The notes beneath the pieces were generated by a model. It worked only from the letters and a program-made list of their open reading frames with translations. It was not told the origin of the DNA and did no database searches. From Deltaproteobacteria bacterium GWC2_65_14 (GTDB lineage Bacteria > Desulfobacterota > Deferrimicrobia > Deferrimicrobiales > Deferrimicrobiaceae): a DNA stretch of 64,000 bases. How positions within the stretch are numbered: the stretch's first letter is position 1; every line of letters starts with the position of its first letter. The DNA lies in NCBI GenBank assembly GCA_001797615.1, contig MGPV01000017.1, positions 50,019 through 114,018 on the forward strand, read 5' to 3'. This document shows positions 1-64,000 of this stretch, piece by piece. The position numbers and the translations under genes were made by a program.

Positions 1-1077
1 AGGATCCGGTTGCCGTAGGCCATCCCCTTGAGGATGGAGGGCATGAGATCGAGGAACCCCCCCTTCTCCGCCTGCTCGAAGGAGGAGGGGAAGGCTCCCC
101 CGGGCATCCGGTGCGAGATCACGTCGTGGGAGAACCCCTTGTGGGGGGACTCGAACCGCTCGTAGTTCCGGATGAACCCCCGGATGACGTCGGTCGCCTC
201 CCCCGCCCGCTCCATGTCGAACCGGACGGAGAAGCCCAGCTCGCGCAGGAACCGCGCGAGGGGACGCACCGGCGGGTGCCCGTAGAAGCGGGAGAAGGCG
301 TCGTCGGTCACGTCGAAGAGGCGCGCCCCCGCCCCCGCGGCGGCGGCCATCGCCGGGATCACCAGCCCGTCGGTGGAATGCCGGTGGTAGAGGAGCAGCA
401 GGTCGGGGTGCTTCTGGAGGATCGCGTCGATCAGGCGCCGGATCCGCTCGGGGCTTCCCACCCCGGCCATGTCCTTCACGCAGAGGATGATCCCCGAGGT
501 CCCGCCGCACAGCGAGACGATCTCCGAAACCACCCGGAGATAGTAGGCATCGGTGCATTCCGGCGCCTCGGTGAAGGAGATGGCCGGCTCGAAGATCTTC
601 CCCCCCTTCAGCACCTCCTCGGCGACCGGCGCCATGTTCGGGACGTAGTTCAGGAAGTCGAAGCAGCGCCAGACGTCGATCGTGGGGAGGAAGGAGCGCA
701 CGGCGGCCCGGACCACGTTGCGGGGATACATCCGGTATCCCCACACGTTCGTCGAGCGGATGAGCGTCTGCGTCAGAACGTTCGGCATCCCCTCCGCCCA
801 GACGCGCGACTCCTCGAACGGGTCGATCTTGTTGTTGAGCAGATCCTGGTGGAACCGGGCCCCCCCGTGGATTTCCACGGAGAAGTAGCCGGTCGCGTCG
901 TAGATCGGGACCAGGCGGGACATGTCGTGGAGGGTGAAGCGGTTCTTGAAGTCGCTCTGCCCGGTGTCCCGCGGGCCGGTGTTCGTGAGCCAGATCTCCC
1001 CGCTCTCCCGGACCCCCTTGAGGATCTTCTTCGCGCTCTTTTTCCGCAGCCCCGCCCGCACCCTTTCCCCCGTTCCT
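1..1077 (-). CDS. pycB: Pyruvate carboxylase subunit B / oxaloacetate decarboxylase alpha-like carboxyltransferase domain. 5' part only; the gene continues beyond the window start.
   Basis: I translated the minus strand by hand; this ORF is not in the track because it is partial. The N-terminus is MGRDRGEG...WLTNTGPRDTGQSDFKNRFTLHDM, followed by a TIM-barrel carboxyltransferase pattern (VKDMAGVGSPERI, HRHSTDG). This matches the DTTxRDxHQS ... IKDMAG ... HxHxTxG order of PycB/OadA. The ATG lies 9 nt downstream of the pycA stop. Confidence 0.7.
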
Positions 1078-1086
1078 TCGCCCCGA

Positions 1087-2532
1087 TCACGTCCCATGGA
1101 TGTTCCGGCCGAGTCCGGAGACCTCGGCGACGAACTTCGCCACCTTGAAGATTTCATCCTCGACGTGTTCGTACTCCGTGAGCCCGGCGATATTTTCCTC
1201 GATGAACCCGGTGTGGATGTTCCCCGCCACGAAATCCGGGTGGTCCATCACCCGCTTGAGGAGGGGGATCGTCGTCTTCACTCCCCAGATCTCGTACTCC
1301 CGCAGCGCCCGGCGCATCCGCTCGATGGCGGTCTCCCGGTCCTTCCCCACGGCGCAGATCTTGGAGAGGAGGGAGTCGTAGAAGGGGGGCACCTCCCATC
1401 CCTGGTAGATCCCGGACTCGGTCCGCACGAAGGGGCCGCTGATCTGCCGGAGGAAGGAGATCCGGCCGAAGGAGGGGGCGAAGCCGTTCTTGGGATCCTC
1501 CGCGTTGATCCGGCACTGGATCGCGTGCCCCCGCAGGGTCACCTCCTCCTGGCGGAGCGACAGCGGATCCCCCGCGGCGATCTTGAACATCTTCCGGATG
1601 ATGTCGAACCCGCTGATCATCTCGGTGACCGTGTGCTCGACCTGGATCCGGGTGTTCACCTCGAGCGCGTAGAAGTTCCCCTCCCGGTCGACCAGGAACT
1701 CGAGGGTCCCGGCCGACTCGTACCCGACATCCCGCATCGCCCGGACGACGATCTCCCCCATCCTGGCGCGTATCTCCGGGGTGAGCGTCGAGCTGGGCGC
1801 CTCCTCCACGAGCTTCTGGTGCTGACGCTGGAGGGAGCACTCCCGCTCGCCCAGGTGGATCACGTTCCCGTTCCGGTCGGCCAGGAACTGGAACTCGATG
1901 TGCCGCCCCCCTTCGATGAACTTCTCCGCGTAGACCGACGCGCTCCCGAACGCCTTCTCCGCCACGGAGCGGGCGGCCGCCAGGTTCTCCTCGACTTCGT
2001 AGGGGGAGGAGACCTTGCGCATCCCCTTTCCGCCCCCCCCCGCCGCCGCCTTGAGGATCACCGGCCATCCGACCTGCTCGCCGAATTCGATGACCTGCTC
2101 GGCGCTCTCCACATTCTCCAGACCCGGGGTGACCGGCACCCCGGAGGCCGCCAGCGCCTTGCGGGCGGCCACCTTGTCCCCCAGGATCCGCATCACGCGG
2201 GCGGAGGGCCCGATGAAGACCATCCCCTCCCGCTCGACCGCCTCGGCGAATTCCGGATTCTCCGCGAGGAAGCCGTAGCCGGGGAAGACCGCGTCGCACC
2301 CCGAGTCCCGGGCGGCACGAATGACCGCGTCGATGTCGAGGTAGCTCATGCTGGCCGGGGAAGGGCCGAGGCGGACCGCCTGGTCGGCGAGCTTGACGTG
2401 GAGGGAGAGCGTGTCGCAGTCGGAGTACCCCACGACCGCCCGGATCCCCAGCTCCCGGCAGGGGCGGATCGCGCGGCAGGCGATCTCCCCGCGGTTCGCG
2501 ATGAAGATGCTGCCGAAGTACTTCTTTCCCAT
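1087..2532 (-). CDS. pycA: Biotin carboxylase, as pyruvate carboxylase subunit A or an AccC-type enzyme.
   Basis: 481-aa ORF with an ATP-grasp biotin carboxylase signature (FIANRGEIACR, GGGGKGMRKV, EVNTRIQVEHTVTE). It sits immediately upstream of the carboxyltransferase gene, which suggests a two-subunit pyruvate carboxylase. Confidence 0.88.
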   Translation of the reverse strand: MGKKYFGSIFIANRGEIACRAIRPCRELGIRAVVGYSDCDTLSLHVKLADQAVRLGPSPASMSYLDIDAVIRAARDSGCDAVFPGYGFLAENPEFAEAVEREGMVFIGPSARVMRILGDKVAARKALAASGVPVTPGLENVESAEQVIEFGEQVGWPVILKAAAGGGGKGMRKVSSPYEVEENLAAARSVAEKAFGSASVYAEKFIEGGRHIEFQFLADRNGNVIHLGERECSLQRQHQKLVEEAPSSTLTPEIRARMGEIVVRAMRDVGYESAGTLEFLVDREGNFYALEVNTRIQVEHTVTEMISGFDIIRKMFKIAAGDPLSLRQEEVTLRGHAIQCRINAEDPKNGFAPSFGRISFLRQISGPFVRTESGIYQGWEVPPFYDSLLSKICAVGKDRETAIERMRRALREYEIWGVKTTIPLLKRVMDHPDFVAGNIHTGFIEENIAGLTEYEHVEDEIFKVAKFVAEVSGLGRNIHGT

Positions 2533-2533
2533 C

Positions 2534-3445
2534 CTATCCGCCGATGTCGCTGCCGGTGAGGATCCGCAGCGCCTCCCGGTACTTCCCCGCCGTGTTCTCG
2601 ATCACGTCGGGAGGAAGCTTCGGCCCGGGGGCGGTCTTGTTCCAGGACAGGGTGAGCAGGTAGTCGCGGACGAACTGCTTGTCGAAGCTCTTCTGGGGAC
2701 CGCCCGCCCTGTATTCCGCCGCCGGCCAGAACCGGGAGGAATCGGGGGTCAGCGCCTCGTCGATCCAGAGGAGCCGGCCGTCCAGGAAGCCGAACTCGAA
2801 TTTCGTGTCGGCGATGATGATTCCCTTCCCCAGGGCGTACTCGGCCGCCTTCCGGTAGAGCGTCAGGGAAATGTCCCGCGCCGCCTCGGCCGTCTCCCTC
2901 CCCAGGATTCCGCACATCCGCTCGAAGGAGATGTTCATGTCGTGCTTCCCCTTCTCCTCCTTGGTGGCGGGGGTGAAGAGCGGCTCGGGGAGCCGGGACG
3001 ACTCGACGAGCCCCGCGGGGAGCCGGATGCCGCACACCTCGACATGCTCCCGGTATTCCGCCCAGCCGGACCCCGAGAGATACCCGCGGACGACGCATTC
3101 CACGGGGAGGGGGGAGGTCTTCCGGCAGAGCATCGAACGGCCGGCGAGCAGCTCCGCGTGAGGCCTGGCGGCAGGCGGGTATTCCCGCGGGTCCACGGAG
3201 AGCATGTGGTTCGGGACCACGTCCGAGAGCTTCCGGAACCAGAAGGCGGAGATCTGCGTGAGGACCTTCCCCTTCCCGGGAATCCCGTTGGGTAGGACGA
3301 CGTCGAAGGCGGAGATCCGGTCGGAGGCCACCAGGAGCAGCTTGCCGTCCGTCTCGTAGATGTCCCGGACCTTCCCCCGCGCGAGCAACGTCAGTCCCGC
3401 AAGTTTCGTCTCGACGACCGCCTGCCTTGCCATAGGATGTCCCAC
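2534..3445 (-). CDS. purC: Phosphoribosylaminoimidazole-succinocarboxamide synthase (SAICAR synthetase).
   Basis: 303-aa ORF. RGKVRDIYE...LLLVASDRISAFD is the canonical PurC N-terminal motif. Confidence 0.88.
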   Translation of the reverse strand: MGHPMARQAVVETKLAGLTLLARGKVRDIYETDGKLLLVASDRISAFDVVLPNGIPGKGKVLTQISAFWFRKLSDVVPNHMLSVDPREYPPAARPHAELLAGRSMLCRKTSPLPVECVVRGYLSGSGWAEYREHVEVCGIRLPAGLVESSRLPEPLFTPATKEEKGKHDMNISFERMCGILGRETAEAARDISLTLYRKAAEYALGKGIIIADTKFEFGFLDGRLLWIDEALTPDSSRFWPAAEYRAGGPQKSFDKQFVRDYLLTLSWNKTAPGPKLPPDVIENTAGKYREALRILTGSDIGG

Positions 3446-3520
3446 CTCCGGATTGAAAGGGAGATCCTACTATATCCGGCGCCCCCCGCACAAACAGTTC
3501 CGGCGAGGGGCGTCCCCCCT

Positions 3521-5305
3521 TCAGGCCGGCCGCCCCTCCCGGAACTGGAGGGTGAAGAGGCGGTGGTAGATCCCCCGCTCCCGCATCAGCTCGCCGTGGG
3601 TCCCGGTCTCGCGGAGCTTCCCCCGGTGGATCACGAGGATCCGGTCCGCCGAGAGGACGGTGGAGATCCGGTGGGCCACCACGAGGGAGGTGCGGCCGGA
3701 GAGGATCTCCCCGATCGCCCGCTGCACCTCCTGCTCGGTCACCGGGTCCACGCTGGAGGTGGCCTCGTCCAGGACCAGCACCCGCGGCTCCCGGGAAAGC
3801 GCCCTGGCGAAGGAGACCAGCTGCCGCTGCCCGACGGAGAGGCGCCCTCCCCGCTCCCCCACTTCCGTGTCCAGCCCGAGCTCCCAGCCCCCCGAGAACC
3901 GGGAGACCCCGGCGGCGGCCGCGGCCCGATCCACGAAGGGACCTCCCCCCTCCACGTTCCCGCGGATCGTCCCGGAAAAGAGGACCGGGTCCTGCGGGAC
4001 CATCGAGATCATCCCGCGGAGTTCCTCCCTCGGGATCTCCCGGATATCCCTCCCGAACAGGAGGATGCTCCCCCGGGAGATCTCGTAGAGGCGGCAGAGC
4101 AGCGACAGGATCGTCGTCTTCCCCGCGCCGGTCGCGCCGACGATCGCCCCCGCCTCCCCCTCTCTCAGGGAAAAGGTAACCCCCCGCAGGACCGGCTCGC
4201 CGGGCCGGTAGGAGAACCAGACGTCCCGGAACTCGATCGCGGGGACTTCCCCCTCCGGAGGGGCCGGGACCGCGCGGGGGACGGGCGGGCGGTACTCGGG
4301 GGAGATCTCCGTATCCAGGACCTGGAAGATCCGCTCCGCCGACGCGAGCGCCGACTGGAGGATGTTGTACTTGTCGCTCATGTCCTTGATCGGATCGAAG
4401 AACTTCTGCGCATACTCGAGGAAGGCGACCAGCGTCCCGAAGGTAAGCGCCCCGGAGAGGATCCCGATCCCGCCGCGCCACAGGATCAGGGCGACGGCGA
4501 CGGAGGCGAGCAGCTCGACCCCCGGGAAATAGACGGAGTAGAAGTTCGTCAGCCGGATGCTCTCGTCTGCGTAGTCCATGCTCAGTCCGTCGAACCCGCG
4601 GATTGACTTCTCCTCGTTGCGGTACGTCTTGACGACCGCGATCCCGCTCACCCGCTCCTGGAGGAAGGCGTTCAGGCGGGCCAGCTTCCGGCGCAATTCC
4701 CGGTTCGCCTCCCGGATGAACCGCTTCACCAGCTCCACGAACAGGATCAGCGCCGGCAGGACCGCGAAGGTGACCAGCGCGAGGCGCGCGTCCATCCAGA
4801 GCAGGACCGCCGCGGTCCCGACGAGGACCGCCGCGTCGCCCACGGTGGAGACCAGTCCCGAGGAGAGAAGCTCCTGCAGCGCCTCGACATCGGAGGTGAG
4901 CCGCGTCATCAGCCTCCCGGCGGGGGTCCGGTCGAAGAAGGAGACCGGGAGGCGCTCCAGCCGGGCGAACATCTCCCCGCGGATCGCGAGGATCACCCGC
5001 TGGCCGAGGACCGACACCGCCAGCATCTGGAGGTAGAGAAAGGCCATCCCCCCCGCCAGCGCCGCGAGGTAGAGGCCGGCCCGGGGGAGCATCCCCTCGA
5101 AGACGCCGGGGATGAGGTTCTCGTCGACCACGATCTTGATGATGTAGGGCCCGGAGAGCCGGCAGGCGGTGCCGAAGAGCAGGGCCGCCAGCGCGAGGGC
5201 GACCAGCGTCCCGTGGGGGGAAAGGTAGGAGAGGAGCCGCCGCATGTGCGCGAGGTCCACCCCCTGCGTCTCCACCCGGTCCTCGTGGAGGAAGGGCTCC
5301 GGCAT
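3521..5305 (-). CDS. ABC transporter, fused permease and ATP-binding protein (MsbA/exporter type).
   Basis: Six-TM N-terminal domain, Walker A GATGAGKTT and an ABC signature LSVGQRQ. The probable start is MPEPF, which overlaps the stop of the upstream ABC gene (half of a heterodimeric exporter pair). The 2346..4481 and 3437..4606 ORFs are antisense artefacts. Confidence 0.82.
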   Translation of the reverse strand: MPEPFLHEDRVETQGVDLAHMRRLLSYLSPHGTLVALALAALLFGTACRLSGPYIIKIVVDENLIPGVFEGMLPRAGLYLAALAGGMAFLYLQMLAVSVLGQRVILAIRGEMFARLERLPVSFFDRTPAGRLMTRLTSDVEALQELLSSGLVSTVGDAAVLVGTAAVLLWMDARLALVTFAVLPALILFVELVKRFIREANRELRRKLARLNAFLQERVSGIAVVKTYRNEEKSIRGFDGLSMDYADESIRLTNFYSVYFPGVELLASVAVALILWRGGIGILSGALTFGTLVAFLEYAQKFFDPIKDMSDKYNILQSALASAERIFQVLDTEISPEYRPPVPRAVPAPPEGEVPAIEFRDVWFSYRPGEPVLRGVTFSLREGEAGAIVGATGAGKTTILSLLCRLYEISRGSILLFGRDIREIPREELRGMISMVPQDPVLFSGTIRGNVEGGGPFVDRAAAAAGVSRFSGGWELGLDTEVGERGGRLSVGQRQLVSFARALSREPRVLVLDEATSSVDPVTEQEVQRAIGEILSGRTSLVVAHRISTVLSADRILVIHRGKLRETGTHGELMRERGIYHRLFTLQFREGRPA

Positions 5306-5310
5306 CCGGC

Positions 5311-7035
5311 TCACGGAGAGGCCTCCAGCTCCCGCACCAGCATCTGGCGGGAATAGAGGTCGAAATACTCCCCCCCGAGGGCGAAGAGCTGCTCGTGGGT
5401 CCCCTGCTCCACGATCCTCCCCTCCCGCATCACGAGGACCCGGTCGCACCGGGAGAGGGAGGCCATCCGGTGGGTGCTGAACAGGACCGTCCGCTCCCCC
5501 CGCAGCGAGAGGATCCCCTCGAAGATCTCCCGCTCCGTCTCCGAGTCGACCGCGGAGAGGATGTCGTCCAGCAGCAGCAGCTCCCCCCCGGCGCAGAGCG
5601 CCCGCGCGACGGCGGCCCGCTGCTTCTGCCCCCCGGAGAGGGTCAGCCCCCGCTCCCCGATCACCGTGTCCATCCCGGCCGGCATCTCCTCGATCTCCGC
5701 CAGGAGCCGGGCGAGCGACGCCGCCCGCCGGGCCGCCTCCGCGTCCGGCTTCTCCAGGCCGAAGCAGATGTTCTCGAGAACGGTATCGGAGAAGAGGAAC
5801 GGGTCCTGCGCCACCAGGCGGATCGACCGCCTGAGCTCGGCCAGGGGGATCCCGGCCGCGTCGCGGCCCCGCAGGAAGATCTTCCCCGGGGGAGCCGGGT
5901 AGAGCCGCAAGATCAGGGAAAGGAGGGTGCTCTTCCCGCTGCCGGTCTGCCCGACCAGCCCCACCACCTCCCCCGGCCCGACGGAGAAGGTGACCCCGCG
6001 GAGCGTCTCCCCCCGGGTTTCCCCCTCGTAGAGGAACGAAAGATCCCGGATCTCGAGCAACGGGACCTCCCGGCCGTGCGGCGGCGGCTCCGCCGGTCCG
6101 GCCTCCTCCGGCTCGGACGGCGTCGCCAGAAACTCGTGGATCCGGCCCGTCGCGCTCCCGGCCCGCTGGAACAGGTTGATCACCCAGCCCAGCGCCATGG
6201 TCGGGAAGGAGAGCATGGCGAGGTAGGCGTTAAAGGCGACGAATCCCCCGAGGGTCAGCTGCCCCCGGATCACCAGCCATCCCCCCAGCAGCAGCACGAG
6301 GGCGACGCCGCCCCCCGCGAGGAAGCCGATCCCGCCGTGAAAGGCGGCGGAGGTCTTCGACACCGAGACGTTCACCCGGTAGTACTCCTCGCAGGAGCCG
6401 CGGAACCGGCGCTCCTCCCGCTCTTCCAGCCCGTAGGTCTTCACCAGACGGATCCCGGTGATGTTCTCCTGGAGGAGGGAGTTCATCGCGGCGAACGACT
6501 CCTGCCCCTTCCGGTGCAGCCGGTGAAAGGCCTTCCCGTAGGAGCGGGACAGCAGGACGACCGCCGGGGCCAGGACGAGCGCGACCGCCGTGAGGACCGG
6601 GCTGATCCGGACCATGAAGGCGAGCGCCAGCAGGTAGGAGATGGCGGTACCCGTCAGGGTGAGGATCCCCGGCCCCAGGAAGAGCCAGATCGCGGAGATG
6701 TCGTTCGTCAGCCTGGACATCACGTCGCCGGTGGCCGTCCTCCCGAAGAAGGAGACCGGGAGGCGGATGACGTGCGAGAAGAGGTCGTGCCGGAGCTCGA
6801 GCTCCACGTGCCGGGCGGTGATCAGGAGCCCGCGGCGGGAGACGTACCGGAACCCCGCGTGCAGCGCGGCGAACAGAAGCATCCACGAGACCGCCCGCAC
6901 CAGCCCCCCGGCGCCTCCCGGCCGGGACAGGCTGTCGATCGCCTCGCGGATCATCCACGGAACGAGGAGGCCGGACAGGCTGGAGGCGAACAGTCCGAGC
7001 GCGCAGAGCAGGTAGGCCGCGCGGTGGCGCTCCAT
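5311..7035 (-). CDS. ABC transporter, fused permease and ATP-binding protein (second half of a heterodimeric exporter).
   Basis: 574 aa with TM helices, Walker A GQTGSGKST, signature LSGGQKQR and a Walker B LLLDD. Confidence 0.85.
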   Translation of the reverse strand: MERHRAAYLLCALGLFASSLSGLLVPWMIREAIDSLSRPGGAGGLVRAVSWMLLFAALHAGFRYVSRRGLLITARHVELELRHDLFSHVIRLPVSFFGRTATGDVMSRLTNDISAIWLFLGPGILTLTGTAISYLLALAFMVRISPVLTAVALVLAPAVVLLSRSYGKAFHRLHRKGQESFAAMNSLLQENITGIRLVKTYGLEEREERRFRGSCEEYYRVNVSVSKTSAAFHGGIGFLAGGGVALVLLLGGWLVIRGQLTLGGFVAFNAYLAMLSFPTMALGWVINLFQRAGSATGRIHEFLATPSEPEEAGPAEPPPHGREVPLLEIRDLSFLYEGETRGETLRGVTFSVGPGEVVGLVGQTGSGKSTLLSLILRLYPAPPGKIFLRGRDAAGIPLAELRRSIRLVAQDPFLFSDTVLENICFGLEKPDAEAARRAASLARLLAEIEEMPAGMDTVIGERGLTLSGGQKQRAAVARALCAGGELLLLDDILSAVDSETEREIFEGILSLRGERTVLFSTHRMASLSRCDRVLVMREGRIVEQGTHEQLFALGGEYFDLYSRQMLVRELEASP

Positions 7036-7074
7036 GTAGGGTCGCAGGGTGAGGAGTTCGCGGATGGCCGCCCC

Positions 7075-7908
7075 CTACCCGACGATGGTGAATGGGGCCG
7101 GGGTGAAGCAGAGCAGGAACAGGACCCCGGCGGCGAATCCGATCCACCGCCTGCCCCGGGAAAGGGGGATCTCCTCGAAGACGGGCCGGGGATGCCGGGT
7201 CCCCAGGAAGAAGAGCAGGGCCGCCCAGAGGACCCAGCCTGCCCAGAGCAGCCCCAGCGGCAGCAGCAGGAGCGGAATGATCCGGGAGACCCTCTCGTAC
7301 CTGGCGCCGAAGAGGGCGTAGGCAATGTGCCCCCCGTCGAGCTGACCGGAAGGGATCAGGTTCAGCGAGGTCACAAAAAGGCCGATCCACCCCGCGAAGG
7401 CCACCGGGTGGAGGACGACATCGTACCCCGCGGGGATGTCGCCGAACAGGAGGAGGTTCGCCGCCTTGAGCAGCAGCGGCTCGCCGAGCCGGACCTGGAA
7501 CCCTCCGGCGGACAGGACCTGCCGCACCTCCGACATCGTCAGCCCGATCAGCAGGATGGGGATCGCCACGAGCGCCCCCGCGATCGGCCCCGCGGCGCCG
7601 ATCTCCATCAGCGCGTCCCGGTGGGGAAGCGGGGAGCGGATCTTGATGAAGGCGCCGAAGGTCCCGATCGACAGACCGATCGGGGGGGCGGGGATGAAAT
7701 AGGGGGGAGTGACCTCCACGTGGTTCCGCCGCGCCGCCGTGTAGTGCCCCATCTCGTGCACGCCGAGGATGGAAAGGAGCGGGACGGCGAACATGAGCCC
7801 CAGGAGAAGGTCCTGCGGCCTCGCGAGCGGGTTCCCCCCGGCGAGGAAGGCCCCCGCCACCAGCGTGGTGAGAAAGGTCATCAGGAACAGGACGATCTGC
7901 AGGCGCAT
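7075..7908 (-). CDS. Site-2 protease family (M50) zinc metallopeptidase.
   Basis: Polytopic membrane protein with an HEMGH zinc-binding motif (GVHEMGHYTAAR) and a downstream LDGG motif typical of M50. Confidence 0.78.
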   Translation of the reverse strand: MRLQIVLFLMTFLTTLVAGAFLAGGNPLARPQDLLLGLMFAVPLLSILGVHEMGHYTAARRNHVEVTPPYFIPAPPIGLSIGTFGAFIKIRSPLPHRDALMEIGAAGPIAGALVAIPILLIGLTMSEVRQVLSAGGFQVRLGEPLLLKAANLLLFGDIPAGYDVVLHPVAFAGWIGLFVTSLNLIPSGQLDGGHIAYALFGARYERVSRIIPLLLLPLGLLWAGWVLWAALLFFLGTRHPRPVFEEIPLSRGRRWIGFAAGVLFLLCFTPAPFTIVG

Positions 7909-7971
7909 CGGTTTCCTCCCGGAACTCTCTCTCGATTATAGGATAATGAATCCGGGAGGTGGGTCCCGGGA

Positions 7972-8565
7972 ATGAAGCTGATCCGCCCATGCGCCGACGG
8001 GGAAGAGCTGCTGCTCCACATCTGCTGCGGTCCCGACGCAGCCTACGGGGTGCCCGCGCTCCAGGAGCGGTACCGGGTCACCGGGCTCTTCTTCAACCCG
8101 AACATCCAGCCCGGGGACGAGCATGCGCGGCGCCTGCTGGCGGCCCGCCACCTGCGGGAGGCGCTCCCCTTCGCCCTGGAGATCGCGTCCGGGGGCGAGG
8201 AAGAGTGGGAGGAGGCGGTCCGCGGCCTGGAGGAGGAGCCGGAGAAGGGGAAACGGTGCGAGGCCTGCATCCGGCTGCGGCTGCGCAGGACCGCCTCCGA
8301 GGCGAAGCGGCTCGGGGTCCCGAACTTTTCCACCGTCCTCACCGTCAGCCCGAAGAAGGATGCGGCGATGGTGAACCGAGTGGGGTTCGAGGAGGGGGAG
8401 CGGTCGGGGGTCGTTTTCCTGGCGGCCGACATGAAGAAGGGGGACGGCTTTCGCAAGAGCGTGGAGATCTCGAAGCGGCTGGGAATCTACCGGCAGGACT
8501 ACTGCGGATGCCGCTACTCGCTCCGCCCCGCGGGCGCCGAGCCCGGAGTCTCCCCCGCGGACTAA
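7972..8565 (+). CDS. queH: Epoxyqueuosine reductase QueH (DUF208).
   Basis: LLLHICCGPD ... FFNPNIQP ... CxxC (CEACIRLR) ... TTVLTVSPKK ... YRQDYCGCRYS follows the conserved QueH cysteine pattern. Confidence 0.82.
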   Translation: MKLIRPCADGEELLLHICCGPDAAYGVPALQERYRVTGLFFNPNIQPGDEHARRLLAARHLREALPFALEIASGGEEEWEEAVRGLEEEPEKGKRCEACIRLRLRRTASEAKRLGVPNFSTVLTVSPKKDAAMVNRVGFEEGERSGVVFLAADMKKGDGFRKSVEISKRLGIYRQDYCGCRYSLRPAGAEPGVSPAD

Positions 8566-8633
8566 AGAACCCTGCCCGTTCTTCCGATACGCCTCCCGGG
8601 AGCCAGGACATGGGGAAACCGTTGCGGAAAAGA

Positions 8634-8729
8634 TGGCGGAAGCGTGAGGGAATCGAACCCCCCGGAGACATTGCTGCCTCCCGGCCGGATTTGAAGTCCG
8701 GGAGGGCCACCAGCGCCCTATCCGCTTCC
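8634..8729 (-). tRNA. selC: tRNA-Sec (selenocysteine tRNA, anticodon UCA).
   Basis: The reverse complement reads GGAAGCGG...CCGGACTTCAAATCCGG...GGTTCGATTCCC...CGCTTCCGCCA. The anticodon arm CUGGACUUCAAAUCCAG-like is identical in loop sequence to E. coli selC, with anticodon TCA. It has a long variable arm and a ~95-nt length with encoded CCA. Confidence 0.85.
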
Positions 8730-8762
8730 ATCCGAAGCCTCGCCCGGCTTGCGGGAAAACCG

Positions 8763-8855
8763 GCCCTACTTCTTCGCGGTCTCGCTCGCGCGCTTCTTCC
8801 GGGCCTTCTTCCTCCGGTGCCGGCGGCGCCGGATCTCCCGCTTCCGTTCCGTGGT
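8763..8855 (-). CDS. Candidate 30-aa highly basic small protein (MTTERKREIRRRRHRRKKARKKRASETAKK), immediately upstream of selC.
   Basis: ATG preceded by GAGGTGGAG, with strong third-position GC bias across the Arg/Lys codons. It is below the ORF-track length cutoff. It resembles small ribosomal or THX-like basic peptides, but I have no positive identification. Confidence 0.25.
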
Positions 8856-8923
8856 CATCTCCACCTCGTCCCGATTCCGATATGCGACGCCGGGACAGTA
8901 TACCAGAAGGGAAAGGAGTTCAG

Positions 8924-9691
8924 ATGAGACGATTCGCATGGATTATCGCCGCGGTATTTCTGGCCGCGCCCGCCGCCCCCGCCGCGGCGATGCCGGGGTT
9001 CGAGGCCGGGGTGCGGGGAACCTACTGGTTCCCCGACCTCTCGGCGAAGATCCAGACCTTCGACCCGCCCCCGGCGGGGACGAAGTTCGACGTGAAGGAC
9101 GACCTGGGGGTCGGAGACGAGAATTTGCCCTCCGGGGAGGCGTTCCTCCGGGTCGGGCGGTTTCACCTGAGAGCAGGATTCACCCCGGTTTCGTTCGACG
9201 GGAGCAAGGCGCTGGCGAGGGAGATCGTCTTCAGCGGGCAGACCTTTACGGTCTCCGACACCGTGATCTCGAGCCTGGACATGAAGATGCTCGACGGGGA
9301 GATCCAGGTCGACATCCTCCGCCCGGATCTGGTCGCGGCCAGCTTCTACCTCGGGCTGGTCGGCAAGGTGAAATATGTGGACGGAGAGGTGGAGCTGCGC
9401 GGCAGCGCGGTGACGGAGCGGAAGGACTTCAAGGCCCCGATCCCGATGGTCGGGCTGGCGGCGGGCGCGGGGTTGCTGAAGGACATGGTCCGGATCGACG
9501 CCCGGGCGGCGGGGATGGCCTATTCCGGGAACCACCTGTACGAGGGGGAGGTCTATCTCTCCTTCGCCCCGTTCCCCTTCGTCCGGATCCAGGGGGGGTA
9601 CCGGTGGATCGATCTCCAGGTGGACAAGGACGACGTCGTGGCCGAGCTCACGCTGAAGGGGCCCTACGCGGGGGCACAGATCTCCTTCTGA
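8924..9691 (+). CDS. Putative outer-membrane beta-barrel protein with a signal peptide.
   Basis: AAGGAG RBS 5 nt before the ATG. It has an N-terminal signal peptide MRRFAWIIAAVFLAAPAAPAAA, alternating hydrophobic beta-strand periodicity, and a C-terminal aromatic residue (..AGAQISF). Confidence 0.6.
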   Translation: MRRFAWIIAAVFLAAPAAPAAAMPGFEAGVRGTYWFPDLSAKIQTFDPPPAGTKFDVKDDLGVGDENLPSGEAFLRVGRFHLRAGFTPVSFDGSKALAREIVFSGQTFTVSDTVISSLDMKMLDGEIQVDILRPDLVAASFYLGLVGKVKYVDGEVELRGSAVTERKDFKAPIPMVGLAAGAGLLKDMVRIDARAAGMAYSGNHLYEGEVYLSFAPFPFVRIQGGYRWIDLQVDKDDVVAELTLKGPYAGAQISF

Positions 9692-9744
9692 CCGGAATTT
9701 TCGCTTGCTGCGCCCGGCGGGGACGGTAGAATAGGGGTTCCCGC

Positions 9745-9819
9745 GGGCGCTTAACTCAGCGGTAGAGTGCCACCTTCACACGGTGGAAGTCACAGGTTCA
9801 AATCCTGTAGCGCCCACCA
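9745..9819 (+). tRNA. tRNA-Val (anticodon CAC).
   Basis: GGGCGCTTAACTCAGCGGTAGAGTGCCACCTTCACACGGTGGAAGTCACAGGTTCAAATCCTGTAGCGCCCACCA folds as a cloverleaf with a 7-bp acceptor stem, T-loop TTCAAAT, anticodon loop TTCACAC and encoded CCA. Confidence 0.9.
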
Positions 9820-9837
9820 CGGACAACCTCCGGGAGG

Positions 9838-9880
9838 CCTCAACCAGGCCTCCCGGTTTCCTTTTTTCCCGCCTGGGCCG
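9838..9880. terminator. Rho-independent terminator after tRNA-Val. It may act bidirectionally, because the convergent methyltransferase gene ends here.
   Basis: Perfect 10-bp stem CGGGAGGCCT / AGGCCTCCCG with a 5-nt loop, followed by GTTTCCTTTTTTCC. Confidence 0.6.
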
Positions 9881-10841
9881 TGACGATCCCCACCCCGGCG
9901 GGGTCCGGCCGCCGCGCGGAGACCTTCCGGAACCCGGCCGTGGAAAGCATCACCGCGATCTCCCCCTCCGTGTAGGATCTGCCCCCCTCGGTCGCCGCCA
10001 CCATGTGGACGGAGAAGAAGGCGGGGCCCGGTGGAGAGGTCTTCCCCTCGTCCAACAGAAACTCCTGCACCGCGACACGCCCCTTGGGCGCCATCGCCTG
10101 GCGCGCCCTCCGGAGAATTCGGATGCACTCCCGTTCGGAGAACGCGTGGAGGATCTGGGAGATCCAGACGAAGTCGTACGGCCCGCCGAGCGGGTCCTTC
10201 AGGAAATCCCCCGCCGCAATCTCCACCTCTCCGGATCTCCCCTTCTCCGACAGGATCCTTCGGGCGATCCGGACCGTCTCGGGCAGGTCGAACAGCGTCA
10301 CCTTCGCCCCGGGGTACCTTACCGCCCATTCGAGGGCGTAGGTCCCCGGGCCGCCTCCCAGGTCCAGGAGGCGCTCCCCCTCCCGCAGCGGGAACTCCCG
10401 CGCGACCTGCGCGGCCCGCTCCCGGGAGTTGTCCTCCATCCCGCGGATGAAGTTCTCCTGCCAGTTCTTCTCCGGGCCCGCTCTTTTCCTCCCCGCCCGG
10501 ATCTTTCTTTCCAGGTCGGTCCATTCTGGCCAGCAGTTACGGTGATGCAGCAGGATCGATCGCTTCGAGAGGGGGCCGTCCGTGAGATACCGGGCCGCGA
10601 GCTTCCCGTTTTCGTACTGCGCACCGTCGCGCTTCAGCAGGCCGACCGCTACCAGGGCGTTCAGGAGGATCGAGAGCCTTCGGGGATCGGCGGACACCGT
10701 TCGCGCGAGCCGGGAGGCGTCGGACGGGCCGGAGGCCAGGGCCGAAAAGACGCCGAGCCGCAGTCCGGTGAACAGGGCCATCGAGCGCTGGTAGCCGTGC
10801 GCGACCTCCATCAACTCCTCAAGCCTTTTCATCGAACCCAT
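9840..10841 (-). CDS. Class I SAM-dependent O-methyltransferase.
   Basis: 333 aa with an N-terminal dimerisation/winged-helix region and the SAM motif LLDLGGGPGTYA, as in the COMT/HIOMT-type O-MTase family. The 9783..11321 plus-strand ORF is an artefact. Confidence 0.75.
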   Translation of the reverse strand: MGSMKRLEELMEVAHGYQRSMALFTGLRLGVFSALASGPSDASRLARTVSADPRRLSILLNALVAVGLLKRDGAQYENGKLAARYLTDGPLSKRSILLHHRNCWPEWTDLERKIRAGRKRAGPEKNWQENFIRGMEDNSRERAAQVAREFPLREGERLLDLGGGPGTYALEWAVRYPGAKVTLFDLPETVRIARRILSEKGRSGEVEIAAGDFLKDPLGGPYDFVWISQILHAFSERECIRILRRARQAMAPKGRVAVQEFLLDEGKTSPPGPAFFSVHMVAATEGGRSYTEGEIAVMLSTAGFRKVSARRPDPAGVGIVTAQAGKKETGRPG

Positions 10842-12291
10842 CGGTGCCCCTCCCCCGCCGTTTTTCCAGCCGGAAGGTCCCCTCCGGCCCGTCCGTCACC
10901 TCGTACCCGGCCTCCCGGATCCCCTCCCGGAGGGCATCCGCCTCGCGGAACTTCCGCTCCTGCCGGAGCCGCCCGCGCCTCCTTGCGAGGTCGGCCACCG
11001 CCTCCGGAATCCCCTCCCGATCCACGGCGCCCGCCTCTTCCCTCGCGGCCTCCGCGGACCGGAGAAGTCCGACCCCCAGCACCGGGTCCCATTCCGCGGC
11101 GAGCTTGCGCAGCGTCCTCCCGGAAAGCCCGGCCCGCGCCGCCTCATGGACGACCCCGAGCGCCTTCGGGGTGTTCAGGTCGTCCCCGACCGCCTCCCGG
11201 AAGCGGCGCCGGAACTCCCCCTCCTCTCCCGGCGCGCCGCTCCCCGCGTCCCCCCCCCGGGCGAACGCCTCCCGAAGTCTTTCCAGCGCCGTCGCGGATG
11301 CCGCTTGCGCCTCCCAGGTGAAGTTCATCGGCGTCCGGTACTGGAGCGTCAGGCAATGATACCGGAAATCGGCCGGGGAGACCCCACGGGCTTCCAGGTC
11401 GTCGAGGGTGTGCTCGTTGCGCAGCGACTTGGACATCTTCCGCCCGTCGACCAGAAGGTGCGCCCCGTGTACCCAGAGGGCGGCGAACCGGCCGCCGGTG
11501 GCCGCCCTCGCCATCGCACGGGAGTTCTCGTGGTGCGGGAAGCGAAGGTCCGAGCCTCCCACGTGGATGTCGAATTCCGGTCCCAGGTACCTCACCGCCA
11601 TCGCCGCGCACTCGATGTGCCATCCGGGCCAGCCGCGGCCCCAGGGGCTCTCCCAGGAGAACTCCCGCCCGGGCTCCGCCGGAAGCCAGAGCGAGAAATC
11701 CTCCGGCCGTTTCTTGCGGAGATGGATCGCGGCGTCGGTCCGGCCGGCCGCCTCCCCTTCCCCCAGCAGGGCCCCGGAGAGCTCTCCGTACCCCGGCGCC
11801 TTCGTCACGTCGAGGTAGAGCCACCCCTTTTCCCCGTAGGTCGCCCCGCGGCGCTCCAGTTCCCGCGCCATCGCGATCATGTCGGGAACGTGGGCGGAGG
11901 CGCGGGGATAGAGGTCGGCGGGGAGGAAGCCCATCCTCCGGCAGTCCCGGAAGAACGCGCCGGTGAAGAAGGCCGCAATCTCCCCGGCCGACTTCCCGGC
12001 CGCGCGGGCGGCGGCGACGACCTTGTCCTCCGCCTCTTCGAGTCGCTCCTGCTGCATGTGCCCCATGTCGGTGACGTTCTGGACGGAAACGGTCCTGAGC
12101 CCGAAGAACCCGAGGGCCCGGACGAGCAGGTCGGTGAGCAGCCAGGTCCGGAGATTCCCGATGTGGACATACCGGTAGACGGTGGGTCCGCAGGTGTAGA
12201 TCCCCGCCCGCCCCGGTCTCATCGGAACGAACGGAACCTTCTTTCGCGAGCAGCTGTCGTAGAGAGCGATCAGCGCGGGCCTCCCGGGCAT
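10819..12291 (-). CDS. cysS: Cysteinyl-tRNA synthetase.
   Basis: Class I aaRS with IYTCGPTVYRYVHIGN (HIGH region) and KMSKSLRN (KMSKS), and a DALR-like C-terminal domain. Confidence 0.9.
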   Translation of the reverse strand: MPGRPALIALYDSCSRKKVPFVPMRPGRAGIYTCGPTVYRYVHIGNLRTWLLTDLLVRALGFFGLRTVSVQNVTDMGHMQQERLEEAEDKVVAAARAAGKSAGEIAAFFTGAFFRDCRRMGFLPADLYPRASAHVPDMIAMARELERRGATYGEKGWLYLDVTKAPGYGELSGALLGEGEAAGRTDAAIHLRKKRPEDFSLWLPAEPGREFSWESPWGRGWPGWHIECAAMAVRYLGPEFDIHVGGSDLRFPHHENSRAMARAATGGRFAALWVHGAHLLVDGRKMSKSLRNEHTLDDLEARGVSPADFRYHCLTLQYRTPMNFTWEAQAASATALERLREAFARGGDAGSGAPGEEGEFRRRFREAVGDDLNTPKALGVVHEAARAGLSGRTLRKLAAEWDPVLGVGLLRSAEAAREEAGAVDREGIPEAVADLARRRGRLRQERKFREADALREGIREAGYEVTDGPEGTFRLEKRRGRGTDGFDEKA

Positions 12292-12364
12292 CCGGGTCGT
12301 GCAGGTCGGCCCGGGATCCCCGGGAGCCCCCCGGGTGCGTCCCGCATTCCTCCCCGGAGCGTCC

Positions 12365-12562
12365 CTACATCTCCTGGTTGACCTCCCGGTCGATCTCCTC
12401 CTGCAGGAGCTTCACATGCTTTTTCTCCTCCTCCACGAGGAAGAGGAACATCTCCCGGATGGACGGCTCCTTGGCCGTCTTCGCGAACGCCGTGTAGTCT
12501 TTTACCGCCGCCTTCTCGCGCCCCAGCGCCATCCGGATCACATCGAGCGGGTTCGACGTCAT
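12365..12562 (-). CDS. Small (~65 aa) ferritin/rubrerythrin-like half-domain protein.
   Basis: The C-terminal part of the 12365..12853 ORF begins at MTSNPLDV. It carries a single E...EExxH-type motif (FLVEEEKKHVKLL) and is paralogous to the 14682..14879 protein. The upstream ORF portion is Gly/Arg-rich junk. Confidence 0.5.
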   Translation of the reverse strand: MTSNPLDVIRMALGREKAAVKDYTAFAKTAKEPSIREMFLFLVEEEKKHVKLLQEEIDREVNQEM

Positions 12563-12600
12563 GGTCCCTCCCTGGCTGCTTCCGGCCCGCGGGCCGGGGA

Positions 12601-13050
12601 TCAGACTCTGTTCAGCAATTCCTCGATCCGCGCGAGGTGGGTCCTCTCCTCCTCCCGCAGCTCGGAAAGCAGGCCCTTCGTGTTCCTGTCCTCGACCGCC
12701 TCCGCCGCCTTCCCGTAGAACTCCACGGCATGTTCTTCCGCCCTCTTCGCCACGGCAAGCCCCTTCCGGATCGCGTCGCTTTCCCCGGCCCCCTCCTCCT
12801 CCCGGGCGATCCGGTCCAGGTCGATCATGTAGGGGAGGAATCGGTGCTCCCACTTCGCCTCGTGCTTCGGGACCCCGAATTTCGCCGAGAGCTTCCGGAT
12901 ATGGCCCTCCTCCTCCCGGGCGAGGAAGTCGAAAAGGTCGCCCGCCGGCGACGTTCCGTGCAGGGCGGCCTGCCGTCCGTAGTACGCTCTCGCCCGCTCC
13001 TCGTGGGCGAGGGCGACCTGGAGGATCTCGATCTCGTTCAGGTCCAGCAT
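12601..13050 (-). CDS. Rubrerythrin-like / ferritin-like diiron four-helix-bundle protein.
   Basis: 149 aa with two ExxH-type metal-binding motifs (AREEEGHIRKL and LREEERTHLARI) spaced as in the rubrerythrin/ferritin-like superfamily. Confidence 0.68.
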   Translation of the reverse strand: MLDLNEIEILQVALAHEERARAYYGRQAALHGTSPAGDLFDFLAREEEGHIRKLSAKFGVPKHEAKWEHRFLPYMIDLDRIAREEEGAGESDAIRKGLAVAKRAEEHAVEFYGKAAEAVEDRNTKGLLSELREEERTHLARIEELLNRV

Positions 13051-13066
13051 CGGTCCTTCCTCCTTC

Positions 13067-13450
13067 TCAGGCGGGATGCTTCTTCGCGTAGTCGTCCAGG
13101 GCGGCCTTGACCGCCTCCTCGGCCATGACCGAGCAGTGGATCTTCACCGCGGGGAGCCCGTCGAGGGCGTCGGCGACATGCCGGTTCGTGATCGCCCGCG
13201 CCTCTTCGACCGTCTTCCCCTTCACCATCTCCGTCAGCATCGAGCTGGAGGCGATGGCCGCCCCGCACCCGAAGGTGCGGAACTTCGCGTCCACGATCGT
13301 CTCTCCCTCGACCTTGAGGTAGAGCCGCATCATGTCGCCGCAGGCCGGGTTCCCCACTTCGCCGACGCCGCTGGCATCCTCGATCTCGCCGACGTTCCTC
13401 GGGTTCATGAAGTGATCCATCACCTTCGCGCTGTACGGTCCGCTCGCCAT
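13067..13450 (-). CDS. iscU: Fe-S cluster assembly scaffold IscU/NifU.
   Basis: 127 aa with [25 protein letters not shown] and [11 protein letters not shown], the three conserved Cys plus the LPPVK-like region. Confidence 0.9.
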
Positions 13451-13456
13451 GTCCGC

Positions 13457-14668
13457 CTATCCTCCCTGGAGGATCTTCTTCTGGTAGTCGAGATATGTGG
13501 GAGACATCGCCCACAGCTTCCGGACGATTCCGGGAAGCGCCGACAGCACCGCGTCCACCTCCTGCCCGGTGCTTCCCTTCCCCATGCTGAAGGTGATCGA
13601 CCCGGTGCAGATGTCCGAGGGGACCCCGATCGCCCGCAAGACGTGGGAGGCGATCAGGTCCTCCTCGTCCTGCCCTTTCAGGTTCGAGCTGCAGGCCGAT
13701 CCCGAGGCGGCCATCACCCCGTGGAGGTTGAGCAAAAGCAGCAGCGATTCCCCTTCCGCATACTCCACCCAGAAGCTCACATGCCCGGGGAGCCGCACCG
13801 AAGGGTGGCCGGTGAAGTGGAGGTGCTCCACGGAGGCGGCGATCCCGTCGTGCAGGCGCTTTCCCAGGCTTCGGAGATGCCGGTCCCGCTCCGCCATCTC
13901 CCGGGCGGCGATGGAGGCCGCCGCTCCCATCCCCACGATCCCGGGGACGTTCTCGGTGCCGGCGCGCAGCCCCATCTCCTGGAACCCGCCGTCCAGGAGC
14001 GACTCGAGGCGGACCCCCTCCCGGACGTAGAGCGCCCCCGCACCCTTCGGCCCGTAGAAATTGTGGGCCGACAGGGTCGCCAGGTCGGCCCCGATCCGGT
14101 TCACGTCGACCGGAATGTGGCCGGCCGAGGCGGTCGCGTCGGTGTGGAACAGCACCCCCCTCTCCCGCGCGATCCTCCCGATCTCCTCCACCGGCTCCAC
14201 CGTGCCGATCTCCGCGTTCGCGTGCACGACGGACACCAGGATCGTGTCCGGCCGGATCGCCCGGCGGACCTCCCCGGGGTCCACCCGTCCGTCCCGGTCG
14301 ACCCTCACGGTGGTGACCTCGAAGCCGCGGTTGCGCAGCGGGATCAGGGCGTTCAGCACCGAGAAATGCTCCACCTCGGATACGACGAGGTGCTTCCCCT
14401 TCGCCGCGTGGGCGCCGGCAACCCCTTTCACCGCGAGGTTGTTCGACTCGGTGGCCCCGGAGGTGAACAGGATTTCTCCGGGCTTCGCGCCGACCAGGGA
14501 GGCCACCTGGCTCCTGGCCGCGTCCAACCCCTTGAGGGCCGCCTGCCCCTGATCGTGGATGTGGGAAGAGGGGTTGCCGTACCGCTCCGTGAAGTACGGC
14601 ATCATCGCCTCCAGGACCTTCGGGTCCAGGGGGGTGGTGGAGATATGGTCGAAGAAGATCCGGCCCAC
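13457..14668 (-). CDS. iscS: Cysteine desulfurase (IscS/NifS, class V aminotransferase).
   Basis: 403 aa with IFFDHISTTPLDPKVLEAM, a PLP-lysine region and the active-site loop SGSACSS. Confidence 0.9.
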   Translation of the reverse strand: MGRIFFDHISTTPLDPKVLEAMMPYFTERYGNPSSHIHDQGQAALKGLDAARSQVASLVGAKPGEILFTSGATESNNLAVKGVAGAHAAKGKHLVVSEVEHFSVLNALIPLRNRGFEVTTVRVDRDGRVDPGEVRRAIRPDTILVSVVHANAEIGTVEPVEEIGRIARERGVLFHTDATASAGHIPVDVNRIGADLATLSAHNFYGPKGAGALYVREGVRLESLLDGGFQEMGLRAGTENVPGIVGMGAAASIAAREMAERDRHLRSLGKRLHDGIAASVEHLHFTGHPSVRLPGHVSFWVEYAEGESLLLLLNLHGVMAASGSACSSNLKGQDEEDLIASHVLRAIGVPSDICTGSITFSMGKGSTGQEVDAVLSALPGIVRKLWAMSPTYLDYQKKILQGG

Positions 14669-14681
14669 CGTCGCTCCCCGG

Positions 14682-14879
14682 CTACTCCTGGATCCTGAAC
14701 TCGGCCATCTTGTCGCGGATCAGCTTGATGTGACCCTTTTCCTCCTCCGCGAGGTAGGCGAACATCTTCCGCACGGCCGGGTTCTGCGTCTGTTCCGCCG
14801 CCTTCCTGTACTCCCCGAAATTCTCCATCTCGTGCCGGAGCGCCAGGCGCAGTACCTCTTCCATGGTCCATTCCGCCAT
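14682..14879 (-). CDS. Small (~66 aa) ferritin/rubrerythrin-like half-domain protein, paralog of 12365..12562.
   Basis: The C-terminal part of the 14682..15056 ORF starts at MAEWTMEEVL. It has the motif YLAEEEKGHIKLI and aligns with the other small protein (xMFxxLxEEEKxHxKL). Confidence 0.5.
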   Translation of the reverse strand: MAEWTMEEVLRLALRHEMENFGEYRKAAEQTQNPAVRKMFAYLAEEEKGHIKLIRDKMAEFRIQE

Positions 14880-15015
14880 CGTCTTCCTCCCCGTGCCGTT
14901 TTCCGGAACGGCATGCGGTCCGCCGTCCGGACGCCGCCCCTTGTGTAGGATTAGGAGGCGGGCCGTTCCGTTTCCCTTTATAATTCTATCTGGAAACGAT
15001 CGCAAGGAGTCGCGC

Positions 15016-15555
15016 ATGAAAAAATCCTCGGTTCTCCCGGCCGCGGTGCTCGTCATCGCGCTTGCGGGCGCCGTCGCCTACTACCTGGGAAGCTCCGCAC
15101 CGAGGTCCCCCTCGGGGAGCTCTCCCGCCGGGCGCACCGTCGCCGGGGTGCAGGCGCCGGAGTTCTCCCTGGTGGACATCAGCGGGAACCGTGTCTCCTT
15201 TTCCCGGTTCCTCGGGAAGCCCACCGTGATCAACTTCTTCGCCACCTGGTGCCCCCCCTGCCGGGAGGAGATTCCGGGATTTGTCGAGGTCCACCGGAAA
15301 TACCGGGACCAGGGGTTCGAGCTGGTCGGCATCTCCCTCGACACCGATACGCGGGGAAACCTTCCGGGGTTCATCACGAGCCACCGGATCGAGTACCGGA
15401 TCCTCTTCGGAGACCTCACCACCACGCGGGCCTACGGAGGGGTCACCTCCATCCCGACCACCTTCTTCATCGGGAAGGACGGAACGATCCGGTATGTCCA
15501 TGTCGGCTATATCGACCAGGAAGCGTTCGACCGGGAGGTCCGGAAGCTGCTGTGA
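15016..15555 (+). CDS. TlpA/ResA-like thiol-disulfide oxidoreductase (thioredoxin fold, membrane-anchored).
   Basis: Signal/anchor MKKSSVLPAAVLVIALAGAVAYY and the active site FFATWCPPCREE, a redoxin-family layout. The ATG is at 15016, inside the longer GTG-extended track ORF. Confidence 0.8.
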   Translation: MKKSSVLPAAVLVIALAGAVAYYLGSSAPRSPSGSSPAGRTVAGVQAPEFSLVDISGNRVSFSRFLGKPTVINFFATWCPPCREEIPGFVEVHRKYRDQGFELVGISLDTDTRGNLPGFITSHRIEYRILFGDLTTTRAYGGVTSIPTTFFIGKDGTIRYVHVGYIDQEAFDREVRKLL

Positions 15556-15653
15556 CCCGCGAGTCCCAAAAATGCGGAAACCCGGAACGGTGTGCTTCCG
15601 GGTTCCCGCCAGGTTCGGCGAGCGGACCGGCCCCGGAGGACCGTTCCGCGGAC

Positions 15654-15824
15654 TCAGGCTGGAATGCAGGCCGCCGTCGGGCAGACTCCGGCGCAGTTCG
15701 CGCAATCGGTGCACTTGCCCGCATCGATGCCGTAGATCGGATCGCCCTCCGAAATGCACTGTTCCGGGCATTCCGGAAGGCAGGCCCCGCAGGCGATGCA
15801 TTCCTCCGTGATCTTGTACGCCAT
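15654..15824 (-). CDS. 2x[4Fe-4S] ferredoxin (56 aa).
   Basis: I translated this by hand: MAYKITEECIACGACLPECPEQCISEGDPIYGIDAGKCTDCANCAGVCPTAACIPA. It has two CxxCxxCxxxCP motifs and a GGAGGAAT RBS. It is below the track length cutoff. Confidence 0.7.
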   Translation of the reverse strand: MAYKITEECIACGACLPECPEQCISEGDPIYGIDAGKCTDCANCAGVCPTAACIPA

Positions 15825-15846
15825 GATTCCTCCTGTATGGGTTGAT

Positions 15847-16065
15847 TTATACCGACTCCACCCGCTCCACCGCGGGGATCTCCTCCTTCAGCAACGCCTC
15901 GATGCCGTTCTTCAGGGTGATCGACGCCATGGGGCAGCCGGAGCATGCGCCGGTCAGTCGCACCTTCACCACGCCCCCGTCCACGTCGACGAGTTCCACG
16001 TCTCCCCCGTCGGCCTGCAGGGCCGGGCGAATCTTTCCGAGCACTTTTTCGACTTCTGGCTTCAT
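15847..16065 (-). CDS. NifU-like (Nfu-type) Fe-S cluster carrier domain protein.
   Basis: The probable start is MKPEVEK. It has the conserved CxxC in [15 protein letters not shown]. Confidence 0.78.
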
Positions 16066-16147
16066 TCCCTTTTCCCTCCCCGGGGGCAATCTATCCCCCT
16101 CCCTGTTATAGGATGTGCGTTCCGGCCCCCCGGTTCCTTGACCGGGA

Positions 16148-16786
16148 TCAATCCGCCGAAAGGATTTCGTACCCCGCCTTTTTCAGGGCCGCCTTGAGCA
16201 CCTTGTAGTTCTTCGTCTCGAGCCGCAGGATCAGGGTCTTCATCCCCGGCTCCGCGTGGGCGGCTGTCGCCACGGAGACGATCTTGGTTTCGAAGTCCTT
16301 GAGCAGTTTCGTCACCTCGAACAGCATGCCGATCCTGTCGGGCAGCCCCAGCTCGACCCGGTAGCCCGGCCCGCTTACCCCCATCGACTCGATGAAGGCG
16401 TCCAGGATGTCGGTCTCGGTGAGGATCCCGACCAACTTCCCCCCCTCCACGACCGGGAGGCACCCGATCTTCTTCTCCCGCATGATCAGCGCCGCCTCCT
16501 CGATCGGGGCGGACGGGGATATCGTGTAGGGGCGCCGGGTCATGATCTGCCGGGCCTTGACCTTGTCGAGCAGGTAATAGATCTCGCGGATTTCCAGGGA
16601 GGTCGCGGAGGAAGGGGAGGCCTGCTTGATGTCCCGCTCCGAGAGGACCCCGACCAGTTTCTCCCCGTCCTTCAGGACGCAGAGGTGGCGGATCCCCCGC
16701 TCCTTCATGATGTCCATCGCCCTTCGCATCGAGTCGTTCTCGTCCACGACCACCGGGTTCCGCGCCATCCGCCTCGCAACGATCAT
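16148..16786 (-). CDS. CBS-pair plus ACT domain protein.
   Basis: The real start [17 protein letters not shown] has an AGGAGG RBS. It has two CBS motifs (..[23 protein letters not shown].. and ..[21 protein letters not shown]..) and a C-terminal ACT-like region. The upstream part of the track ORF is Gly-rich junk. Confidence 0.75.
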
Positions 16787-16827
16787 CGAAGGGTCCTCCT
16801 GAAGGGTTTTCCCGCCGTCTCTTCCGG

Positions 16828-17424
16828 TCAGGTGAAGTAGCGCCGCACGAGATCGATGGCGCTTATCAGATCCGAGGCCGTCACCAGAAAGAAGGAGGCC
16901 CCCTCCTTTTCCCAGTACACGAACGACATCCCCTCCTTCTCTCCGGAGAGGAAACCGGAGCCGGAGAAGAGGTCCTCCTCGTCCTGGCCCCCCGCCCGGG
17001 GCCGGTTCCGGAGCACGAGAAGGAGATACGAATTCCCGAATCCCGAGAAGCGGACGGCGGCGGCCGTCTGCCTCCCCACCTTCTCCCGCCGGACGGAGGA
17101 GACGGAGAACACCCCCTCCTCCCGGGGAAGCAACAGCTTCGCCCCCGTCCACTCATTCACCTTCGCCTCGGCGTCGGCGGGAGCGAGGGGGGGCGCTCCC
17201 TCCTTCTCGAGGTTCGCGGCCCCGTAGAGCCGCATCCCCTCCCGCGCCAGGAGGTCGACCCGGGCATGCCCCGTGTCCCGGGAGATGCGCACGGCGAAGA
17301 CGGCGACCGTCATGGTCAGGAAGAGCAGGACGACGGCCAGGCGCGGCCGATCGCTCACCAGGCCGAACAGGGAGGTCGTCTCGGATTTCCCCCGGTCCGG
17401 GCGTTCACCGGTCGATCCATTCAT
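16828..17424 (-). CDS. Hypothetical membrane-anchored protein.
   Basis: 198 aa with one N-terminal TM helix (LAVVLLFLTMTVAVFAV) and a C-terminal soluble domain; no recognisable motif. It could be an anti-sigma factor or periplasmic regulator, but that is only a guess. Confidence 0.45.
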   Translation of the reverse strand: MNGSTGERPDRGKSETTSLFGLVSDRPRLAVVLLFLTMTVAVFAVRISRDTGHARVDLLAREGMRLYGAANLEKEGAPPLAPADAEAKVNEWTGAKLLLPREEGVFSVSSVRREKVGRQTAAAVRFSGFGNSYLLLVLRNRPRAGGQDEEDLFSGSGFLSGEKEGMSFVYWEKEGASFFLVTASDLISAIDLVRRYFT

Positions 17425-17474
17425 GGTTGCTGTCTCCCGGCATCCCAGGGAGTCTGGAATCTATTATTCTACGC

Positions 17475-19346
17475 CTACCAGTCCACGATTTCCACACCGA
17501 ACCGCCGCATCAACTCCCGGGTCTTGGTGTGGATCTTCCCGCGGACGAGGATGGCCGCCCGGATCTTCCGCCCGCCGAGGTATTCCGCCGAGGTGAGAAA
17601 GGTCCCCGTGACCCGGACCTCGAACCCCGCGCCCTCCCCTCCGAAGAGGAGAAACCGCTCCCGATCCTCGTGGGGGGTCCCGGAGACTCCGAGGATCCGC
17701 CGGAAGATCGATCTCCCCCCCTCCTCCTTCCCCACGGAGAAGATCTCGTACCCCGAGTCCCGTACGATCGACCGCAGGGGAGGGGACATCTTTCCCGCGT
17801 CGACCACGTACCGCTTCCCCCCCGCATCGAAGATCCTCTCCGGCTGGACGGTGAGCTGGAAAGCACCTCCCTTTCCCCCGATCGTGATCTTCTCCTCCGA
17901 GGCGATGTGAAGCCCCAGAAAGGAGAGGGTGTAGTCGACCGCCGCCAGCCCCCCTTGCGGCACCGCCTCCGGGGCGGCTTCCGGCTCCGTCTCCTCGGCG
18001 TCGATCCCGACCAGGAATCCCTCACTGGCGGAGCGGTCCACGGCAAACGGCAGGACCCGGATGCCGATGTGCCCCGCGTACCGGAGGACCGCGGAGAGAT
18101 CGTCCCCCGGCTTCTCGGAGACCTCCTTGAGCAGGAAGACCTCGCCGTTGAGCAGGCTCTGCGGCGTCTTCAGCACGATCCGGTCGGCGGGGACGGCGAT
18201 GGCGAGCTGCTCCCCGATGACCAGCGGATGCTCCTTCCCTTCCCTGGCGGAATGGTACCCGGCGGCCTTCAGGAACCGGTCCAGCATCTCCAGCGGACCG
18301 GAGCTTCCCCCCATCGAAACCACCCGGTAGTTCTTCCAGGTCTCCGTGATCAGCGCCCGCACGTCGGCGGGGAGCCCGTCGTGAAAGTCGACCAGCAGGT
18401 CCACCCCCGTGGAAAGGCGGACGACCGGATAATCCCCGAGGTCGAGGACGACCTCCCCGCCGGTCGGGATGGGAAGATACAGGGTGCCCCGGTCGATCCA
18501 CTTCTCCCCCAGTCCGGCGGCCAGGTCGGAGAGCAGACCCCGGTACACCGGCTTCGCCGGGGCGGGGGGAACCTCCTTCGCCGGCACTCCGGCCGTGAAG
18601 GCGATCAGGGATCCCGCTTCCGGGGTCGGCAGCGAAGGCGACACGAGCTGGGCCTCCGGCTTCGCCGCCGGGATCGCCTCCTGGCCCGGCTGCGGCGGGA
18701 CATCCCGCGTCAGCGCCACCGCCGAAGCCGGCGCCTCCTCCGGTTTCCTCTCCGCAGGTTCTGCGGGGGGCGCCGCGGCCGCCAGCGGGCCGGGGAATGG
18801 AGCGGCTGCGACGGAAGGGGCTTCCGCGAAATACTCGGCGGTGGGAATCAGGATCGTTGTTCCGGCATAGATCCGGTCCACGTCGCGGACCGGCTCGTTC
18901 AGCTCCATCACGGCCGAGAGGTACCGCTCCCTGTCCTCCCGCGGGACTCCGCGCGCGGCGAGGATCTTCAGCAGCGCGTCTCCGCGGACGATCCGGTGGG
19001 GGACCGCTTTCCCGGATTCCACCATCCGCCGGACCTTCGCGGCCGCCCCGGAGGGGATCAGGATCTTCTGCCCGGGCGAAAGCTTCCCGGGATCCCGCAC
19101 CTCCGGGTTCGCCCGCCGGAATTCCCGGAGCGCCGCGGAATAGTTCGACGGAAAGAGCGGGGAGATTCCCTCCAGGATCTTCCAGAGGTTCTCCCCCTTC
19201 GAGACGGTGTGGACCTCGTAGAAGCTCTTCTTTCCCTCCGAGGTCTCCGCGAAGATCCTCTTCTCCAGGAAGATCTTCGGCCTCTCCTCCGCCTGTACCG
19301 CCGCCACGACAAGGCAAAGCGCGGCGACGACCGCCCCTCTTCTCAA
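17475..19346 (-). CDS. Secreted LysM-like / peptidoglycan-binding repeat protein with a Pro/Ala-rich linker and a C-terminal domain of unknown function.
   Basis: The probable TTG start is at 19346 (LRRGAVVAALCLVVAAVQA signal peptide, GGGAGG RBS). Two LysM-like segments (YEVHTVSKGENLWKIL and HRIVRGDALLKILAARG) are followed by a P/A/E-rich linker and a ~330-aa C-terminal domain. The N-terminal 160 aa of the track ORF is Gly/Arg junk. Confidence 0.55.
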   Translation of the reverse strand: MRRGAVVAALCLVVAAVQAEERPKIFLEKRIFAETSEGKKSFYEVHTVSKGENLWKILEGISPLFPSNYSAALREFRRANPEVRDPGKLSPGQKILIPSGAAAKVRRMVESGKAVPHRIVRGDALLKILAARGVPREDRERYLSAVMELNEPVRDVDRIYAGTTILIPTAEYFAEAPSVAAAPFPGPLAAAAPPAEPAERKPEEAPASAVALTRDVPPQPGQEAIPAAKPEAQLVSPSLPTPEAGSLIAFTAGVPAKEVPPAPAKPVYRGLLSDLAAGLGEKWIDRGTLYLPIPTGGEVVLDLGDYPVVRLSTGVDLLVDFHDGLPADVRALITETWKNYRVVSMGGSSGPLEMLDRFLKAAGYHSAREGKEHPLVIGEQLAIAVPADRIVLKTPQSLLNGEVFLLKEVSEKPGDDLSAVLRYAGHIGIRVLPFAVDRSASEGFLVGIDAEETEPEAAPEAVPQGGLAAVDYTLSFLGLHIASEEKITIGGKGGAFQLTVQPERIFDAGGKRYVVDAGKMSPPLRSIVRDSGYEIFSVGKEEGGRSIFRRILGVSGTPHEDRERFLLFGGEGAGFEVRVTGTFLTSAEYLGGRKIRAAILVRGKIHTKTRELMRRFGVEIVDW

Positions 19347-20128
19347 TATCCCTCCCCAGTGAACGTCGACACTCCGGCGTTCACCCCGATCGTCTTGTAC
19401 ATCTTCGGGCTCTCCCACGGCTCGTCCAGGATTCCGTCGTGGATGGCCCAGCTCCTCCCGCGCACCGTCGCCCCCTGCCCCGGCATCCGGAAGGGGGTGC
19501 TCCCGTCGAGCCTCCCGTGCAGCAGTCCGCCCGGACGGAACTCCCGGTCGGTCCGGACCATCCCCTCTTTCCCGGTAAGGTACTGGAACCCGCTCCTCTC
19601 GTACAGGATCGCGCTGGTGTAGCCCAGCGGCTCCAGGAAGAAGAACCGGTGCCCCAGCTTCCCGAAGAAGGCTTCCCAGCTGGCGACCAGGTCCGGCATG
19701 GCGCGCAGACCGCGGCGGACCTGTCCGGGCGCCAGGCCGTCCCGCATCGCCCGGATCTCCTCGGGGAGGTTCCTCAGGGCGGTCCCGAAGTAGGTGTCCC
19801 GCCCCCCCTCGTCCACGTCCACGTCGTACCGTCCGCTCTCCGGATCGTTCACGATGACGAACGAGATCTCCATCTGCCCGTAGGGCGTGCTCGACACGTC
19901 GAGGAAGTAGACGGCGTCCCGGTCCTCCGGGGTCCGGTGGAATTCCACCTGGAAGAAGGGCATCCCTTCCGGGCAGGTGAAGGAGACGCACCGGTTTCCT
20001 CCCGGCCCCCGGAACGTCTCCGGGTCTACCGAGAACCTCTCCAGGAGCCGGCGCGGGACCAGGGTGGACAGAAGCGCCTCACGCTCCCCCTCCGGCAGGG
20101 CGTTGATCTCGTACGCCGTAACGGGCAA
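19343..20128 (-). CDS. Hypothetical protein (261 aa), co-operonic with the acyl-CoA ligase; possibly an acyltransferase-like fold.
   Basis: The ORF has normal codon usage and is tightly packed, 9 nt after the ligase stop and overlapping the downstream start. I found no confident motif. Confidence 0.5.
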   Translation of the reverse strand: MPVTAYEINALPEGEREALLSTLVPRRLLERFSVDPETFRGPGGNRCVSFTCPEGMPFFQVEFHRTPEDRDAVYFLDVSSTPYGQMEISFVIVNDPESGRYDVDVDEGGRDTYFGTALRNLPEEIRAMRDGLAPGQVRRGLRAMPDLVASWEAFFGKLGHRFFFLEPLGYTSAILYERSGFQYLTGKEGMVRTDREFRPGGLLHGRLDGSTPFRMPGQGATVRGRSWAIHDGILDEPWESPKMYKTIGVNAGVSTFTGEGY

Positions 20129-20136
20129 GGGGGAGA

Positions 20137-21930
20137 TCAGCCCTTCTCATACAGGGAGTCGAGCAGGTGACCGTACTTCTGAAGGATCACCTTGCGCTTC
20201 AGCTTCAGCGTTGGAGTCAGCTCCCCCGTTTCCAGCGTGAAATCGGTCCCGAGCAGCACGAACTTCTTGACCTGCTCGAAGGAGGCGAGCTGCCGGTTCA
20301 GCTCCTCGATCCGGGCGCGCATCCTCTCCTCCACTTTCGGGTGCTTCGCCAGCAGGACCGGATCCTGTTCTGCGATTCCGTTCTGCGCCGCCCATTTGGC
20401 GACATCCTCGGCCGACAGGGTGATCAGGGCGGTGATGAAATGTTTCCGGTCGCCGTAGGCGAAGGCCTGGCTCACGAACGTGTCGGTCTTCAGCAGGTTC
20501 TCGATGTTCTGCGGGGCGATGTTCTTCCCCCCCGAGGTCACGAGGATGTCCTTCTTCCGATCGGTGATCGTGAGGAACCCCTCGGAGTCGAGGACCCCGA
20601 TATCCCCCGTGTGGAGCCACCCCTCCGCGTCGACCGCCTGCCGCGTGGCCTCCGGGTCCCGGAAATATTCCTTGAACACGTGGGGACCGCGCACGAGGAT
20701 CTCCCCGTCCTGCGCGATCCGGATCTCGGTGCCCGGAAGCGCCTTCCCCACGGTCCCGAACTTGTAGCGCTCGATCCGGTTCACCGTCGTGACGGTGGAG
20801 TCCTCCGTCAGCCCGTACCCCTCCAGGATGAGCACGTCCATGGCATGGAGGAACTCCGCGACCTCCCGGGCGAGCGGGGCGCCGCCGGAGATGAAGAAGC
20901 GCAGCCTGCCCCCCATCCGCTCCCGGATCTTGCCGAACACCAGCTTGTGGGCAAGGGAGTACTTCCCCGCCAGGAACCCCCCCACCGCCTCTCCCCGCTG
21001 GCGGCGGCGGGACACCTCGCGTCCGACCCCGAGCGCCCAGTGGAAGATCTTTTTCTTGAGCCCCCCGTCCTCCTCGACCTTGGCCAGAACGCGGGCATAG
21101 AACTTCTCGAAGAGCCTGGGGACACTGACCATGATCTCCGGCCGCACGAGCGCAAGATCCTCCCCCACCGTCAGGATGCTCCGGGCGAAGGCGGAGACCG
21201 CCATTACGTCGAAGGTGAGGAAGTGCTCCAGCCGGCCGAGGGAGTGTGCGAGGGGGAGGAACTGCAGGAGCGTCTCCCCACGGCGCACCGTGACCGCGTC
21301 GACCGCGGAGGTGACGACGAAGGCATAGTTGCTGTGCCGCGTGACGACCCCCTTCGGGGGGCCGGTGGTCCCGGAGGTGTAGATGACCGTCAGGTCGTCC
21401 TCCGGCCGGATCTCCGCGGTCCTCCGGTCGAGCGCGCCGGGATGCTCCCTGGAGAATTCCCTCCCCTTCTCCCGGAGCCCGCCCAGCCCGATCGTCCCCG
21501 TCCGCCCTTTCGGATCCCCCGTGAGCAGGACGACGGTGGAGAGGTCCGGGAGGTTTTTCCTCGCCTGGTCGACCTTGCTCCACTGCTCCTCGTCCTCGAC
21601 GAATACCAGCCGGGCCCGGGAATTCGCCAGGATGTACTCGACCTGATCGGGAAGGTTGGAAGGATAGATCGGCACGGTGACGAACCCTCCAAGGATCCCG
21701 GCGATATCGGACAGGCACCACTCCAGCCGCGTGGTCGACAGGATCGCCACCTTGTCCTCCCGGGAAAGGCCCAGGGCGAACAGGCCGTTCGCCATCTCCC
21801 GGACCGCGGTGCCCACCTCCCGGTAGGTCGTCGGCTCCCACTTCCCCTCCCGGGGAACGAGGTAGCGGACCGCGTCCCCCCCCTCCTCGATCCGGTTCAG
21901 GAACATCCGGTTCAGCGTGCCTTCCTTCAT
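20137..21930 (-). CDS. Long-chain-fatty-acid--CoA ligase (AMP-dependent synthetase/ligase).
   Basis: 597 aa with the AMP-binding motif IYTSGTTGPPKGV, a GYGLTE-like core and a C-terminal conserved Lys region. Confidence 0.88.
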   Translation of the reverse strand: MKEGTLNRMFLNRIEEGGDAVRYLVPREGKWEPTTYREVGTAVREMANGLFALGLSREDKVAILSTTRLEWCLSDIAGILGGFVTVPIYPSNLPDQVEYILANSRARLVFVEDEEQWSKVDQARKNLPDLSTVVLLTGDPKGRTGTIGLGGLREKGREFSREHPGALDRRTAEIRPEDDLTVIYTSGTTGPPKGVVTRHSNYAFVVTSAVDAVTVRRGETLLQFLPLAHSLGRLEHFLTFDVMAVSAFARSILTVGEDLALVRPEIMVSVPRLFEKFYARVLAKVEEDGGLKKKIFHWALGVGREVSRRRQRGEAVGGFLAGKYSLAHKLVFGKIRERMGGRLRFFISGGAPLAREVAEFLHAMDVLILEGYGLTEDSTVTTVNRIERYKFGTVGKALPGTEIRIAQDGEILVRGPHVFKEYFRDPEATRQAVDAEGWLHTGDIGVLDSEGFLTITDRKKDILVTSGGKNIAPQNIENLLKTDTFVSQAFAYGDRKHFITALITLSAEDVAKWAAQNGIAEQDPVLLAKHPKVEERMRARIEELNRQLASFEQVKKFVLLGTDFTLETGELTPTLKLKRKVILQKYGHLLDSLYEKG

Positions 21931-22065
21931 GACCTCTCCTTGGAGGGCGGGGATCCCCCCGTCCTCATCGTCACTCGTATTCCACGGCGAGCGTCACCGT
22001 GTTGCTCCGCCTTCCCATTCTGGTTGTGCCCGCCTTGCCCTGCCGGCAGCATCTCCCCCCCGCCG

Positions 22066-23781
22066 CTACCGGAAAAAGGGAAGGATATCATCGTATGCTA
22101 CCATCCCCCGCCCAAGCAGTTCCCGCACGGACTGGAAGGCGGGGTAGAGATGCTCCTCCGTGAGCTGTTCGACCGTCCGCTCGACCGGAAGGCCCGCGAG
22201 CAGAAGGCTCTGCACCCCGTGGGAGAACGGCAGCGCTTCCGCCAGCGCGATCTTCCCGGAATATCCCTTCCCGTCGCAGCGGTCGCAGCCCGCCGGCATG
22301 TAGAACGAGGTCTTCCGGATGATCTCCTCCAGCATCTCCCCGCGCTTCCCCCCGCCGGGAAGAAGGGAGGGCTTCGCCGGCACCGTGCGCCGGCATTCGG
22401 TGCACAGGAGGTCCACCAGCCGCTGGTGCAGGATGAGGCGCACCGTGCGGAAAAGCAGGAACGGGTCGACAGGGAGCGACAGGAGGGTGCGGACCACGTC
22501 CCCGACCCCGGACCCGCGGACGCCGCACAGGACCGGGACACCCTCGCGGACGAGGTGGACCAGCTCGATCAGGTCCGAGGAGTCCCGCAGAAATTCCACC
22601 ATCAGGGCGTCCGGCTCGACCGCTCCGGCCAGCTGCGCCCACCGCCCCCCGTACCGGGTTTCGAGATCCCTGCGCTCCAGCTGGATGTATCTCTCGGTGC
22701 GGAACCGGAACCGCTCCTCCACGGTCACGACGCGGGCGCCCGGGCGAACCATTTCCCGGAGCATGGCGAACATCGTGGTGGCGGCCCCCTCCGGTCCGGG
22801 GGTGGAAAGCAGGTAGAGACCGTCCTTCTTCCCCAGCAGCCGGCAGGTGATCTCGACCTGTTCCGGCGCCAGCCCGACCGAATCGAGGGTGGCGGCGGGC
22901 CGGAATTCGGGCAGGTGCCTCACGATCGCCTCGGGCCCGGAAAGGCCGTGGAGAAAGAGCAGCTGGAAGGAGAGAACCCCGTCGGAGCCCTCCAATTGGA
23001 AGGTAGACTCCGACCCTTCCGCGGGGATCCCGGGAAGCGCGGCGAGCTCCGCCAGCCCCCCGAGCAGCGCCCCGCGGTACCGGATCGGCATGGAGAACAG
23101 AAGGGCGTTCTCCCCCTCCGCGCGTCCCGAGACCCGGACCCGATTCCCGGCGGGGAAGATCCGGACGCTTGAAATACCGCCTCCCACGGCGAAGGAGAGG
23201 GTTTTCTCCACGAGCGTCCTCGCCCTCCCCCGGGCGAGCCATTCCGCGGCCTGCCCGCGGTCCACGAGACCCCCTTCCAGCTCCTCGGATGCGGGCGCCT
23301 GCAGGTTCGGGTAGAGCCGGTCGAGGATCCGGTTGATCGTCCGGGGCGGACAGACCACGAGCCGGATGCTCAGGCCGGTTCCCTGCCCGATGACGGAAAA
23401 GACCGGGTGAAGGAACGGGTCGGCCACCGCCAGGGTCAGCCGGTCTTCCTCCCGGGAGAGCGGCGCGATCCGGTATTCCCGGGCGGTAGATTCGGGGACG
23501 AATTCGGACATTGCGAGAGGCACCGCGGCCGGATCGATGTCCTCGAACGCCAGTCCCAGCGATTCGGCGAGGAGGAAGCTCCTGGCGTCCGGGTGGAGGA
23601 TTCCCTCCAGCAGCGTCGCCTCGAGAAGAGGGACCCCCCTCCTCTCTCCGGCCATCTTGAGATGTTTCAGCGACTCGGGGGAGAGATACCCCAGTTTCAG
23701 AAACATTTCCAGGATTTCCGTCTGGGAAACACCCAACTCGGGCCGCCTCTGCGCGGACCGTTCCGGAACCCTGCCGGGCAT
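22066..23781 (-). CDS. GspE/PilB-family protein with an N-terminal MshEN-like (c-di-GMP-binding type) domain and a C-terminal zinc finger, but a degenerate Walker A; likely a pseudo-ATPase.
   Basis: The probable start is MPGRVPERS. The N-terminus ILEMFLKLGYLSPESLKHL...LLEATLLEGIL fits the GspII_E N-terminal/MshEN pattern. The C-terminus has CTECRRT...CDRCDGKGYSGKIALAE, the tetracysteine motif of GspE. Where GPTGSGKT is expected the sequence reads LLSTPGPEGAATTM. Confidence 0.65.
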   Translation of the reverse strand: MPGRVPERSAQRRPELGVSQTEILEMFLKLGYLSPESLKHLKMAGERRGVPLLEATLLEGILHPDARSFLLAESLGLAFEDIDPAAVPLAMSEFVPESTAREYRIAPLSREEDRLTLAVADPFLHPVFSVIGQGTGLSIRLVVCPPRTINRILDRLYPNLQAPASEELEGGLVDRGQAAEWLARGRARTLVEKTLSFAVGGGISSVRIFPAGNRVRVSGRAEGENALLFSMPIRYRGALLGGLAELAALPGIPAEGSESTFQLEGSDGVLSFQLLFLHGLSGPEAIVRHLPEFRPAATLDSVGLAPEQVEITCRLLGKKDGLYLLSTPGPEGAATTMFAMLREMVRPGARVVTVEERFRFRTERYIQLERRDLETRYGGRWAQLAGAVEPDALMVEFLRDSSDLIELVHLVREGVPVLCGVRGSGVGDVVRTLLSLPVDPFLLFRTVRLILHQRLVDLLCTECRRTVPAKPSLLPGGGKRGEMLEEIIRKTSFYMPAGCDRCDGKGYSGKIALAEALPFSHGVQSLLLAGLPVERTVEQLTEEHLYPAFQSVRELLGRGMVAYDDILPFFR

Positions 23782-23928
23782 CAAGGATGTGCGCGGCCGG
23801 GACGCGGCAATGCTTGACAGCCGGCTGCCTCCAGGAACAGGCCGCCTGTTTTTTTCAACTTTATTAAAAAGACGTGGGAAAGTAAAATGTTTCCTGACTG
23901 ACGAAAACGCGCGGATCTGGAGAAGGGA

Positions 23929-24852
23929 TTGCACCGTAAGGGTCGGGTGTTGCTGTTGTGCCTGTTGGCGCTAACCCTCGCCACGGAAGGCTGTGTCGTC
24001 GCCACCTCCCGGTTCGACGCGAAGGTCCGGGAGTCGGACGCCCTTCGGGACGCGCTGGCCTCCGTGAACCGGGAGAAAGGCGCCCAGGAGGCGCGGAACG
24101 AGGCGCTGGCCAGGCAGGTCGCCGGGGAAAAGGACGCCTCGGAGCGGTGCGCCGCCCGCACGGCGGCACAGGAGGAGGAGCTCCGGAAACTCCGGGCGGA
24201 GTTCACGGAGACCAGCAGGAACATCGAGGGAACCCGGATCACGCGGGAGACGTTCATCACGGAGCTGCTGGAAAAGGAGAAGGGAAGCGGGAAGCGGATC
24301 CAGGAGCTGAGCGCCAGGGCGCTCGCCTGCGAATCGGAGCGGGAAACGGTTCTCCGGGAATCCGCATCCATGAAGCAGAAGATCGAGGAGCTCGCGAACA
24401 AGGCGGCGGAGACGCCGGCCCTGATCGCCCTCCGGCTGGAAAGGGACATCCTCCTCGGCCGCGTGGAGCGCCTGTCGGAGGAGAAGCGGCTGTCGGAAAA
24501 ACGGCGGACGGAACGGCTCGAGGCCCTCGTCCGGGAGATCGCCGCGATCTCCCCGGAGGTAACGGCGTCCTCTGCGGGCCCGGCCCTGCGCCTCCTGGTT
24601 CCCGGGAAGGTGCTTCTGGGGAAGGGAAAAACCGCGCTATCGGACGTCGGCAAGGAGTTGATCGGGAGGATCGGAAAGGCGGCCTCCGAGTTTCCGGGAG
24701 CGTCGGTCATCGTGGCAACGGACGGAAGACCGGCGGCGGACGAGATCCTGGCGCTGCTGGCCCGCGAGGGAAATATTCCCGGGGGGCGGATTCTCGTGGA
24801 CCCGGGAGGAAGGGAGAAGGGGGCGACGGAGCTGCTCCTTGTCGCGCCGTGA
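23929..24852 (+). CDS. Lipoprotein with a long coiled-coil region and an OmpA/MotB-like C-terminal domain.
   Basis: Lipobox LLALTLATEGC, then ~180 aa rich in E/R/K/A with heptad character, then a C-terminus (LLVPGKVLLGKGKTALSDVGKELI...VIVATDGRPAADE) weakly resembling OmpA_C. Confidence 0.5.
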   Translation: MHRKGRVLLLCLLALTLATEGCVVATSRFDAKVRESDALRDALASVNREKGAQEARNEALARQVAGEKDASERCAARTAAQEEELRKLRAEFTETSRNIEGTRITRETFITELLEKEKGSGKRIQELSARALACESERETVLRESASMKQKIEELANKAAETPALIALRLERDILLGRVERLSEEKRLSEKRRTERLEALVREIAAISPEVTASSAGPALRLLVPGKVLLGKGKTALSDVGKELIGRIGKAASEFPGASVIVATDGRPAADEILALLAREGNIPGGRILVDPGGREKGATELLLVAP

Positions 24853-24884
24853 CGGCGCGCCGGACCGGACGACCCCCGGTCGAT

Positions 24885-25532
24885 ATGCCCAAGAAACGGG
24901 AAAAAGAGCCGGAAAAAATCCCGGGGATGGATCTTTTCGAGGCGATGAAGGGGCGGCGGAGCGTCCGGCGGTTCCTCAAGGAAGCGGTCCCGAAGGATGC
25001 GATCCTCCGGATGGTGGCGGCCGCGGCGGAAGCGCCCTCCGCGGGAAACGCGCGGAACGTCCGCTTCCTCGTGGTCCAGGATCCGGGCCTTCTCTCCCAG
25101 ATGCGCAGGATCGTGGATGAAATCCTTTCCCGGGTCACCGGGAAAGCGGTCCCGCCGGGGAAGATCAACTACCACAACCTGTTCGCCGCGGCGCCGGCGG
25201 CGGTCTGCGTCGTGGGGTCCCCCTACGAATCCTCGACCGACCGTCACCTGAGGGCGAAGGATCCCGAACGGCACCGGGCGCGGCGATTCCAGGTGAACCC
25301 CGGAGTCCAGAGCGTCGCGGCGGCCATCACCCAGTTCCTCCTCGCCGCCCACGGGCTCGGGTACGGCGCCTGCTGGATGACCGGACCCCTGTTGGCCAAG
25401 CCGGAACTGGAATCGGTCCTGTCCGTGCGCCCCCCCGAGGAATTGCTCGCGATCATCGCGCTGGGAAAGCCGGACACGGTCACCCCGAAGCCGCCGAGAG
25501 AGCCCCCCGAGGAGATCACGGAGTTCCGGTAG
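24885..25532 (+). CDS. Nitroreductase-family protein.
   Basis: MDLFEAMKGRRSVRRFL..., then ..NARNVRFLVV.. and GYGACWMTG, the FMN-nitroreductase fold signatures. The 5' part of the 23958..25532 track ORF is artefact. Confidence 0.8.
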   Translation: MPKKREKEPEKIPGMDLFEAMKGRRSVRRFLKEAVPKDAILRMVAAAAEAPSAGNARNVRFLVVQDPGLLSQMRRIVDEILSRVTGKAVPPGKINYHNLFAAAPAAVCVVGSPYESSTDRHLRAKDPERHRARRFQVNPGVQSVAAAITQFLLAAHGLGYGACWMTGPLLAKPELESVLSVRPPEELLAIIALGKPDTVTPKPPREPPEEITEFR

Positions 25533-26793
25533 CGACCGCCTTCTCGAAGCGGAGACGACGGATCCGGAAGCGCTCGGTCTCCACGATCGTGACGCGGTAT
25601 CCGTGCGCCAGAAAGGTGACCACCCCCTCCGGCCACCCCTGGAGGCAGTCCAGCACGAACCCCGCCGCCGTCTCGTAGGTCTCCCCCAGCGGGATCTGGA
25701 TGCCGTATTCGTCCCGGAGGACCCGCACAGGGGTGGAGGCCGGAACCGACAGCGCGCCGTCCTTCTCCCACTCGGGAACCTCGACCGGCTCCGTCCCCCC
25801 GGCCAGCCTCCCCACGATCTCCTCGAGCAGGTCGTGGACCGTGGTCACCCCGCAGAGCTTCCCGTGCTCGTCGATCACGACCGCCATGTGCACCCGCGTC
25901 CGCTGGAACCGCCGGAGCAGATCGGACACCTTCATCGAGGCGGGCACGTAGACCGGCTTTTCCTCCTGCCGCTCCCATGCCTCCGCTCCCCCGGGGCGAA
26001 GCAGCTGGCGCGTCGAAAGGACCCCCACGACCTCCTCCCCGCTCCGGGAAACGATTGGGAAACGGGAGAATCCCGCGCGGGCGGCGATCGCGGACACCTC
26101 CTCCGGCGTCATCCCCTGCCGCAGCGTCACGACCTCGGACCACGGCGTCATCACCTCGTCCACGACCGCCTCGCCGAACCGGAGGACCCGCTCGATCATC
26201 TTCTCCTCCGTGGAATCGATCGTCCCGTGCTCCGCCCCCTCCTCGATCATGCCGAGGATCCCTTCCTCCGAGCCGAACCGGATATCCATGAGAGCCTCCG
26301 GGGAATACCGGCTGCCGAACAGTAGCCTCCCCAGGCCGTCGAGGAGGCGGGAGGGGAGCGCCCCCGCGCGGAGGGCGAACCTGCAGGACCGGCTCCACCG
26401 GCGCAGCACCCGGCGGGAGTCGGCCAGCGCCCTGCGGTTCGCCAGATTCTCCAGGAAGAAGAGGAGCAGCAGATAGACGGGAACCCACGCCGCGCAGAGG
26501 GCCAACCCCAGCCACCCCGGAATCCGGGCGGCGAGGGACACCGCGGCCGCTCCCGCGCAGAGCGCGGAGAGGATCTTGAGGACCGACGACGAGACCCAGA
26601 GGGAGAACGGGTGGCGGATCCCCGGATCGCGCACCAGAACCAGCAGGATCTCCGCGGAAGGATGCCCCCCCTCCGCCTCCTCCTCCAGCCCCTCCTCCCC
26701 CAGGATGAGGAGGGAGGAGCGGAACAGGGTCGCCGCACCGCCCGCCGCGGCGAACAGGACCGCCGCGGCCGTCCAGGCCCAGGGATTCCACAT
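25516..26793 (-). CDS. CNNM/HlyC/CorC-family transporter (DUF21 TM domain, CBS pair, CorC_HlyC domain).
   Basis: The real start MWNPWAWTAAAVLF is followed by four TM helices, CBS motifs (VDEVMTPWSEVVTL, VHMAVVIDEHGKLCGVTTVHDLLEEIVG) and a C-terminal transporter-associated domain. The remainder of the 1245-aa track ORF is artefact. Confidence 0.85.
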   Translation of the reverse strand: MWNPWAWTAAAVLFAAAGGAATLFRSSLLILGEEGLEEEAEGGHPSAEILLVLVRDPGIRHPFSLWVSSSVLKILSALCAGAAAVSLAARIPGWLGLALCAAWVPVYLLLLFFLENLANRRALADSRRVLRRWSRSCRFALRAGALPSRLLDGLGRLLFGSRYSPEALMDIRFGSEEGILGMIEEGAEHGTIDSTEEKMIERVLRFGEAVVDEVMTPWSEVVTLRQGMTPEEVSAIAARAGFSRFPIVSRSGEEVVGVLSTRQLLRPGGAEAWERQEEKPVYVPASMKVSDLLRRFQRTRVHMAVVIDEHGKLCGVTTVHDLLEEIVGRLAGGTEPVEVPEWEKDGALSVPASTPVRVLRDEYGIQIPLGETYETAAGFVLDCLQGWPEGVVTFLAHGYRVTIVETERFRIRRLRFEKAVATGTP

Positions 26794-26795
26794 GT

Positions 26796-26818
26796 CTTCA
26801 CTATATCTGATATAGTGA
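26796..26818. promoter_or_regulatory. Perfect inverted repeat TCACTATATC-T-GATATAGTGA in the divergent promoter region between the CNNM transporter and acuC-like genes; candidate operator.
   Basis: Read directly: ...cacatgtcttcactatatctgatatagtgagaggaatcctgagggagATG. The arms are 10 bp, the spacer 1 nt, and the sequence is AT-rich within GC-rich DNA. Confidence 0.5.
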
Positions 26819-26835
26819 GAGGAATCCTGAGGGAG

Positions 26836-27789
26836 ATGATGAAACGCGTCGCCTACGTCTATCACCCCGACTATCTCCTGCACGTTCCCCCCTTCGAGCA
26901 TCCGGAATCCCCCGAGCGGCTCGCCGCCATCCACGGGCACCTCGAAACGGTCGGTCTGACATCCCTGCTGCTCCCGACGACCCCGGACTATTCGGAGGAC
27001 GGGGAAATCCTCCGGGTCCACGACCCGGCATACCTCCGGAGGCTGGAGATGGCCTGCCGCCGGGGCGATCTGACGCTCGACGCCGAGGACACCTACATCG
27101 ACAAGAACTCCTATGCGATCGCCCTCCTCTCGGCGGGCGGCTCGATCGCCGGCGCAGACGCGGTGGCTTCCGGAAGGGCGGACCGGGCCTTCTGCGCAGT
27201 CCGGCCGCCGGGCCATCACGCGACGCGGACCGAGGGGATGGGATTCTGCCTCCTGAACAACATCGCCATTGCCGCCCGGCACCTCCAGGCGAGGCACGGA
27301 TTCGCCCGGGTGATGATCGTGGACTGGGACGTTCACCACGGCAACGGGACGCAGGACATCTTCCTCGAGGACCCTTCCGTCTTCCTCTTCAGCATCCACG
27401 AGAACCCCTCCTTCCTCTACCCGGGCACGGGACGCCGCTGGGAGACCGGGAAGGGGGCGGGAGAGGGAACGATCCTGAACGCTCCGATGCCCCCCGGTGC
27501 GGGGGACGACGAGTACCGGCTGGCCTTCGAGCAGCTGCTCGCGCCGGCCGTGGAGCGGTTCCGCCCCGAGATCCTCCTCCTCTCCGCCGGGTTCGACGCC
27601 CACCGGGACGACCCCCTCTCGCACCTCCAGCTGACCGGGGAAGGGTTCCGGTTCATGACCCGCTTCGTGGTGAGGCTGGCCGAAGCCTATTGCGGGGGAA
27701 GGATCGTCTCCATACTCGAGGGGGGATACGAGCCGCGATCGCTCACCCTTTGCACCGAGATCCACCTTCGGGAACTGCTGGCGGACTGA
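26836..27789 (+). CDS. acuC: Histone deacetylase-family enzyme (AcuC / acetoin-utilisation protein / acetylpolyamine amidohydrolase-like).
   Basis: Start MMKRVAYVYHPDYLLH. It has the HDAC zinc-site motifs (..CAVRPPGHHA.., ..MIVDWDVHHGNGTQ.., ..LLLSAGFDAHRDDPL.. and EGGY). Confidence 0.85.
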   Translation: MMKRVAYVYHPDYLLHVPPFEHPESPERLAAIHGHLETVGLTSLLLPTTPDYSEDGEILRVHDPAYLRRLEMACRRGDLTLDAEDTYIDKNSYAIALLSAGGSIAGADAVASGRADRAFCAVRPPGHHATRTEGMGFCLLNNIAIAARHLQARHGFARVMIVDWDVHHGNGTQDIFLEDPSVFLFSIHENPSFLYPGTGRRWETGKGAGEGTILNAPMPPGAGDDEYRLAFEQLLAPAVERFRPEILLLSAGFDAHRDDPLSHLQLTGEGFRFMTRFVVRLAEAYCGGRIVSILEGGYEPRSLTLCTEIHLRELLAD

Positions 27790-27813
27790 CACGACCGCAA
27801 AAAGGAGCCCTCT

Positions 27814-28473
27814 ATGTACGTCGCCAGAAGGATGCACCGAAACGTCGTCACGGCATCCCCCGGAGACTCCCTCCGGGAGGCCCGCGAGAGGATGCAGAGG
27901 AGGAATGTCCGCCAGCTGCCGGTCGTCTCCGCCGACGGGACGCTTGTGGGGATCCTCTCCGACCGCGACATCCGGGAGGCAATCCTCCCGGTCCGTTTCC
28001 TGCCGGGAACGACGGAGGAGGATCTGGAACGGATGCTCTCGGAGACCCCCGTCGAGAGGGTGATGACGCGGAAGGTGGTCACCGCGACGCTGCACGACGC
28101 CCTGGAGGACGCCATTGTCCTGCTCGCCGACTTCCGGGTGAACTCCCTGCCGGTCGTGGACGGAACGGGAAGGCTGGCCGGAATCCTCACCCGCGGGGAC
28201 GTTCTTCGGGCCTGCATCCAGGCGATGGGGGTCGGGGAGATCAGCTCCCGCCTCGAGGTCCTGGTTCCGGACAGGCCCGGGGCGCTCGCGGATGTCGTGG
28301 CGATCATCAAGACCTTCCACGTGAACATCATTACGGTCCTGACCGCAGGCCCCGCGGGGGCGGGGATGCGGACGATCTACTTCCGGTTGAGCACGCTGAA
28401 CGTGGCGCCGATCCGGAAGGCGATCGAGGAGGCGGGGTTCCGGGTTCTCGACCCGGGCTCCTTCATGCCGTGA
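27814..28473 (+). CDS. acuB: CBS-pair plus ACT domain protein (AcuB-like).
   Basis: 219 aa with two CBS domains (VRQLPVVSADGTLVGILSDRDI and VNSLPVVDGTGRLAGILTRGDV) and a C-terminal ACT-like domain. It is immediately downstream of the acuC-like gene, mirroring Bacillus acuBC. Confidence 0.75.
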   Translation: MYVARRMHRNVVTASPGDSLREARERMQRRNVRQLPVVSADGTLVGILSDRDIREAILPVRFLPGTTEEDLERMLSETPVERVMTRKVVTATLHDALEDAIVLLADFRVNSLPVVDGTGRLAGILTRGDVLRACIQAMGVGEISSRLEVLVPDRPGALADVVAIIKTFHVNIITVLTAGPAGAGMRTIYFRLSTLNVAPIRKAIEEAGFRVLDPGSFMP

Positions 28474-28526
28474 GGACGATGGTGCTCCGGGCGACGGGGG
28501 TCCTGACCGCCGATTGAGGGAACCCC

Positions 28527-29900
28527 CTACCCGCTCCCTTCCCTGCGCAGGATCCCCTCCGCCGCCAGGATGCCGTTCAGCGCCGCCCCGACGATCCCCC
28601 GGGACTTCCCCACCCCGTCCCCCGACACGAACAGGTTCGGGACGTTCGTCTCGAGATACCGGTCGGTGTCGTACTTGGTGTCGTAGAACTTGATTTCGGG
28701 CACATAGACCGTCGTCGAGGGGTGGGCCACCCCGGGAATCACCCGGGCCAGCAGGAGCAGGCTCTCCCGGAGGTTGTCGACAATCCTCCCCGGGTAGGCG
28801 AAGGAGATGTCCCCCGGGGTCACCCGGGGGCCGAGGGGGAGGGTCGGGGTCATCTTGTCGTAGCCCAGGTCCGCCGAATGGAAGGTCTCCGCCTTCGAGC
28901 GCCTCCCCTCGGTGAGGTCTCCCCACCGCTGCACGACGAGGCTCTCGCCGCCTCCCCAGAAGTTCGCGAACTCCATCACCTTGCGCCCCATCTCCGTGGT
29001 GTCCTGGATCGGCTCGGTCATGGAGACGGTATTCAGGATCGCGAAGTTGCTGTTCCGGGTCTTCCGTTTTTTCAGCGCGTCCCCGTTCACCAGCCGGAAC
29101 CCGTTCCGGATCTCCACGCGGACTCTCCCCCCGGGGTTCGTGCAGAAGGTCCGGGTCCGGTCCCCGTATGTGGGGGTGACAAAGAGGAATTTCGGGTCGT
29201 AGAGCACCTGCGTGATCTCGTCGAGGACGGGGTGGGCGACTTCGACCCGGCACCCGATGTCGATGGGCCCGTACCGGGTCCGGACGCCGTTGCGCCGGGC
29301 CACCTCGCGGAACCAGTAGGCCCCTTCCCGACCCGGCGCCGCCAGCAGGTAGCGGGAGAGGATCTTCCCGTTCGTCGTCCGGAGGAGGAAGAGCCCGTTG
29401 TCTTCCCGGGAGATGTCCTCCACCCGCGTTCCCAGGGAAAAGCGCGCGCCGGAAGCGGTGATCGACTCCGTGAGCCGCGCCACGACCCGGTGCGCGAGGT
29501 CGGTCCCCATGTGCCGCTGGCGTGCGGGAAGCAGGGTGATGTCCCAGAGGTCCTTGGAGGTTTTTCGCCGCACCCAGGAGACCCGGTCCATCCAGGTTCC
29601 GATCCGCTCCGCGTCCTCCCCGTACAGGACCGGGTCGGCCCCGTGCGCGAGGAACACCTCGTCGATCCCGGCGATCCGCGCGGAGGCCTCCTCCTCGGAG
29701 ATTCCCAGCTCGTCCAGGTCGAGCCCGATGTGCGGAGAGAGGTTCAGCTTCCCGTCGGTCATCGCCCCCGCACCCCCGGTCCGGGGCTTCTCCTCGAGGA
29801 CGATGACCGTAACCTTCCGAGAGAGCTCCCGCGCCGCGAAGAGCCCGGCCGGCCCGGCGCCGATGATCGCGACGTCCCAGCGCACGGGATCAGCGGGCAT
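28527..29900 (-). CDS. FAD-dependent oxidoreductase (COG2509-type uncharacterised FAD-dependent dehydrogenase).
   Basis: The real start is MPADPVRWDVAIIGAGPAGLFAA (a Rossmann GxGxxG dinucleotide motif), with a long C-terminal domain typical of the FAD-dependent protein C-terminal family. The upstream 103 aa of the track ORF is Arg/Gly junk. Confidence 0.7.
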   Translation of the reverse strand: MPADPVRWDVAIIGAGPAGLFAARELSRKVTVIVLEEKPRTGGAGAMTDGKLNLSPHIGLDLDELGISEEEASARIAGIDEVFLAHGADPVLYGEDAERIGTWMDRVSWVRRKTSKDLWDITLLPARQRHMGTDLAHRVVARLTESITASGARFSLGTRVEDISREDNGLFLLRTTNGKILSRYLLAAPGREGAYWFREVARRNGVRTRYGPIDIGCRVEVAHPVLDEITQVLYDPKFLFVTPTYGDRTRTFCTNPGGRVRVEIRNGFRLVNGDALKKRKTRNSNFAILNTVSMTEPIQDTTEMGRKVMEFANFWGGGESLVVQRWGDLTEGRRSKAETFHSADLGYDKMTPTLPLGPRVTPGDISFAYPGRIVDNLRESLLLLARVIPGVAHPSTTVYVPEIKFYDTKYDTDRYLETNVPNLFVSGDGVGKSRGIVGAALNGILAAEGILRREGSG

Positions 29901-30954
29901 GCCGTCCCCCCTCCACGCGCGGCCCCGCGGAGAGCCGGAAGGGATAGACCGTGAACCCGCGCCCGCGCAGGAAGGACTCGACCTCTTCGCGCCCCTCCGG
30001 TTGGCGGAGCAGGGCGAAGAGCATCCCGCCCCCTCCCGCCCCGCAGAGCTTGGCGCCCGCGACGTTCCGACGGAAGACCCGGCTCGCCAGAGCCTCCTCC
30101 ACCTGGCGCGTGGAAATCCCGGGGGCGATCGTCTTCCGGATCGCCCACTCCCGCGACACGGCGCGGCCCAGCCGCTCCACCTCTCCGGAGGAAGCCGCTT
30201 CCCAGGCATCCCGGGCGGCGCCGGCGATCCCCGCGAACTTCTTCAGGATCGCGGGATTCCCCTCGATCGCACCCCGGATCATCCTCCAGTTCACTCCCGC
30301 GGAGAAGTGGCTCTTCCCGGTGTAGGCGAGGACTCCATGCCCGGAGATCCTGCGCCCCGGGAGGCTGCCCGGGGGGATCCGGTCCGCCTCCGCCGTCCCC
30401 GGGAGAAACCGGATTCCCTGGATCCCTCCCCGCAGCGCCGCGATATGGTCCTGGCGCCCCGTCAGGTTCCGCAGGTGCAGCGCCTCGATCTCCATCGCCT
30501 TCCGTGCCGTGTCCCTCCACCGGCCCCGCCTCCCGAGCAGCGCGTCCGTCGCGAGCAGGACGGCGACCAGCAGGGCCGACGAGGCTCCCATCCCCGTGCC
30601 GATCGGGGCCTCGTTGCGAAACCGGATCTCGACGCCGGACAGGGGCGGAACGGTGCGCAGCGCCGCGGCGACAAGCCCGAACCGTCCCCTCCCCGGAAAC
30701 CGGTGGGTGTCGGCCGCTTCCTGCCGGCGGGCGAATCCCTCCGCCACGAGCCGCGCGCCCCCCGGGACCGGGAGGATCTCCACGCGGCTGGTCAGGCCTA
30801 CCGCCGCGTTCACCGTCAGGGAACCCGGGACAAGAAGGTAGAGGGGAAAGATGTCGAGCGTCCCCCCGGCGAGGTCGACGCGGTTCGGAACGACCGCCCG
30901 GACCGGGACCGCCGGGAAGCGCCGTCCTGCACGCATCGGCCACTCCCTGCGCAA
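29890..30954 (-). CDS. GHMP-family sugar/metabolite kinase.
   Basis: PNRVDLAGGTLD near the N-terminus and the GHMP ATP-binding motif PIGTGMGASSA. Its position beside gmhA suggests a heptose-phosphate kinase (HddA-like), but that is an inference. Confidence 0.72.
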   Translation of the reverse strand: MRREWPMRAGRRFPAVPVRAVVPNRVDLAGGTLDIFPLYLLVPGSLTVNAAVGLTSRVEILPVPGGARLVAEGFARRQEAADTHRFPGRGRFGLVAAALRTVPPLSGVEIRFRNEAPIGTGMGASSALLVAVLLATDALLGRRGRWRDTARKAMEIEALHLRNLTGRQDHIAALRGGIQGIRFLPGTAEADRIPPGSLPGRRISGHGVLAYTGKSHFSAGVNWRMIRGAIEGNPAILKKFAGIAGAARDAWEAASSGEVERLGRAVSREWAIRKTIAPGISTRQVEEALASRVFRRNVAGAKLCGAGGGGMLFALLRQPEGREEVESFLRGRGFTVYPFRLSAGPRVEGGRHAR

Positions 30955-31087
30955 TGGGCTCTCTCCGTACTTGTACCACGCCCCCCCGGGTAGCGGAAGA
31001 ACGCAATTCCCCCTTTACGCGCGGACGTTTTGCCCTGTATAACCTGTAGGCAGGAACGGATCCGAAACCCCGCGCAGGAGGAAACCC

Positions 31088-31789
31088 ATGCCGCCTGTCA
31101 AGATCCGCTGGTTCGGTCATTCCGGCTTCTCCATCCAGGACCCCTCGGGGAAGACGGTGCTGGTGGACCCGTGGTTCCAGGGAAACCCCACCGCCCCGGG
31201 CGACATGAAAGAGGTGACCAGGGCGGAGTTCATCCTGATCACCCACGACCACTTCGACCATGCGTCGGACGTGCCTGCGCTCGCACGGCAGACCGGCGCG
31301 CTCGTCGTAGCAATCTTCGAGGTGGCCGGGGATCTCAAAGCCCGGGGAGTTCCCGAGTCCCAGCTGCTCCATGGCGGGATCGGAATGAACATCGGGGGAA
31401 CCGTCGTGCTCGACGGATTCTCCTTCACGATGACGGAGGCCCGCCACTCCTGCACGCTGGGCTCACCCGCCGGCTACGTGATCCAGACCCCCTCGGGCGT
31501 CACCCTCTACCACTCCGGGGACACCGGGATCCTCCCCGGCATGGCGCTGACCGGGGAGCTCTTCTCGATCGACGTCGCGATCCTGCCGATCGGATCGGTC
31601 TTCACGATGGACTACCGGCAGGCTGCCCGGGCGGCGTCCCTCCTGAAGGCGAAGACGGTGGTCCCGATGCACTACGGGACCTTCCCGATCCTGGAGCCGA
31701 ACGCGGACCGGTTCGTCGCGGAGATGAAGAGGACGGCCCCGGGAACGCGGGTGATCGTCCTCTCCCCCGGGGAGGAAGCCTCGGTCTGA
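31088..31789 (+). CDS. Metal-dependent hydrolase of the metallo-beta-lactamase fold (UPF0173-like).
   Basis: MPPVKIRWFGHSGF.., the zinc motif ITHDHFDH, then HSGDTG and PMHYGTF. Confidence 0.8.
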   Translation: MPPVKIRWFGHSGFSIQDPSGKTVLVDPWFQGNPTAPGDMKEVTRAEFILITHDHFDHASDVPALARQTGALVVAIFEVAGDLKARGVPESQLLHGGIGMNIGGTVVLDGFSFTMTEARHSCTLGSPAGYVIQTPSGVTLYHSGDTGILPGMALTGELFSIDVAILPIGSVFTMDYRQAARAASLLKAKTVVPMHYGTFPILEPNADRFVAEMKRTAPGTRVIVLSPGEEASV

Positions 31790-31962
31790 CCCGGGCCGCC
31801 CGTATCCAGGCCCGTCCCGATTGCGCTCGGATCGGCTTCGTCGCCTCGGAGAAACTCTCCGCGATAAAGGGACCCTGGCTCGCGGGGGGAATCCCCTCGG
31901 CTACGCTCGCGATCTGCGCCCGCTCGCTGCCGTTCCGCTCGCCGCAAGCTGCACCCTGTTGT

Positions 31963-32007
31963 GGGGACACTCCTGTGTTCTTCGCGGAATACACCAGGAA
32001 TGTCCCC
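31963..32007. repeat. Palindromic hairpin element GGGGACACTCCTG-N19-CAGGAATGTCCCC (copy 1, intergenic).
   Basis: Read directly. A 13-bp stem with one mismatch and a 19-nt loop. A second copy with the same architecture lies inside clpB at about 59536..59585. Confidence 0.6.
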
Positions 32008-32039
32008 GCCGCCTCGTCGACTCCCCCCACAGCGCTGCG

Positions 32040-32159
32040 GGTCCCCGGTTGCCGGCAAAGCAGCCGCAGGAGGGTGGGCGGAGTGAGGTAAAGCGCAGCC
32101 AAAGCGTGCGTCCTCCAAGGCGAGCCACGAACGCAGCCCCCCTCCGAGGATGCGGAGCC
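32040..32159. repeat. ~120-nt intergenic repeat, copy A, with conserved termini GGTCCCCGGTTGCCGGC...GCAGG and GCAGCCCCCCTCCGAGGnnnCGGAGCC.
   Basis: It aligns with a second copy at about 46697..46809 (upstream of dusB) in the same orientation. The termini are nearly identical and the middle is divergent. It contains a conserved small hairpin CTCCG-N6-CGGAG. Confidence 0.55.
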
Positions 32160-32211
32160 GTCACCGTGGTCCCCCGCGAGCCAGGGGCCTCTTCCGGGAA
32201 GGGCGGGGGGT

Positions 32212-33147
32212 TCAGCCCAGGCGTTCGGCGACCGCGGCCATCAGCAGCGGGAAGAGGATCTCGTGCGGTCCGATCAGGTGGTATCCCTTCCCGCCGGCCC
32301 GGGTCGGCCGCGACACGACGTTCACGTCCGGGCGGTAGTGCCGGATGAAGTCCATGTTCACCGTGGTGATCCGGGACAGCGGTTTGCCGAGATTCCGGGC
32401 GACCGAGACGGCCTTGAGGAAGACCTCCGGCAGGATCACCGCGGAGCCGACGTTCAGGTAGACCCCTCCCTGCAGCCGGCAGACCATTCCGCAGAAGATC
32501 CGGAAGTCCCGGAGCGAGGCCTCCCCCGACGCCGCGCCGTCCGCCTCGGGGTGCATGTGGACGATGTCGGCCCCCAGGCAGACATGGACGGTCACCGGAA
32601 CGCGGAGCTTCCAGGCCTGCGCAAGCAGGGAGCGGTCCCGGTGCGGCGCCCGGGAGCCCGCGATCGCCCTCCCGACGGCGGCGCCGTACCCCAGCCCGTC
32701 GCGAACCCCGTCCGCCACGGCGGCGTGGATGAACCGCGCCGTCTCCTTCGCCATCCCGAACGACCCGTCCCGGAGCCGCTCGGCCACGTCTTCGGAGGTC
32801 TTCCCCGCCAGGGCAAGCTCCGTGTCGTGGATCACTCCGGCCCCGTTCATCGCCACTCCGGTGAAAAGCCCCTCCGAAAGCCCCTGGAGCAGGAGGGGGG
32901 AGAGCCCCACCTTGATGAAGTGGGCGCCGATCCCGAGAAGGACGGGGGCGTTTTGCCTCCTCGCGCGCGCGATCGCGACCGCTACCGCGCGGAAGTCCCC
33001 CGCGGCGAGGTAGCCGGGAAGTCCGTCCAGGAACTCCCCGAACGTCATTCCCTTTCGCACGGGAGCGGCGAACCCCCGCAGGGAGACCTTGCTTTTCCGG
33101 GAACGGAGCGACTCCCGGCGCAGCCGGGAGAGATCGACCTCCTTCAT
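32212..33147 (-). CDS. Hypothetical conserved protein (311 aa) translationally coupled to gmhA.
   Basis: The start MKEVDLSRL overlaps the gmhA stop (ATGA). Gly-rich motifs GIGAHFIKVG and VAMNGAGVIHD are present, but I cannot assign a family. The N-terminal 500 aa of the 813-aa track ORF is artefact. Confidence 0.55.
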   Translation of the reverse strand: MKEVDLSRLRRESLRSRKSKVSLRGFAAPVRKGMTFGEFLDGLPGYLAAGDFRAVAVAIARARRQNAPVLLGIGAHFIKVGLSPLLLQGLSEGLFTGVAMNGAGVIHDTELALAGKTSEDVAERLRDGSFGMAKETARFIHAAVADGVRDGLGYGAAVGRAIAGSRAPHRDRSLLAQAWKLRVPVTVHVCLGADIVHMHPEADGAASGEASLRDFRIFCGMVCRLQGGVYLNVGSAVILPEVFLKAVSVARNLGKPLSRITTVNMDFIRHYRPDVNVVSRPTRAGGKGYHLIGPHEILFPLLMAAVAERLG

Positions 33148-33725
33148 CGCTTCCCGACCTCCCGGAAGAGGAGGGTGTCGGTCAGGTCGCAGAGGATGTG
33201 CCCGACCACGATGTGGGCCTCCTGGATCCTCGGCGTGCTCCTGGAGGGAACGCACAGGGAGATGTCGGCGAGGGAGGCGGCCTTCCCCCCCTCTCCGGTC
33301 AAGGCGATCGTGAGGATCCCCGCCTTCTTCGCCACGCGGAGCGCCTTGAGGACGTTCGCCGAGGAGCCGCTCGTGGTGATCCCCAGCACGACGTCCCCCT
33401 TTTTCCCCAGCGCCTTGACCTGCTTGCTGAACACCTCGTCGAAAGCGTAGTCGTTCGCGACGCTGGTGAGGATGGAGGTGTCCGTGGTGAGGGCGATCGC
33501 CGGGAGTGGGGGACGCTCGATCAGGAACCGGTTCATGAACTCGGCGGCGATGTGCTGGGCGTCCGCGGCGCTCCCGCCGTTGCCGAACAGCAGGATCTTT
33601 CCCCCCGCCTTGAACGAATCCGCGATCGCCTTCGCGGCCTCCAGGATCTCCTCCGTCATCGTCTCGATCATCCGGAGCCGGAGCTCCGCGCCTTCCCGAA
33701 ACGCCTTCGCGATCGTTTCCTTCAC
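33144..33725 (-). CDS. gmhA: Phosphoheptose isomerase (D-sedoheptulose-7-phosphate isomerase, SIS domain).
   Basis: 193 aa with the SIS-domain GmhA pattern (KILLFGNGGSAADAQHIAAEF, GITTSGSSANVLKA and the LTGEGGG region). Confidence 0.85.
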   Translation of the reverse strand: MKETIAKAFREGAELRLRMIETMTEEILEAAKAIADSFKAGGKILLFGNGGSAADAQHIAAEFMNRFLIERPPLPAIALTTDTSILTSVANDYAFDEVFSKQVKALGKKGDVVLGITTSGSSANVLKALRVAKKAGILTIALTGEGGKAASLADISLCVPSRSTPRIQEAHIVVGHILCDLTDTLLFREVGKR

Positions 33726-33888
33726 CGGGTTCCTCCGAGACGGGTAGGGTACGATAATCCGTTTCCCGCGGGGCTGTCAAGAAACGGCGCCCCGCGGGAG
33801 CGGCGCCGCCCCGGCTTTCCTTTCGGAAAAAACCGATGTAGCATTTAGGGCATCTTATTCTCCGACCGAATGCAAAGAGGAGCAAGGT

Positions 33889-34287
33889 TTGGATGCCCTG
33901 ATCGACAGGATTCTTTCCGACAGCCGGACGATCGCCGTGGTGGGACTCTCGGAGAAACCGGAGCGTCCGAGCCACGGTGTGGCCCGCTATCTCCAGGAAC
34001 GGGGATTCCGGATCATCCCGGTGAACCCCAAGGTCCGGGAGGTCCTGGGGGAGAAGGCCTACCCCTCGCTCCGGGAGATCCCCGGAACGGTCGACCTCGT
34101 CGACGTGTTCCGGAGGCCGGAGGAGGTGGTTCCGGTCGCCGAGGAGGCGATCCGGATCGGGGCGAGGTTCTTCTGGATGCAGGAAGGCGTCACGAACCGC
34201 GAAGCGGAGGAGATGCTGGCGGGCGCCGGGATTCCCGTGGTCGCAGACCGGTGCGTGAAACAGGAGCTCGCGAAGCGGGGCAGATGA
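33889..34287 (+). CDS. CoA-binding domain protein (YccU/YneT family).
   Basis: 132 aa with IAVVGLSEKPERPSHGVARYLQERGFRIIPVNPK, typical of the CoA_binding_2 family. Confidence 0.78.
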   Translation: MDALIDRILSDSRTIAVVGLSEKPERPSHGVARYLQERGFRIIPVNPKVREVLGEKAYPSLREIPGTVDLVDVFRRPEEVVPVAEEAIRIGARFFWMQEGVTNREAEEMLAGAGIPVVADRCVKQELAKRGR

Positions 34288-34354
34288 AGCATCCTTCGCC
34301 TTTTTCCGCCGGGGAACGGACTCCGGGGGAGCGGGGCGGGCAGGGAGGAACGGT

Positions 34355-34677
<323 letters not shown>

Positions 34678-34681
<4 letters not shown>

Positions 34682-35295
34682 GCGGAGGACGGGGTGCCGC
34701 CGCGGCGGGCCGCTCTCCCGCAGGGCTTATCGCGCTTCTGATCGCGGCCCTCGTATCCGCCGGCTGCGGCGCGAAGCGGCTTGCCGTGGGCAGTTCCCCC
34801 TTTCCCGCGGAAAAGCCGGTGTTTCTGGACGAGCGCGGACTGGAGCGGTCCGCCCTACCCGAAACCCCCGAACCGGCCCGGCTCCTCTTCCTCGATTTCC
34901 CCTGGTGTCCCCAATGCGACGACATGTGGCAGGGGATGAACGCCGCGGCGCAGGCATTCCCTCCGGGGACTCTCCGGGTGTACCGGATCCTGTTCGACCG
35001 GGAGCGGCTGTTCACCCGGGGGGAACCGGCCGACGTGCCTCCGCTCCTGCCGACCTCCCCCCGAAATCCGGTCCTCGTCGACTCCGCGGGAAACGCCGTG
35101 CCGGTGACGACCTGGACGGCGATTCCGGTCCGGTTCCGGGACCGGTTCCAGGTCGGACAGGTCCCGATCCTGCTTCTGCTCGACCGGGAAGGGGTCGTGG
35201 CCGCCCGGTGGGTGGGGGTTTCTCCCTCCCTGGCTGCCTCCCTGACGGACGAAATCAGGGAGCGATCAGCCGCTCCCCCCTCCTCTGGAAGGTGA
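34678..35295 (+). CDS. Thioredoxin-fold lipoprotein with a CxxC motif (WCPQC), translationally coupled to trxA.
   Basis: A TTG at 34678 overlaps the trxA stop (TTGA). It has a lipoprotein signal peptide with lipobox LVSAGC, then FLDFPWCPQCDDMW. It shares a frame with the track ORF 34450..35295. Confidence 0.55.
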
Positions 35296-36376
35296 ACCGG
35301 CTGCGGGCGAGATTCGAGAGAACCCCGAGAGCCAGCATGTTCGTGACCATCGAGGACCCCCCGTAGCTGACGAACGGCAGCGGAATCCCCACCACGGGGA
35401 AGAGCCCGCACACCATCATCGTGTTGACCACGACATGGACGAGGAAAAAGGCGGTAATCCCCCCGCAGGCAAACGCCGCGAACCGGTCCTGGCACCGGGA
35501 GGCCAGGAAAAACCCCCGGTAGCAGAGTCCCAGGAAGAGCGCGATCAGGACCAGGGACCCGAGGAATCCCCACTCCTCGGCAAAGACTCCGAAGGCGAAA
35601 TCGGTGTGCTGCTCCGGCAGGAACCGGAGGGAGCCCTGCGTCCCCTCGAGGTACCCCTTTCCGAACAGGCCGCCCGATCCGACGGCGATCTTGGACTGGA
35701 TGACGTGGTACCCCGCGCCGAGGGGGTCCCGCTCCGGGTCCAGCAGCGTCAGCACGCGCTGCTTCTGGTACTCCCTCATCAGGAACCAGAGGACCGGGAT
35801 CCCGCCGGCGGCGAGCACCCCGAGGAGGACGAAGACCCGGGTCCGGACGCAGGCGATCACCATCATCCCGGCGAGGATGAGGAGGAGCACCCCGGCTGTC
35901 CCCAGGTCCGGCTGCAGTGCCACCAGCAGGAACGGCGGGGCCGCGATGCCGATCGACGGAAGGGTGTCGAACAGGTCCAGGCCGGCGTGGGTGTACCGGC
36001 TCGAGAAGAAGGTCGCGAGCGCCAGGATGAGCGCGATCTTGGCGAGCTCGGAGGGCTGGAGGTTGAACCCGCCGAAGGAGATCCACCGCTGGGCGCCGCC
36101 CCGGACCTTCCCGGCGATCAGGACGACCACCAGGAGGAGGAGGACCAGGAAGTAGAGGAACCAGGAGGTCTCCTCGAGGAACCCGTCTCCCACGAGATAC
36201 ACCGAAAAGAACACCCCGATCCCCAGGAGCAGCCAGATCGCTTGCTTGGAATAGAGCGGGATCCCGCGCCCTCCGAGGACCCGGGTTCCGCTGTACACGT
36301 TCAGCAGCCCGATCGCGCACAGGGAGAGGGCGATGAGACAGAGTGTCCCGTCGAGCCGCGCGAGCTTCTCCCGCAT
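35255..36376 (-). CDS. rodA: Peptidoglycan glycosyltransferase RodA (SEDS family).
   Basis: 373 aa with 10 TM segments and the SEDS family pattern. It is the last gene of the mreBCD-mrdA-rodA operon. Confidence 0.88.
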   Translation of the reverse strand: MREKLARLDGTLCLIALSLCAIGLLNVYSGTRVLGGRGIPLYSKQAIWLLLGIGVFFSVYLVGDGFLEETSWFLYFLVLLLLVVVLIAGKVRGGAQRWISFGGFNLQPSELAKIALILALATFFSSRYTHAGLDLFDTLPSIGIAAPPFLLVALQPDLGTAGVLLLILAGMMVIACVRTRVFVLLGVLAAGGIPVLWFLMREYQKQRVLTLLDPERDPLGAGYHVIQSKIAVGSGGLFGKGYLEGTQGSLRFLPEQHTDFAFGVFAEEWGFLGSLVLIALFLGLCYRGFFLASRCQDRFAAFACGGITAFFLVHVVVNTMMVCGLFPVVGIPLPFVSYGGSSMVTNMLALGVLSNLARSRFTFQRRGERLIAP

Positions 36377-36378
36377 TC

Positions 36379-38220
36379 CTACGTTCCCCCTTTCGAGCCT
36401 TCCGCCTGCCGGATCCGGAAGTATTCCTGCATCACCGCCTTCACGATGGGTGCGGCGGCGGATCCCCCGTGGCCGCCGTGCTCCACCATCGCGACGACGG
36501 CGATCTCGGGCTCCTGCACGGGGGCGAAGCCGACGAACCAGGCGTGGTCGCGGATCTCGTAGGGGAGATGCTCCGATTTGACTCTCTTCCCCTTCATCGC
36601 CGCCACCTGGGCCGTGCCGCTCTTTCCCCCCACCTCGATCCCGGGAAGCTTCGCCGCCCCCCCGGTGCCGTGGTCGTTCACGACCCCCGAGAGCGACCGT
36701 TTCAGGAAGGCGGCCGTTTCCGGGCGGAACTGCAGGCTGGCTTTCACCTCCTCCGGGACCTCCTCCACCGTCCCGTCGAACCGGAGGATCCTGCGCACCA
36801 GCCGGGGACGTACCACCTTACCCTCCGCGGCGATCGCCGAGTAGGCGGAGAGCATCCCCAGCGGCGTCACGTGGATCGCCCCCTGGCCGATCCCCAGCAG
36901 GACGCTGTCGGACGGGAGCCACCGCTCCTTCCTCGCTTCCCGCTTCCAGGCGACGTCGGGCACCAGCCCCTTCCGCTCCCCCGGCAGGTCGATCCCCGTC
37001 TGCACGCCGAGACCCATTCGACGTTCCAGTTCCGCCACCCGGTCCGGGTCCAGCTTCAGCCCGAGGGTGTAGAAGTAGACGTCGCAGGACTGGACAACCG
37101 CCTTGTACATGTCGACGCGTCCGTGCCCCTTCTCCTTCCAGCAACGGAAGCTCCGGTTCCCGAGCGTGAAGGATCCGTTGCAGGAAACCGCGGCCCGCGG
37201 GTCCTGTGCCCCCGATTCCAGCGCCTCGAGGACCAGCAGCGGCTTCACCGTCGATCCCGGCGCGTAGGTTCCCTGGACCCCCTTGCTCTGCATCGGGTTG
37301 CGGGGGTTCCGGACCAGCGCCTGCCATTCCTCCGCCTTCAGCTTCCGGGAAAAGAGGTTCGGGTCGTAGGCCGGCGTGGAGACCAGCGCGAGGATCTCCC
37401 CGCTCCGCGGATCCATCGCGATGACGGCGCCGGCCCGGGTTCCCATCGCGTCGTACGCCGCTTTCTGGATCTCCGCGTCCAGCGTGGTCTGGACGGTATC
37501 CCCCCTCCTCGGGGTGACTTCCCTCACGAGACGCCGGTCCCTTCCTGCGGCGTCCACCTCGACGTACCGCCCCCCGTTCTCCCCCCGAAGGGCGCTTCCC
37601 CAGGTCTTCTCCAACCCGTTCTTCCCGACGAGGTCCCCCATGAAGACCCCGCCGTTATCCCCCGGATCCAGTTCCTCCTCGCTCGCCTCCCCCACGTATC
37701 CCAGCACGTGCGCAAACTGCGCCCCGAACGGGTAGCTCCGTTTCGCCTCGACGAGGATGGAGAAGCCGGGGAGCGCCTCCCGGTTCAGCTCGATGACCGA
37801 CACCTGCTCGAACCGGATGTCCCGGGCCACGGTGATGCTCTTGAAGGGGTTCTTCCTCTTCGCGGCGAGGATCCGCTCCCGGGTCTCGGCGGGGTCGAAG
37901 TCCACCACCTCGGCGAGCAGGCGGAGCTCCCGCTCGAGATCCGGCACGTCGCCCGGGAAACAGATCAGGTCGAAGGAGGCGGCGGTCTCGGCGATGGAGC
38001 GGCCCTTCCGGTCGAGGATGACCCCCCGGGGAGCCCGGATCGCCCGGAGCCGGAGCCGGTTGTTCTCGGAGAGGGTGCGGAAATGCTCGCTGCGCACCAC
38101 CTGCATCCAGTAGAGCCGGCCGAGGAGCAGCAGGAAGAACCCCAGGGCGATCCATTGCAGCAGCCCGATCCGGGCGCCGACCCAGGGATCCTGCTCCCGC
38201 TGCCGGATCCTCTCCCTCAT
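36379..38220 (-). CDS. mrdA: Penicillin-binding protein 2 (peptidoglycan D,D-transpeptidase MrdA).
   Basis: The start MRERIRQREQDPW overlaps the mreD stop. It has an N-terminal TM helix, a PBP dimerisation domain and a transpeptidase domain with STVKP (SxxK), SCN-like (SxN) and KSGTA (KTG) motifs. Confidence 0.9.
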   Translation of the reverse strand: MRERIRQREQDPWVGARIGLLQWIALGFFLLLLGRLYWMQVVRSEHFRTLSENNRLRLRAIRAPRGVILDRKGRSIAETAASFDLICFPGDVPDLERELRLLAEVVDFDPAETRERILAAKRKNPFKSITVARDIRFEQVSVIELNREALPGFSILVEAKRSYPFGAQFAHVLGYVGEASEEELDPGDNGGVFMGDLVGKNGLEKTWGSALRGENGGRYVEVDAAGRDRRLVREVTPRRGDTVQTTLDAEIQKAAYDAMGTRAGAVIAMDPRSGEILALVSTPAYDPNLFSRKLKAEEWQALVRNPRNPMQSKGVQGTYAPGSTVKPLLVLEALESGAQDPRAAVSCNGSFTLGNRSFRCWKEKGHGRVDMYKAVVQSCDVYFYTLGLKLDPDRVAELERRMGLGVQTGIDLPGERKGLVPDVAWKREARKERWLPSDSVLLGIGQGAIHVTPLGMLSAYSAIAAEGKVVRPRLVRRILRFDGTVEEVPEEVKASLQFRPETAAFLKRSLSGVVNDHGTGGAAKLPGIEVGGKSGTAQVAAMKGKRVKSEHLPYEIRDHAWFVGFAPVQEPEIAVVAMVEHGGHGGSAAAPIVKAVMQEYFRIRQAEGSKGGT

Positions 38221-38702
38221 TCCCGGACCCGCTGCCAGCGCGACGACAGGTCCAGGAACAGGAAGACGGCGACCAGGGAGGTCCAGGCGATCCGGACCGT
38301 CTCCTTCCACCCCCAGAGCAGAGAGAAGATCCGGGCGCCGGAAAGGTGCATCAGCAGAACGATCGAGAAGGACTCGACGGAGAGCAGCCCCGCGGCGACC
38401 GCCAGAACGTGCAGCTCCGACCGGAAAAACACGCGCAGGCCGATCTCCCGGGAGAGGAAATAGAGCGCCATCGACGCGAAGAAGAACGATCCGGGAGGGG
38501 CGCCGACCGTCAGTTCCCGAAACAGGGCGGGGGGCAGGGCGACGAGGAACCCGAGGGGCCCCTGGAGGAACAGACCCGCATAGACGATCGCAAGGAACGA
38601 GAAGTCCGGGAGAAGGTACCAGGGAAGCAGGCCGGACAGCAGCCAGACATTTGCGGCGGTCCCGGCGAAGGAGATCGCGAGCAGCGCAAGGACGGGCTTC
38701 AC
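38217..38702 (-). CDS. mreD: Rod shape-determining protein MreD.
   Basis: 161-aa polytopic membrane protein between mreC and mrdA. It has a GTG start overlapping the mreC stop (GTGA). The rest of the 433-aa track ORF is artefact. Confidence 0.72.
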   Translation of the reverse strand: MKPVLALLAISFAGTAANVWLLSGLLPWYLLPDFSFLAIVYAGLFLQGPLGFLVALPPALFRELTVGAPPGSFFFASMALYFLSREIGLRVFFRSELHVLAVAAGLLSVESFSIVLLMHLSGARIFSLLWGWKETVRIAWTSLVAVFLFLDLSSRWQRVRE

Positions 38703-39541
38703 GGGTTCGCGGCTCCGAACGGGACCGTCGGACGGGAGAGGATGACCAGGACCTCCTCGACCGCATCGAAGCGGACCACGCTCACGACCTGGATCTTCAG
38801 GAAGAGGCCCTCCCGGGGGCGGTCCACGCTGAGCACCGTCCCCAGCGGCGTTCCCTTGGGCATGATGCCGTCGAATCCCGAGAAGAGGATCCGGTCCCCC
38901 GGCGCGACATCCTGGGTGGGGGCGACATACTTCAGCCGGCAGAGGGTTCCCCCCATCCCCTCCGCGATCGCCTTCACGCGGGTTCTCTCGACGATCACGT
39001 CGGCCGCGAACCGCCCGTCCGACAGCAGGAGGACCTCGGAGTATCCCCTGTAGCTCTTGTGCACGCGGCCGACGGCGCCCTCGGGGGTGACCACGGCCAT
39101 CCCGGGGACGACGCCGCGCTCCGTCCCCGCGTCGATGAAGATCCCCTGGAACCATGGGGAGATCTCGTGGCCGATCACCCGGGCGCCGGCCGTCTTCTTC
39201 TCCACCGTCTTCGAGAAGTCGAGCAGACGTTTCAGCCGCTCGTTTTCGAGCGCGACGTCTCTCCCCTCCCGGACCTTCTCCCGGAGGGTTTCGACCTCCC
39301 GGCGGAGCTCCTCGTTCTCGCGGGAAACCCCCACCAGCGCGACATACCGTGACCAGGCCGAGTGGATCCGCTGGCGGAGGAAGTCGACGGCCGAGTAGAC
39401 GGGCCGGAAGACCTCCGCCCCGCGTCCCCGCGCCTCCTGGGCGAAGGACACTTGCGGCGGGCGCAGAAAGAGCTGGATGGCGACCGCGAGCAGCGCGACC
39501 GCCGTGAGCAGGCGCCACCAGGTGCGAAGATACCGTCTCAT
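38699..39541 (-). CDS. mreC: Rod shape-determining protein MreC.
   Basis: 280 aa with an N-terminal TM helix, a coiled-coil region (ENEELRREVETLREKV) and beta-rich C-terminal domains typical of MreC. Confidence 0.85.
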   Translation of the reverse strand: MRRYLRTWWRLLTAVALLAVAIQLFLRPPQVSFAQEARGRGAEVFRPVYSAVDFLRQRIHSAWSRYVALVGVSRENEELRREVETLREKVREGRDVALENERLKRLLDFSKTVEKKTAGARVIGHEISPWFQGIFIDAGTERGVVPGMAVVTPEGAVGRVHKSYRGYSEVLLLSDGRFAADVIVERTRVKAIAEGMGGTLCRLKYVAPTQDVAPGDRILFSGFDGIMPKGTPLGTVLSVDRPREGLFLKIQVVSVVRFDAVEEVLVILSRPTVPFGAANP

Positions 39542-39580
39542 CCAGCGGACTTCAGGGCGGCTCGGTTCCGGAGGCGGCTC

Positions 39581-40744
<1,164 letters not shown>

Positions 40745-40800
40745 TTAGCATAGGATGTTCCGGTCCCTATCCAACGACATCGACAGGGGAGACAGGCTTC

Positions 40801-42669
40801 ATGCTCAGCATCCTCCGAAAGCACGCAGGCTCGTGGTTCATCAAGTTCATCCTGGCCTTCATCGCCCTCACCTTCGTCTGGTGGGGGGTGGGAACCTACT
40901 CCGAGCGGGAGCGGGAACTGGCCGCGACCGTGGGGTCGACCCGGATCACCATGTCGGAACTGGGCGAGGCGATGGCGGGTCTCGAGAAATCGTACCGCGA
41001 CGTGTACGGAAACGCCTTCACCCCGGAGATGGCGAAAGCGCTCGACCTGAGGCGGCAGGCGCTCGACGGTCTCGTCCAGCGGGCGCTGTTCCTCGCCGAG
41101 GCGAAGAAAATGGGGATCGTCGCCAGGAAGGCGGAGGTGCAGCGGGAGATCGCCGCCACCCCCGCGTTCCAGGTCGACGGCCAGTTCCGGGAGGACCGGT
41201 ACCTGGGCGTTCTCTCCTACAACCGGGTCTCCCCGGCGGAATACGAGGCGGCCAAGCGGGACGAGATCACCCTCCGGAAAATGGAGGGGCTGCTCACCGC
41301 CTCCTCCCGGGTCTCCGCGGAGGAAGCGCGGGAATTCTTCGACCTGAGCTACCGGAAGATCCGCCTGCTCGTCGTCGCCGCGGACCCTGCGGCGATCCGG
41401 AACACGTTTGCGCCGACGGAGGGGGAGATCGCCGCGAACTACGGGCAGACGAACGAGAAATACCGGATCCCGGCCCGCGTGAGGCTTTCGGTGGCCCGGT
41501 TCACCCCGGAATTCTTCGCCCGGAAGGCGGAGCCGTCCGAGGAGGAGATCCGCTCCTTCCACGAGGGAAACGCCGACCGGTTCCGCACGGAGGAGTCGCG
41601 GCTTCTTTCCCACCTCCTCCTCCCCTATGCGGAGAAGAACCGGGACGCGGTCCGGAAGAAGGTCGAGGAGCTCCTCCCCGAGGCAAATACGGGGCGGGAG
41701 CGGTTCGACGCCCTGGCGAAGCGGTATCCCCTCGGGAAAGCGAAGGCGGAGTGGTTCACCCGCCGCGACCTGCGTCCGGAGGTGGCGGAGGCCGCCTTCG
41801 CGACGGGAGTGGATTCGGTGGCGGGCCCGCTGGACATGGGCCGGGGGTTTCTCCTCGTGCGGGTCAACCAGATCCGGTTCCCCGAGTCGCTCCCCCTGGC
41901 CCAGGTTCGGGAACGGGTGGTCTCCCTCCTCAAGCGGGAAAAGGGGAAGGACCTTGCGGTCGTGAAGGCCTACGAGGCGCACGGAAAGGCGACGGAGTCG
42001 CAGGATCTCGCGGCCTCCTGCGCCCCCTACGGGATCGTCCCGGGCGAAACGGGATGGCTCTCCGGCGAACCTTCCGGGGAACTCCCCCCGCAGGTCGTCC
42101 AGGAGGCGCTCCTGCTCCGCACGGGGGAGATCGGCCCCGTCAAGACGGTCGGCGACATCCATTACCTGTTCCGGGTCGTCGCGAAGGAGGACTCCCGGAT
42201 CCCCCCGCTCGACGCCGTGCGGGAACGGTTGCGGCAGGCCCTCCTCGCCGCGAAGAGGGAAGCGGAGGCCAGATCCGGGCTCGAGAAGGCGCTGGCCGGG
42301 GCGAAGACGGCGGCGGAGCTGGAGCGGAACGCGAAGCAGGGAGGGTTTCGCGTCGGGAGCACCTCCTATTTCCTTCCCCTCTCCGGGGATCTCCCGGGGG
42401 CCCTCGCGGGCGCGGGGGAGATCCGCAGGGACCTGATCGGTCTCTCTTCGGCGAACCCGGTGTCCCCCAAGATCTTCCGGTCGGGCCCGTTCTTTCTGGC
42501 CGTCGCATTCCTTGGGGAGCAGCCCCCCGCAGCGAAGGAACGGGAAACCGGCATGGAGGCCTTCACCACGGAGCTCGTGGAGCGGAAAAAAACCGGTCTG
42601 ATCGGGGCCTTCCTCGCGGAGCGGAAGAAAACGGCCAAGGTGGAGATCCATCCCCAGGCGCTGCAATAG
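40801..42669 (+). CDS. ppiD: Periplasmic chaperone / peptidyl-prolyl cis-trans isomerase PpiD (SurA-like N-terminal domain plus parvulin-like domain).
   Basis: 622 aa with an N-terminal membrane anchor (WFIKFILAFIALTFVWWG) and a SurA_N-like region (MAKALDLRRQALDGLVQRALFLAEAKK). The length and architecture match PpiD. Confidence 0.78.
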   Translation: MLSILRKHAGSWFIKFILAFIALTFVWWGVGTYSERERELAATVGSTRITMSELGEAMAGLEKSYRDVYGNAFTPEMAKALDLRRQALDGLVQRALFLAEAKKMGIVARKAEVQREIAATPAFQVDGQFREDRYLGVLSYNRVSPAEYEAAKRDEITLRKMEGLLTASSRVSAEEAREFFDLSYRKIRLLVVAADPAAIRNTFAPTEGEIAANYGQTNEKYRIPARVRLSVARFTPEFFARKAEPSEEEIRSFHEGNADRFRTEESRLLSHLLLPYAEKNRDAVRKKVEELLPEANTGRERFDALAKRYPLGKAKAEWFTRRDLRPEVAEAAFATGVDSVAGPLDMGRGFLLVRVNQIRFPESLPLAQVRERVVSLLKREKGKDLAVVKAYEAHGKATESQDLAASCAPYGIVPGETGWLSGEPSGELPPQVVQEALLLRTGEIGPVKTVGDIHYLFRVVAKEDSRIPPLDAVRERLRQALLAAKREAEARSGLEKALAGAKTAAELERNAKQGGFRVGSTSYFLPLSGDLPGALAGAGEIRRDLIGLSSANPVSPKIFRSGPFFLAVAFLGEQPPAAKERETGMEAFTTELVERKKTGLIGAFLAERKKTAKVEIHPQALQ

Positions 42670-42823
42670 CCGCCCGCCGGGTCCGGCAGCGATCCATCCC
42701 TTCCCCCCCTCCCTCTCCCGGGAGGGTTCCCGGGGGGGGCGGACGCTGCCTCTGATCGTTTCCGCCCTTCTGCTCTTCCTGGCGGCGGGGGCTGTCCCAT
42801 CCCCCGCCGGGGAGCGCGCCACC

Positions 42824-43804
42824 GTGACGGAGATCGTGGACGGCGACACGGTGCGGGTCCTCCTGGGAGGGGAAGAGCGGACGGTCCGCCTGATCGGCAT
42901 CGACGCCCCGGAGAAGGGGCACCCCTCCCGGCCCGTGGAGTTCCTCGCCGCCGAGGCGGCCGCGGCCCTCTCCTCCCTCTGCGCGGGAAACCCGGTGATC
43001 CTGGAAACGGACCGGGAGGATTCCGACGAGTACGGGCGGCTCCTGCGGTACCTGGTCCTTCCCCCTCCGGACGGACGGCTCGTCAATCTGGAAATGGTGC
43101 GGAAGGGGCACGCCCGGGTCCTGACCCGATTCCCCTTCTCCCGGAAATCCGACTATCTGCGGGAGGAGGAGCGGGTGAGGCGGGAGGGAGCCGGCGTCTG
43201 GGCCGACGGCGGAATGGCGGAACTCCGCTGGCTCGCGCAGCGCCATCCCGACCCGGTCCGGGTCCATCCGGCGGGAGGAGGACGATACGCCGTCGTCCAC
43301 GACGGGTGGGGGAAGCCCGGGATCCGGGAGAAGGAGGTGGGGCGCGAGGCCGGGAAGATCGCCCGCCTGGCCGTCGAGTTTGCCGGGGCCGACCTCCCGC
43401 GGGAGGCCCGGAAAGCCGGCTTTCTCCCCCTGTCCCCGGAACGGCGCGCCCCGGGCACGCGGGGACCGGGCGAAACGCCCCCTTCCGGAACGGTTCCCTT
43501 TGAAGCGGCGTCAGGCCACGAAGGGCGGGAGATCACGGTGGAGGGGGAAATCGTCCGGACCTACCGGAGCCGGCGCAACCTCTACCTCAACTTCCATCCG
43601 AACTGGAAACGGTACCTCTCCATCGTGGTTCCGGATGAGGAACTGGCGCGGTTCCCGCGGCCGCCTGAAACCTTCTACCGGGGGAAGCGGATCCGCGTCA
43701 CGGGGACGGTGTCGCTGTCCCAGGGGGCGCCGCAGATCGTCATCCGGTCGCCGGAGGCGATCGCCGTGCTCCCCCCGTCTCCCCCGCCGCCCGGCGTCCG
43801 GTAG
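42824..43804 (+). CDS. Thermonuclease (SNase-like) domain protein with a C-terminal extension. The true start is probably upstream, at a signal peptide.
   Basis: DGDTVRV...VRLIGIDAPE is the staphylococcal nuclease fold. The in-frame upstream sequence encodes TLPLIVSALLLFLAAGAVPSPA with no canonical start codon before the annotated GTG, so the start is uncertain. Confidence 0.65.
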   Translation: MTEIVDGDTVRVLLGGEERTVRLIGIDAPEKGHPSRPVEFLAAEAAAALSSLCAGNPVILETDREDSDEYGRLLRYLVLPPPDGRLVNLEMVRKGHARVLTRFPFSRKSDYLREEERVRREGAGVWADGGMAELRWLAQRHPDPVRVHPAGGGRYAVVHDGWGKPGIREKEVGREAGKIARLAVEFAGADLPREARKAGFLPLSPERRAPGTRGPGETPPSGTVPFEAASGHEGREITVEGEIVRTYRSRRNLYLNFHPNWKRYLSIVVPDEELARFPRPPETFYRGKRIRVTGTVSLSQGAPQIVIRSPEAIAVLPPSPPPPGVR

Positions 43805-43828
43805 CCGGAGGGAGCTCCCCCCGCGGGC

Positions 43829-43862
43829 AAAAAAACCAGGGCGCGGCGGAGGCCGCGCCCTG
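43829..43862. terminator. Rho-independent terminator for hppA (minus strand), possibly bidirectional.
   Basis: AAAAAAA, then CAGGGCGCGGC-GGAG-GCCGCGCCCTG, a perfect 11-bp stem. On the minus strand the stem is followed by a TTTTTTT run. Confidence 0.65.
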
Positions 43863-43888
43863 TCCGGTAGAACCGGCTGTGGATCCGA

Positions 43889-46465
<2,577 letters not shown>

Positions 46466-46696
46466 TCCTTCCTCTCCTTGTTGTGTGATGAACGCCGTGA
46501 CGGGGGGATCTCCCCCGGAATCCGGACGAAAACGGAACGAAACCGTGCGCCGCAGGTTCCTGCCGGGCACATTAAACCGTCCTTGAATACCACGACTCCC
46601 CCCCACCGTCAAGGGGAAAACCGGCCGCCCAGACCCATTCCCGATGGAGCACACTCCGCGAAGGATGCCGGAGAGGGACCCCGGCTCGCGGGGGAG

Positions 46697-46809
46697 GGTC
46701 CCCGGTTGCCGGCGGAGCTGCCGCAGGAGGGGGGATGAGCGGAGATAAAAAGATTGATCCGCGGGCGGAGGGCGGGCGAAGCGAAGCCCCCCTCCGAGGC
46801 GGCGGAGCC
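46697..46809. repeat. ~113-nt intergenic repeat, copy B (upstream of dusB), homologous to copy A at 32040..32159.
   Basis: GGTCCCCGGTTGCCGGCGGAGCTGCCGCAGGAGGGG...GCGAAGCCCCCCTCCGAGGCGGCGGAGCC, with the same termini and orientation as copy A. Confidence 0.55.
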
Positions 46810-46866
46810 CTCTCCGGAAACCCACGAGACGGGGGCAGCGGCGCGGCGGAGTGATATAGTTGGGGG

Positions 46867-47823
46867 ATGGATTTCACCGGGAAACTGATCCTCGCCCCGC
46901 TCGCCGGGATCACCGACACCACCTTCCGAAGGCTCTGCCGGGAGAACGGGGCGGACATGGTCGTGACCGAGATGGCCTCCGCGAAGGGGATCCTCCGCGC
47001 CCCCGGCCGGACGGGCAGGTTCCTCGAGTATTCCGGGGAGGAGCGCCCGGTCGGGGCGCAGATCTTCGGGGCCGACCCCGGGGAGGTGGGGGCGGCGGCG
47101 GCCGAGATCGGACGGATGGGGTTCGACTTCGTGGACATCAACATGGGATGCCCCGTCCGGAGAGTCACGGCGGGCGGGGCCGGGGCGGCCCTGTGGTCGG
47201 ATCCCCCGCTTGCCGGCAGGATCGTCTCGGCGGCGGTCCGGGACGCCGGCATCCCGGTCACCGTCAAGATCCGTTCCGGGTTCGGGCAGGATCCCGGCGG
47301 CTACCTCGAGGTGGCGCGGGAGGCCTTCGCCGCGGGGGCGGCGGCCGTCACCCTCCACCCCCGAACGCGGGGGCAGATGTTCTCGGGACGAGCGGACTGG
47401 AGTCAGATCGCCCGGTTGAAGGAGGAATTCCCCGGCCGGGTCGTGATCGGGAACGGGGACGTCCGGGCACCGGAGGACGCGGCGCGGATCGTCGCGGAGA
47501 CCGGGTGCGACTCCGTGATGATCGGAAGGGCCGCGCTCGGAAACCCCTGGATCTTCGGCGAGGCGAAACGGTCGGCGATGGCGGCGGCGGGAGGAGGACC
47601 GGGGCCGGTCCTGCCGGGCCCGGACCCGGAGGCGCGGAAAGCGCTGATCCTTCGCCACGGAGAGGAGATGCACCGCCGCCACGGGGAACACGGGATCCGG
47701 GAGATGCGCAAGCACCTGGCCTGGTACAGCCGGGGGATTCCGGGGGCGGCCGCCTTCCGCGGCCGGCTGGTCGGGGTCCGCACCCTCGCGGAACTCCGGG
47801 AGGCCGTGGAGCGATTCTTTTGA
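46867..47823 (+). CDS. dusB: tRNA-dihydrouridine synthase (DusB-like).
   Basis: LILAPLAGITDTTFRRL, MVVTEMASAKG, a TIM-barrel Dus signature (VDINMGCP.. and the active-site Cys) and a C-terminal helical domain. Confidence 0.85.
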   Translation: MDFTGKLILAPLAGITDTTFRRLCRENGADMVVTEMASAKGILRAPGRTGRFLEYSGEERPVGAQIFGADPGEVGAAAAEIGRMGFDFVDINMGCPVRRVTAGGAGAALWSDPPLAGRIVSAAVRDAGIPVTVKIRSGFGQDPGGYLEVAREAFAAGAAAVTLHPRTRGQMFSGRADWSQIARLKEEFPGRVVIGNGDVRAPEDAARIVAETGCDSVMIGRAALGNPWIFGEAKRSAMAAAGGGPGPVLPGPDPEARKALILRHGEEMHRRHGEHGIREMRKHLAWYSRGIPGAAAFRGRLVGVRTLAELREAVERFF

Positions 47824-48938
47824 ACGATCTCTTCCGGCAGACGCTCGAGTCGGCGAACATAGGGATCCTCGTCTTCCGGGGAAACGGAAGGCTCGCCTAC
47901 CTGAACCCCGCCGCCGAGGAGATCCTGCAGGGGTCGGAGCGTGCCTTGTCCGGGAAATCCTACAGGACGATCTTCCGCGGCTCCCCCGTGGCCGTCCGGA
48001 TCCTCCGGAAGGCGCTGGAGGAGCACTCCGCGGTCACCGCCTACGACGTGGATCTCGCGCCCGTTCGGCGGTCGCCGGCGGCGGGGGAGCCCTCGCAGGC
48101 GCTCCCGGCGATCCTCGGAGCCTCCCCCCTGACCGGCCCGGCGGGAGATGCGGGCGGGGCCGTGCTGACGATCAAGCCGGCGGAGATCCTCTCGATGGTC
48201 GGCCAGGAGGAACGGGCCGCCGTGAGCGCCGAAGAGATGCAGACGCTGGCCTACGGGATCGCCCACGAGATCAAGAACCCGCTCGGGGGGATCCGGGGGG
48301 CCGCCCAGTGGATGCTCCGGGAGGAGACCCCCGAGGAAGAGCGGCGCGAGGGGACCCGGCTGATCCTGCGGGAGGCGGAACGGATCGACGGCCTCGTGGA
48401 GAAGATGCTCGAACTGGGGAGGCAGCCCCCCCCGCCCCGCCCCTTCCCCCTTTTCCCGGTCCTCCGGGAGGCGGAGGAGCTGATCCGCTCCGACGTCCGC
48501 GCCCGGGGGAAGGAGATCCGGTTCGAGCTGGCGGCCGACCCGAGCCTCCCTCCCGTCTCCGGCCATCCCGACACGATCTTCCGGGCGGTCGTGAACATCC
48601 TGAAGAACGCGGTGGAGGCGATCCCGGAGCGGGGGACCGTCCGGATCGGCACGCGGCTGAACGTGAACTACCGGTGGGGCAGGGGCAGGGGGCGGAGGCG
48701 CTCCTTCGTGGAGATCTCGGTCACGGACAGCGGGGTGGGGATGACGGAGGAGGACGCCCGAAAGGCGGTTCTCCCCTTCTACACCACGAAGCCGCAAGGG
48801 ACCGGCCTGGGGCTCGTCATGGCACGCCAGGCGGTCTCCCGGCACGGGGGAAAGATGGAAATTAAGTCGGTGCGGGGAGAGGGCACCACGGTTACAATAT
48901 CCCTTCCGATCGACACCGGAAAGAAGACGGTCCCGTGA
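47820..48938 (+). CDS. Sensor histidine kinase (PAS plus HisKA plus HATPase_c; NtrB-like).
   Basis: The probable TTG start overlaps the dusB stop. A PAS-like N-terminus is followed by H-box AYGIAHEIKNPLGGI, N-box ILKNAVEA and G-boxes DSGVGM / GTGLGL. The first ~320 aa of the 692-aa track ORF (46860..) is artefact. Confidence 0.78.
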   Translation: MNDLFRQTLESANIGILVFRGNGRLAYLNPAAEEILQGSERALSGKSYRTIFRGSPVAVRILRKALEEHSAVTAYDVDLAPVRRSPAAGEPSQALPAILGASPLTGPAGDAGGAVLTIKPAEILSMVGQEERAAVSAEEMQTLAYGIAHEIKNPLGGIRGAAQWMLREETPEEERREGTRLILREAERIDGLVEKMLELGRQPPPPRPFPLFPVLREAEELIRSDVRARGKEIRFELAADPSLPPVSGHPDTIFRAVVNILKNAVEAIPERGTVRIGTRLNVNYRWGRGRGRRRSFVEISVTDSGVGMTEEDARKAVLPFYTTKPQGTGLGLVMARQAVSRHGGKMEIKSVRGEGTTVTISLPIDTGKKTVP

Positions 48939-50377
48939 AAAAAGTCCTGATCGCCGACGACGACGAGAGCATCCGCTGGGTCCTCCAGAAGGCGGTCGCG
49001 GGGATGGGCTTTTCCCCCGACCTGGCGGAGGACGGAGACAAGGCACTCTCCCTGCTCACCCGGAACCGATACGCCGCGGCCTTCGTGGACATCAGGATGC
49101 CCGGCCTCGAGGGGATCGAGGTCCTCGAGAGGGTCCAGGCGAGGCAGTCCCCCACCCGCTTCTTCATCATGACGGCCGTCCGGCGGCCCGACGCGGCGGC
49201 CCGTTCCGCTCGCGCGGGAGCCTCGGAGTTCCTCACGAAGCCGTTCGACATCGCCCGCGTCGAGGAGCTGCTCCGGGACGTGGCGAAGGAGGCGGTCTCC
49301 CGGGAGCGTCCCTTCCGGACGGAGGATCCCGACGAGTGGAGGTCGGCCCGGATCGTGGGGCGGAGCCGGGCCATCCTGGAGGTCTTCCAGAACGTGGGGA
49401 AGGTGGCCGATACCGACGCGACCGTCCTGCTCCTGGGCGACCGCGGGGTCGGCAAGGAGCTCGTCGCCCGGTGCATCCACGACCTCGGCACTCCGGACGG
49501 CCCGTTCGTGGCGGTGAACTCCTCGGCGATCCCGAAGGAGCTCCAGGAGGCGGAGCTCTTCGGCTTCGAGAAGGGGTCCTTCACGGGGGCCGACGCGGCC
49601 CGCGAAGGGAAGCTGGAGGCTGCCGCGGGGGGGACCCTCTTCCTGGACGAGGTGGGGGACCTGCCGGCGGACCTCCAGGCGAAGCTCCTGCGCGTCCTCC
49701 AGGAGCGGGAGTTCGTCCGGATCGGATCGAACGCCACCCGGAAATTCCGCGGGCGGGTCCTCGCGTCGACGAACCGGGACCTGCGGAGGATGGTCGCCGA
49801 CGGGCGCTTCCGGGAGGACCTCTTCGACCGGCTGAACGTCTTCCCGATCCGGATCCCGCCCCTCTCGGAGAGGCGGGAGGATATCCCCCTGCTCGCGGAC
49901 TTCTTCCTCCAGAAATATTGCTCCCTCCTCTCCCGGCCCCCGCGCTCCTTTTCCCGGGAGGCGCTCGAGGAGATCTCCTCCCGCCCCTGGAAGGGGAATG
50001 TCCGGGAGCTGGAGAATTTCGTCCAGCGGCTGGCCGTGCTGTCCACGGGAAAGCTGCTCCGGAAGGACGAGGTCGCCCGGGAGCTCGCGAAGGGGGAGGG
50101 GGCCGTCGACCTCGCCACCGCCCCGCTGGAGCAGGTCATCGAGGAGCGAGTGCGGGAGTTCGTGAACCGGTTCGGGAAGGCGATCGACTCCGAGACCGGC
50201 CTCCACGACCTGTTTCTCCGGCAGATCGAGAAGCCGCTGATCCAGGTGGTGTTCGAGGCGACGGGAGGCAACCAGATCCGGACCGCCGCGATCCTGGGGA
50301 TCAACCGGAACACCCTGCGGAAGAAGCTGGCCGCCTATTCCCTGCTGCCGAAACCGCGGAAGCGGAAGAAACGGTGA
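48935..50377 (+). CDS. Sigma-54-dependent response regulator (NtrC family: REC plus AAA+ sigma54-activator plus Fis-type HTH).
   Basis: REC domain (KVLIADDDESIR...DIRMPGLEG), AAA+ Walker A GDRGVGKE, the GAFTGA-like loop ELFGFEKGSFTGA, and a C-terminal HTH (IRTAAILGINRNTLRKKL). It overlaps the kinase stop (ATGA). Confidence 0.9.
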   Translation: MKKVLIADDDESIRWVLQKAVAGMGFSPDLAEDGDKALSLLTRNRYAAAFVDIRMPGLEGIEVLERVQARQSPTRFFIMTAVRRPDAAARSARAGASEFLTKPFDIARVEELLRDVAKEAVSRERPFRTEDPDEWRSARIVGRSRAILEVFQNVGKVADTDATVLLLGDRGVGKELVARCIHDLGTPDGPFVAVNSSAIPKELQEAELFGFEKGSFTGADAAREGKLEAAAGGTLFLDEVGDLPADLQAKLLRVLQEREFVRIGSNATRKFRGRVLASTNRDLRRMVADGRFREDLFDRLNVFPIRIPPLSERREDIPLLADFFLQKYCSLLSRPPRSFSREALEEISSRPWKGNVRELENFVQRLAVLSTGKLLRKDEVARELAKGEGAVDLATAPLEQVIEERVREFVNRFGKAIDSETGLHDLFLRQIEKPLIQVVFEATGGNQIRTAAILGINRNTLRKKLAAYSLLPKPRKRKKR

Positions 50378-50390
50378 CCCGGAAGGGGCC

Positions 50391-53090
50391 CTACCCGTAC
50401 TCCTTCGCCAGATCCTCGAACCGGGTGTAGCGGGAGATGAAGGCGAGCTCCACGACCCCCATCGGGCCGTTGCGCTGCTTGCCGATGATCACCTCGGCCT
50501 TCCCCTTCTTTTCCTCCGGGGTGTCCTCCTTCTCGTACATCTCCTCCCGGTAGATGAAGAGGATCAGGTCTGAATCCTGTTCAATTGCCCCCGAATTGTG
50601 TGAAACGACTCCGTCCGCCAGCCAGGAGGAAGGACCCGGGACGGTCAGGTCGAATACCTCCTCGGCTCCGTCCGGCCGAAGATCCGTCACACGGTCCCAG
50701 AACAGGTCGCTGGAGGCGGACCGCAGCAGCGGCTCGTCGTCCAGGATATTCGCATATTCCGCCAGCAGGGTCCGCGACGGGGCGAAATCGAGCTGCCCGC
50801 CCCCTCCGTACGCGGTACCCCGGAGCGCCGCCATATCGCGATGGGAGATCCCCCGAGCCGCCATGGCCGCCTTCACCTGGAGGAACGCCTCTTTCGGCAA
50901 CGTGTCGACATTGGGGTTGGATTCCACGAAGGCCAGTTCATTCCACAGTTGGTCCGCGGGCGCCATGCGCGGTCCGAACGCCCCCACCGTCTCGAGGAAC
51001 CGCTTCTGCTGGTCGGCGTCGGACACATCCACGGTGTACACAGGTCGGTAGTTTCCCTTCCGCACGACCCGGATCCTTGCCACGATCCCAAGCCGCACCA
51101 GCAGCGCCGCCACGTCGAGGGCGAGCCCTTCGCTCGAGGTGCTGAAGTAGACCCGCGACGATCCCTTCGCCCCCCTCGGTCGACAGTAAATGCTCCCGTC
51201 CGTCGCCCACAAATGTCTCAACAACGACGAGACCTGCTCATTATCGAACCGAAAGATCTCGGCGGGGAGCCGCTTTTCGTGAGATCGATGCCCGAAGATC
51301 CCCAATTTTCGCAGCCAGCGATTCACCCCCGCAGGATGCCACCGGTTTCCGTTCCCCCTGATGAAAAGCTGGTGCCAGTTTCCGCGCCCGCGGTAGCGGG
51401 TCACCTTCACGCCGAACTCTCTTCGCGCCGCCCCTTCGACGGCGAGGCTGTTCTCTTCCGAAGCGGTTGTGTACCGAAGAGACTGCCCGATAAGATAACT
51501 GCCGTCCCCAACGAGATGCCCCAACAGGGCGATCCGGTCCTCCGGCCAACGGACCGTGTCCCTCGGCTCCGGAACGTGTCGCGCGATGGCTATCCTGTCC
51601 CCCGGTGCGAGATCCGCCACACGCACCCAGCCGTCGGAACCGAACAACCGATGGTCGGCCGTGGCGCGTATCGTGCGGCCGCTGGCCACGGTGACCCGGG
51701 TGACCGGCCTCTCCCCGACCGACCAGACGCAATCGCTTTTCGCGGGGACGATCCGTCCTTCCGGCGACATGGCCCAGACCTCCACCGGTTTCCCGACCAA
51801 GGACCGTATCGGCGCACGGCTTCCGTCGGTGGCGAGAACAAGCGTGTCTCCCGTCACGCACTCCCTCAGGTCCGCCAACTGGGGCCGCTTGTTCTCCCGG
51901 GACTCCACCCCCCGGTTCAGCTGGGAGATCGCGATGACCGGGACGTTGATCTCCTTCGCGAGCGCCTTGAGGGAGCGGGAGATCTCGGAGATCTCCTGCA
52001 CCCGGTTCTCGTAGCCGCCGCGCGAAGAGCCTCCCCGCATCAGCTGCAGGTAGTCGACGATGACCAGCCCGATGCCCCTGTCCTTCTTCAGGCGGCGCGC
52101 CTTCGCCCGCAGCTCGAGGGCGGTGAGCGCCCCGGAGTCGTCGGTGTAGACCGGCGCCTCGGAGAGCCTCCCCACGGAGGCGACGATCCGGTTGATCTCG
52201 TCCTGGGTCAGGTACCCCGTGCGCAGCCGCTGGAACTCGACCCGCGCCTCGGAGCAGATCATCCGCAGCGCGAGCTGCTGGCGGCTCATCTCGAGGGAGA
52301 AGATCGCCACCGGGACCTTGCTCCGGAGGGCGGCGTTCAGCGCGACGTTCAGGCAGAGGGCGGTCTTCCCCATCCCGGGGCGGGCGGCGACGACGATCAT
52401 GTCGGAATTCTGGAAGCCGGCGGTCTTCGCGTCGAGGTCCCGGAAGCCGGAGGGGATCCCGGTGATCATCTCCTTCTTCTCGTAGAGCTTCTCGATCTCC
52501 TTCATCGCCTCCTTGCTCATCTCGGACATCGAGTAGTAGGAGGGCTTGATCTTCTCTTCCGCGATCTCGAAGATCGCCTGCTCGGTCCGGTCGAGGAACT
52601 CGTCGAGCTCGGTCACCCCCTCGTAGGCGGAGGCGGCGATCTGCTGGGAGACCGCGATCGTCTTCCGCAGGATCGCCTTTTCCTTGACCAGCCGCGCGTA
52701 GTCCGCCGCGTTCGAGATGGTGGGCACGTTGTGGATCAGCTCGGAGAGGTAGGCGACTCCCCCCGCCTCCTTTTCCCCGCCGCGCCCCTTCAGCACATCG
52801 GCGATCGTGAGCGGGTCGATCGCCCGCCCGCGCTCGTAGAGCTCCAGCATCGCGGAAAACAGGTTCCGGTGGGCTCCCTGGTAGAAATCCTCCGGCCGGA
52901 GGATCTCCACCACGCCGTTCATCCGGTCGTTGTCCAGCAGGACGGCGGCGAGAACGGCCTGTTCCGCCTCCAGGCTGTGCGGGGGGACTTTCAGCAGGGG
53001 GACGTCCACCGCCGGATACGGGGGTACATGCGTTCCGCTCATCGGCACCTCCCTGCACTCCCCGCGGTCCGGTCGATGGACCGCGGCCAA
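50391..53090 (-). CDS. dnaB: Replicative DNA helicase DnaB containing an in-frame intein (899-aa precursor).
   Basis: The N-terminal DnaB domain and RecA-like helicase core (Walker A ARPGMGKTA; ISQLNRGVESRENKRPQLADLRE) are followed, after the intein, by the C-extein SGAIEQDSDLILFIYREEMY. The probable real start is MSGTHVPP. My hand count of homopolymer runs near the start disagrees with the ORF track; I defer to the track. Confidence 0.9.
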   Translation of the reverse strand: MAAVHRPDRGECREVPMSGTHVPPYPAVDVPLLKVPPHSLEAEQAVLAAVLLDNDRMNGVVEILRPEDFYQGAHRNLFSAMLELYERGRAIDPLTIADVLKGRGGEKEAGGVAYLSELIHNVPTISNAADYARLVKEKAILRKTIAVSQQIAASAYEGVTELDEFLDRTEQAIFEIAEEKIKPSYYSMSEMSKEAMKEIEKLYEKKEMITGIPSGFRDLDAKTAGFQNSDMIVVAARPGMGKTALCLNVALNAALRSKVPVAIFSLEMSRQQLALRMICSEARVEFQRLRTGYLTQDEINRIVASVGRLSEAPVYTDDSGALTALELRAKARRLKKDRGIGLVIVDYLQLMRGGSSRGGYENRVQEISEISRSLKALAKEINVPVIAISQLNRGVESRENKRPQLADLRECVTGDTLVLATDGSRAPIRSLVGKPVEVWAMSPEGRIVPAKSDCVWSVGERPVTRVTVASGRTIRATADHRLFGSDGWVRVADLAPGDRIAIARHVPEPRDTVRWPEDRIALLGHLVGDGSYLIGQSLRYTTASEENSLAVEGAARREFGVKVTRYRGRGNWHQLFIRGNGNRWHPAGVNRWLRKLGIFGHRSHEKRLPAEIFRFDNEQVSSLLRHLWATDGSIYCRPRGAKGSSRVYFSTSSEGLALDVAALLVRLGIVARIRVVRKGNYRPVYTVDVSDADQQKRFLETVGAFGPRMAPADQLWNELAFVESNPNVDTLPKEAFLQVKAAMAARGISHRDMAALRGTAYGGGGQLDFAPSRTLLAEYANILDDEPLLRSASSDLFWDRVTDLRPDGAEEVFDLTVPGPSSWLADGVVSHNSGAIEQDSDLILFIYREEMYEKEDTPEEKKGKAEVIIGKQRNGPMGVVELAFISRYTRFEDLAKEYG
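50595..51860 (-). mobile_element. DnaB intein (422 aa) with a LAGLIDADG homing-endonuclease domain.
   Basis: Begins CVTGDTLVLATDGS (block A). It has two LAGLIDADG-like motifs (LLGHLVGDGSY and LWATDGSIY) and ends ...VVSHN followed by the +1 Ser. The insertion is at the classic DnaB-b site (LRE/SGAIEQD). I checked that the Cys1 codon (TGC) sits at 51858-51860. Confidence 0.85.
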
Positions 53091-53142
53091 CCGGTTTCCG
53101 GAGAAGGCGCTTCGGCCGGGCGGCGCGCGCGCCGGGGCGGCG

Positions 53143-53592
53143 TCAGGCCGGTTCGGGCACCACGCGGATGGAAACCTCCGGAACGAGGTTTCCTCCCGCC
53201 TTGACCTTCACCCGGTAGTCCCCCACCTGCTTGATCGGCTCCTCCAGCAGGATCAGCCGGCGGTCGATCTCCACCCCGGACATCGCGAGGGCACCCGCGA
53301 TATCCCGGGAGGTGATCGCCCCGAAAAGCTTCCCCTCCTCCCCCGCCCTCGCCGGGATCGTCAGGGTCAGGGAGGACAGCTTCCCGCTCAGCGACTCGGC
53401 GGTCTTCCGGGTCTTCTTCGCACGGGCCTCGATCCCTCTCCGCTCGTGCTCGAGGGCCTTCAGGTTCCGCACGTCGGCCGGCACAGCCAGCTTCCTGGGG
53501 ATGAGGAAGTTCCGACCGTAGCCGTCGGCGACCTTGATGATGTCGCCGGCCTTCCCCAGCGTATCGACGTCTTCGCGCAGGATGACCTTCAT
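53143..53592 (-). CDS. rplI: 50S ribosomal protein L9.
   Basis: 149 aa beginning MKVILREDVDTLGKAGDIIKVADGYGRNFLIPRKLA, the canonical L9 N-terminus. Confidence 0.92.
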   Translation of the reverse strand: MKVILREDVDTLGKAGDIIKVADGYGRNFLIPRKLAVPADVRNLKALEHERRGIEARAKKTRKTAESLSGKLSSLTLTIPARAGEEGKLFGAITSRDIAGALAMSGVEIDRRLILLEEPIKQVGDYRVKVKAGGNLVPEVSIRVVPEPA

Positions 53593-53602
53593 CGGGCTCC
53601 CC

Positions 53603-53899
53603 CTACCGCACCTGCGTGGCGGTGAACGGGATCAGCGCCACGATGCGGGCCTTCTTGATCTCGACCGTCAGCTTCCGCTGGTGGGTCGCGCAGGTCCCCG
53701 TGATCCTCCGGGGGACGATCTTGCCGCGCTCGGAAACGAAGTGCTTGAGCATGTAGACGTTCTTGTAGTCGATCTGCAGCTCCTTCTCGGCGCAGAAACG
53801 GCAGAACTTCTTCCGGGTGTAGCGCCTCTTCGGGCCTCCCGGGGAGGACCCGGAGGACCGTCCGTACGGTGGACGGGGTTTCTTCATCGGGGTGCTCAT
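53603..53899 (-). CDS. rpsR: 30S ribosomal protein S18.
   Basis: 98 aa with ..[11 protein letters not shown]...[35 protein letters not shown].., the conserved S18 core. Confidence 0.92.
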
Positions 53900-53943
53900 C
53901 GGTGCTCTCCTCCTGGACTGGTTCCTATTGTATCGTCAACCCG

Positions 53944-54345
53944 TTAAAACGGGATATCCTCGTCCTGCTCTTCCGCGGGGGTTCCCCCGCCTGTGTCCCC
54001 CTCGGCGGGGGCTCCTTTCGGGCCGCCGCCCAGGAACTGGACGATCCCGGCGACCACCTCGATCTTGCTCCTGCGGGTCCCCTCGGCCTCCCAGCGCCGC
54101 TGACGGAGCCTTCCCTCCACCAGCACCGGCCGTCCCTTCGAGAGGTACTCCGCGCAGTTCTCCCCCGTCTTCCCGAACGCGACAACGTCGAAGTAGGAGA
54201 CCTCCTCCTTCAGTTCGTTGTTCTGACGGTAGCGCGAGTTCACCGCGATGGAAAAGTTCGCCACCGGGGTGCCGGATGGCAGGTAGCGGATCTCCGGATC
54301 CCGGACGAGGTTGCCCGCCAGAATGACGCGGTTGAAGGTGACCAT
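53944..54345 (-). CDS. ssb: Single-stranded DNA-binding protein.
   Basis: 133 aa with an OB-fold start MVTFNRVILAGNLVRDPEIRYLPSGTPVANFSIAV, a Gly-rich tail and the acidic C-terminus DEDIPF. Confidence 0.92.
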   Translation of the reverse strand: MVTFNRVILAGNLVRDPEIRYLPSGTPVANFSIAVNSRYRQNNELKEEVSYFDVVAFGKTGENCAEYLSKGRPVLVEGRLRQRRWEAEGTRRSKIEVVAGIVQFLGGGPKGAPAEGDTGGGTPAEEQDEDIPF

Positions 54346-54360
54346 CCCTCCTCCTCTCCC

Positions 54361-54747
54361 TTACGCGGTGGAAGCCGGTTCCCCGGGCGCGGAGCCTTCC
54401 GGCTCCCCGGGCGCCGCCGGGGGGGTCTCCTCCACTCCCGCGGGGGGGGCGACCTTCGCCTCGATCTCCACGCGGGAGGTCAGGTAGCGGAGGATCCCGT
54501 CGAAGATCTTGAGGTTCCGCTCCACCTCCTCCACCACCCCCCGTTCCCCGGAGTAGACGAGGAAGGTGTAGTACCCGTTGCCCTTCTTCATGATCTGGTA
54601 GGCGAGCTTCCGGATTCCCCAGTCGTCCTGCTTGACTACCTCACCGCGGAACGAGGAAACCACCCCGCCCAGCTTGGCGAGGAATTCCTTGCGTCGCTCT
54701 TCGGGAAGTTCCGGGTCGAACAGAATGGCGGTTTCGTACTTCTGCAT
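54361..54747 (-). CDS. rpsF: 30S ribosomal protein S6.
   Basis: The real start is MQKYETAILFDPEL, with an acidic/Pro-rich C-terminal tail. The conserved rpsF-ssb-rpsR-rplI order supports the call. Confidence 0.88.
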   Translation of the reverse strand: MQKYETAILFDPELPEERRKEFLAKLGGVVSSFRGEVVKQDDWGIRKLAYQIMKKGNGYYTFLVYSGERGVVEEVERNLKIFDGILRYLTSRVEIEAKVAPPAGVEETPPAAPGEPEGSAPGEPASTA

Positions 54748-54826
54748 CGTGACGGCCTCCTTCCGGCTGATCGAGCCCCCGGACATGGCGCCGGGGGCAA
54801 GGAGTATGTTTTCCCTCCCCGCGGTC

Positions 54827-55453
54827 CTACGGGGGGGGTTCCTGGCGTTTCGCGTTCCAGCGGGTCATCGCCCGGTTAAAACCTTCCCTCGCGATGTCGC
54901 CGACCGCCTCCGCGGCCTCCGCGATCGCCCGGTCGAACCGCTCTTGCGATCCTTCCGGTACGCGGGCGAGGACATAGTCGGCCGGGTCCACCCCCTCGGG
55001 GGGCCTTCCGATCCCGATGCGGACCCTCAAAAACCCCGACGTTCCGAGCTCTTCCTCCAGGGAGCGCAAGCCCTTGTGCCCCCCGGTCCCCCCCCCGCGC
55101 TTGAGCCGTACGCTCCCGAGCGGCAGGTCGAGGTCGTCGTGGACGATCACGAGGTTCTCCGCCCCCTCCGCATGCCTCCGGTAGACGGGGGCCACGGCGA
55201 GGCCGGAGAGGTTCATCCAGGTCCGCGGCTTCCCGAGGAGGATCTCCGTCTCCTCCAGCAGGCCGATTCCGAACTCCGCCTCCCCGGCGGCGCGGCACCG
55301 GACCCCGATCCCTTTCGCGAGCAGGTCGACCGTGGCCTGCCCGGCGTTGTGGAGGGTTCCCGCGTACCGGCGGCCGGGATTTCCCAGCCCGAACACCAGG
55401 AAATCGGGGCGCCGCTCACTTCTCTTTTTCCGACTCCACCTGCTCGGCCACAC
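54827..55453 (-). CDS. pth: Peptidyl-tRNA hydrolase.
   Basis: FLVFGLGNPGRRYAGTLHNAGQ and ..VIVHDDLDLPLGSVRLKRGGGTGGHKGLRS.. are the Pth active-site motifs. The true start is probably internal to the track ORF, which overlaps the rplY 3' end by 38 nt. Confidence 0.85.
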   Translation of the reverse strand: MWPSRWSRKKRSERRPDFLVFGLGNPGRRYAGTLHNAGQATVDLLAKGIGVRCRAAGEAEFGIGLLEETEILLGKPRTWMNLSGLAVAPVYRRHAEGAENLVIVHDDLDLPLGSVRLKRGGGTGGHKGLRSLEEELGTSGFLRVRIGIGRPPEGVDPADYVLARVPEGSQERFDRAIAEAAEAVGDIAREGFNRAMTRWNAKRQEPPP

Positions 55454-56078
55454 TGGCGCCTTCCACGGCCTCCTCGCCCTCCACGGGCGCCACCGTCACG
55501 ACCTCCTCGACCCGCGGGGCGTGGACGGAGGCGACGGTCTGGGAGAGATCCTTCTCCATCGGGGAAACCCCCTCGGGGAAGACGATGTCCTCCATGTGGA
55601 GCGAATTGCCGATCTCCAGCGCCGAGACGTCCAGCTCGAGGAACTCCGGGACCATGGAGGGGACGCACTCCACCTCGATGTTGCGGACCACCTGCTCGAG
55701 GATCCCCCCCTGCTCGATCCCGGCCGCCTTTCCCTTGAGCCGCAGCGGAATGTCGACGCGGAACTTCTGCCCGAAGGCGACCTCGTAGAAATCGACGTGG
55801 ATCACCCGGTCGGTCACGGGGTCGGCCTGCACCTCCTTCAGGACGGTGTAGGCCTCCTTCTTCTCCTCCCCGTCCCGGATCTCCATCCGGACGACGACCG
55901 TCCCCCGGCGCGCCTTGGCGAGGAACTTCTCGAGCTCCCTGCGTTCGAACTCGATCGACCGCGTCTCCAGGTGCTTTCCGTAGACGACACCGGGCACCTT
56001 CCCCCGGGCGATCGTCTTCCGGTTGTTTCCCGTCCCGGCGGTCCGCCTCCGGTCCGCCGTCAACTCCACCATGGCCAT
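55416..56078 (-). CDS. rplY: 50S ribosomal protein L25 / general stress protein Ctc.
   Basis: 220 aa with an N-terminus (..RRTAGTGNNRKTIARGKVPGVVYG..) typical of L25/Ctc and an acidic C-terminal extension. Confidence 0.85.
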   Translation of the reverse strand: MAMVELTADRRRTAGTGNNRKTIARGKVPGVVYGKHLETRSIEFERRELEKFLAKARRGTVVVRMEIRDGEEKKEAYTVLKEVQADPVTDRVIHVDFYEVAFGQKFRVDIPLRLKGKAAGIEQGGILEQVVRNIEVECVPSMVPEFLELDVSALEIGNSLHMEDIVFPEGVSPMEKDLSQTVASVHAPRVEEVVTVAPVEGEEAVEGASVAEQVESEKEK

Positions 56079-56096
56079 TCCCGTTTCCTCCCGATC

Positions 56097-57032
56097 CTAT
56101 ACGAACAGCGAGCTCACCGAGTCGTTGCTGTGGATCCGCTTGATGGCCTCCCCGAGGAGCGCCGCCACCGACAGTACGCGGATCTTGCTGCAGGCGGCCT
56201 TCCCGCCCAGGGGGATCGTGTTCGTCACCACCAGCTCCTCGATGGAGGATTTCTCCAGCCGCTCGATCGCGGGGCCCGAAAGCACCGGGTGGGTGGCGCA
56301 GGCGAAGACCCGCTTCGCCCCGTTGCCGGAAAGGGCCCCCGCGGCCTGGACCATCGTCCCGGCCGTGTCCACCATGTCGTCGAGCAGGACGGCGGTCTTC
56401 CCTTCGACCTCCCCGATGATGTGCATCACCTGGGACTCGTTCGGGCCCGTACGCCGCTTGTCGATGATCGCCAGGCTGGCGTGCAGCCGCTTCGCGAAGG
56501 CCCGCGCCCGCTCCACTCCTCCCGCGTCGGGGGAGACGAAGACGATCTCCTCCCCGTAGCGGCTCCGGATATAGTCGAGCATCACCGGGGCCGCGTACAG
56601 GTGGTCCACGGGGATGTTGAAGAACCCCTGGATCTGCCCCGCGTGGAGGTCCATCGTCAGGATCCGGGAGACCCCCGCGGCGGTGATCAGGTCCGCCACC
56701 AGCTTCGCCGTGATCGGGGCCCGGGGAAGGACCTTCCGGTCCTGCCGCGCGTACCCGTAGTACGGGATCACCGCCGTCACCCGGTTCGCCGAGGAGCGCT
56801 TCAGGGCGTCCATCAGGATGAGCAGCTCGACCAGGTGGTCGTTCACCGGGGGGCAGGTCGGCTGGAGGAGGAACACGTCCGCCCCCCGGACATTCTCCCC
56901 GATGTCTACGTTCATTTCCCCGTCGCTGAACCGCTTGACCACCGCGGCCCCCAGCGGGACCGAGAGGTAGGCGCAGATCTCGCGCGCAAGCTCTAAGTTC
57001 GCGTTCCCGGAGAAAATCTTCAGCCGTGTCAA
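56097..57032 (-). CDS. prs: Ribose-phosphate pyrophosphokinase.
   Basis: 311 aa with [32 protein letters not shown] and the PRPP-binding loop [12 protein letters not shown]. Confidence 0.92.
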
Positions 57033-57118
57033 CCCGCTTCCCCTGTCCGGAGAAATCCTGCCGTGGAAGAAATAGACATTATACCGGCCGTCCCCGGGAA
57101 GGCAAGAGAAAACAAATC

Positions 57119-57192
57119 TGGCTGGGAGGGAAGGGGTCGAACCTTCATCGGGGGCTCCAAAGGCCCCTGTCCTGCCGTTAGACGACCTCCCA
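57119..57192 (-). tRNA. tRNA-Gln (anticodon UUG).
   Basis: The reverse complement TGGGAGGTCGTCTAACGGCAGGACAGGGGCCTTTGGAGCCCCCGATGAAGGTTCGACCCCTTCCCTCCCAGCCA has a U1:A72 pair and discriminator G73 as in bacterial tRNA-Gln. The anticodon stem GGGGC/GCCCC carries the loop CUUUGGA, the T-loop is TTCGACC, and CCA is encoded. It lies between spoVG and prs. Confidence 0.8.
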
Positions 57193-57211
57193 GCCTGCCG
57201 GTCGGTTCATC

Positions 57212-57496
57212 CTACCGGGCGACGGCCACCCCGTCAAGGCGGCGGGTCTCCCGCTCGTACTCCCCGAGAACCGCCTCCTCGATCATCCGGCGCGTCTCGT
57301 TGTTCAGCGGATGCGCCGTGTCGCGGTAGGTGCCGTCCTTCTTCTTCTTGCTGGGCATCGCCACGAACAGGCCGCTGTTCCCGTGGATGATCTTCAGGTC
57401 CCGGACCACGAAGCAGTCGTCGAACACGATCGTGGCGTACGCCTTCAGCTTTTCGTCGTCGTTCACCGGAAAGACCTTGACCTCGGTCAGCCGCAT
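57212..57496 (-). CDS. spoVG: Septation protein SpoVG.
   Basis: MRLTEVKVFPVNDDEKLKAYATIVFDDCFVVRDLKIIHGNSGLFVAMPS.. is nearly invariant across SpoVG. The upstream 31 aa of the track ORF is excluded. Confidence 0.88.
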   Translation of the reverse strand: MRLTEVKVFPVNDDEKLKAYATIVFDDCFVVRDLKIIHGNSGLFVAMPSKKKKDGTYRDTAHPLNNETRRMIEEAVLGEYERETRRLDGVAVAR

Positions 57497-57518
57497 CTCC
57501 CTCTCCTCCCTTGCCCTC

Positions 57519-58373
57519 TTAGATGTTCCGGACGACGAACAGGCGTCTCCCCTCCCCCTTCGCCAGCTCCCCCTCCGCCCTGCGCGCATCCTCGCTCCGG
57601 GCGAACAGCCCGTATACCGCCGACCCGCTCCCGGTCAGGGCCGCCGCCTTCGCCCCCGCTCCGAGCAGTTCCTCCTTGATCCCCCCGATCTCCGGGCGGT
57701 CCGCTCCCCAGGACTCCTCGAAATCGTTCCCCACGGCAGCCACCACATCCTCCCAGCTGCGGAAGGAGGGGGTCCGATCCCCCGCGGGCGGATCGCCGGG
57801 AGGGCGCCCGAGCCTGGCGTACCCTTCCGCCGTCGGAAGGCCGAAGGAAGGCTTCACGATCAGGGCATGGAAGGGCACCCTCCACTCGACCGGCGTCAGG
57901 CGGTCGCCGATTCCTTGGGCGAGCGCCGGCACCCCCACCAGGGTGAAAAAAGGGACGTCCGCCCCCACTTCGGCCGCCATGGAGAGCAGGGTCTGCGCGG
58001 GAGGGGTCCTCCCCGTGAGCGCGGAAAGCCCCTTCAGCGTCGCGGCGGCGTCGGAACTCCCCCCCCCGAGCCCCGCCTCGAGAGGGATCCTCTTGGTCAC
58101 CCGCACGCGCGCCCCCCCGCCGTTCCCCGCCCAAGCGAGAAAACGGGCGGCGGCCCGGTGGCAGAGGTTCTCCTCCCCCGGCGGGACGTCCGGGTCGTCG
58201 GTCTCCACCTCGATCCCCGACGGGATCTCCTCCACGGTCACCTCGTCGTAGAGGGTGACCGGGACCATCACCGAGCGGACGTGGTGGTACCCGTCCGGGC
58301 GTTTTCCGAACACCCGCAGGGTTATGTTCAGCTTGGCCGGGGCAAGGAAGGAAATCCCGTTCGTTGCAGTCAC
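57519..58373 (-). CDS. ispE: 4-diphosphocytidyl-2-C-methyl-D-erythritol kinase (GHMP family).
   Basis: 284 aa with LAPAKLNITLRVFGKRPDGYHHV and KRIPLEAGLGGGSSDAAATL. It sits in the conserved ispE-spoVG-prs-ctc-pth neighbourhood. Confidence 0.85.
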   Translation of the reverse strand: MTATNGISFLAPAKLNITLRVFGKRPDGYHHVRSVMVPVTLYDEVTVEEIPSGIEVETDDPDVPPGEENLCHRAAARFLAWAGNGGGARVRVTKRIPLEAGLGGGSSDAAATLKGLSALTGRTPPAQTLLSMAAEVGADVPFFTLVGVPALAQGIGDRLTPVEWRVPFHALIVKPSFGLPTAEGYARLGRPPGDPPAGDRTPSFRSWEDVVAAVGNDFEESWGADRPEIGGIKEELLGAGAKAAALTGSGSAVYGLFARSEDARRAEGELAKGEGRRLFVVRNI

Positions 58374-58515
58374 GCGCAGCCCATATCAAACGCTGTTTTT
58401 TTTACGCTACCGCCCGGAGGAGCCTTTGTCAAGCGTTGGGAACAACCTTGTGTTGGGAACAACCTTGTTGCGAACAACCTTCGGGAACAGGATGGCGGCG
58501 GGCAGGGATCGCTTG

Positions 58516-61134
58516 TCAGGCAGGTCCGCGGAACCGGAACCCGGAGGCTTCGTCCGGATCCACAAGAACGGCGTCTCCATCCGAAAATTCCCCCTTGAGG
58601 ATGCGGAGAGCCAGCGGGTCCTCGAGATGCTTCGCGATCGCCCTCCGCAGCGGCCTCGCGCCGAAGGTAGGATCGTACCCAAGCTCCGCGATCCTCTCCC
58701 TGGCGGCATCCGAGAGCTCGACGGTGATCTTCCGGTCGGCAAGACGGGCGTTGAGCTCCCGGAGCATGATCCCAACGATCCGCGCAAGCTCCCCCTTTCC
58801 CAGGGAGCGGAACAGGACGATCTCGTCGATCCGGTTCAAAAATTCCGGGCGGAATTCCCGGTGCAGCTCCTCCATCACCTTCTCCCGGATCGCCTCCTCA
58901 CCCGTCCCGTAGAGCTCCCGGATCCAGTGCGATCCGACGTTCGAGGTGAGGATCGCCACGGTGTTCCGGAAGTCGACGGTCCGTCCCTTCCCGTCGGTGA
59001 GCCGGCCGTCCTCGAGGACCTGCAGGAGGAGGTTGAAGACGTCCCGGTGCGCCTTTTCGATCTCGTCGAACAGGACGACGGTGTACGGCTTCCGCCGGAC
59101 CGCCTCGGTCAGCGCCCCGCCCTCCTCGTACCCCACGTACCCGGGGGGCGCGCCGATCATCCGGGCGACCGAGTGCTTTTCCATGTACTCGGACATGTCC
59201 AGTCGGACCATCGCCGCCTCGTCGTCGAAGAGAAACTGGGCAAGCGCCCGCGCCAGTTCCGTCTTGCCGACCCCGGTCGGCCCCAGGAAGAGGAACGACC
59301 CGATCGGCCGTCTCGGGTCCTTCAGCCCGGACTTCGCCCGCCGGACGGCGTTCGAGACGAGCCGGACCGCCTCGTCCTGCCCCACGACCCGCTCGGCGAG
59401 CCGTTCCTCCATCCGGAGCAGCTTCTCCACCTCCGCCTCGACCAGCCGGGAGACCGGGATGCCGGTCCACCGGGAGACGACCTGGGCGATATCCTCCTCG
59501 TCCACCTCCTCCTTCAGGAGGCGCCCCTCCGCTTTGGGGGGGACACTCCTGTTCCCATCGGCGAGAAAACCAGGAGTGTCCCCCCGCAGGGCTTCCGCCT
59601 CCCGCTGCAGCGCCGGAAGGATGGAATACTTCAGCTCCGAGGCCCGCTCGAGGTTTCCCTCCCGCTCCGCCCGCTGCATCTCGGAGAGCGCCCGCTCGAT
59701 CCTCTCCTTCACCTCGCGGCTCTTCCCGATCGACCGCTTCTCCTCCTCCCAGCGGGAACGAAGCTCACCGGCCCTCCCGGAGAGCCGGGAAAGCTCCTCC
59801 TCGATACGCGCCAGCCGCTGGGCGGAGACCGGGTCGGTCTCCTTCGTGAGGGCCTGCTTTTCGATCCGGAGCTGGGTGATCCGCCGCTCCACCTCATCGA
59901 TTCCGGTCGGGACGGAGTCGATCTCGATCTTGAGTTTCGAGGCCGCCTCGTCCATGAGGTCGATCGCCTTGTCCGGCAGAAAGCGGTCGGGGATGTACCG
60001 GTGGGAGAGGGTGGCGGCGGCGACGAGGGCGGAATCCTTGATCCGCACGCCGTGGTGGACCTCGTATCGCCCTTTCAGCCCCCGCAGGATGGCGATCGCG
60101 TCCTCCACGGAAGGCTCCGGGACCATGACCGGCTGGAAGCGCCTCTCCAGCGCCGCGTCCTTCTCCACGTGCTTCCGGTACTCGTCGAAGGTGGTCGCGC
60201 CGACGCAGCGGAGCTCGCCCCGGGCCAGGGCGGGCTTGAGCATGTTCGAGGCGTCCATCGCCCCTTCCGCCTTCCCGGCCCCCACCAGGGTGTGGAGCTC
60301 GTCGATGAAGAGGACGACCCTCCCCTCCGCCGCGGCGATCTCCTTGAGGACCGCCTTGAGCCGGTCCTCGAACTCACCCCGGTACTTCGCCCCGGCGATC
60401 AGCGCCCCCATGTCCAGCGCCAGCACCCGCTTGTCCCGAAGCCCCTCCGGGACATCTCCCGAGACGATCCGCTGGGCCAGCCCTTCCGCGATGGCGGTCT
60501 TCCCCACCCCCGGGTCGCCGATCAGAACGGGGTTGTTCTTGGTCCGCCGCGACAGGACCTGGATCACCCTGCGGATCTCGTCGTCCCTCCCGATGACGGG
60601 GTCGAGCTTTTCCCGTCGGGCCAGCTCCGTCAGATCCCGGCAGTACTTGTCGAGGGCCTGGTACTTTGCCTCCGGGTTCTCGTCGGTGATTCGCTGCGTC
60701 CCCCGGATTCCGGTCAGGGCCGACAGCAGCGCCTCGCGGTTCGCCCCGTGCTTCCGGAGCAACCCCTCGATCTTCCCCCCCTCCGCGGCCATCGCGAGGA
60801 GGAAGTGCTCGGCGGAGAGAAACTCGTCCTTGAAGGCGTCCGCCTCGGACATCGCACGGGAAAAGAGCGGCTCCATCCGGGGGGAGAGCCCCCGGCTCAC
60901 CGCGCCGGTGACCTTCGGGAAGGACGCGGCCATCGAGGCCGCGTCGGATTCGAGGGAAGGCAGCGCCACCCCGGTGCGCGCGAAGAGGTCCCGGGCAACC
61001 CCGCCCTCCTGCCGGAGCAGCGCGAGGAAGAGATGCTCCGGCTCCACCTGGGCGTGCGCCTCGCCGGAGGCGATGCGCACCGCCTCCTGCAGCGCCTCCT
61101 GCGATTTGACGGTGAGCTTGTCGAGAGAGATCAT
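58516..61134 (-). CDS. clpB: Chaperone ClpB (Hsp104-type disaggregase; two AAA+ modules plus coiled-coil M-domain).
   Basis: 872 aa with NBD1 Walker [12 protein letters not shown]2 Walker [10 protein letters not shown], a coiled-coil M-domain and the sensor-2 GARPLRRAI. There is a ~13-aa insertion relative to E. coli ClpB near the M-domain/NBD2 junction (see findings). Confidence 0.92.
59536..59585. repeat. Palindromic hairpin element GGGGGGACACTCCTG-N19-CAGGAGTGTCCCCC (copy 2), embedded in-frame within clpB.
   Basis: Read directly: a perfect 14-bp stem with a 19-nt loop. It matches the intergenic copy at 31963..32007 in arm sequence and loop length, and in about half of the loop positions. 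Confidence 0.55.
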
Positions 61135-61168
61135 CGGGTCATCTCGTGGCGGGGTACTCTCCTCAAGA

Positions 61169-62635
61169 TTACCGGTTCTTCACGGCGAGGAAGATCCGCC
61201 CCTCCCCGCGCTCCACCAGAAACAGCACGGTCTTGTCGTCCTTGACCTTCTTCATCACCCGCTGGAACTCCCCGGTGTCCTTCACCGGCTCCCGGTTGAT
61301 CTGCCGGATGATGTCCCCTTCCCGGAACCCGGCGTCCTCCGCGGGGCTTCCCGACTCGACGGAGGTGACCAGGACCCCCTGCCGGCTCTCGATTCCCATG
61401 TGCCGGGCGATCTCGGGGGTGATCGCCTGGACGGTGAGCCCCAGCCCCTTCGACAGGTCGCCACCCTCCTTGCTGCGGGCGGGCTCCTCCCCTTCCATCT
61501 CCGCGATCGTCAAGGGGATCTCGATCCGCTTGGTGTCGCGCACCACCGTGACCTGCACCTTCTTCCCCGGGCTCGTGGAGGCGACGACCTGCGGAAGCTC
61601 GTGCTGGTCCTCCACCTCCTTCCCGTCGAAGCGGACGATCACGTCCCCGGAGCGGATCCCGGCCTTCTCCGCCGGGCCGCCCTTGGTCACGTCGGCCACC
61701 AGCGCCCCCTTCCCCTCGGGGACCTTGAGCGACTCCGCCATGTCCGGAGTCAGCTTCTGGATGTAGACGCCGAGCCACCCCCGCGTCACCTTCCCCTTCT
61801 CCTTCAGCTGGCCGAGCACCGCTTTCGCCATCTGGATCGGGGTCGCGAAGCCGATCCCCTGGCCCCCCTGGATGATCGCCGTGTTGATCCCGACGACCTC
61901 CCCTTTCAGGTTGAACAGAGGCCCTCCGGAGTTCCCGGGGTTGATCGAGGCGTCGGTCTGGATGAAGTCGTCGTACGGTCCGGATCCGATCACCCTCCCC
62001 TTCGCGCTGACGATCCCGGCCGTGACGGTATGCCCGAGGCCGAAGGGGTTCCCGATCGCCACGACCCACTCCCCGATCTCCAGCCCCTCGGAGTCCCCGA
62101 GACGGACATAGGGAAGCGTCTTTCCCGGCTTGATCTTGATGAGGGCGATGTCGGTCTTCGGGTCGGTCCCCACCACCTCGGCCTTGTAGTCCTCCTTGTC
62201 CAGAAGGGTCACGGTGATCTCGTCGGCCTTCTCGACGACGTGGTTGTTCGTCAGGATATACCCGTCCCCCGAGACGAGGAACCCGGACCCCAGGCTCCTG
62301 CGCTTCTGCTCCCGCGGGATGTTTCCGAAGAAGTTGTCGAAAAAGTCCTCGAAGGGATCCCTCCCGAAGGGGGATCGCATGCGCGGCCGGCTGAACCGCA
62401 CCACCTGGGTCGTGCTGATGTTCACGACCGACGGAGAGGTCCCCTTCACCAGCGACGGGATATCGACGGGGAGCAGTCGACCCGGGGTCGGGACCGGGGC
62501 TGCGGAGCCCGCATCCCGCCCCTTCTCCCCCAGAAACGCGTCCGAGAGCGGCGAAAGGTTGAACCCCGCCGAGAGCACGAACCCGGCCGCCACCGCTGCC
62601 AGGACCAGGACCACGACCTTGCTTTTCCGGATCAC
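61169..62635 (-). CDS. Periplasmic serine endoprotease DegP/HtrA family (trypsin-like domain plus two PDZ domains).
   Basis: Signal peptide [18 protein letters not shown], catalytic triad context (..ILTNNHVV.., ..DIALIK.., GNSGGPL) and two PDZ domains. Confidence 0.88.
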
Positions 62636-63117
62636 GCCTTCTTTCCTCCTCCGCCCAGTCCGCCCCCGGGCCCGGACACCACAGAATTCACCGCGGCCAC
62701 GTAGGCCATCCGCAGGTGGTACAGCCCCTCCGTGAGGACACTCTTCTCCTCATCGTCGAGATTCCCCTTCGTCTTGGCCTGCAGGACCTCGAGCATGTCG
62801 ATCGATTCCTTCGCCGCCGGAAGGTCCACCGGGGAGCGGGTGCCGTCCCGGGACTGCACCAGCCCCAGGTTCACCATCGTCCCCATCTGCAGCGTCATCA
62901 CGAGGTCGTTGAACGTCGGGCCCGCGATGGACGACCCGGAGTCGCCGGGGCGTTTCTCCCCTTGGACACCGGCCGGGCCCGGACGGTTCCCGGGTTCCCG
63001 CTTCGGACCCGGCGAGTCCGGAGCCGCGGCGGCCTTCGGCTCCTCCGGCTTGGGCTCCTCCTTCTCCACGCCGCGCTTGTCCACCACCCGGAATCCCTTC
63101 GGTTCCTGATCGGCCAT
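62632..63117 (-). CDS. DUF1844-domain hypothetical protein.
   Basis: The probable start is [15 protein letters not shown]. It has a low-complexity Pro/Glu/Lys linker and a conserved C-terminus [18 protein letters not shown]...[16 protein letters not shown]. Confidence 0.5.
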
Positions 63118-64000
63118 CAGGCAGGCACCCCCTGCAATGTCACGACCACCCCGCCGTCCCGCTCCTCCACGAAGAAGTGGTCGGATTCCTTCCATTGAAG
63201 CGTGATCGGCATCTTCACCATCTCGTCGATATGCCGCTTGAGGAACCGCGCCCCGTACTTCACGCTGAACCCGGAGCGGGAGAGGACGTCCAGCGCCCCG
63301 TCGGACACGGCAAGCGTCTTTCCCGCCCCGGCCATCGTCTTCCGGATCGTGGCGAGATAGAACTCGGCGATCCGCCGGACCTCCTCCGAGGAAAGGGGGG
63401 AGAAGACGATGACGTCGTCGAGCCGGTTGATGAACTCGGGGCTGAACCGGTGCTCCACCGCCTTCAGGATGTTTTTCCGAATCGGCTCAAAGTCCTCGCT
63501 GGAGGTGAATCCCAGCGGGCGGGTCAGCTTCCCGATCTCATCGGCCCCCAGGTTGCTCGTCATGATGACGATCGCGTCCGAGAAGTAGACCTTCTTCCCG
63601 CGGCCGTCCGTAAGCCAGCCTTCGTCGAAGACCTGGAGGAAGAGGTTGTGGACGAAGGAGTCGGCCTTCTCGATCTCGTCGAGCAGGACGACGGTGTAGG
63701 GGTCGTCCCGGAGCTGGTTCGTCAGGATCCCTCCCCGCTCCGACCCGACGATCCCCCGGGGCATCCCGATCAGCTTGTCCACGGAAAGCGCCCCGTCCCG
63801 GTACTCGGACATGTCGACCCGCACCATGTGGCGATCGTCCCCGAACAGGTAGTCGGCGAGAGCCTTCGCCATCTCGGTCTTCCCCACCCCGGTGGGGCCG
63901 AGGAAAAGGAGCACCCCGTCCGGGCGGAAGGGGTTTTCCTTGAGCGGCCCCTTGTTCAGCCGCAGCGCCTTCGCGACGGCCCGGATCGCTTCGACCTGCC
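63117..64000 (-). CDS. ClpA/ClpC-family AAA+ ATPase, 3' portion (D2 module). The gene start lies beyond the window end.
   Basis: In-frame translation continues upstream of the first Met (..[30 protein letters not shown]..). It has the D2 Walker A, Walker B VVLLDEIEKA, sensor-1 TSN and a GARFLKRHI sensor-2-like region. Confidence 0.75.
   Translation of the reverse strand, partial: QVEAIRAVAKALRLNKGPLKENPFRPDGVLLFLGPTGVGKTEMAKALADYLFGDDRHMVRVDMSEYRDGALSVDKLIGMPRGIVGSERGGILTNQLRDDPYTVVLLDEIEKADSFVHNLFLQVFDEGWLTDGRGKKVYFSDAIVIMTSNLGADEIGKLTRPLGFTSSEDFEPIRKNILKAVEHRFSPEFINRLDDVIVFSPLSSEEVRRIAEFYLATIRKTMAGAGKTLAVSDGALDVLSRSGFSVKYGARFLKRHIDEMVKMPITLQWKESDHFFVEERDGGVVVTLQGVPA

Follow-up and report, generated by a model that had tools for sequence, protein, structure and literature searches.

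An intact, conserved selC gene for tRNA-Sec in an uncultured bacterium related to Candidatus Deferrimicrobium (MBNT15)

Introduction

Does the tRNA-like gene on the minus strand of a public metagenome-assembled genome (MAG) of an uncultured lineage encode a genuine selenocysteine (Sec) tRNA, and, if so, does its host read UGA as Sec? The gene lies in a 64-kb stretch of DNA, hereafter the window, of the MAG Deltaproteobacteria bacterium GWC2_65_14, which comes from groundwater of the Rifle aquifer and represents a relative of Candidatus Deferrimicrobium (MBNT15). Three proteins encoded in the window are identical to OGP35104.1, OGP35111.1 and OGP35148.1 of this MAG, where they belong to a 123-kb contig; the same window DNA is also present in an ENA re-assembly of a Rifle sample and in a JGI metagenome, and a search of the literature returned no paper naming GWC2_65_14. 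The genes selC and selB are reported as co-occurring signatures of the Sec trait (PMC1273633). The initial annotation had recognised a selC gene in the window, from which it concluded that the organism decodes UGA as Sec, and had seen neither sel genes nor obvious selenoprotein genes around it.

Identity and fold of the tRNA

Three tRNA genes are called in the window by ARAGORN. One of them, on the minus strand at 8634..8729, is a tRNA-SeC (anticodon tca) and lies exactly where selC had been placed, without mention of a strand, by the initial annotation. The Rfam tRNA-Sec model RF01852 matches the same strand at 8638..8729 over model positions 1-91 of 91, with 74.4 bits against a gathering score of 47 and an E-value of 2.1e-13, computed over the whole window and 4227 Rfam families, and the match is retained after clan competition against the general tRNA model. 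The covariance model and ARAGORN both give Sec as the isotype. The RNA, GGAAGCGGAUAGGGCGCUGGUGGCCCUCCCGGACUUCAAAUCCGGCCGGGAGGCAGCAAUGUCUCCGGGGGGUUCGAUUCCCUCACGCUUCCGCCA, is 96 nt long including the encoded CCA and ends in G-CCA, and the locus is a genuine, intact selC gene of Sec isotype (Table 1).

Table 1. Coordinates of the tRNA-Sec gene, its structural parts and its neighbours in the window
Feature	Position	Strand	Basis and remarks
tRNA-Sec (selC), 96 nt including CCA	8634..8729	-	ARAGORN tRNA-SeC(tca); RF01852 74.4 bits vs GA 47
Acceptor stem, 5' strand, nt 1-8, GGAAGCGG	8722..8729	-	pairs with 8638-8645
D arm, nt 11-27: 6-bp stem, one bulged G, 4-nt loop UGGU	8703..8719	-	Rfam alignment
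Anticodon arm, nt 29-45: 5-bp stem, loop CUUCAAA	8685..8701	-	ARAGORN, Rfam; 13-mer as in E. coli selC
Anticodon UCA, nt 36-38, reads UGA	8692..8694	-	ARAGORN anticodon position 36
Long variable arm, nt 49-66: 7-bp stem, GCAA (GNRA) tetraloop	8664..8681	-	ARAGORN drawing
T arm, nt 68-84: 5-bp stem (one G.U), loop UUCGAUU	8646..8662	-	fold and comparison
Acceptor stem, 3' strand (8638-8645), discriminator G73 (8637), encoded CCA (8634-8636)	8634..8645	-	
queH (epoxyqueuosine reductase), convergent with tRNA-Sec	7972..8565	+	Pfam PF02677, 8e-54; conserved neighbour in L061 and L065
TIGR04219-like outer-membrane beta-barrel protein, divergent from tRNA-Sec	8924..9691	+	NCBIfam 2e-21, below cut-off; gene call in L001; conserved neighbour in L061 and L065
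tRNA-Val	9745-9819	+	
cysS, full-length CysRS, 2 kb from tRNA-Sec	10819-12291	- (same as tRNA-Sec)	TIGR00435, DALR and CysS_C

Three proteins recognise particular parts of tRNA-Sec: G73 together with the long variable arm is used by SerRS, the D arm by SelA, and the acceptor/T domain of 13 positions by SelB. Both SerRS identity elements, the long variable arm (7 bp and GCAA) and G73, are found in the window tRNA, and G73 is shared by 103 of the 103 bacterial tRNA-Sec genes from reference genomes with which it was compared. The D arm typical of bacterial tRNA-Sec, with a stem of 6 bp and a loop of 4 nt, is likewise present in the Rfam alignment and in the variants described below; specifically, the stem consists of A11-U27, three G-C pairs, one C-G pair and, after the bulged G16, C17-G22, which closes the loop. 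The acceptor stem pairs nt 1-8 with nt 85-92 through seven Watson-Crick pairs and a non-canonical G8.A85 as the eighth, and only 2 nt (AU) link it to the D stem. Of the 13-bp acceptor/T domain expected in the 8/5 arrangement, all 8+5 positions are there at the right spacing, but 8:85 is G.A and 69:83 is G.U. The odd eighth pair is not unusual, since this pair is non-Watson-Crick in 36/103 of the bacterial tRNA-Sec genes, with G.G in 28 of those 36. The UCA anticodon sits in the 7-nt loop drawn by ARAGORN. Apart from these two positions, the window tRNA bears the hallmarks of a bacterial 8/5 tRNA-Sec, and the features on which the initial annotation relied, namely a length of about 96 nt, an extended acceptor stem (seven Watson-Crick pairs and G8.A85), a long variable arm and an encoded CCA, are all borne out.

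The comparison with E. coli K-12 selC points in the same direction. The 13-mer GGACUUCAAAUCC in the anticodon arm is identical in the annotated K-12 gene, as had been claimed for the anticodon loop, and the two genes share the 5' GGAAG and the 3' CUUCCGCCA, G73, a long variable arm, a 4-nt D loop, the encoded CCA and the length class (96 nt in the window, 95 nt in E. coli). In contrast to the E. coli gene, the window gene has G.A instead of C-G as the eighth acceptor pair, a bulged G in the D stem, C.C at the place of a sixth anticodon-stem pair, and a variable arm made of a 7-bp stem with a GNRA tetraloop, and it adjoins no known integration island.

A serine-inserting opal suppressor, in other words a tRNA derived from tRNA-Ser that bears the anticodon UCA and reads UGA generally through EF-Tu, would share G73 and the long variable arm as SerRS identity elements, and the non-Watson-Crick eighth pair would allow the acceptor stem to be read as 7 bp. 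However, on this 7/5 reading the acceptor stem would be 3 nt away from the D stem, the D arm, with its 6 bp and 4-nt loop, belongs to the Sec type, and the Rfam clan competition favours tRNA-Sec over the general tRNA model. Moreover, G8-C85 is restored in two of the listed lineage variants, and a G.G eighth pair is common to many Desulfobacterota tRNA-Sec genes. Lastly, TGA is the commonest stop among the window gene calls, so that general suppression of UGA would not be tolerable. A suppressor of the 7/5 Ser type is therefore unlikely, and we give this reading hardly any weight beside a tRNA-Sec.

Neighbourhood of the gene

Genes were called by third-position GC content, and about 63 products were compared with Pfam or NCBIfam. 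Besides the neighbours in Table 1, the tRNA-Sec gene is accompanied by an O-methyltransferase gene and by a cluster of NifS, NifU, Nfu and TlpA-like genes, and simple scans beside it found no promoter-like and no terminator-like site. Upstream of the tRNA, a 30-aa Arg/Lys-rich ORF, MTTERKREIRRRRHRRKKARKKRASETAKK, occupies 8766-8858 on the same strand and stops 36 nt before the tRNA 5' end; it is preceded by a GAGGTGG ribosome-binding site, and G or C closes 29/30 of its codons. This ORF has no NCBIfam match and is missing in the two closest relatives (L061 and L065, see below), whose spacers measure just about 90 nt. The ORF could encode a small basic protein of the ribosome-associated type co-transcribed with selC, or be spurious.

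The presence of cysS within 2 kb of the tRNA-Sec gene, on the same strand, led to the consideration of look-alikes of another identity, namely selC*-type tRNA-Cys(UCA) and allo-tRNAs. According to Mukai et al. (PMC5389517), selC* tRNA-Cys has U73 and an 8/4 branch and often precedes selB* and a shortened cysS*, selC* tRNAs with a dedicated CysRS* have A1:U72, and allo-tRNAs have a 12-bp acceptor branch of 8/4 or 9/3; tRNAs of these kinds occur in uncultured delta-proteobacteria and score as false positives for tRNA-Sec (PMC5389517). The window tRNA resembles them in its tRNA-Sec-like cloverleaf, where both the variable arm and the D stem are long, in its UCA anticodon, which these tRNAs may also have, and in its uncultured delta-proteobacterial host. 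Conversely, it has G73 in place of the CysRS-type discriminator U73, and G1:C72 rather than A1:U72, and its acceptor of 8 positions and its T stem of 5, which is closed by a canonical 7-nt loop, give 8+5 positions rather than a 12-bp 8/4 or 9/3 branch. Furthermore, CysRS* lacks the anticodon-binding domain, whereas the CysRS of the window is full length, carries DALR and CysS_C, and passes the equivalog cut-off of TIGR00435 with a match that spans positions 2-461 of 466; neither a selB* downstream of the tRNA nor any SelB-like gene is found in the window, and no selB* or cysS* is linked to the tRNA. On these grounds a selC*-type tRNA-Cys or an allo-tRNA was rejected as highly improbable, and the gene is again best read as a tRNA-Sec.

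Other parts of the window carry unrelated features. The replicative helicase gene dnaB (50391-53090, minus strand) is split by an intein that includes a homing-endonuclease domain of the LAGLIDADG type, recognised by the Pfam families Intein_splicing and LAGLIDADG_3 and present in locus L125 too. The longest ORF of an H+-translocating pyrophosphatase gene (43889-46825, minus strand) has about 220 residues ahead of the Pfam domain, which reflects either a true start further downstream or an unusual N-terminal extension. Two ClpB/Clp-ATPase paralogues (58516-61134 and 63117-64000, both on the minus strand) enclose a DegP gene and a DUF1844 gene, and, past the window end, they are followed by genes for DnaJ, two HSP20 proteins, DnaK and an M48 peptidase, making up a heat-shock gene cluster.

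Conservation among relatives

A pattern scan of reference genomes yielded 120 tRNA-Sec loci, among which, as far as listed, the two closest to the window are those of a Candidatus Deferrimicrobium sp. MAG (L061, candidate phylum MBNT15) and of a groundwater MAG (L065). In both, the tRNA-Sec gene lies between a gene for an outer-membrane-protein-like product and queH, as in the window, and it is 91-92% identical to the window gene, whereas identity is about 70% in the genes on either side and the spacers between them are unalignable. In the Deferrimicrobium MAG, the tRNA-Sec 3' end is separated from queH by an additional 2.4 kb or so of DNA (L061, 1462-3828), which encodes a 639-aa fibronectin-type-III repeat protein and in which neither an integrase nor a sel gene was seen; it marks a variable spot directly downstream of selC.

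The tRNA-Sec genes of the Desulfobacterota or 'delta-proteobacteria' (L006-L124) share with the window gene a D arm with 7 nt opposite 6 nt and the loop UGGU, the anticodon arm, the T loop UUCGAUU, G73 and, frequently, a non-Watson-Crick eighth acceptor pair. Unlike them, the MBNT15 lineage has a variable arm about 2 nt shorter (96 nt overall instead of 98 nt) and a T stem of GGGGG/CCCUC or GUGGG/CCCUC, where the Desulfobacterota have GUGGG/CCCAU.

Contigs with the lineage-specific 5' half of the tRNA-Sec number more than 120 in JGI data (a lower bound; L128-L247) and come from many sediment, soil and groundwater metagenomes, and the MBNT15-type selC is environmentally widespread. The listed contigs, the window and the two related genomes together comprise 23 sequence variants, of which 21 derive from contigs, one is the window's own, and one is unique to the Deferrimicrobium MAG; the exact sequence of the window tRNA recurs on one listed contig (L188). 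Because MAFFT puts the D arm and the variable arm out of register from one clade to the next in a 105-sequence alignment (A1), a column-wise count of covariation was given up in favour of position-based counts and an ungapped alignment of the lineage (A3). In the latter, 95% of the stem cells of the 23 listed variants are paired, while control structures shifted by 1-3 columns pair in 46-59% of cells. The cells of the D stem are paired in 100% of cases. Positions 1-45 are largely fixed by the search pattern in this set, and information on variation comes solely from 11:27 and from the 3' half.

Double-sided changes are found at two pairs of the 23 listed variants, 11:27 (AU/GU/GC) and 55:60 (AU/GC), and the change from AU to GC at 55:60 occurs in 9 of them and is never one-sided. 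The other changes in the variable arm are all exchanges of G-C and G.U, and its loop is always of the GNRA type (GCAA, GAAA or GCGA). Pair 8:85 is G.A or G.G in 21/23 and G-C in 2/23, and 69:83 is U.U in 15/23 of the listed variants, and these are the two weak points of the lineage tRNA-Sec.

These data bear on whether the gene is a relic, that is a tRNA that was kept while selA, selB and selD were lost and UGA ceased to be read as Sec. A relic is expected to decay, yet the match of 74 bits is full length, the gene exceeds its flanks by far in conservation when related genomes are compared, and its changes are compensatory or wobble only. As the gene is kept above its flanks in the relatives, and as its stems change only by compensatory or wobble substitutions, it carries the signature of selection for the fold, and a working gene is favoured over a decaying relic.

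sel genes and selenoproteins

What a relic would have in its favour is the absence of partners nearby. The window had been described as devoid of sel genes, and this description holds: none of the about 63 products compared with Pfam or NCBIfam has a SelA, SelB-wing or SelD (AIRS) domain, and tblastn with E. coli SelA, SelB and SelD finds no match in the window. More broadly, a search for selA, selB, selD and selenoprotein genes was negative in the 64-kb window, in 2 kb of left flank and in 8.6 kb of right flank, where the DNA carries heat-shock and regulator genes only. It was equally negative in the metagenome contigs of the lineage that surround selC (561 kb, 120 contigs listed), and no sel genes adjoin selC in L061 and L065.

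Among the loci fetched, selA, selB or selD is adjacent to selC only in alpha-, beta- and gamma-proteobacteria, Rokubacteria and Eremiobacterota, and most Desulfobacterota loci are also free of adjacent sel genes. The survey shows that selC is unlinked from sel genes in the MBNT15 lineage, as in most Desulfobacterota loci fetched, and this lack of linkage is therefore uninformative on the relic question. A protein-database search with a Rokubacteria SelA as query gave 8000 matches, and none of the best 120 was named GWC2_65_14; the organism names given for these were Rokubacteria/Methylomirabilota or generic. In view of the conservation described above, a relic or orphan selC is a decidedly improbable reading of the window gene.

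Selenoprotein genes were sought by scans for in-frame TGA codons that required coding-type GC3 on both sides, over at least 30 and then at least 20 codons per side, and no candidate was upheld in the window after the two scans, in agreement with the earlier impression that no obvious selenoprotein gene is present. The sole serious candidate, the TGA at 27787-27789 (plus strand), was rejected as the stop of an HDAC/AcuC-like gene; it is followed by a AAAAGGAG ribosome-binding site and then by the ATG of a CBS-CBS-ACT gene (27814-28473) in the same frame. The minus strand has a paralogue of this CBS-CBS-ACT gene, which extends from 16148 to about 16800. The remaining matches were discarded as non-coding frames or normal gene ends, such as the stop of a CoA-binding protein gene at 34285. 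Three redox-type motifs had been singled out as using Cys, and they do: WCPPC of the TlpA-like AhpC/TSA-redoxin protein (15247, plus strand), WCPQC of a lipoprotein with the lipobox VSAGC (34903, plus strand), and the CxxC of Nfu, which reads CSGC.

Outside the window, two formate dehydrogenase alpha subunits are listed for SHF-111, a relative from MBNT15 (PMC9386147 supplement), whose genome paper does not mention selenium (PMC9386147). Subunits of this kind are likely selenoprotein candidates.

Discussion

The best explanation of the locus, to which we assign a probability of about 0.9, is a functional selC gene of an uncultured bacterium related to MBNT15/Deferrimicrobium, represented by the Rifle MAG GWC2_65_14. 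That the organism decodes UGA as Sec, as initially proposed, is well supported and very probable on the comparative sequence data, and this view is strengthened by the purifying selection and the compensatory changes seen in the lineage. In the predicted pathway, SerRS would charge the transcript with serine through G73 and the long variable arm, and SelA would turn Ser into Sec with selenophosphate made by SelD, reading the 6-bp D stem and the 4-nt D loop. SelB, reading the 13-position acceptor/T domain, would then bring the Sec-tRNA to UGA codons that are followed by a SECIS hairpin. The genes selA, selB and selD and those for the selenoproteins would be located elsewhere in the genome.

The two weak points of the fold suggest a further reading, in which the tRNA-Sec of the MBNT15/Deferrimicrobium lineage is either an orphan or structurally deviant, as the eighth pair is almost never Watson-Crick and the T stem usually has U.U. 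If the lineage had no selA, selB and selD, it would hold an orphan selC kept for another role, such as Ser insertion at UGA; if the machinery were present, the tRNA would be a structural variant with altered discrimination between EF-Tu and SelB. There is only a slim chance that this reading is correct, and a functional tRNA-Sec of the ordinary kind is preferred.

The conservation of the gene in the relatives makes it a real but textbook feature rather than a discovery: the window selC, from a publicly available MAG whose lineage is uncultured, is a canonical, already-known kind of feature, and it introduces no new mechanism and raises no new question. Its value is mainly practical, because genomes that carry selC probably also contain some few genes whose in-frame UGA is mis-called as a stop, typically those of formate dehydrogenase alpha subunits and redox proteins, and its annotation calls for corresponding caution. 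For the biology of the group, the gene would extend the Sec-decoding trait to MBNT15/Deferrimicrobium, an uncultured lineage with a tRNA-Sec that is widespread in metagenomes from sediment and groundwater.

Follow-up and report, generated by a model that had tools for sequence, protein, structure and literature searches.

What are two genes for 65-aa proteins, each of which appears to encode half of a di-iron ferritin-type site, doing at either end of an Fe-S cluster assembly operon? In the window (the whole 64,000-nt stretch of DNA analysed), the genes lie tightly packed on the minus strand. The operon opens with small B (14682-14879; 65 aa, ATG at 14879, stop at 14682-14684, RBS GGAGG), 13 nt upstream of nifS/iscS (13457-14668; 403 aa, GTG start), which encodes a class V PLP cysteine desulfurase of the nifS type. 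It is followed by nifU/iscU (13067-13450; 127 aa), encoding an Fe-S scaffold with a single NifU_N domain, a gene for a full-length erythrin-like di-iron protein with two ExxH motifs (12601-13050; 149 aa), small A as the last di-iron gene (12365-12562; 65 aa, ATG at 12562, stop at 12365-12367, RBS GGAGGG) and then cysS (10819-12291; 490-aa cysteinyl-tRNA synthetase, Pfam tRNA-synt_1e 5.5e-80). ORFs, ribosome-binding sites and Pfam matches agree with the gene order given in the initial annotation. Its outer limits, 15056 and 12365, correspond to the start of the longest ORF containing B and to the stop codon of A; since homologues and the RBS place the start of B at 14879, we take this as the true start.

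A putative promoter and leader start of the B-nifS-nifU operon can be read from the sequence at 14949-15005 (minus strand), with a -35 box TTGCGA (15005-15000), a 17-nt spacer and a -10 box TATAAA (14982-14977), after which a conserved leader element, GAAAC-N18-ATC, lies at 14974-14949. Upstream of B, about 25 of 30 relatives have GAAAC just past a TATAAT-like box with ATC 22-23 nt later, and the element recurs even where protein identity is only 43-45%. A strict consensus scan called no promoter at this position, and no Rfam family matched the putative promoter and leader. Two neighbours further upstream, also on the minus strand, are separately transcribed: a 56-aa 2x[4Fe-4S] ferredoxin (15654-15824; Pfam Fer4) and an Nfu-type protein with a NifU C-terminal domain (15847-16089; Pfam NifU 3.6e-31). 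Nearly all related loci have both of them at this position, and a terminator-like hairpin (15609-15574) lies between the ferredoxin gene and the B operon.

The desulfurase and scaffold pair had been taken for an iscS-iscU operon. The pair is indeed present, but its profile scores are of the NifS/NifU type, and it is a minimal two-gene system, not a canonical isc operon. The desulfurase matches Pfam Aminotran_5 (1e-76) and its best NCBIfam model is TIGR03402 NifS (449 bits, under the cut-off of 530.75), with IscS models scoring lower (376-387 bits). The scaffold matches Pfam NifU_N (1e-52) and exceeds the cut-off of TIGR03419 NifU_clost (209.7 against 187.9 bits); for both proteins the IscS/IscU models score lower than the NifS/NifU-type ones. 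The 149-aa erythrin matches Pfam Rubrerythrin over profile positions 1-136 (30.1 bits) and contains neither a rubredoxin domain nor Cys. In NCBIfam it scores best against the MbfA N-terminal erythrin domain (9e-10), though far under the cut-off, and in the PDB it comes closest to 2fzf of P. furiosus (E = 6e-5).

A and B themselves are, on sequence comparison, homologous well beyond chance (BLASTP 37% identity across 51 residues, E = 6e-13; profile-profile probability 98.8%, E = 1e-16), as expected from the earlier description of the two as mutually alignable. Both exceed the Pfam Rubrerythrin gathering cut-off of 22.8 bits (A 30.7, B 33.4) while covering only positions 1-54 (A) and 1-58 (B) of the 137 in the profile, i.e. 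half a domain, which agrees with the half-site architecture proposed before. Both proteins are acidic (pI 5.4-5.7) and lack Cys and a rubredoxin domain. Homologues form 129 clusters for A (65-66 aa, with a conserved C-terminus ...QEM) and 89 for B (almost all 65 aa), giving more than 200 protein clusters of fixed length with conserved start and stop positions, and dN/dS values of about 0.22-0.24 indicate purifying selection. Judged from these sequences, A and B are genuine genes, each coding half of a di-iron ferritin-type site. Their shortness and half-domain matches would also suit ORFs that are spurious or left over from the decay of a full-length rubrerythrin, a reading that we reject with hardly any reservation on their fixed length, RBS, selection, intact ligands and confident folds, and because nifS-nifU separates A from B where fission products would adjoin.

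AF2 predicts a two-helix hairpin for each protein, with helices at 5-29 and 33-64 in A (pLDDT 94) and at 6-30 and 34-60 in B (pLDDT 96.4). Foldseek returned EncB as top match for both (TM 0.82-0.89 and rmsd 0.3-0.5 A for A; TM 0.83-0.88 for B); among solved structures the Myxococcus EncB core comes closest, and the best-matching relatives of known structure (EncB, Pyrococcus EncFtn and Rru_A0973) are ferroxidases. The motif E-x6-Y-x22-E-x2-H is intact in 117/117 A and 83/84 B sequences (200/201 full-length sequences), with the spacing of Glu32/Tyr39/Glu62/His65 in Rru EncFtn (PMC11202242). Neither protein has an additional Glu at +3 from that of helix 1 (the residue is Ala19 in A and Asn20 in B), which argues against a seven-ligand rubrerythrin peroxidase site (PMC6616624). 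In EncFtn the site sits at a dimer interface whose formation depends on iron (PMC11202242), behaviour to be expected of a labile iron site. No targeting-peptide pattern was found in any of the 201 full-length A and B sequences, their chains being predicted to stop at the end of helix 2 or at most 5 residues past it, and the EncFtn entry site is absent from both. A Pfam scan of window ORFs inside and beyond the cluster gave no encapsulin family match among the ORFs scanned, the remaining window ORFs of encapsulin-like size have housekeeping-like N-termini, and none of the loci examined has an encapsulin within about 6 kb. A and B therefore resemble encapsulated ferritins without being members of that family, much as the initial annotation had noted a likeness without a nearby encapsulin.

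The arrangement B-nifS-nifU-(erythrin)-A is found in 33/33 complete loci of Deferrimicrobiota (MBNT15; candidate phylum), and the order extends to lineages that are only 43-47% identical. B is invariably upstream of nifS and A invariably downstream of nifU, with median intergenic gaps of 6-42 nt. The usual next gene is cysS, which follows A in 31 loci (median gap 15 nt) and is not found at that position in four others (L025, L027, L029, L030). The 149-aa erythrin gene, counted earlier as a member of the module, is present in the window and in 18/33 complete loci overall; it is an optional, dispensable member of the operon, since it is missing from the other 15 while A and B are always kept. 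The host had also been called an anaerobe; its phylum is predicted to be facultatively and not strictly anaerobic, to have aa3, cbb3 and bd oxidases and to reduce iron in a dissimilatory manner (PMC9386147).

Outside the phylum, A-like small proteins occur in Zixibacteria and Ignavibacteria beside full-length erythrins; in 13/15 of these loci the small gene directly adjoins, on the same strand, a gene for an erythrin of 159-182 aa. In six loci it lies directly upstream of nadA and ends exactly at the nadA start (nadA was confirmed by Pfam in one locus, L043). The product of nadA is a [4Fe-4S] enzyme with an oxygen-labile cluster. At a further locus (L040) an IscU-like ORF is found immediately upstream of an A-like gene. 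Two Spirochaetota loci (L066, L061) have a related full-length erythrin between nfu and ferritin-, PerR-, rubrerythrin- and flavodiiron-like ORFs, and the nearest relatives of A and B among representative proteins are mostly two-repeat erythrins of 140-180 aa.

A and B are probably accessory iron-handling proteins of the NifS-NifU machinery across Deferrimicrobiota. We tentatively propose, at somewhat less than an even chance, that they dimerise to create a labile di-iron site serving as an iron buffer or iron donor for NifU. Each hairpin would supply one Glu from helix 1, the ExxH of helix 2 and a nearby Tyr, and two hairpins (A2, B2 or A/B) would pack as a four-helix bundle whose interface would hold a symmetric di-iron site with 4 Glu and 2 His, as in bacterioferritins and encapsulated ferritins. 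Homology would predict both dimerisation and iron binding; that they would contact NifS or NifU, and donate iron, is what we infer beyond this. As accessory factors co-transcribed with the minimal NifS-NifU pair, A and B would capture Fe(II) in the labile interface site and buffer it or pass it on, either to the scaffold NifU or to clusters that have been damaged, as has been proposed for the unrelated di-iron protein RIC/YtfE; as a side benefit, the bound iron could confer protection by reacting with O2 or H2O2. The conserved cluster already contains a sulfur donor (NifS), a scaffold (NifU), a possible carrier (Nfu-type) and a possible electron donor (ferredoxin), so that the iron donor is the only generic role still unassigned, which counts for A and B in that role. 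The A-like genes next to nadA and the IscU-like ORF are independent associations that fit iron donation, and RIC/YtfE provides a precedent, although one weakened by the dispute about its function. Against a donor, the closest relatives to have been characterised store iron by oxidising Fe(II) to Fe(III), whereas a scaffold would need the reverse. The basic function of the family would also not be NifS-NifU-specific, since A-like proteins outside the phylum usually accompany full-length erythrins and not Fe-S assembly genes, and the Spirochaetota erythrin among oxidative-stress-like ORFs favours an oxidative-stress role.

Such a role is the main rival, and we consider it rather unlikely but serious: in a facultative anaerobe handling much iron, dimers of A and B, with or without the 149-aa erythrin, would scavenge H2O2 or O2 around nascent NifU clusters through an erythrin-type peroxidase or oxidase activity, with the 2x[4Fe-4S] ferredoxin encoded nearby as reductant. 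Iron delivery to the scaffold and an oxidant-protected assembly module, the two functions suggested in the initial annotation, are both still the leading candidates. The conserved ferredoxin gene, the Rubrerythrin match of A and B, the Spirochaetota neighbourhood and the Zixibacteria genes that adjoin nadA, with its oxygen-labile product, all suit scavenging, as do the classification of erythrins and rubrerythrins as non-haem peroxidases, the protection of nitrogenase by RbrA (PMC6616624) and the risk of Fenton chemistry in a phylum that has oxidases and reduces Fe(III) (PMC9386147). However, A and B have neither the extra Glu of the seven-ligand set used in the rubrerythrin Glu/His switch, nor Cys or a rubredoxin domain, their nearest solved relatives are ferroxidases and not peroxidases, and they are co-transcribed with housekeeping assembly genes outside any stress regulon. 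It is improbable that the A-type half protein is instead a partner or subunit of a full-length erythrin (by capping or in hetero-oligomers), its position by nifSU being a lineage-specific accident. The 13 small genes beside erythrins in Zixibacteria and Ignavibacteria, and the erythrin immediately upstream of A in the window and 17 other complete loci, fit a partnership, but 15 complete loci keep A and B by nifS-nifU without a full-length erythrin, B always adjoins nifS and never the erythrin, and synteny persists through deep divergence. We give slightly less credence to A and B as metal-sensing regulators or adaptors that would bind NifS or NifU and tune sulfur transfer to iron availability, on the model of proposals for IscX and CyaY. 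IscX, whose gene belongs to isc operons, is an acidic protein of 66 aa that binds iron, and A and B are likewise small, acidic and helical and flank nifS and nifU; yet Pfam and NCBIfam profile searches gave no relationship to IscX or frataxin, and the fully conserved ferroxidase-type ligands suggest more than sensing. That A and B are orphan encapsulin cargo, EncB-like decamers loading a shell whose gene lies elsewhere in the genome, or else a free ferroxidase ring for iron storage, is very improbable: A and B match EncB and EncFtn best in sequence and structure, the EncB crystal shows an ordered core of similar size (59-68 residues) and in M. xanthus the genes for some cargo proteins lie apart from that for the shell, but the targeting peptide, the entry site and a nearby encapsulin are all missing, and encapsulated-ferritin NCBIfam scores fall far under the family cut-offs.

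Compared with known systems, A and B share with EncFtn and FLP-TP proteins (EncB 7S5C/7S5K; P. furiosus EncFtn 5N5E; Rhodospirillum rubrum Rru_A0973 5DA5) the two-helix hairpin with half a ferroxidase centre and the exact spacing of its ligands (a first Glu followed by Tyr at +7, Glu at +30 and His at +33), and are about 30-38% identical to the Myxococcus xanthus EncB core. In encapsulated ferritins two antiparallel chains form the di-iron site between them (PMC11202242, PMC11126975). Unlike these, A and B have only 65 aa (EncC/EncB 130-158 aa; typical FLP-TPs about 100 structured residues), no disordered tail, no H4 helix and no E31/E34/W38 entry-site triad, and their genes lie inside a NifS-NifU operon. 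The s-FLP NE0167 of Nitrosomonas europaea (PDB 3K6C) is likewise a half-ferritin that has ExxH but lacks a recognisable targeting peptide, s-FLPs having initially been considered non-encapsulated (PMC11202242); it differs in its 95 aa, extra helices and decameric state, its sequence similarity is marginal (E = 0.055-0.22) and it has no described link to Fe-S assembly genes. To the erythrin/rubrerythrin family (PF02915, COG1633; PF1190 2FZF, symerythrin 3QHB, sulerythrin 1J30) A and B are tied by the Pfam model and by the match of the B profile to the first half of P. furiosus 2FZF (E = 2.6e-7), but there a single chain makes up the whole four-helix bundle, and A and B each correspond to half of one. 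RIC/YtfE, a hemerythrin-like protein of iron-centre repair, is a functional analogue only: also a small di-iron helical-bundle protein, it is reported to donate iron for Fe-S assembly and repair and to interact with the ISC and SUF machineries (PMC3989283, PMC8117158, PMC12720416), although a nitrite reductase function has been proposed instead (PMC9052748). It is non-homologous, as Pfam and NCBIfam profile searches gave no hemerythrin or ScdA match for A and B, and it differs in being a single-chain bundle with another ligand set, encoded outside the assembly operon. The closest parallel to the operon is MIS, in which the NifS/NifU-like pairs of non-diazotrophs (MisS/MisU) form the same two-gene system of desulfurase and single-domain scaffold, described as without additional components (PMC13066941); HscBA, IscA and IscR are likewise absent from the present operon. 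Unlike the described MIS, however, the NifS-NifU operon of Deferrimicrobiota is shared by two conserved di-iron genes across the whole phylum.

Six closely spaced genes occupy the minus strand at 10819-14879, and two of these encode very small erythrin-like proteins that bracket a nifS-nifU pair. The first, small B (14682-14879, ribosome binding site GGAGG), encodes 65 amino acids and is followed by nifS (13457-14668, GTG start), nifU (13067-13450), a gene for a full-length erythrin-like protein of 149 amino acids with two ExxH motifs (12601-13050), small A (12365-12562, 65 amino acids, ribosome binding site GGAGGG) and cysS (10819-12291), all on the minus strand. The gaps from small B through cysS are 13, 6, 16, 38 and 73 nt, and the G+C content of the window is 64-71%. 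This gene order, confirmed by ORF, Pfam and NCBIfam analysis, had been proposed in the initial annotation, as had the single ExxH motif that each small protein indeed contains; the proposed end of the region at 15056 had to be corrected, as this is where the longest ORF around small B begins, rather than the gene itself. NifS has an Aminotran_5 domain and scores best against NCBIfam model TIGR03402 (449 bits, which does not reach the cut-off of 530.75), and NifU has one NifU_N domain and exceeds the cut-off of TIGR03419 (209.7 against 187.9 bits). According to Pfam, NCBIfam and gene content, the operon encodes a NifU-type scaffold and a NifS/IscS-like class I desulfurase and contains no chaperones or A-type carrier. 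Judged from sequence, the pair appears to have the features of a clostridial-type single-domain NifU with a NifS-type desulfurase, which is the minimal iron-sulfur system (MIS) sensu Garcia et al. The MIS is described as having no additional or accessory components, and its electron donors are unclear (PMC13066941).

Further upstream on the minus strand lie genes for a 56-aa 2x[4Fe-4S] ferredoxin, a Nfu-type protein (NifU C-terminal domain) and a CBS-ACT protein. A TlpA/AhpC-TSA-type thiol-disulfide oxidoreductase (redoxin) with a signal peptide is encoded divergently from the operon (15016-15555, plus strand). The ferredoxin, Nfu, CBS-ACT and redoxin genes are also conserved in related loci, and the redoxin gene is kept at the same position across the phylum. 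Upstream of the CBS-ACT, Nfu and ferredoxin genes, related loci also conserve a protein that has 198 amino acids and no Pfam match in the window (16828-17424, minus strand) and a large protein that is an 838-aa ORF in the window (17475-19991, minus strand), whose homologue in related loci has only a faint LysM match. On the other side, a family-2 O-methyltransferase with dimerisation domain (9840-10841, minus strand) comes after cysS. Nearly all related loci have it too, immediately after small A if they lack cysS there. Just past this methyltransferase gene are tRNA-Val(CAC) (9745-9819, plus strand, Rfam) and tRNA-Sec with anticodon TCA (8634-8729, minus strand, Rfam 74.4 bits); the organism therefore uses selenocysteine.

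A comparison of this gene order among relatives had been suggested in the initial annotation. Loci from about 40 Deferrimicrobiota (MBNT15) genomes, obtained from a one-genome-per-species scan and contig look-ups, were re-annotated with the proteins of the window; loci that do not span the region end at contig edges. The order B-nifS-nifU-...-A was kept in 33/33 loci spanning the region, also where the identity of A and B to the window copies drops to 43-47% (L034, L049, L052 and L069). The erythrin of about 150 amino acids between nifU and A was present in 18 of these loci and absent from 15. Therefore, the constant core is B-nifS-nifU-A and the 149-aa gene is optional. Median gaps are 16 nt for B-nifS, 6 for nifS-nifU, 19 for nifU-erythrin, 40 for erythrin-A and 15 for A-cysS. 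B-type proteins were found only in Deferrimicrobiota and always upstream of nifS.

Homologous clusters numbered 89 for B and 129 for A, mostly from Candidatus Deferrimicrobiaceae, and carried, where named, the names 'ferritin family protein' or 'rubrerythrin'; B matches a protein from 'Deltaproteobacteria bacterium GWC2_65_14' at 100% identity. The initial annotation had considered that the small ORFs could be remnants of a decayed rubrerythrin. This does not hold, since almost all clusters have 65-66 amino acids and dN/dS indicates purifying selection, with approximate median pairwise values of about 0.24 for A, about 0.22 for B and 0.10 for nifU (Nei-Gojobori; dS of the pairs reaches 2.5, the genome has 67% GC, and some same-length outgroup sequences are part of the A set). 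Conservation, selection and gene order together led us to reject a pseudogene or fission product. The two proteins (7.6-7.8 kDa) are paralogues (BLASTP E = 6e-13, hhalign 98.8%), and both resemble the N-terminal half of the 149-aa protein (31-41% identity), which gives no indication that they mimic its two halves.

Upstream of B a conserved GAAAC-N18-ATC element was observed (14949-15005, minus strand), which has the same position in homologous loci L004-L059 of other genomes. In about 25 of 30 relatives, some of which have unalignable flanking DNA, it begins 2-4 nt past a TATAAT-like box, and it overlaps the promoter region of the divergent redoxin. Possible explanations are an operator or a conserved 5' end of the operon mRNA. 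The putative operon promoter was read by eye and is backed by conservation; a strict sigma-70 scan of 10700-16200 called no promoter. No consistent hairpin was seen in the GAAAC...ATC leader across relatives. An Rfam search of the whole window at the gathering threshold returned only tRNA-Sec and two tRNAs and had no match at the element, and a riboswitch or known RNA in the leader was rejected on this basis. As a regulon marker, the element has too little information (5 window matches against 1.6 expected).

The profile search proposed in the initial annotation places both small proteins in the rubrerythrin family, over half of its domain. Against Pfam Rubrerythrin PF02915 (cut-off 22.8 bits) A scores 30.7, B 33.4 and the 149-aa protein 30.1 bits, with A covering positions 1-54 and B 1-58 of the 137 profile positions. 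The best NCBIfam models are of the encapsulated ferritin (EncFtn) type and all remain far below their cut-offs: A scores 36.7 bits against EncB NF058678 (cut-off 210), 32.3 against EncB_fam NF058679 (90) and 19.6 against TIGR04535 (125), and B scores similarly on these models. The 149-aa protein unites both E...ExxH half-sites in a complete single-chain four-helix bundle. A and B do not, and AF2 predicts them, modelled as single chains, to be helix-turn-helix hairpins (pLDDT 94.0 for A and 96.4 for B) in which helix 2 reaches residue 64 (A) or 60 (B) of 65. A search of the PDB with the family profiles gave Myxococcus xanthus EncB first (E = 2e-8 for A, 5e-8 for B), followed by Pyrococcus furiosus EncFtn, the full-length erythrin PF1190 (2FZF), symerythrin and designed 'due ferri' peptides. 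Foldseek likewise placed EncB chains on top (TM-score 0.82-0.89, 30-38% identity), with weak E-values of about 5e-3 because the query is so small, and further matched NE0167, the EncFtn of P. furiosus and Haliangium ochraceum, and Rru_A0973. When 1.84 billion representative proteins were searched with a joint A and B profile, 4383 matches were obtained. Nearly all of the best 150 have 140-250 amino acids and two matched stretches, which marks them as full-length erythrins, and only about eight are single-hairpin proteins of 65-68 amino acids; half-erythrins that stand alone thus form a small minority.

The predicted metal site comprises the invariant residues E16, Y23, E46 and H49 of A and their counterparts E17, Y24, E47 and H50 of B, and the motif E-x6-Y-x22-E-x2-H occurs in 117/117 A and 83/84 B sequences. 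This spacing is identical to that of Glu32, Tyr39, Glu62 and His65, the ferroxidase-centre residues on the helical hairpin of Rhodospirillum rubrum EncFtn (PMC11202242), where the centre forms between two antiparallel chains that each contribute identical ligands (PMC11202242, PMC11126975). By homology to EncB and EncFtn, two such hairpins, in a homo- or heterodimer or as part of a ring, would together form a four-helix bundle and hold a di-iron site between them. In rubrerythrin the extra Glu occupies position +3 from the helix-1 Glu (E94/E97 in Desulfovibrio vulgaris Rbr), where A invariably has Ala19 and B Asn20. The rubrerythrin site has seven ligands, 5 Glu and 2 His, which permit a Glu/His switch (PMC6616624). 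A rubredoxin domain and Cys are absent from A, B and the 149-aa protein, and the NCBIfam RuberyRbr model gave 13.9 bits against a cut-off of 200. Without rubredoxin domain, Cys and the extra Glu, A and B were rejected as rubrerythrins proper of the peroxidase type; their dimer site is predicted to be a symmetric 4-Glu/2-His site of the bacterioferritin/EncFtn type. The C-terminus of A (12368-12379, minus strand) reads ...(N/Y)-(Q/R)-E-M in Deferrimicrobiota, with E64 and M65 invariant in the alignment, and the B family ends in ...V-K-E. The E-M of the A family may provide a further metal ligand or serve in docking.

Outside the phylum, A-like small proteins of 68-82 amino acids were found in Zixibacteria and Ignavibacteria (L035-L063), with the common C-terminus ...x-E-M. 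In 13/15 of these loci the small gene directly adjoins that of a 159-182-aa full-length erythrin, which mirrors the erythrin-A pair of the window. Two arrangements occur. Firstly, in six loci from Zixibacteria and an Ignavibacteria MAG (L043 5259-7286, and L037, L038, L042, L044 and L060) an erythrin gene (166 amino acids) is followed by the small gene (81 amino acids) and a third gene, whose start has the same coordinate as the end of the small gene. This third gene was confirmed by Pfam as nadA in L043 only (1.5e-93). The nadA product, quinolinate synthase, is a [4Fe-4S] enzyme, and the shared coordinate suggests translational coupling of the half-protein to it. Secondly, in Zixibacteria and Ignavibacteriaceae (L047 5983-6714, L056 5616-6336, L063 5989-6723, L035 and L036) a half-erythrin of 68-75 amino acids directly precedes an erythrin of 159-163. 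In the three longer loci the pair lies downstream of a divergent, opposite-strand ORF and upstream of another ORF; in L047 both ORFs have an alanine racemase N-terminal domain (Pfam). In L040 (5540-6195) a 132-aa IscU-like ORF with 40% identity to the window NifU over 96 residues lies directly upstream of an A-like half-erythrin; it seems to be without the usual ligand Cys (GDIRRGD vs GNPACGD, FGAYEA vs FGCGAA). In Spirochaetota, a 156-aa erythrin follows nifS, nifU and nfu (tblastn) in L066 (2401-8893), among ORFs that, by a look at their sequences, resemble TusA, DsrE, a Rrf2 regulator, ferritin, a PerR-type regulator and a flavodiiron protein. In L061 (4794-7505) the erythrin, also of 156 amino acids, adjoins nfu, and further ORFs resemble, on the same basis, ferritin, PerR and rubrerythrin. 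Genes for Fe-S assembly, iron storage and oxidative stress would accordingly be grouped in one block.

Throughout Deferrimicrobiota, two conserved genes for predicted half-ferroxidase hairpins thus share an operon with nifS and nifU, and A and B would be expected to act in Fe-S assembly. Our preferred, though tentative, reading is that they are an iron buffer or donor in this process. Small proteins co-transcribed with housekeeping assembly genes normally take part in assembly, and an iron donor is the sole generic role that is unfilled in a cluster that has a sulfur donor and a scaffold, with Nfu as likely carrier and ferredoxin as likely electron donor. The site-bearing interface of EncFtn forms iron-dependently (PMC11202242), so that the site is labile. 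The reading is further favoured by the link of A-like genes to nadA and an IscU-like ORF, and by the di-iron protein RIC/YtfE as functional precedent. A narrower version is that A and B are a dedicated iron donor or ferrochaperone of the MIS-type NifS-NifU: free two-helix proteins, possibly an obligate A/B heterodimer, that acquire a labile di-iron site only upon dimerisation and pass Fe(II) to the scaffold. We consider this version possible at best. If true, it would fill the long-missing iron-donor role of the minimal Fe-S machinery and provide a living, non-encapsulated example of the postulated two-helix ancestor of the ferritin-like superfamily.

The strongest alternative, somewhat less likely than iron donation in general, is that A and B scavenge H2O2 or O2 in the manner of erythrins and so protect nascent clusters. 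This is the usual role of the erythrin family and agrees with the Spirochaetota gene context and with the lifestyle of the host, but the seventh ligand is missing and there is no rubredoxin domain. Deferrimicrobiota are predicted to be facultatively anaerobic, with oxidases of the aa3, cbb3 and bd types and, for Fe(III) reduction, many multihaem cytochromes (PMC9386147); the host had been called an anaerobe in the initial annotation, a label that fits only in part. Such organisms handle large iron fluxes at oxic-anoxic interfaces. The iron-donor and scavenger roles are not mutually exclusive. It is improbable that A and B are partner subunits of full-length erythrins, whose gene adjoins the small one in most outgroup loci and is optional next to nifU, and a regulator like IscX or CyaY, encoded beside desulfurase and scaffold, is marginally less probable again. 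Orphan cargo of an encapsulin encoded elsewhere in the genome is very unlikely: the half-site is shared with such cargo, but no encapsulin gene was found among the scanned window ORFs or, in the loci with called genes, at a distance of up to about 5-6 kb, and unscanned window ORFs of encapsulin-like size resemble housekeeping genes. Spurious ORFs, given the conservation of A and B, are a negligible prospect.

The iron source is the least settled step of Fe-S cluster assembly, and A and B are concrete, easily expressed candidates for iron delivery, cluster repair or oxidant protection. Should they turn out to scavenge peroxide in the ordinary way, what is left is an operon arrangement particular to this lineage. 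Databases already list both proteins under generic names. Encapsulin systems are a known source of half-ferritins, some of them short and without targeting peptide. Literature searches for half-erythrins within Fe-S operons, or for two-helix ferritins that are not encapsulated, yielded the s-FLP discussion and nothing further. As far as these searches reached, new aspects are the 65-aa minimal form without any encapsulin-system accessories, the duplication into two paralogues bracketing nifS-nifU in a phylum-wide operon, and the recurrent pairing of half-length and full-length erythrins.

Compared to known systems, the likeness to RIC/YtfE is a functional analogy only, as RIC/YtfE combines a hemerythrin-like di-iron domain with ScdA_N, whereas A and B have no hemerythrin or ScdA match in Pfam or NCBIfam. 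Encapsulated ferritins (EncFtn/FLP-TP) have ferroxidase residues and spacing in common with A and B. These ferritins assemble into an annular decamer of five antiparallel dimers and have an encapsulin shell gene in their own operon or genome. Their targeting peptide, with consensus L(F)-x-V(I)-x-x-L(I) on a disordered tail, occurs in 0/201 full-length A and B sequences (last 14 residues). The EncFtn entry site, as defined in bioRxiv 10.1101/785121, is also absent, with R15, a variable residue 18 and D/E22 at the equivalent positions of A and H/L/Q16, E/D/Q19 and E23 at those of B. In view of the lacking targeting peptide and entry site and the sub-threshold family scores, A and B were rejected as members of the encapsulated-ferritin family. 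At 65 amino acids, compared to 130-158 for EncC and EncB and 95 for the short FLP NE0167, they are among the smallest natural ferritin-like units known, similar in size to the designed 'due ferri' peptides. The half-site architecture of encapsulated ferritins hence exists outside encapsulin systems, which bears on the origin of four-helix di-iron proteins from two-helix precursors.

Follow-up and report, generated by a model that had tools for sequence, protein, structure and literature searches.

A conserved PilB/GspE-type protein of Deferrimicrobiaceae that lacks the catalytic motifs of secretion ATPases and may act as a regulator or scaffold

The window, a stretch of 64,000 nucleotides from Deltaproteobacteria bacterium GWC2_65_14, contains on its minus strand a genuine open reading frame for a relative of the secretion ATPases PilB and GspE, which we call pseudo-PilB (Table 1). 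The initial annotation had placed it at 22066-23781. The reading frame and its stop codon (22066-22068) are borne out, but the start probably has to be moved: the ATG at 23781 adds 15 residues and has no GAGG in front of it, whereas the TTG at 23736 is preceded by a GAGG at a distance of 9 nt. As homologues are almost all 556 aa long and only the TTG has a GAGG, the likely gene is 22066-23736. The strings that had been quoted from the protein, LKLGYLSPESLKHL, LLEATLLEGIL and LLSTPGPEGAATTM (22771-22812), are all present in the open reading frame.

Table 1. Features of the pseudo-PilB locus (window coordinates).
Feature	Position	Strand	Basis or remark
Pseudo-PilB/GspE gene	22066..23736	(-)	556 aa; likely TTG start
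N1 domain, MshEN/GSPII fold, residues 5-145	23302..23724	(-)	Pfam MshEN and phmmer
Degenerate c-di-GMP motif remnants, residues 7-58: EILEMFLKLGYLSPESLKHLKMAG / ERRGV / PLLEATLLE-GILHPDARSFLLAES	23563..23718	(-)	motif search, alignments
N2 domain, residues 160-285	22882..23259	(-)	column counts and alignment
C-terminal RecA-like (ATPase-fold) domain, residues 290-556	22069..22869	(-)	Pfam T2SSE, fold match
Pseudo-Walker A LLSTPGPEGAATTM	22771..22812	(-)	column counts
Degenerate Asp box VVTVEERFRFR (canonical T-x-EDPVEY)	22699..22731	(-)	column counts
Degenerate Walker B EPDALMVEFLRD (canonical DPDxIhVGEIRD)	22582..22617	(-)	column counts
Degenerate His box REGVPVLCGVRGSG (canonical LTGHLVFSTLHTND)	22507..22548	(-)	both His gone; column counts
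Tetracysteine (putative Zn) motif CTEC...GCDRC, retained	22276..22404	(-)	alignments
Region between divergent genes	23737..23928	.	AT-rich core
Divergent 307-aa coiled-coil protein	23929..24852	(+)	tblastn across 60 loci
FadD11-like acyl-CoA ligase, 597 aa	20137..21930	(-)	Pfam AMP-binding 2e-63
261-aa protein, divergent GNAT (acyl-CoA N-acyltransferase) fold	19343..20128	(-)	no Pfam match
Signal-anchored LysM protein, about 623 aa	17475..19346	(-)	Pfam LysM; conserved order

Downstream, the acyl-CoA ligase gene begins 135 bp past the pseudo-PilB stop (its NCBIfam FadD11 match, 1e-119, lies under the cutoff of that model) and is followed by the genes for the 261-aa and LysM proteins, in agreement with the neighbourhood described in the initial annotation. 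Comparison of 60 loci by tblastn shows a fixed order in the lineage of the window, conserved in about 50 species: coiled-coil protein, pseudo-PilB, an optional tetrahaem cytochrome, acyl-CoA ligase, GNAT-fold protein and LysM protein. The divergent coiled-coil protein has an N-terminus that resembles a lipoprotein signal by eye, and a homologue lies beside pseudo-PilB in most loci that extend upstream, deep branches included. Pfam, NCBIfam and the PDB contain no match for it, and an OmpA-like C-terminus, which we had considered, finds no support in any of the three. Between the divergent genes, the GC content drops to 28% at 23850-23899, compared to 67% for the genome. Of the divergent AT-rich promoter region that had been proposed here, the AT-rich core thus stands, but a scan of 21700-24100 found neither a sigma-70-like promoter nor an intrinsic terminator. 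The absence of flanking type II secretion or type IV pilus structural genes, also proposed before, holds: Pfam detects none in the high-GC3 open reading frames at 1-11, 17-25 and 35-64 kb, with genes at 10.8-17 and 25-34 kb identified solely through synteny with homologous loci and a few open reading frames (e.g. 38699-39541) outside the scan. Neither pilC/pilMNOPQ nor gspF/gspL accompany pseudo-PilB among the window open reading frames covered or in about 55 orthologous Deferrimicrobia loci.

Pseudo-PilB is a complete three-domain protein of the PilB/GspE type, with an N1 domain of the MshEN/GSPII fold, an N2D domain and a RecA-like C-terminal domain (CTD) with tetracysteine motif. Pfam finds both MshEN (PF05157, 57 bits, cutoff 23.1) and T2SSE (PF00437, 68.1 bits, cutoff 24.9), the latter across residues 270-561 in the 571-aa numbering. 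By phmmer, PilF and PilB in the PDB align over the whole protein (3e-30 to 9e-25), and residues 1-150 match PilF GSPII-C and MshEN 5htl (7.5e-4). The AF2 model (pLDDT 82.6) has GspE, PilB and PilF as best Foldseek matches (E 7e-26 to 1e-23, probability 1.00), and the four cysteines (C445, C448, C484, C487) are invariant in both family alignments. The description of the protein as GspE/PilB-like, with an MshEN-type N-terminal domain and a retained tetracysteine, is therefore correct. Its scores against the NCBIfam equivalogs for PilB (TIGR02538, 104 vs a cutoff of 675.65) and GspE (TIGR02533, 90 vs 630.25) fall short.

The catalytic motifs are gone in 100 of 100 family members and intact in all 18 canonical controls. 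Alignment to PilB and PilF structures recovers no intact P-loop, in agreement with the degenerate Walker A first noted: at this position the protein reads STPGPEGAATT, not GxxxxGK[ST], and the family consensus is L-V-S-S-P-G-x-E-G-x-A-T-T instead of the canonical LVTGPTGSGKTTT. A Walker A match is absent from all 100 homologues. The Lys of the 18 controls is replaced by Val (52), Ala (18), Ile (17) or Gly (6) in the 93 of 100 members listed, and a Glu lies inside the loop in 84/100. The other motifs, whose residues we compared with those of canonical enzymes, have been lost too. In the Asp box, the Pro of the 18 controls has given way to Arg, Gln or Thr and their Glu to Arg (84), and Arg346 is invariant. 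The position of the catalytic Walker B Glu varies (His, Ser, Arg, Asn or Phe), with a conserved Glu one residue before it. In the N2 domain, the Arg-finger segment RRLPQDGR of canonical enzymes corresponds to a variable PAEGSEST segment. Every residue class for ATP hydrolysis is thus substituted: the Walker A Lys and Gly, the acids of the Asp box, the Walker B Glu, the His of the His box and the Arg fingers. The replacements form a conserved signature of their own (SSPGxEGxATT, TVEExxRFR, EPDxLM(I/V)E and VLCGxR).

The family comprises 100 homologues (46-97% identity, nearly all 556 aa) from Deferrimicrobiaceae (MBNT15) metagenome-assembled genomes, publicly annotated as "type IV-A pilus assembly ATPase PilB", "TadA" or "GspE". 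Its edge is sharp: scores drop from 518 bits to truncated family fragments at 397 and 257 bits, and the first canonical full-length match beyond the edge scores about 115 bits at 24% identity. Among 1.84 billion representatives searched, the only deep full-length relatives are P0123 and P0125, both without Walker A. Further PilB-like proteins lacking Walker A are P0139, P0145, P0154, P0162, P0165, P0185, P0203, P0250 and P0259. One weak match, P0109, followed as a possible canonical PilB of the same genome, lies on an unrelated contig and is uninformative. In a neighbor-joining tree, the family has 100% bootstrap support, and the family together with the deep branch 91%. Throughout Deferrimicrobiaceae (candidate phylum MBNT15/Deferrimicrobiota), pseudo-PilB has an undisrupted reading frame of constant length that evolves under purifying selection. 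As Walker A has been lost family-wide under such selection, this speaks for a conserved spin-off of the secretion-ATPase family and against an accident.

These data bear on three alternatives for the protein itself. The comparatively weak Pfam and NCBIfam scores (104 bits against the PilB cutoff of 675) might point to a decaying pseudogene or to an artefact of reading frame or alignment. This reading is refuted by the conservation data and has a negligible probability: open reading frames are intact in about 100 sequence clusters from about 50 GTDB species, the dN/dS of 0.22-0.29 is far under 1 and in the range of the adjacent ligase, GNAT and LysM genes (0.19-0.39), the GC3 of 0.83 is typical for genes here, and the AF2 model is confident. 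A frame or alignment error at the P-loop can be discarded as well, since phmmer, MAFFT and the fold model all set STPGPEGAATT opposite GPTGSGKTT and since phmmer pairs the proteins motif by motif (PDB protein/window protein: GPTGSGKS/TPGPEGAA, tiEDPvEy/tvEErfrf, DPDIIMVGEIRD/EPDALMVEFLRD, TGHLVIATLHTN/EGVPVLCGVRGS). The motif losses, the conserved replacements and the purifying selection together therefore argue for a selected pseudo-ATPase, neither misread nor in decay, which we expect to be unable to turn over ATP. It probably does not bind ATP either, because its P-loop has a Glu and no Lys; binding without hydrolysis is a less likely alternative, which the retained Gly314, Gly317, Thr320 and Thr321 of the loop might allow. 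That the protein is an NTPase or nucleotide-binding switch with a non-canonical site is very improbable. The old active site is indeed the best-conserved part, where the wider family alignment shows no variation at G317, T320, T321, E340 and R346, and the conserved Glu just ahead of the Walker B position could be read in the same sense. However, none of the listed members has Lys or Arg at the P-loop Lys position, an acidic residue sits within the loop, and Asp box, His box and Arg fingers have been lost jointly.

The third alternative, raised by the initial annotation, is a receptor that would sense c-di-GMP through its MshEN domain and relay the signal through the dead ATPase body. It can build on the Pfam match, on the preserved fold with a 5-residue spacer between two helix-turn-helix repeats, and on a related Deferrisomatales clade that keeps one or both canonical motifs, because of which the ancestor may have been a c-di-GMP receptor. 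The published motif has 24 residues, RLGxx(L/V/I)(L/V/I)xxG(L/V/I)(L/V/I)xxxxLxxxLxxQ, and occurs in two copies (PMC5013675). Neither this pattern nor a relaxed version ([RKPN]hGxxhhxx[GAS]hhxxxxhxxxhxx[QNKRYWST]) matches any of the 101 pseudo-PilB family members, but the same search picks up 8 of 18 canonical controls and the majority of the Deferrisomatales proteins. RLG reads EIL in the first motif of the window protein and PLL in the second, and the closing Gln is replaced by Gly and Ser; hence the Arg has become Glu or Pro and the Gly at position 3 Leu, and the second repeat has a one-residue deletion. The binding residues that we looked for in the N-terminal domain are thus missing in both repeats. 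The Gly and Arg positions are critical according to published mutagenesis (PMC5013675; PMC12002112): in PilF GSPII-A, Gly-to-Ala, a much milder change than those seen here, lowers the affinity about 30-fold, and with Arg-to-Ser binding is lost altogether (PMC12002112). The LGxxLxxxxLxxxL-type pattern that had suggested a receptor fits only the hydrophobic scaffold of the fold, and the Pfam name MshEN, today's designation for the old T2SSE_N/GSPII fold, says nothing about ligand binding. We consider a c-di-GMP receptor highly improbable for the window protein.

The idea of a c-di-GMP receptor with a dead ATPase instead fits the Deferrisomatales clade (L057-L059, P0389-P0412), in which Walker A is absent in 24 of 24 members. 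They resemble the window protein in length (549-555 aa), in a pseudo-P-loop of the form VT(A/S)P(G/S)(E/D)(E/G)GxxST-LFALLRE, in TVEE, and in the HQRLVxLLC segment and tetracysteine. They differ in being only 28% identical, in keeping one or both canonical MshEN motifs, and in a neighbourhood that is signalling- and pilus-related, with a conserved cluster of response regulator, pseudo-PilB, MshEN-PATAN protein and PilT-like ATPase. A putative common ancestry of family and clade is weakly supported, as their union receives 17% bootstrap in the neighbor-joining tree, with the long branch P0145 interleaved.

What, then, does pseudo-PilB do? We favor, with a probability of roughly 0.55, the reading that it descends from a pilus or secretion motor and now serves, without catalysis, as a regulatory or scaffold subunit. 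The protein would most likely act via protein contacts alone, with its conserved N1 domain and ring-forming N2D and CTD surfaces docking onto the usual partners of PilB and PilT, either the platform or putative active ATPases encoded elsewhere in the genome. In the lineage of the window, the protein would no longer depend on c-di-GMP. Charges in the old active site have been swapped in a conserved way (P-loop Ser replaced by Glu and Lys by Val, Ala or Ile; Asp-box Glu and His-box His each by Arg). Speculatively, this points to a salt-bridge network within the protein, perhaps among E316, R344/R346, R407 and E381, that takes the place of the nucleotide and holds the protein in a single conformation. 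Type IV pili but no flagella are reportedly encoded in Deferrimicrobium genomes (PMC9386147), and a study on Myxococcus xanthus PilB offers a precedent for signalling independent of pilus assembly (PMC5544727). The regulator or scaffold model is supported by the pilus-regulation-type cluster of the Walker-less Deferrisomatales clade, on which a link to pili would rest; against it stand the weakly supported common ancestry with that clade, a relative (L063/L064) that does without pseudo-PilB, and the finding that no pilus or type II secretion gene lies near pseudo-PilB in the window, as far as covered, or in the roughly 55 Deferrimicrobia loci. Of the regulatory spin-off originally suggested, the conserved pseudo-ATPase of the secretion-ATPase family stands and the c-di-GMP part falls, with the regulatory role a matter of interpretation.

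A rather unlikely alternative is that pseudo-PilB serves not a pilus but the neighbouring envelope module, as an accessory or scaffold of the tetrahaem cytochrome c (translationally coupled where present) and the ligase, GNAT and LysM operon, for example by organizing export or acylation of an envelope component. The gene order is fixed in about 50 species and in the deep branch at 24-27% identity, in L005 and L061 the cytochrome gene directly adjoins or overlaps the stop codon of pseudo-PilB, and the scan that covered the gap between pseudo-PilB and the ligase found no terminator there. Moreover, although the surroundings of the L057 pseudo-PilB are otherwise different, a homologue of the 261-aa protein (42% identity, E 9e-62) is encoded two genes away from it. 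However, the whole 20-kb region is syntenic in the lineage, unrelated housekeeping genes included, so that synteny by itself carries little weight. Most species, that of the window among them, have lost the cytochrome, and a relative (L063/L064) keeps the coiled-coil, ligase, GNAT and LysM genes without pseudo-PilB, which is thus dispensable at least there. By tblastn, the 261-aa protein has no homologue in L058 and L059, and Pfam lists no such neighbour in the 8-kb flanks of L065 and L067, although the 261-aa family has no Pfam model. With 4703 homologues, that family is also far larger than the pseudo-PilB family.

Extending the regulator or scaffold reading, the Deferrimicrobia and Deferrisomatales proteins may together be "pseudo-motors", dead PilB/GspE paralogues that would control type IV filament machines, either by taking the places of active ATPases or by mixing into their rings. 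Those of Deferrisomatales would be c-di-GMP sensors working with PilT, the PATAN protein and the response regulator; those of Deferrimicrobia, the window protein included, would be ligand-independent, with the salt-bridge network filling the nucleotide pocket. This extension is tentative, and we would not bet on it. It is open to experiment because Deferrisoma, a genus with the related clade, has cultured members. The motors PilB, GspE and PilT have been studied as obligate ATPases, and we found no description of a conserved, catalytically dead paralogue in the literature searched. If our reading is true, the motor fold has been put to a second use, as a regulator or scaffold, and nature provides a variant locked in one state with which to study how the platform communicates with the N1, N2D and CTD surfaces. 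Because of the annotation as PilB, TadA or GspE, predictions of piliation or twitching from MBNT15/Deferrimicrobiota genomes may count a non-motor.

Among known systems, the extension ATPases of type IVa pili (PilB of Geobacter metallireducens, 5tsh/6olj; PilF of Thermus thermophilus, 6f8l/5oiu) are the best sequence matches (structure matches at E about 1e-25). Pseudo-PilB shares their three-domain layout and fold, the tetracysteine, the QRLV helix and the C-terminal G(Y/F)xG(K/R) segment. It differs from them by an identity of only about 20-24%, by the replaced Walker A, Asp box, Walker B Glu, His box and Arg fingers, by its low equivalog score and by the lack of pil genes nearby. GspE (Vibrio vulnificus 4pht; Vibrio cholerae EpsE 1p9r/4ksr), whose N1 domain binds GspL, is the top Foldseek match and has the same N1-N2-CTD organization; unlike it, pseudo-PilB shows the catalytic losses, reaches only 90 bits against a cutoff of 630 and has no gsp genes nearby. 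With the MshEN receptor of V. cholerae MshE (5htl) and with PilF GSPII-B and GSPII-C, its N1 domain shares Pfam family and fold, but both 24-residue motifs are degenerate at Arg, Gly and Gln. Non-catalytic accessory proteins of type IV filament systems do exist, for example archaeal FlaH and TadZ of Tad pili. Their folds and families differ (KaiC/RecA-like and ParA/MinD-like), they generally retain the P-loop, and none is known to be a PilB/GspE paralogue. The role proposed for pseudo-PilB would be like theirs, that of a nucleotide-fold protein serving as a structural or regulatory part of a filament machine.

The window protein, a PilB/GspE-like pseudo-ATPase candidate (pseudo-PilB), is encoded on the minus strand from a TTG start codon with a GAGG at 9-nt spacing upstream. 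As almost all homologues share its length and the GAGG precedes the TTG, this reading frame is taken as the gene, and residues are numbered accordingly. The initial annotation had started at an ATG at 23781, which has no GAGG-like site upstream and adds 15 N-terminal residues too many; every string that it quoted is present in the ORF. At 0.83, its third-position GC is that of a typical gene in a window whose overall GC is 67%.

Coordinates of the features discussed
Sequence	Feature	Position	Strand	Remarks
Window	pseudo-PilB	22066-23736	minus	stop at 22066, TTG start, 556 aa
Window	AT-rich core	23850-23899		28% GC
Window	CBS-CBS-ACT paralogue	16148-17152	minus	paralogues ~212-219 aa
Window	CBS-CBS-ACT paralogue	27814-28473	plus	paralogues ~212-219 aa
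Window	H+-pyrophosphatase ORF	43889-46825	minus	978 aa
Window	DnaB replicative helicase	50391-53090	minus	intein-interrupted
L001	tetrahaem cytochrome	11691-12485
L004	tetrahaem cytochrome	11720-12508
L005	tetrahaem cytochrome	3337-4104
L006	tetrahaem cytochrome	11708-12457
L061	tetrahaem cytochrome	4925-5689
L063, L064	locus lacking pseudo-PilB	4910-7932
L057	Deferrisomatales clade locus	10001-11653		Walker-A-less PilB-like protein
L058	Deferrisomatales clade locus	9917-11635		Walker-A-less PilB-like protein
L059	Deferrisomatales clade locus	9884-11650		Walker-A-less PilB-like protein
L065	Deferrisomatales clade locus	587-2236		Walker-A-less PilB-like protein
L067	Deferrisomatales clade locus	8001-9650		Walker-A-less PilB-like protein

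Both Pfam matches, MshEN (57 bits) and T2SSE (only 68.1 bits), exceed their cutoffs, but the NCBIfam equivalog cutoffs for PilB (676) and GspE (630) are missed by far, at 104 and 90 bits. T. thermophilus PilF and Geobacter PilB nevertheless align end to end with the protein (phmmer against PDB, 3e-30 to 9e-25), and a confident AlphaFold2 model (pLDDT 82.6, built on 21 family sequences) has GspE, PilB and PilF as top Foldseek matches (~1e-25). All four zinc-motif cysteines, recognized from the start, are invariant in the alignments. Public annotation calls family members PilB, TadA, GspE or hypothetical.

In the alignments, TPGPEGAA stands opposite the Walker A motif GPTGSGK(T/S), TVEERFRF opposite the Asp box T-x-EDPVEY, EPDALMVEFLRD opposite the Walker B motif DPDIIMVGEIRD, EGVPVLCGVRGS opposite the His box TGHLVFSTLHTN, and an unrelated variable segment opposite the N2D arginine fingers (RRLPQDGR). 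Because all catalytic motifs pair in this way, the degenerate Walker A noted initially is confirmed and a register error is ruled out; alignment to PilB/PilF structures yields no intact P-loop.

About 100 clusters with 46-97% identity came out of a search of 5.8 billion proteins; with few exceptions they are 556 aa long to the residue. Where a source is named, it is a Candidatus Deferrimicrobiaceae or 'Deltaproteobacteria' MAG (RBG_16_66_15, for example). Below 518 bits come two truncated family fragments (397 and 257 bits) and then, with 24% identity and a score of about 115 bits, the first ordinary PilB/GspE. An exhaustive HMMER search of 1.84 billion representatives added only two deep full-length relatives, P0123 (27% identity) and P0125 (24%), also devoid of Walker A and with the related motifs SP(D/L)Y(S/D)GV(T/S)TT and (R/K)(F/Y)KNEGF. 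In an alignment of the window protein and 99 homologues, no member was seen to have a Walker A; where the residue at the lysine position was listed (93 members) it is Val, Ala, Ile or Gly, against Lys in 18 of 18 canonical controls. The replacement residues are themselves conserved (out of 100: S311 98, P313 99, E316 84, G317 100, T320/T321 99-100, E340 100, R346 100, E381 99, C404 98, G405 99). With each GTDB species represented by a single genome, the gene turns up in about 50 species, and dN/dS of the closest pairs (Nei-Gojobori) is 0.22-0.29, alike across the three domains and within the range of the genes next to it, those for the ligase, the GNAT-fold and LysM proteins and the 198-aa protein (0.19-0.39). 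Together, the conserved replacements and the dN/dS pattern are what a selected pseudoenzyme would look like.

Among remote matches, nine full-length PilB-like proteins from unrelated branches (P0139, P0145, P0154, P0162, P0165, P0185, P0203, P0250, P0259) have lost the Walker A lysine to varying degrees, with R, S, N, T, I, A or L in its place, so inactivation of PilB-like motors may have arisen several times. Others among the better-scoring ones (P0126, P0131, P0132, P0144, P0146, P0149, P0160, P0163, P0174) are tandem-fused motors of ~1000 aa, comprising two complete PilB/GspE-like units, each with a Walker A.

The most eye-catching part of the initial annotation, a c-di-GMP receptor, fails for the window gene. 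In the MshEN motif, the Arg stacks upon guanine, the position-3 Gly provides a backbone hydrogen bond, and the Gln contacts ribose and phosphate (PMC5013675). Neither the strict nor the relaxed pattern from that paper matches any of 101 family members; the relaxed form does pick up 8 of the 18 canonical controls from the same search. In the two N1 repeats of the window protein, EILEMFLKLGYLSPESLKHLKMAG and PLLEATLLE-GILHPDARSFLLAES, Arg is replaced by Glu and Pro, Gly by Leu twice and Gln by Gly and Ser; repeat 2 is also one residue short ahead of its turn Gly. In PilF GSPII-A, Gly-to-Ala at the motif position lowers affinity about 30-fold and Arg-to-Ser abolishes c-di-GMP binding; the same work shows that having this fold does not guarantee binding (PMC12002112). 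The MshEN fold is kept in the window protein, since 5htl matches at 7.5e-4; the ligand site is gone, as far as sequence can tell.

The rejected idea fits another clade. The genome scan found three loci 28% identical to the window protein (L057-L059), and a follow-up search gave 24 clusters (P0389-P0412) with Deferrisomatales and Deferrisoma sp., a genus with cultured members, as named sources. Walker A is absent in 24/24, and several share a pseudo-P-loop, VT(A/S)P(G/S)(E/D)(E/G)GxxST followed by LFALLRE, that resembles the window family's. Most full-length members keep one canonical MshEN motif and eight keep both, as in RLGAVLVEKGVITAPQLDEVLRIQ-EGSGR-RLGEVLVERGLLDEEALRWALAEQ; the clade's protein is probably a c-di-GMP-sensing pseudo-ATPase. 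A PilT-like ATPase lies nearby in four of five loci examined (L058, L059, L065, L067); in L059, L065 and L067 the interval separating it from pseudo-PilB holds a convergent MshEN-PATAN (PatA_N/DUF4388) protein. A divergent single-domain response regulator occurs in L057, L059, L065 and L067. In place of the PilT-like ATPase, L057 has a hybrid kinase and the GNAT-fold homologue. Neighbour-joining bootstraps are 100% for the window family and 91% for its union with the deep branch. The union with the Deferrisomatales clade reaches 17%, and a further Walker-less sequence on a long branch falls in between; shared ancestry is therefore plausible but unproven.

The gene order around pseudo-PilB is held in about 50 species: a divergent coiled-coil gene, pseudo-PilB, an optional tetrahaem cytochrome c (~260 aa), a FadD11-like acyl-CoA ligase, the 261-aa GNAT-fold protein, LysM, a ~190-aa protein and CBS-ACT. 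The surroundings noted initially (ligase, 261-aa protein, LysM) are thereby borne out, as is the lack of T4P or T2SS genes, none of which occurs among the window ORFs Pfam-scanned or assigned by gene order (all but a few, such as 38699-39541). The sharply bounded AT-rich island noted between the divergent genes exists; no sigma-70 consensus was found in it, nor was a terminator or sigma-70 site detected around pseudo-PilB. Two paralogous CBS-CBS-ACT proteins flank the region on both sides and are conserved in syntenic loci. Elsewhere in the window, DnaB is split by an intein that bears a LAGLIDADG homing-endonuclease domain (Pfam Intein_splicing, LAGLIDADG_3). In the pyrophosphatase, ~220 residues precede the H_PPase match; they may be a genuine N-terminal extension or result from a start placed too far upstream.

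The main rival reading ties pseudo-PilB to the cytochrome-acylation module beside it. The cytochrome (four CXXCH motifs, about 250-264 aa, signal peptide) directly follows pseudo-PilB and overlaps or abuts its stop where present (L005, overlapping, and L061). Deep branches and some species carry it; most species have lost it, and so has the window. The deep branch (24-27% identical) has the core up to LysM as well, interrupted behind the ligase by an inserted TrmO_N gene. However, the whole 20-kb region is syntenic across the lineage, housekeeping genes included; the 261-aa family has 4703 homologues; and in L063 and L064 the coiled-coil gene faces the ligase-GNAT-LysM operon across 158 bp without pseudo-PilB or cytochrome, an arrangement that either predates insertion or results from a natural deletion. 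These observations count against a tight functional tie, and we consider this reading unlikely. A c-di-GMP receptor is much less probable still, given the replaced motif residues; residual NTPase activity would be very surprising in a protein with these catalytic motifs, and a pseudogene or artefact, in so conserved a family, is a negligible prospect.

The comparisons establish a conserved, full-length and, by prediction, dead PilB/GspE paralogue without a c-di-GMP site. The initial interpretation was thus half right: the regulatory spin-off pseudo-ATPase stands, the receptor does not. No pseudo-ATPase or degenerate PilB/GspE paralogue family was found described in the literature searched, a recent review of PilB regulation included, and the window family is a clean pseudoenzyme branch, open to testing, of motors that have been studied intensively. 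A selected pseudo-ATPase lacking the c-di-GMP motif is highly probable; a role as pilus regulator is tentative; for the two combined we put the probability at roughly 0.55. Pseudo-PilB would act via protein contacts, and our preference is for a regulatory or scaffolding role on a type IV filament machine whose genes lie elsewhere, because the complete motor architecture is retained, including N1, the domain by which GspE binds GspL, and because a similar pseudo-P-loop is shared by just one other clade, whose genes neighbour those of PilT and PATAN proteins. Such a role is also favoured because Deferrimicrobium is reported to encode pili (PMC9386147) and because M. xanthus PilB can signal independently of pilus assembly (PMC5544727).

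Follow-up and report, generated by a model that had tools for sequence, protein, structure and literature searches.

Introduction

Is the long non-coding stretch between two convergent genes of this DNA the seat of a structured RNA, or is it made of mobile repeats? A sequence-only reading of the 64-kb stretch analysed here (the window) had described a hairpin element followed by an unrelated repeat, and had proposed either a hotspot for small mobile or structured elements or a composite non-coding RNA locus. The account that we regard as probable is that the spacer consists of non-autonomous, hairpin-forming mobile repeats of three families, one of them (H) REPIN-like, which lodged in a neutral convergent gap. 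The hairpin itself is no RNA gene but a REP doublet that sits within a MITE-like element and belongs to a RAYT-associated superfamily. In kind the H locus is ordinary, as the REP/REPIN class is already known, and a cellular function is not needed to explain it.

The Convergent Gap and Its Lineage

The gap runs from the stop of an MBL-fold hydrolase gene (31789) to the stop of a convergent gene for a 311-aa protein (32212) and measures 422 nt (31790-32211). The features of this locus, and of the two other window loci that hold copies of its repeats, are the following.

31088-31789, + strand, MBL-fold hydrolase gene (Pfam Lactamase_B_2)
31832-31851, - strand, 20-nt piece of the repeat A 3' arm in inverted orientation (TCGGCTTCGTCGCCTCGGAG), 19/20 to the reverse complement of the A consensus
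31872-32038, + strand, element C, a MITE-like repeat of ~120-130 nt, interrupted by H
31963-32007, no strand, hairpin H, copy 1 (from sequence, arm search, fold and family scan)
32039-32051, + strand, 13-nt junction GGGTCCCCGGTTG linking the C terminus to the A core
32052-32160, + strand, repeat A core, copy 1, 82% to the 113-nt consensus, a long imperfect hairpin that holds the SRP-like string
32168-32189, - strand, solo inverted C left terminus (GGTCCCCCGCGAGCCAGGGGCC), 95% complementary over 19 nt
32212-33147, - strand, 311-aa gene, convergent (public gene calls on identical contigs; no Pfam match)
46674-46695, + strand, left terminus of C, joined immediately to junction and A core, at a second locus between the divergent genes hppA and dus
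46696-46815, + strand, repeat A, copy 2 (core 46709-46809), 71% to consensus, centre diverged
59539-59583, no strand, hairpin H, copy 2, with perfect arms, inside clpB

The window is 100% identical over 20.7 kb to a scaffold (L001) from a Rifle-aquifer groundwater metagenome, and homologues of its proteins carry the name Candidatus Deferrimicrobiaceae. The orthologous gene pair is found in the same order in four relatives (77-85% protein identity), where the spacer is 0 nt (L128), 27 nt (L131), 110 nt of unrelated sequence (L126) or 204 nt (L129 and L130). The 422-nt spacer, which as a whole has no orthologous conservation in the related species compared, is therefore a lineage-specific acquisition, and the impression of an unusually long non-coding stretch was correct. 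The 204-nt spacer holds a different tandem repeat with variant arms, and is a related repeat that colonised the orthologous site independently. Since different repeats occupy the orthologous spacer, the site was colonised independently in different lineages. A strain contig that is 99.1% identical (L004) stops exactly at window 31867, the left edge of the repeat nest, as expected from an assembly break at multi-copy repeats.

Several smaller observations concern the same neighbourhood. The 204-nt spacer, from a relative with 80% identity (L129:4703-4906, L130:3064-3267), is built of two ~90-nt tandem units between the arms GGGACGGTCCTG and CAGGACCGTCCC. In L131 the block, syntenic elsewhere, is interrupted by an inserted PIN / PhdYeFM toxin-antitoxin pair (679-1361). 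The synteny of the 311-aa protein, which is without a Pfam match and adjoins a SIS-domain gene, is kept across Deferrimicrobiaceae. An 813-aa ORF over the spacer is a read-through artefact of GC-rich DNA.

Known RNA Families

The composite RNA locus finds no support in scans for known RNAs, promoters and terminators. At the Rfam gathering score, the whole window yields three tRNAs only. At E <= 10, the interval 31700-32300 gives only miRNA/lncRNA noise (E > 1) and neither SRP, 6S nor tmRNA, and Rfam gives nothing for 18 related loci or for a consensus-like A copy. The spacer contains no tRNA or tmRNA according to ARAGORN, it has no promoter-like site, and neither a terminator-like site nor a U-tract is present on either strand of 31600-32400. 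SRP RNA, 6S RNA, tmRNA and other known RNAs are ruled out by the Rfam scans of window, related loci and A copy together with ARAGORN. The resemblance to SRP (4.5S) RNA comes down to a short GC-rich string (..AAGCAGCC..): the string CCGGCAAAGCAGCCGCAGG belongs to the 5' arm of repeat A, which is present in at least 120 places, and it has no covariance-model match even at E <= 10. Inspected by eye, the sequence lacks the defining features of group II intron domain V, tRNA-like elements, attC, CIRCE and parS.

Anatomy of the Repeat Nest

As judged by BLAST of sub-segments against all loci compared, followed by inspection, the 422-nt spacer is a composite: parts of three families of dispersed repeats make it up, and one family is nested within another. 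Element C has terminal inverted repeats of ~21 nt (GGGCTCGCGGGGGGnTTCCAC ... GTGGAACCCCCCGCnGCGCCC) around a short non-coding unit, as MITEs do. After removal of the 45-nt H, the window C is 77% identical to one copy elsewhere (L175) and 79% to another (L168), and H is absent from all eight other C copies (L140, L168, L173, L175, L197, L211, L227, L229). Because C aligns once H is removed and the other C copies are without it, H is nested in C, just before its right end (GCCGCCTCG...). The earlier description of a hairpin followed by an unrelated repeat needs a correction: repeat A is real (32039-32188 and 46696-46836 share 70% identity, E = 5e-16), but the hairpin lies within C, and it is C that abuts A.

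The junction between the C terminus and the A core recurs at the 46.7-kb copy and in L168. Beyond the A core, the solo C terminus (32168-32189) pairs with 31870-31888 and brackets the whole nest as the outer stem in the fold of 31860-32200 (z = -3.8). The inverted A fragment at 31832-31851 gives short matches to A copies in three other loci (L152, L186, L241). Another anatomy, in which the 142 nt at 31897-32038 are one insertion into A with a GAATCCCC/GGGTCCCC duplication, is ruled out, since their left part belongs to family C with its own termini.

A fourth module, X (~62 nt, CCCAGTACGAGCTTCGCGCTGCYGGGGTACCCCCGCAGTAGGAAGAACGGGGGGCAC, with GTAG), is nested after GCGC in the A cores of L148, L190, L164 and L176. 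It is also nested in element C (L173, L211), near where H sits in the window C.

The spacer resembles another kind of bacterial repeat mosaic. BIMEs of E. coli are mosaics of REP units and other short motifs, as known from the work of Gilson, Bachellier and colleagues. The spacer is likewise a mosaic of short repeat modules in alternating orientation, and the combination of C terminus, GGGTCCCCGGTTG and A core is found in L168 as well as at both window loci (32.0 and 46.7 kb). Its modules A, C, H and X differ from those of BIMEs in sequence and are larger (A ~110 nt, C ~125 nt).

Hairpin H

Arm search and fold recover the hairpin at 31963-32007 and its second window copy as they had been described. 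Copy 1 has two 13-nt arms, GGGGACACTCCTG (31963-31975) and CAGGAATGTCCCC (31995-32007), around a 19-nt loop (31976-31994). Its only arm mismatch is C.A on the + strand and G.U on the - strand, and its fold has a free energy of -29 kcal/mol on each strand, with z-scores of -4.9 and -4.3 relative to shuffled sequences. The two are the only exact copies in the 64-kb window, where looser matches to the 13-mer (2 mismatches) are at chance level (8 found, 4.4 expected).

H is a pair of inverted REP-type units and is REPIN-like. At 45 nt it has the size of REPs (about 20-60 nt), and it shares with them the form of an imperfect palindrome that is multi-copy, dispersed, probably placed mostly between genes, and found in clusters or arrays. 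As in REPINs, two inverted units pair as a hairpin, here through the arms GGGGACACTCCTG and CAGGAATGTCCCC. The differences are that the units are 19 nt apart and the doublet is 45 nt long, compared with about 70-110 nt in REPINs, and that both window copies have CAGG where REPs have a GTAG head. REPs are extragenic by definition; in the window, copy 1 of H is intergenic whereas copy 2 lies within clpB, and an ORF-spanning test of extragenic placement is confounded by long spurious ORFs in GC-rich DNA.

A survey for further copies, which had been suggested from the sequence, shows that H and A are abundant elsewhere as mobile repeats; they are neither confined to two positions nor a conserved gene. 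The pattern GGGACAYTCCTG-N10-30-CAGGARTGTCCC is matched in at least 120 species-representative genome stretches, with many copies per MAG and a chance expectation of ~0.2 by our own calculation. Among the matches listed, all but one record are MAGs, and many are from Gammaproteobacteria (Steroidobacteraceae, Woeseiaceae and a Chromatiaceae bin with > 15 contigs). The other lineages listed are Verrucomicrobiota, Kiritimatiellia, Tepidisphaeraceae, Nitrospirales, Dyadobacter, Ca. Deferrimicrobium and Deferrimicrobiaceae. All 132 pattern matches listed have the CAGG head, which the search pattern demanded, and the loop and outer flanks differ lineage by lineage.

The copies in gammaproteobacterial MAGs sit in tight gaps between housekeeping genes, including convergent pairs. 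Several MAGs of Ca. Deferrimicrobium and Deferrimicrobiaceae have multiple copies and nested arrays. The Deferrimicrobium units form mirrored arrays of 2+2 to 4+4, equal on left and right (L112:3555-3722, L117:529-654, L067:6933-7056, L008:288-368), which suggests repeated insertion of an H copy into the loop of an earlier one.

A phage or plasmid origin of H is rejected for lack of matches in viral contigs (0) and in plasmids. Clustering of ORFs within 1.5 kb of 131 listed copies gives no recurrent family as a partner gene, and in L056 and L070 the ORFs enclosed by neighbouring hairpin pairs belong to housekeeping genes (Leu/Phe-tRNA protein transferase, methyltransferase). A literature search by exact arm sequence returns unrelated PCR primers only.

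Association of H with RAYT Genes

REP/REPIN-RAYT systems are defined by a Y1 transposase gene with copies of its own palindromic repeat on either side, and these elements and their RAYTs are described in Bertels and Rainey (2011; PMC3116915) and in PMC3337134. A motif scan of six-frame ORFs identifies two Y1_Tnp genes (PF01797, E = 2.5e-13 and 3.1e-15) among the H loci, in L104 and L078. The L104 gene (145-810, - strand) has H hairpins on both sides (112-155 and 890-937). The L078 gene has the variant GGGACATTCTAC...GTAGAATGTCCC on both sides, with a classical GTAG head. Three more homologues (L253, L254, L255) have flanking hairpins with a GGGACATTC core and three-base heads (TGC, CTA, TAC/TGG). 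Hairpins with the arm core accompany all five RAYT genes examined, which are gammaproteobacterial, and the exact 12-nt H arms occur in L104 only. The heads of the H core found alongside RAYT genes include GTAG, GCAG, TAGG and CCAG. H resembles REPIN-RAYT systems in the RAYT genes flanked by their own repeats (5/5 gammaproteobacterial loci), in its GTAG variants and in having no visible target duplication.

The lineage of the window differs in this respect, as no cognate RAYT was found in its loci. An HMM built from 120 proteins of this homologue group finds no RAYT, whether in the 64-kb window or among Deferrimicrobiaceae-type loci that total ~1 Mb, which is what would be expected for a single-copy gene. 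A search of a 50% representative library, through cluster names and contexts, returns only Planctomycetota, Gemmataceae and Binatia names and no Deferrimicrobiaceae RAYT. With none found, the dependence of H on a RAYT in Deferrimicrobiaceae is an inference. The Planctomycetota-type relatives examined (~46% identity; L256, L257 and likewise L258) have a different GTAG palindrome, GTAGGGTGTGTGGAGTCTTCGGAACACACC... (L256/L257:1770-1850), or none. Since these RAYT relatives are without H-type arms, the sharing of arms does not follow simply from RAYT homology.

The clpB Insertion

Copy 2 of H lies in frame in clpB (58516-61134, - strand), where its 45 nt add 15 residues to the linker between the M-domain and NBD2. 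The gene is otherwise intact, and all ClpB domains are detected. A 97%-identical ClpB (P0121, locus L252) is without the insert, as are most ClpB relatives (860 aa). The P0121 and window alleles differ by 33 nt and local changes, not by a clean 45-nt indel. Some relatives have collapsed remnants at the insert site (RGDTPGSPG), and others have single or double H-derived inserts there, with the peptides GDTP/GDIP ... GVSP/RSVP. H turns over at the clpB site, and in-frame insertion is tolerated there.

Rickettsia palindromic elements (RPEs) insert in frame into protein-coding genes (PMC10969869; PMC1779305). The clpB copy, alone of the two in the window, resembles them as an in-frame palindrome in a surface linker of an essential-type protein, which adds a peptide (GDTP...RSVP) and leaves the gene unbroken. 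H is set apart from RPEs by length and host, since RPEs are ~100-150 bp long and found in Rickettsia, whereas H is 45 nt long and found in a free-living groundwater bacterium. Moreover, the copy in the spacer is intergenic, and RPEs have no known sequence relationship to H. If the clpB insertions hold up, they would show how the length of a protein comes to vary through palindromic repeats in a free-living bacterium.

Repeat A

A pattern from the core that specifies 33 nt is matched in at least 120 metagenome stretches, many of them at contig ends, with copies in both orientations, also on single contigs. The 113-nt consensus, drawn from more than 100 copies in many samples, has a conservation of at least 90%, compared with 30-70% in the flanks, although that of the centre is partly forced by the search pattern. 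The core is a long imperfect hairpin with compensatory stem changes. One covarying pair is UA in 54 copies, CG in 22 and UG in 21, and another is GC in 90, AU in 7 and UA in 1. Double-change pairs number 6, compared with 2.1 +/- 0.9 in shuffles, none of which is as high (0/500); slid controls give 1-5. G.U occupies ~90 pair cells and A.C 5. The stronger conservation of the core than of its flanks and the excess of G.U over A.C would also fit an RNA under selection.

In most genomes the A core lies inside a ~250-nt element bounded by inverted TAAATACGGYAACGTAT ends, the terminal repeats typical of MITEs; these ends are absent from the window. The element is present in L174, L152 and L185 and missing from L248, where about 192 nt are absent between flanks that are 96-97% identical. 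Similarly, it is present in L167 and missing from L246 (about 250 nt, between uvrB and uvrC). The proposed hotspot of small mobile or structured elements is thereby upheld: the spacer is lineage-specific, and two of its three families vary in presence between close relatives. A crude GC3-based gene caller, which miscalls clpB, places A in sense to neighbouring genes in 29 cases, in antisense in 22, between convergent genes in 17 and between divergent genes in 7, and there is no strong bias.

Bacterial MITEs include Correia, ERIC, RUP and BOX (reviewed in PMC10969869). Like MITEs, C and A are non-coding units of 120-250 nt with terminal inverted repeats, a potential to form long hairpins, and presence or absence between relatives. 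They differ in that neither a target-site duplication nor a parent insertion sequence was found in the loci examined, and in that A is most conserved at its centre and not at its termini. No pair of A termini in the loci compared encloses coding DNA, as an autonomous parent would. No target-site duplication is recognisable at L174-L248, at L167-L246 or at clpB, where the diverged flanks leave room for one of 1-3 nt, and no clean excision junction is definable for H, A or C.

Every A core examined also has AGGAGG, ~9 nt and then GTG AGG TAA (window 32071-32091; consensus positions 18-39), a strong Shine-Dalgarno-like site with a two-codon ORF behind it, the conservation of GTG AGG TAA being forced by the search pattern.

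Proposed Origin and Alternative Explanations

In the account that we consider probable, the repeats would have accumulated at a selectively neutral site, between the ends of the two convergent genes. Element C, bounded by its terminal inverted repeats, may have settled there with an A core, an extra A fragment and a solo C terminus alongside, and the 45-nt H would have inserted into C. Most likely, H spread in trans through a single-copy Y1/HUH transposase (RAYT). Such an enzyme would recognise the folded single-stranded hairpin, cut at its foot and re-insert it without target duplication, often into or beside other hairpins. A cognate RAYT in this Deferrimicrobiaceae genome would presumably move H, and other enzymes may move A and C, if any still do. 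Against this account stand the absence of a RAYT from the lineage loci searched, the CAGG head in place of GTAG, the intragenic H copy, the 33-nt difference between clpB alleles, and the fact that neither a target duplication nor a clean excision junction could be defined. The different or missing palindromes beside the ~46%-identical RAYT relatives also count against it, as do the conservation of the A core and its excess of G.U pairs.

The evidence on repeat A bears on another explanation, in which a small structured RNA, encoded in many copies or made by a mobile element, for example with a guide or regulatory role, would account for the A core and perhaps for the whole nest. The contrast in conservation between the 113-nt core (at least 90%, more than 100 copies) and its flanks (30-70%) would suit it, as would the stem covariation, the common G.U and rare A.C pairs, which favour folding of one strand, and the fold of 31860-32200 (z = -3.8). 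We nevertheless think it quite unlikely. The copies match no Rfam family and have no promoter- or terminator-like site, they lie in both orientations relative to their neighbours (29 vs 22), also on single contigs, and they are present or absent between close relatives. Those in the window have diverged to 82% and 71% of the consensus, with altered centres, and the central conservation is in part a product of the search pattern. REPIN hairpins, too, regularly show compensatory change (PMC3116915). The hairpins could instead have been co-opted as cis-acting RNA structures, such as 3' exonuclease barriers or terminators that insulate the convergent genes, and the spacer kept for that reason. The place of the nest between convergent gene ends, the high stability of the hairpins on both strands, and the tight gaps, including convergent ones, that H occupies in Gammaproteobacteria agree with this. 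REPs are also known to stabilise upstream mRNA. Yet relatives manage with a spacer of 0-27 nt, neither a U-tract nor a terminator-like site is present, H also occurs inside the clpB coding region, and A also occurs between divergent genes (46.7 kb). Co-option, which seems to us rather unlikely, would explain the retention of the hairpins and not their origin, and is compatible with the mobile-repeat account.

The origin of H itself might be different if H were independent of RAYT here, as a minimal MITE with the 13-nt terminal inverted repeats of a DDE-type IS or as a transposase-binding array, its likeness to gammaproteobacterial repeats being convergent. The Deferrimicrobium arrays of up to 4 + 4 units, spaced by ~19-23 nt, do resemble the sets of binding sites found at the ends of transposons, A and C look MITE-like, with terminal inverted repeats at their ends, and a RAYT was not found in the lineage loci searched. 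We assign this origin a low probability. Against it, convergence is unlikely to produce exact identity over 12 nt, equal left and right units fit nested palindromes better than transposon ends, no coding parent element lies between arms in ~2 Mb of loci, and a target-site duplication is nowhere recognisable in the sites compared. A chance product of GC-rich composition with no real element behind it would agree with the GC-richness of the genome and the chance-level number of loose 13-mer matches. It has next to no probability and is refuted by BLAST (E-values down to 1e-16), by fold z-scores of -4.3 to -5.5 and by the copy numbers of H and A, each found in at least 120 stretches elsewhere; in addition, the exact 13-nt arms occur as an inverted pair at two sites.

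Implications of the Mobile-Repeat Account

As the locus shows, uncultured groundwater Deferrimicrobiaceae carry at least three or four interacting small hairpin-repeat families, one of which has the 12-nt arms of gammaproteobacterial RAYT-flanking REPs. In the published description (bioRxiv 10.1101/2022.05.22.493013), REPIN-RAYT systems are for the most part inherited vertically and specific to a lineage, whereas the 12-nt H arm occurs in several phyla. A broader and more tentative proposal, possible although we would not count on it, has three parts. The H arm (GGGACAYTCCTG) would belong to a REP superfamily common to at least six phyla (Gammaproteobacteria, Verrucomicrobiota/Kiritimatiellia, Planctomycetota, Nitrospirota, Bacteroidota and Deferrimicrobiaceae). 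In Deferrimicrobiaceae its doublets would nest and also enter clpB in frame, with strain-variable peptides, as an RPE-like behaviour outside Rickettsia. The A core, ultra-conserved over 113 nt, may be an undescribed MITE-borne structured RNA. If the H superfamily is true, it would imply either transfer of REPIN-RAYT systems between phyla or an extreme conservation of RAYT recognition, and either outcome runs against the vertically inherited, lineage-specific picture. Should the cross-phylum sharing of arms hold, it would offer a tractable case for the movement of REPIN-RAYT systems between lineages.

In annotation, neither the 422-nt gap nor the 813-aa read-through ORF nor the SRP-like string is to be called a gene; all three are assembly-breaking repeat debris. 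The three tRNAs at 8638-8729 (- strand), 9745-9816 (+ strand) and 57122-57192 (- strand) are the only Rfam matches of the window, and comprise one selenocysteine tRNA (74 bits) and two ordinary tRNAs.
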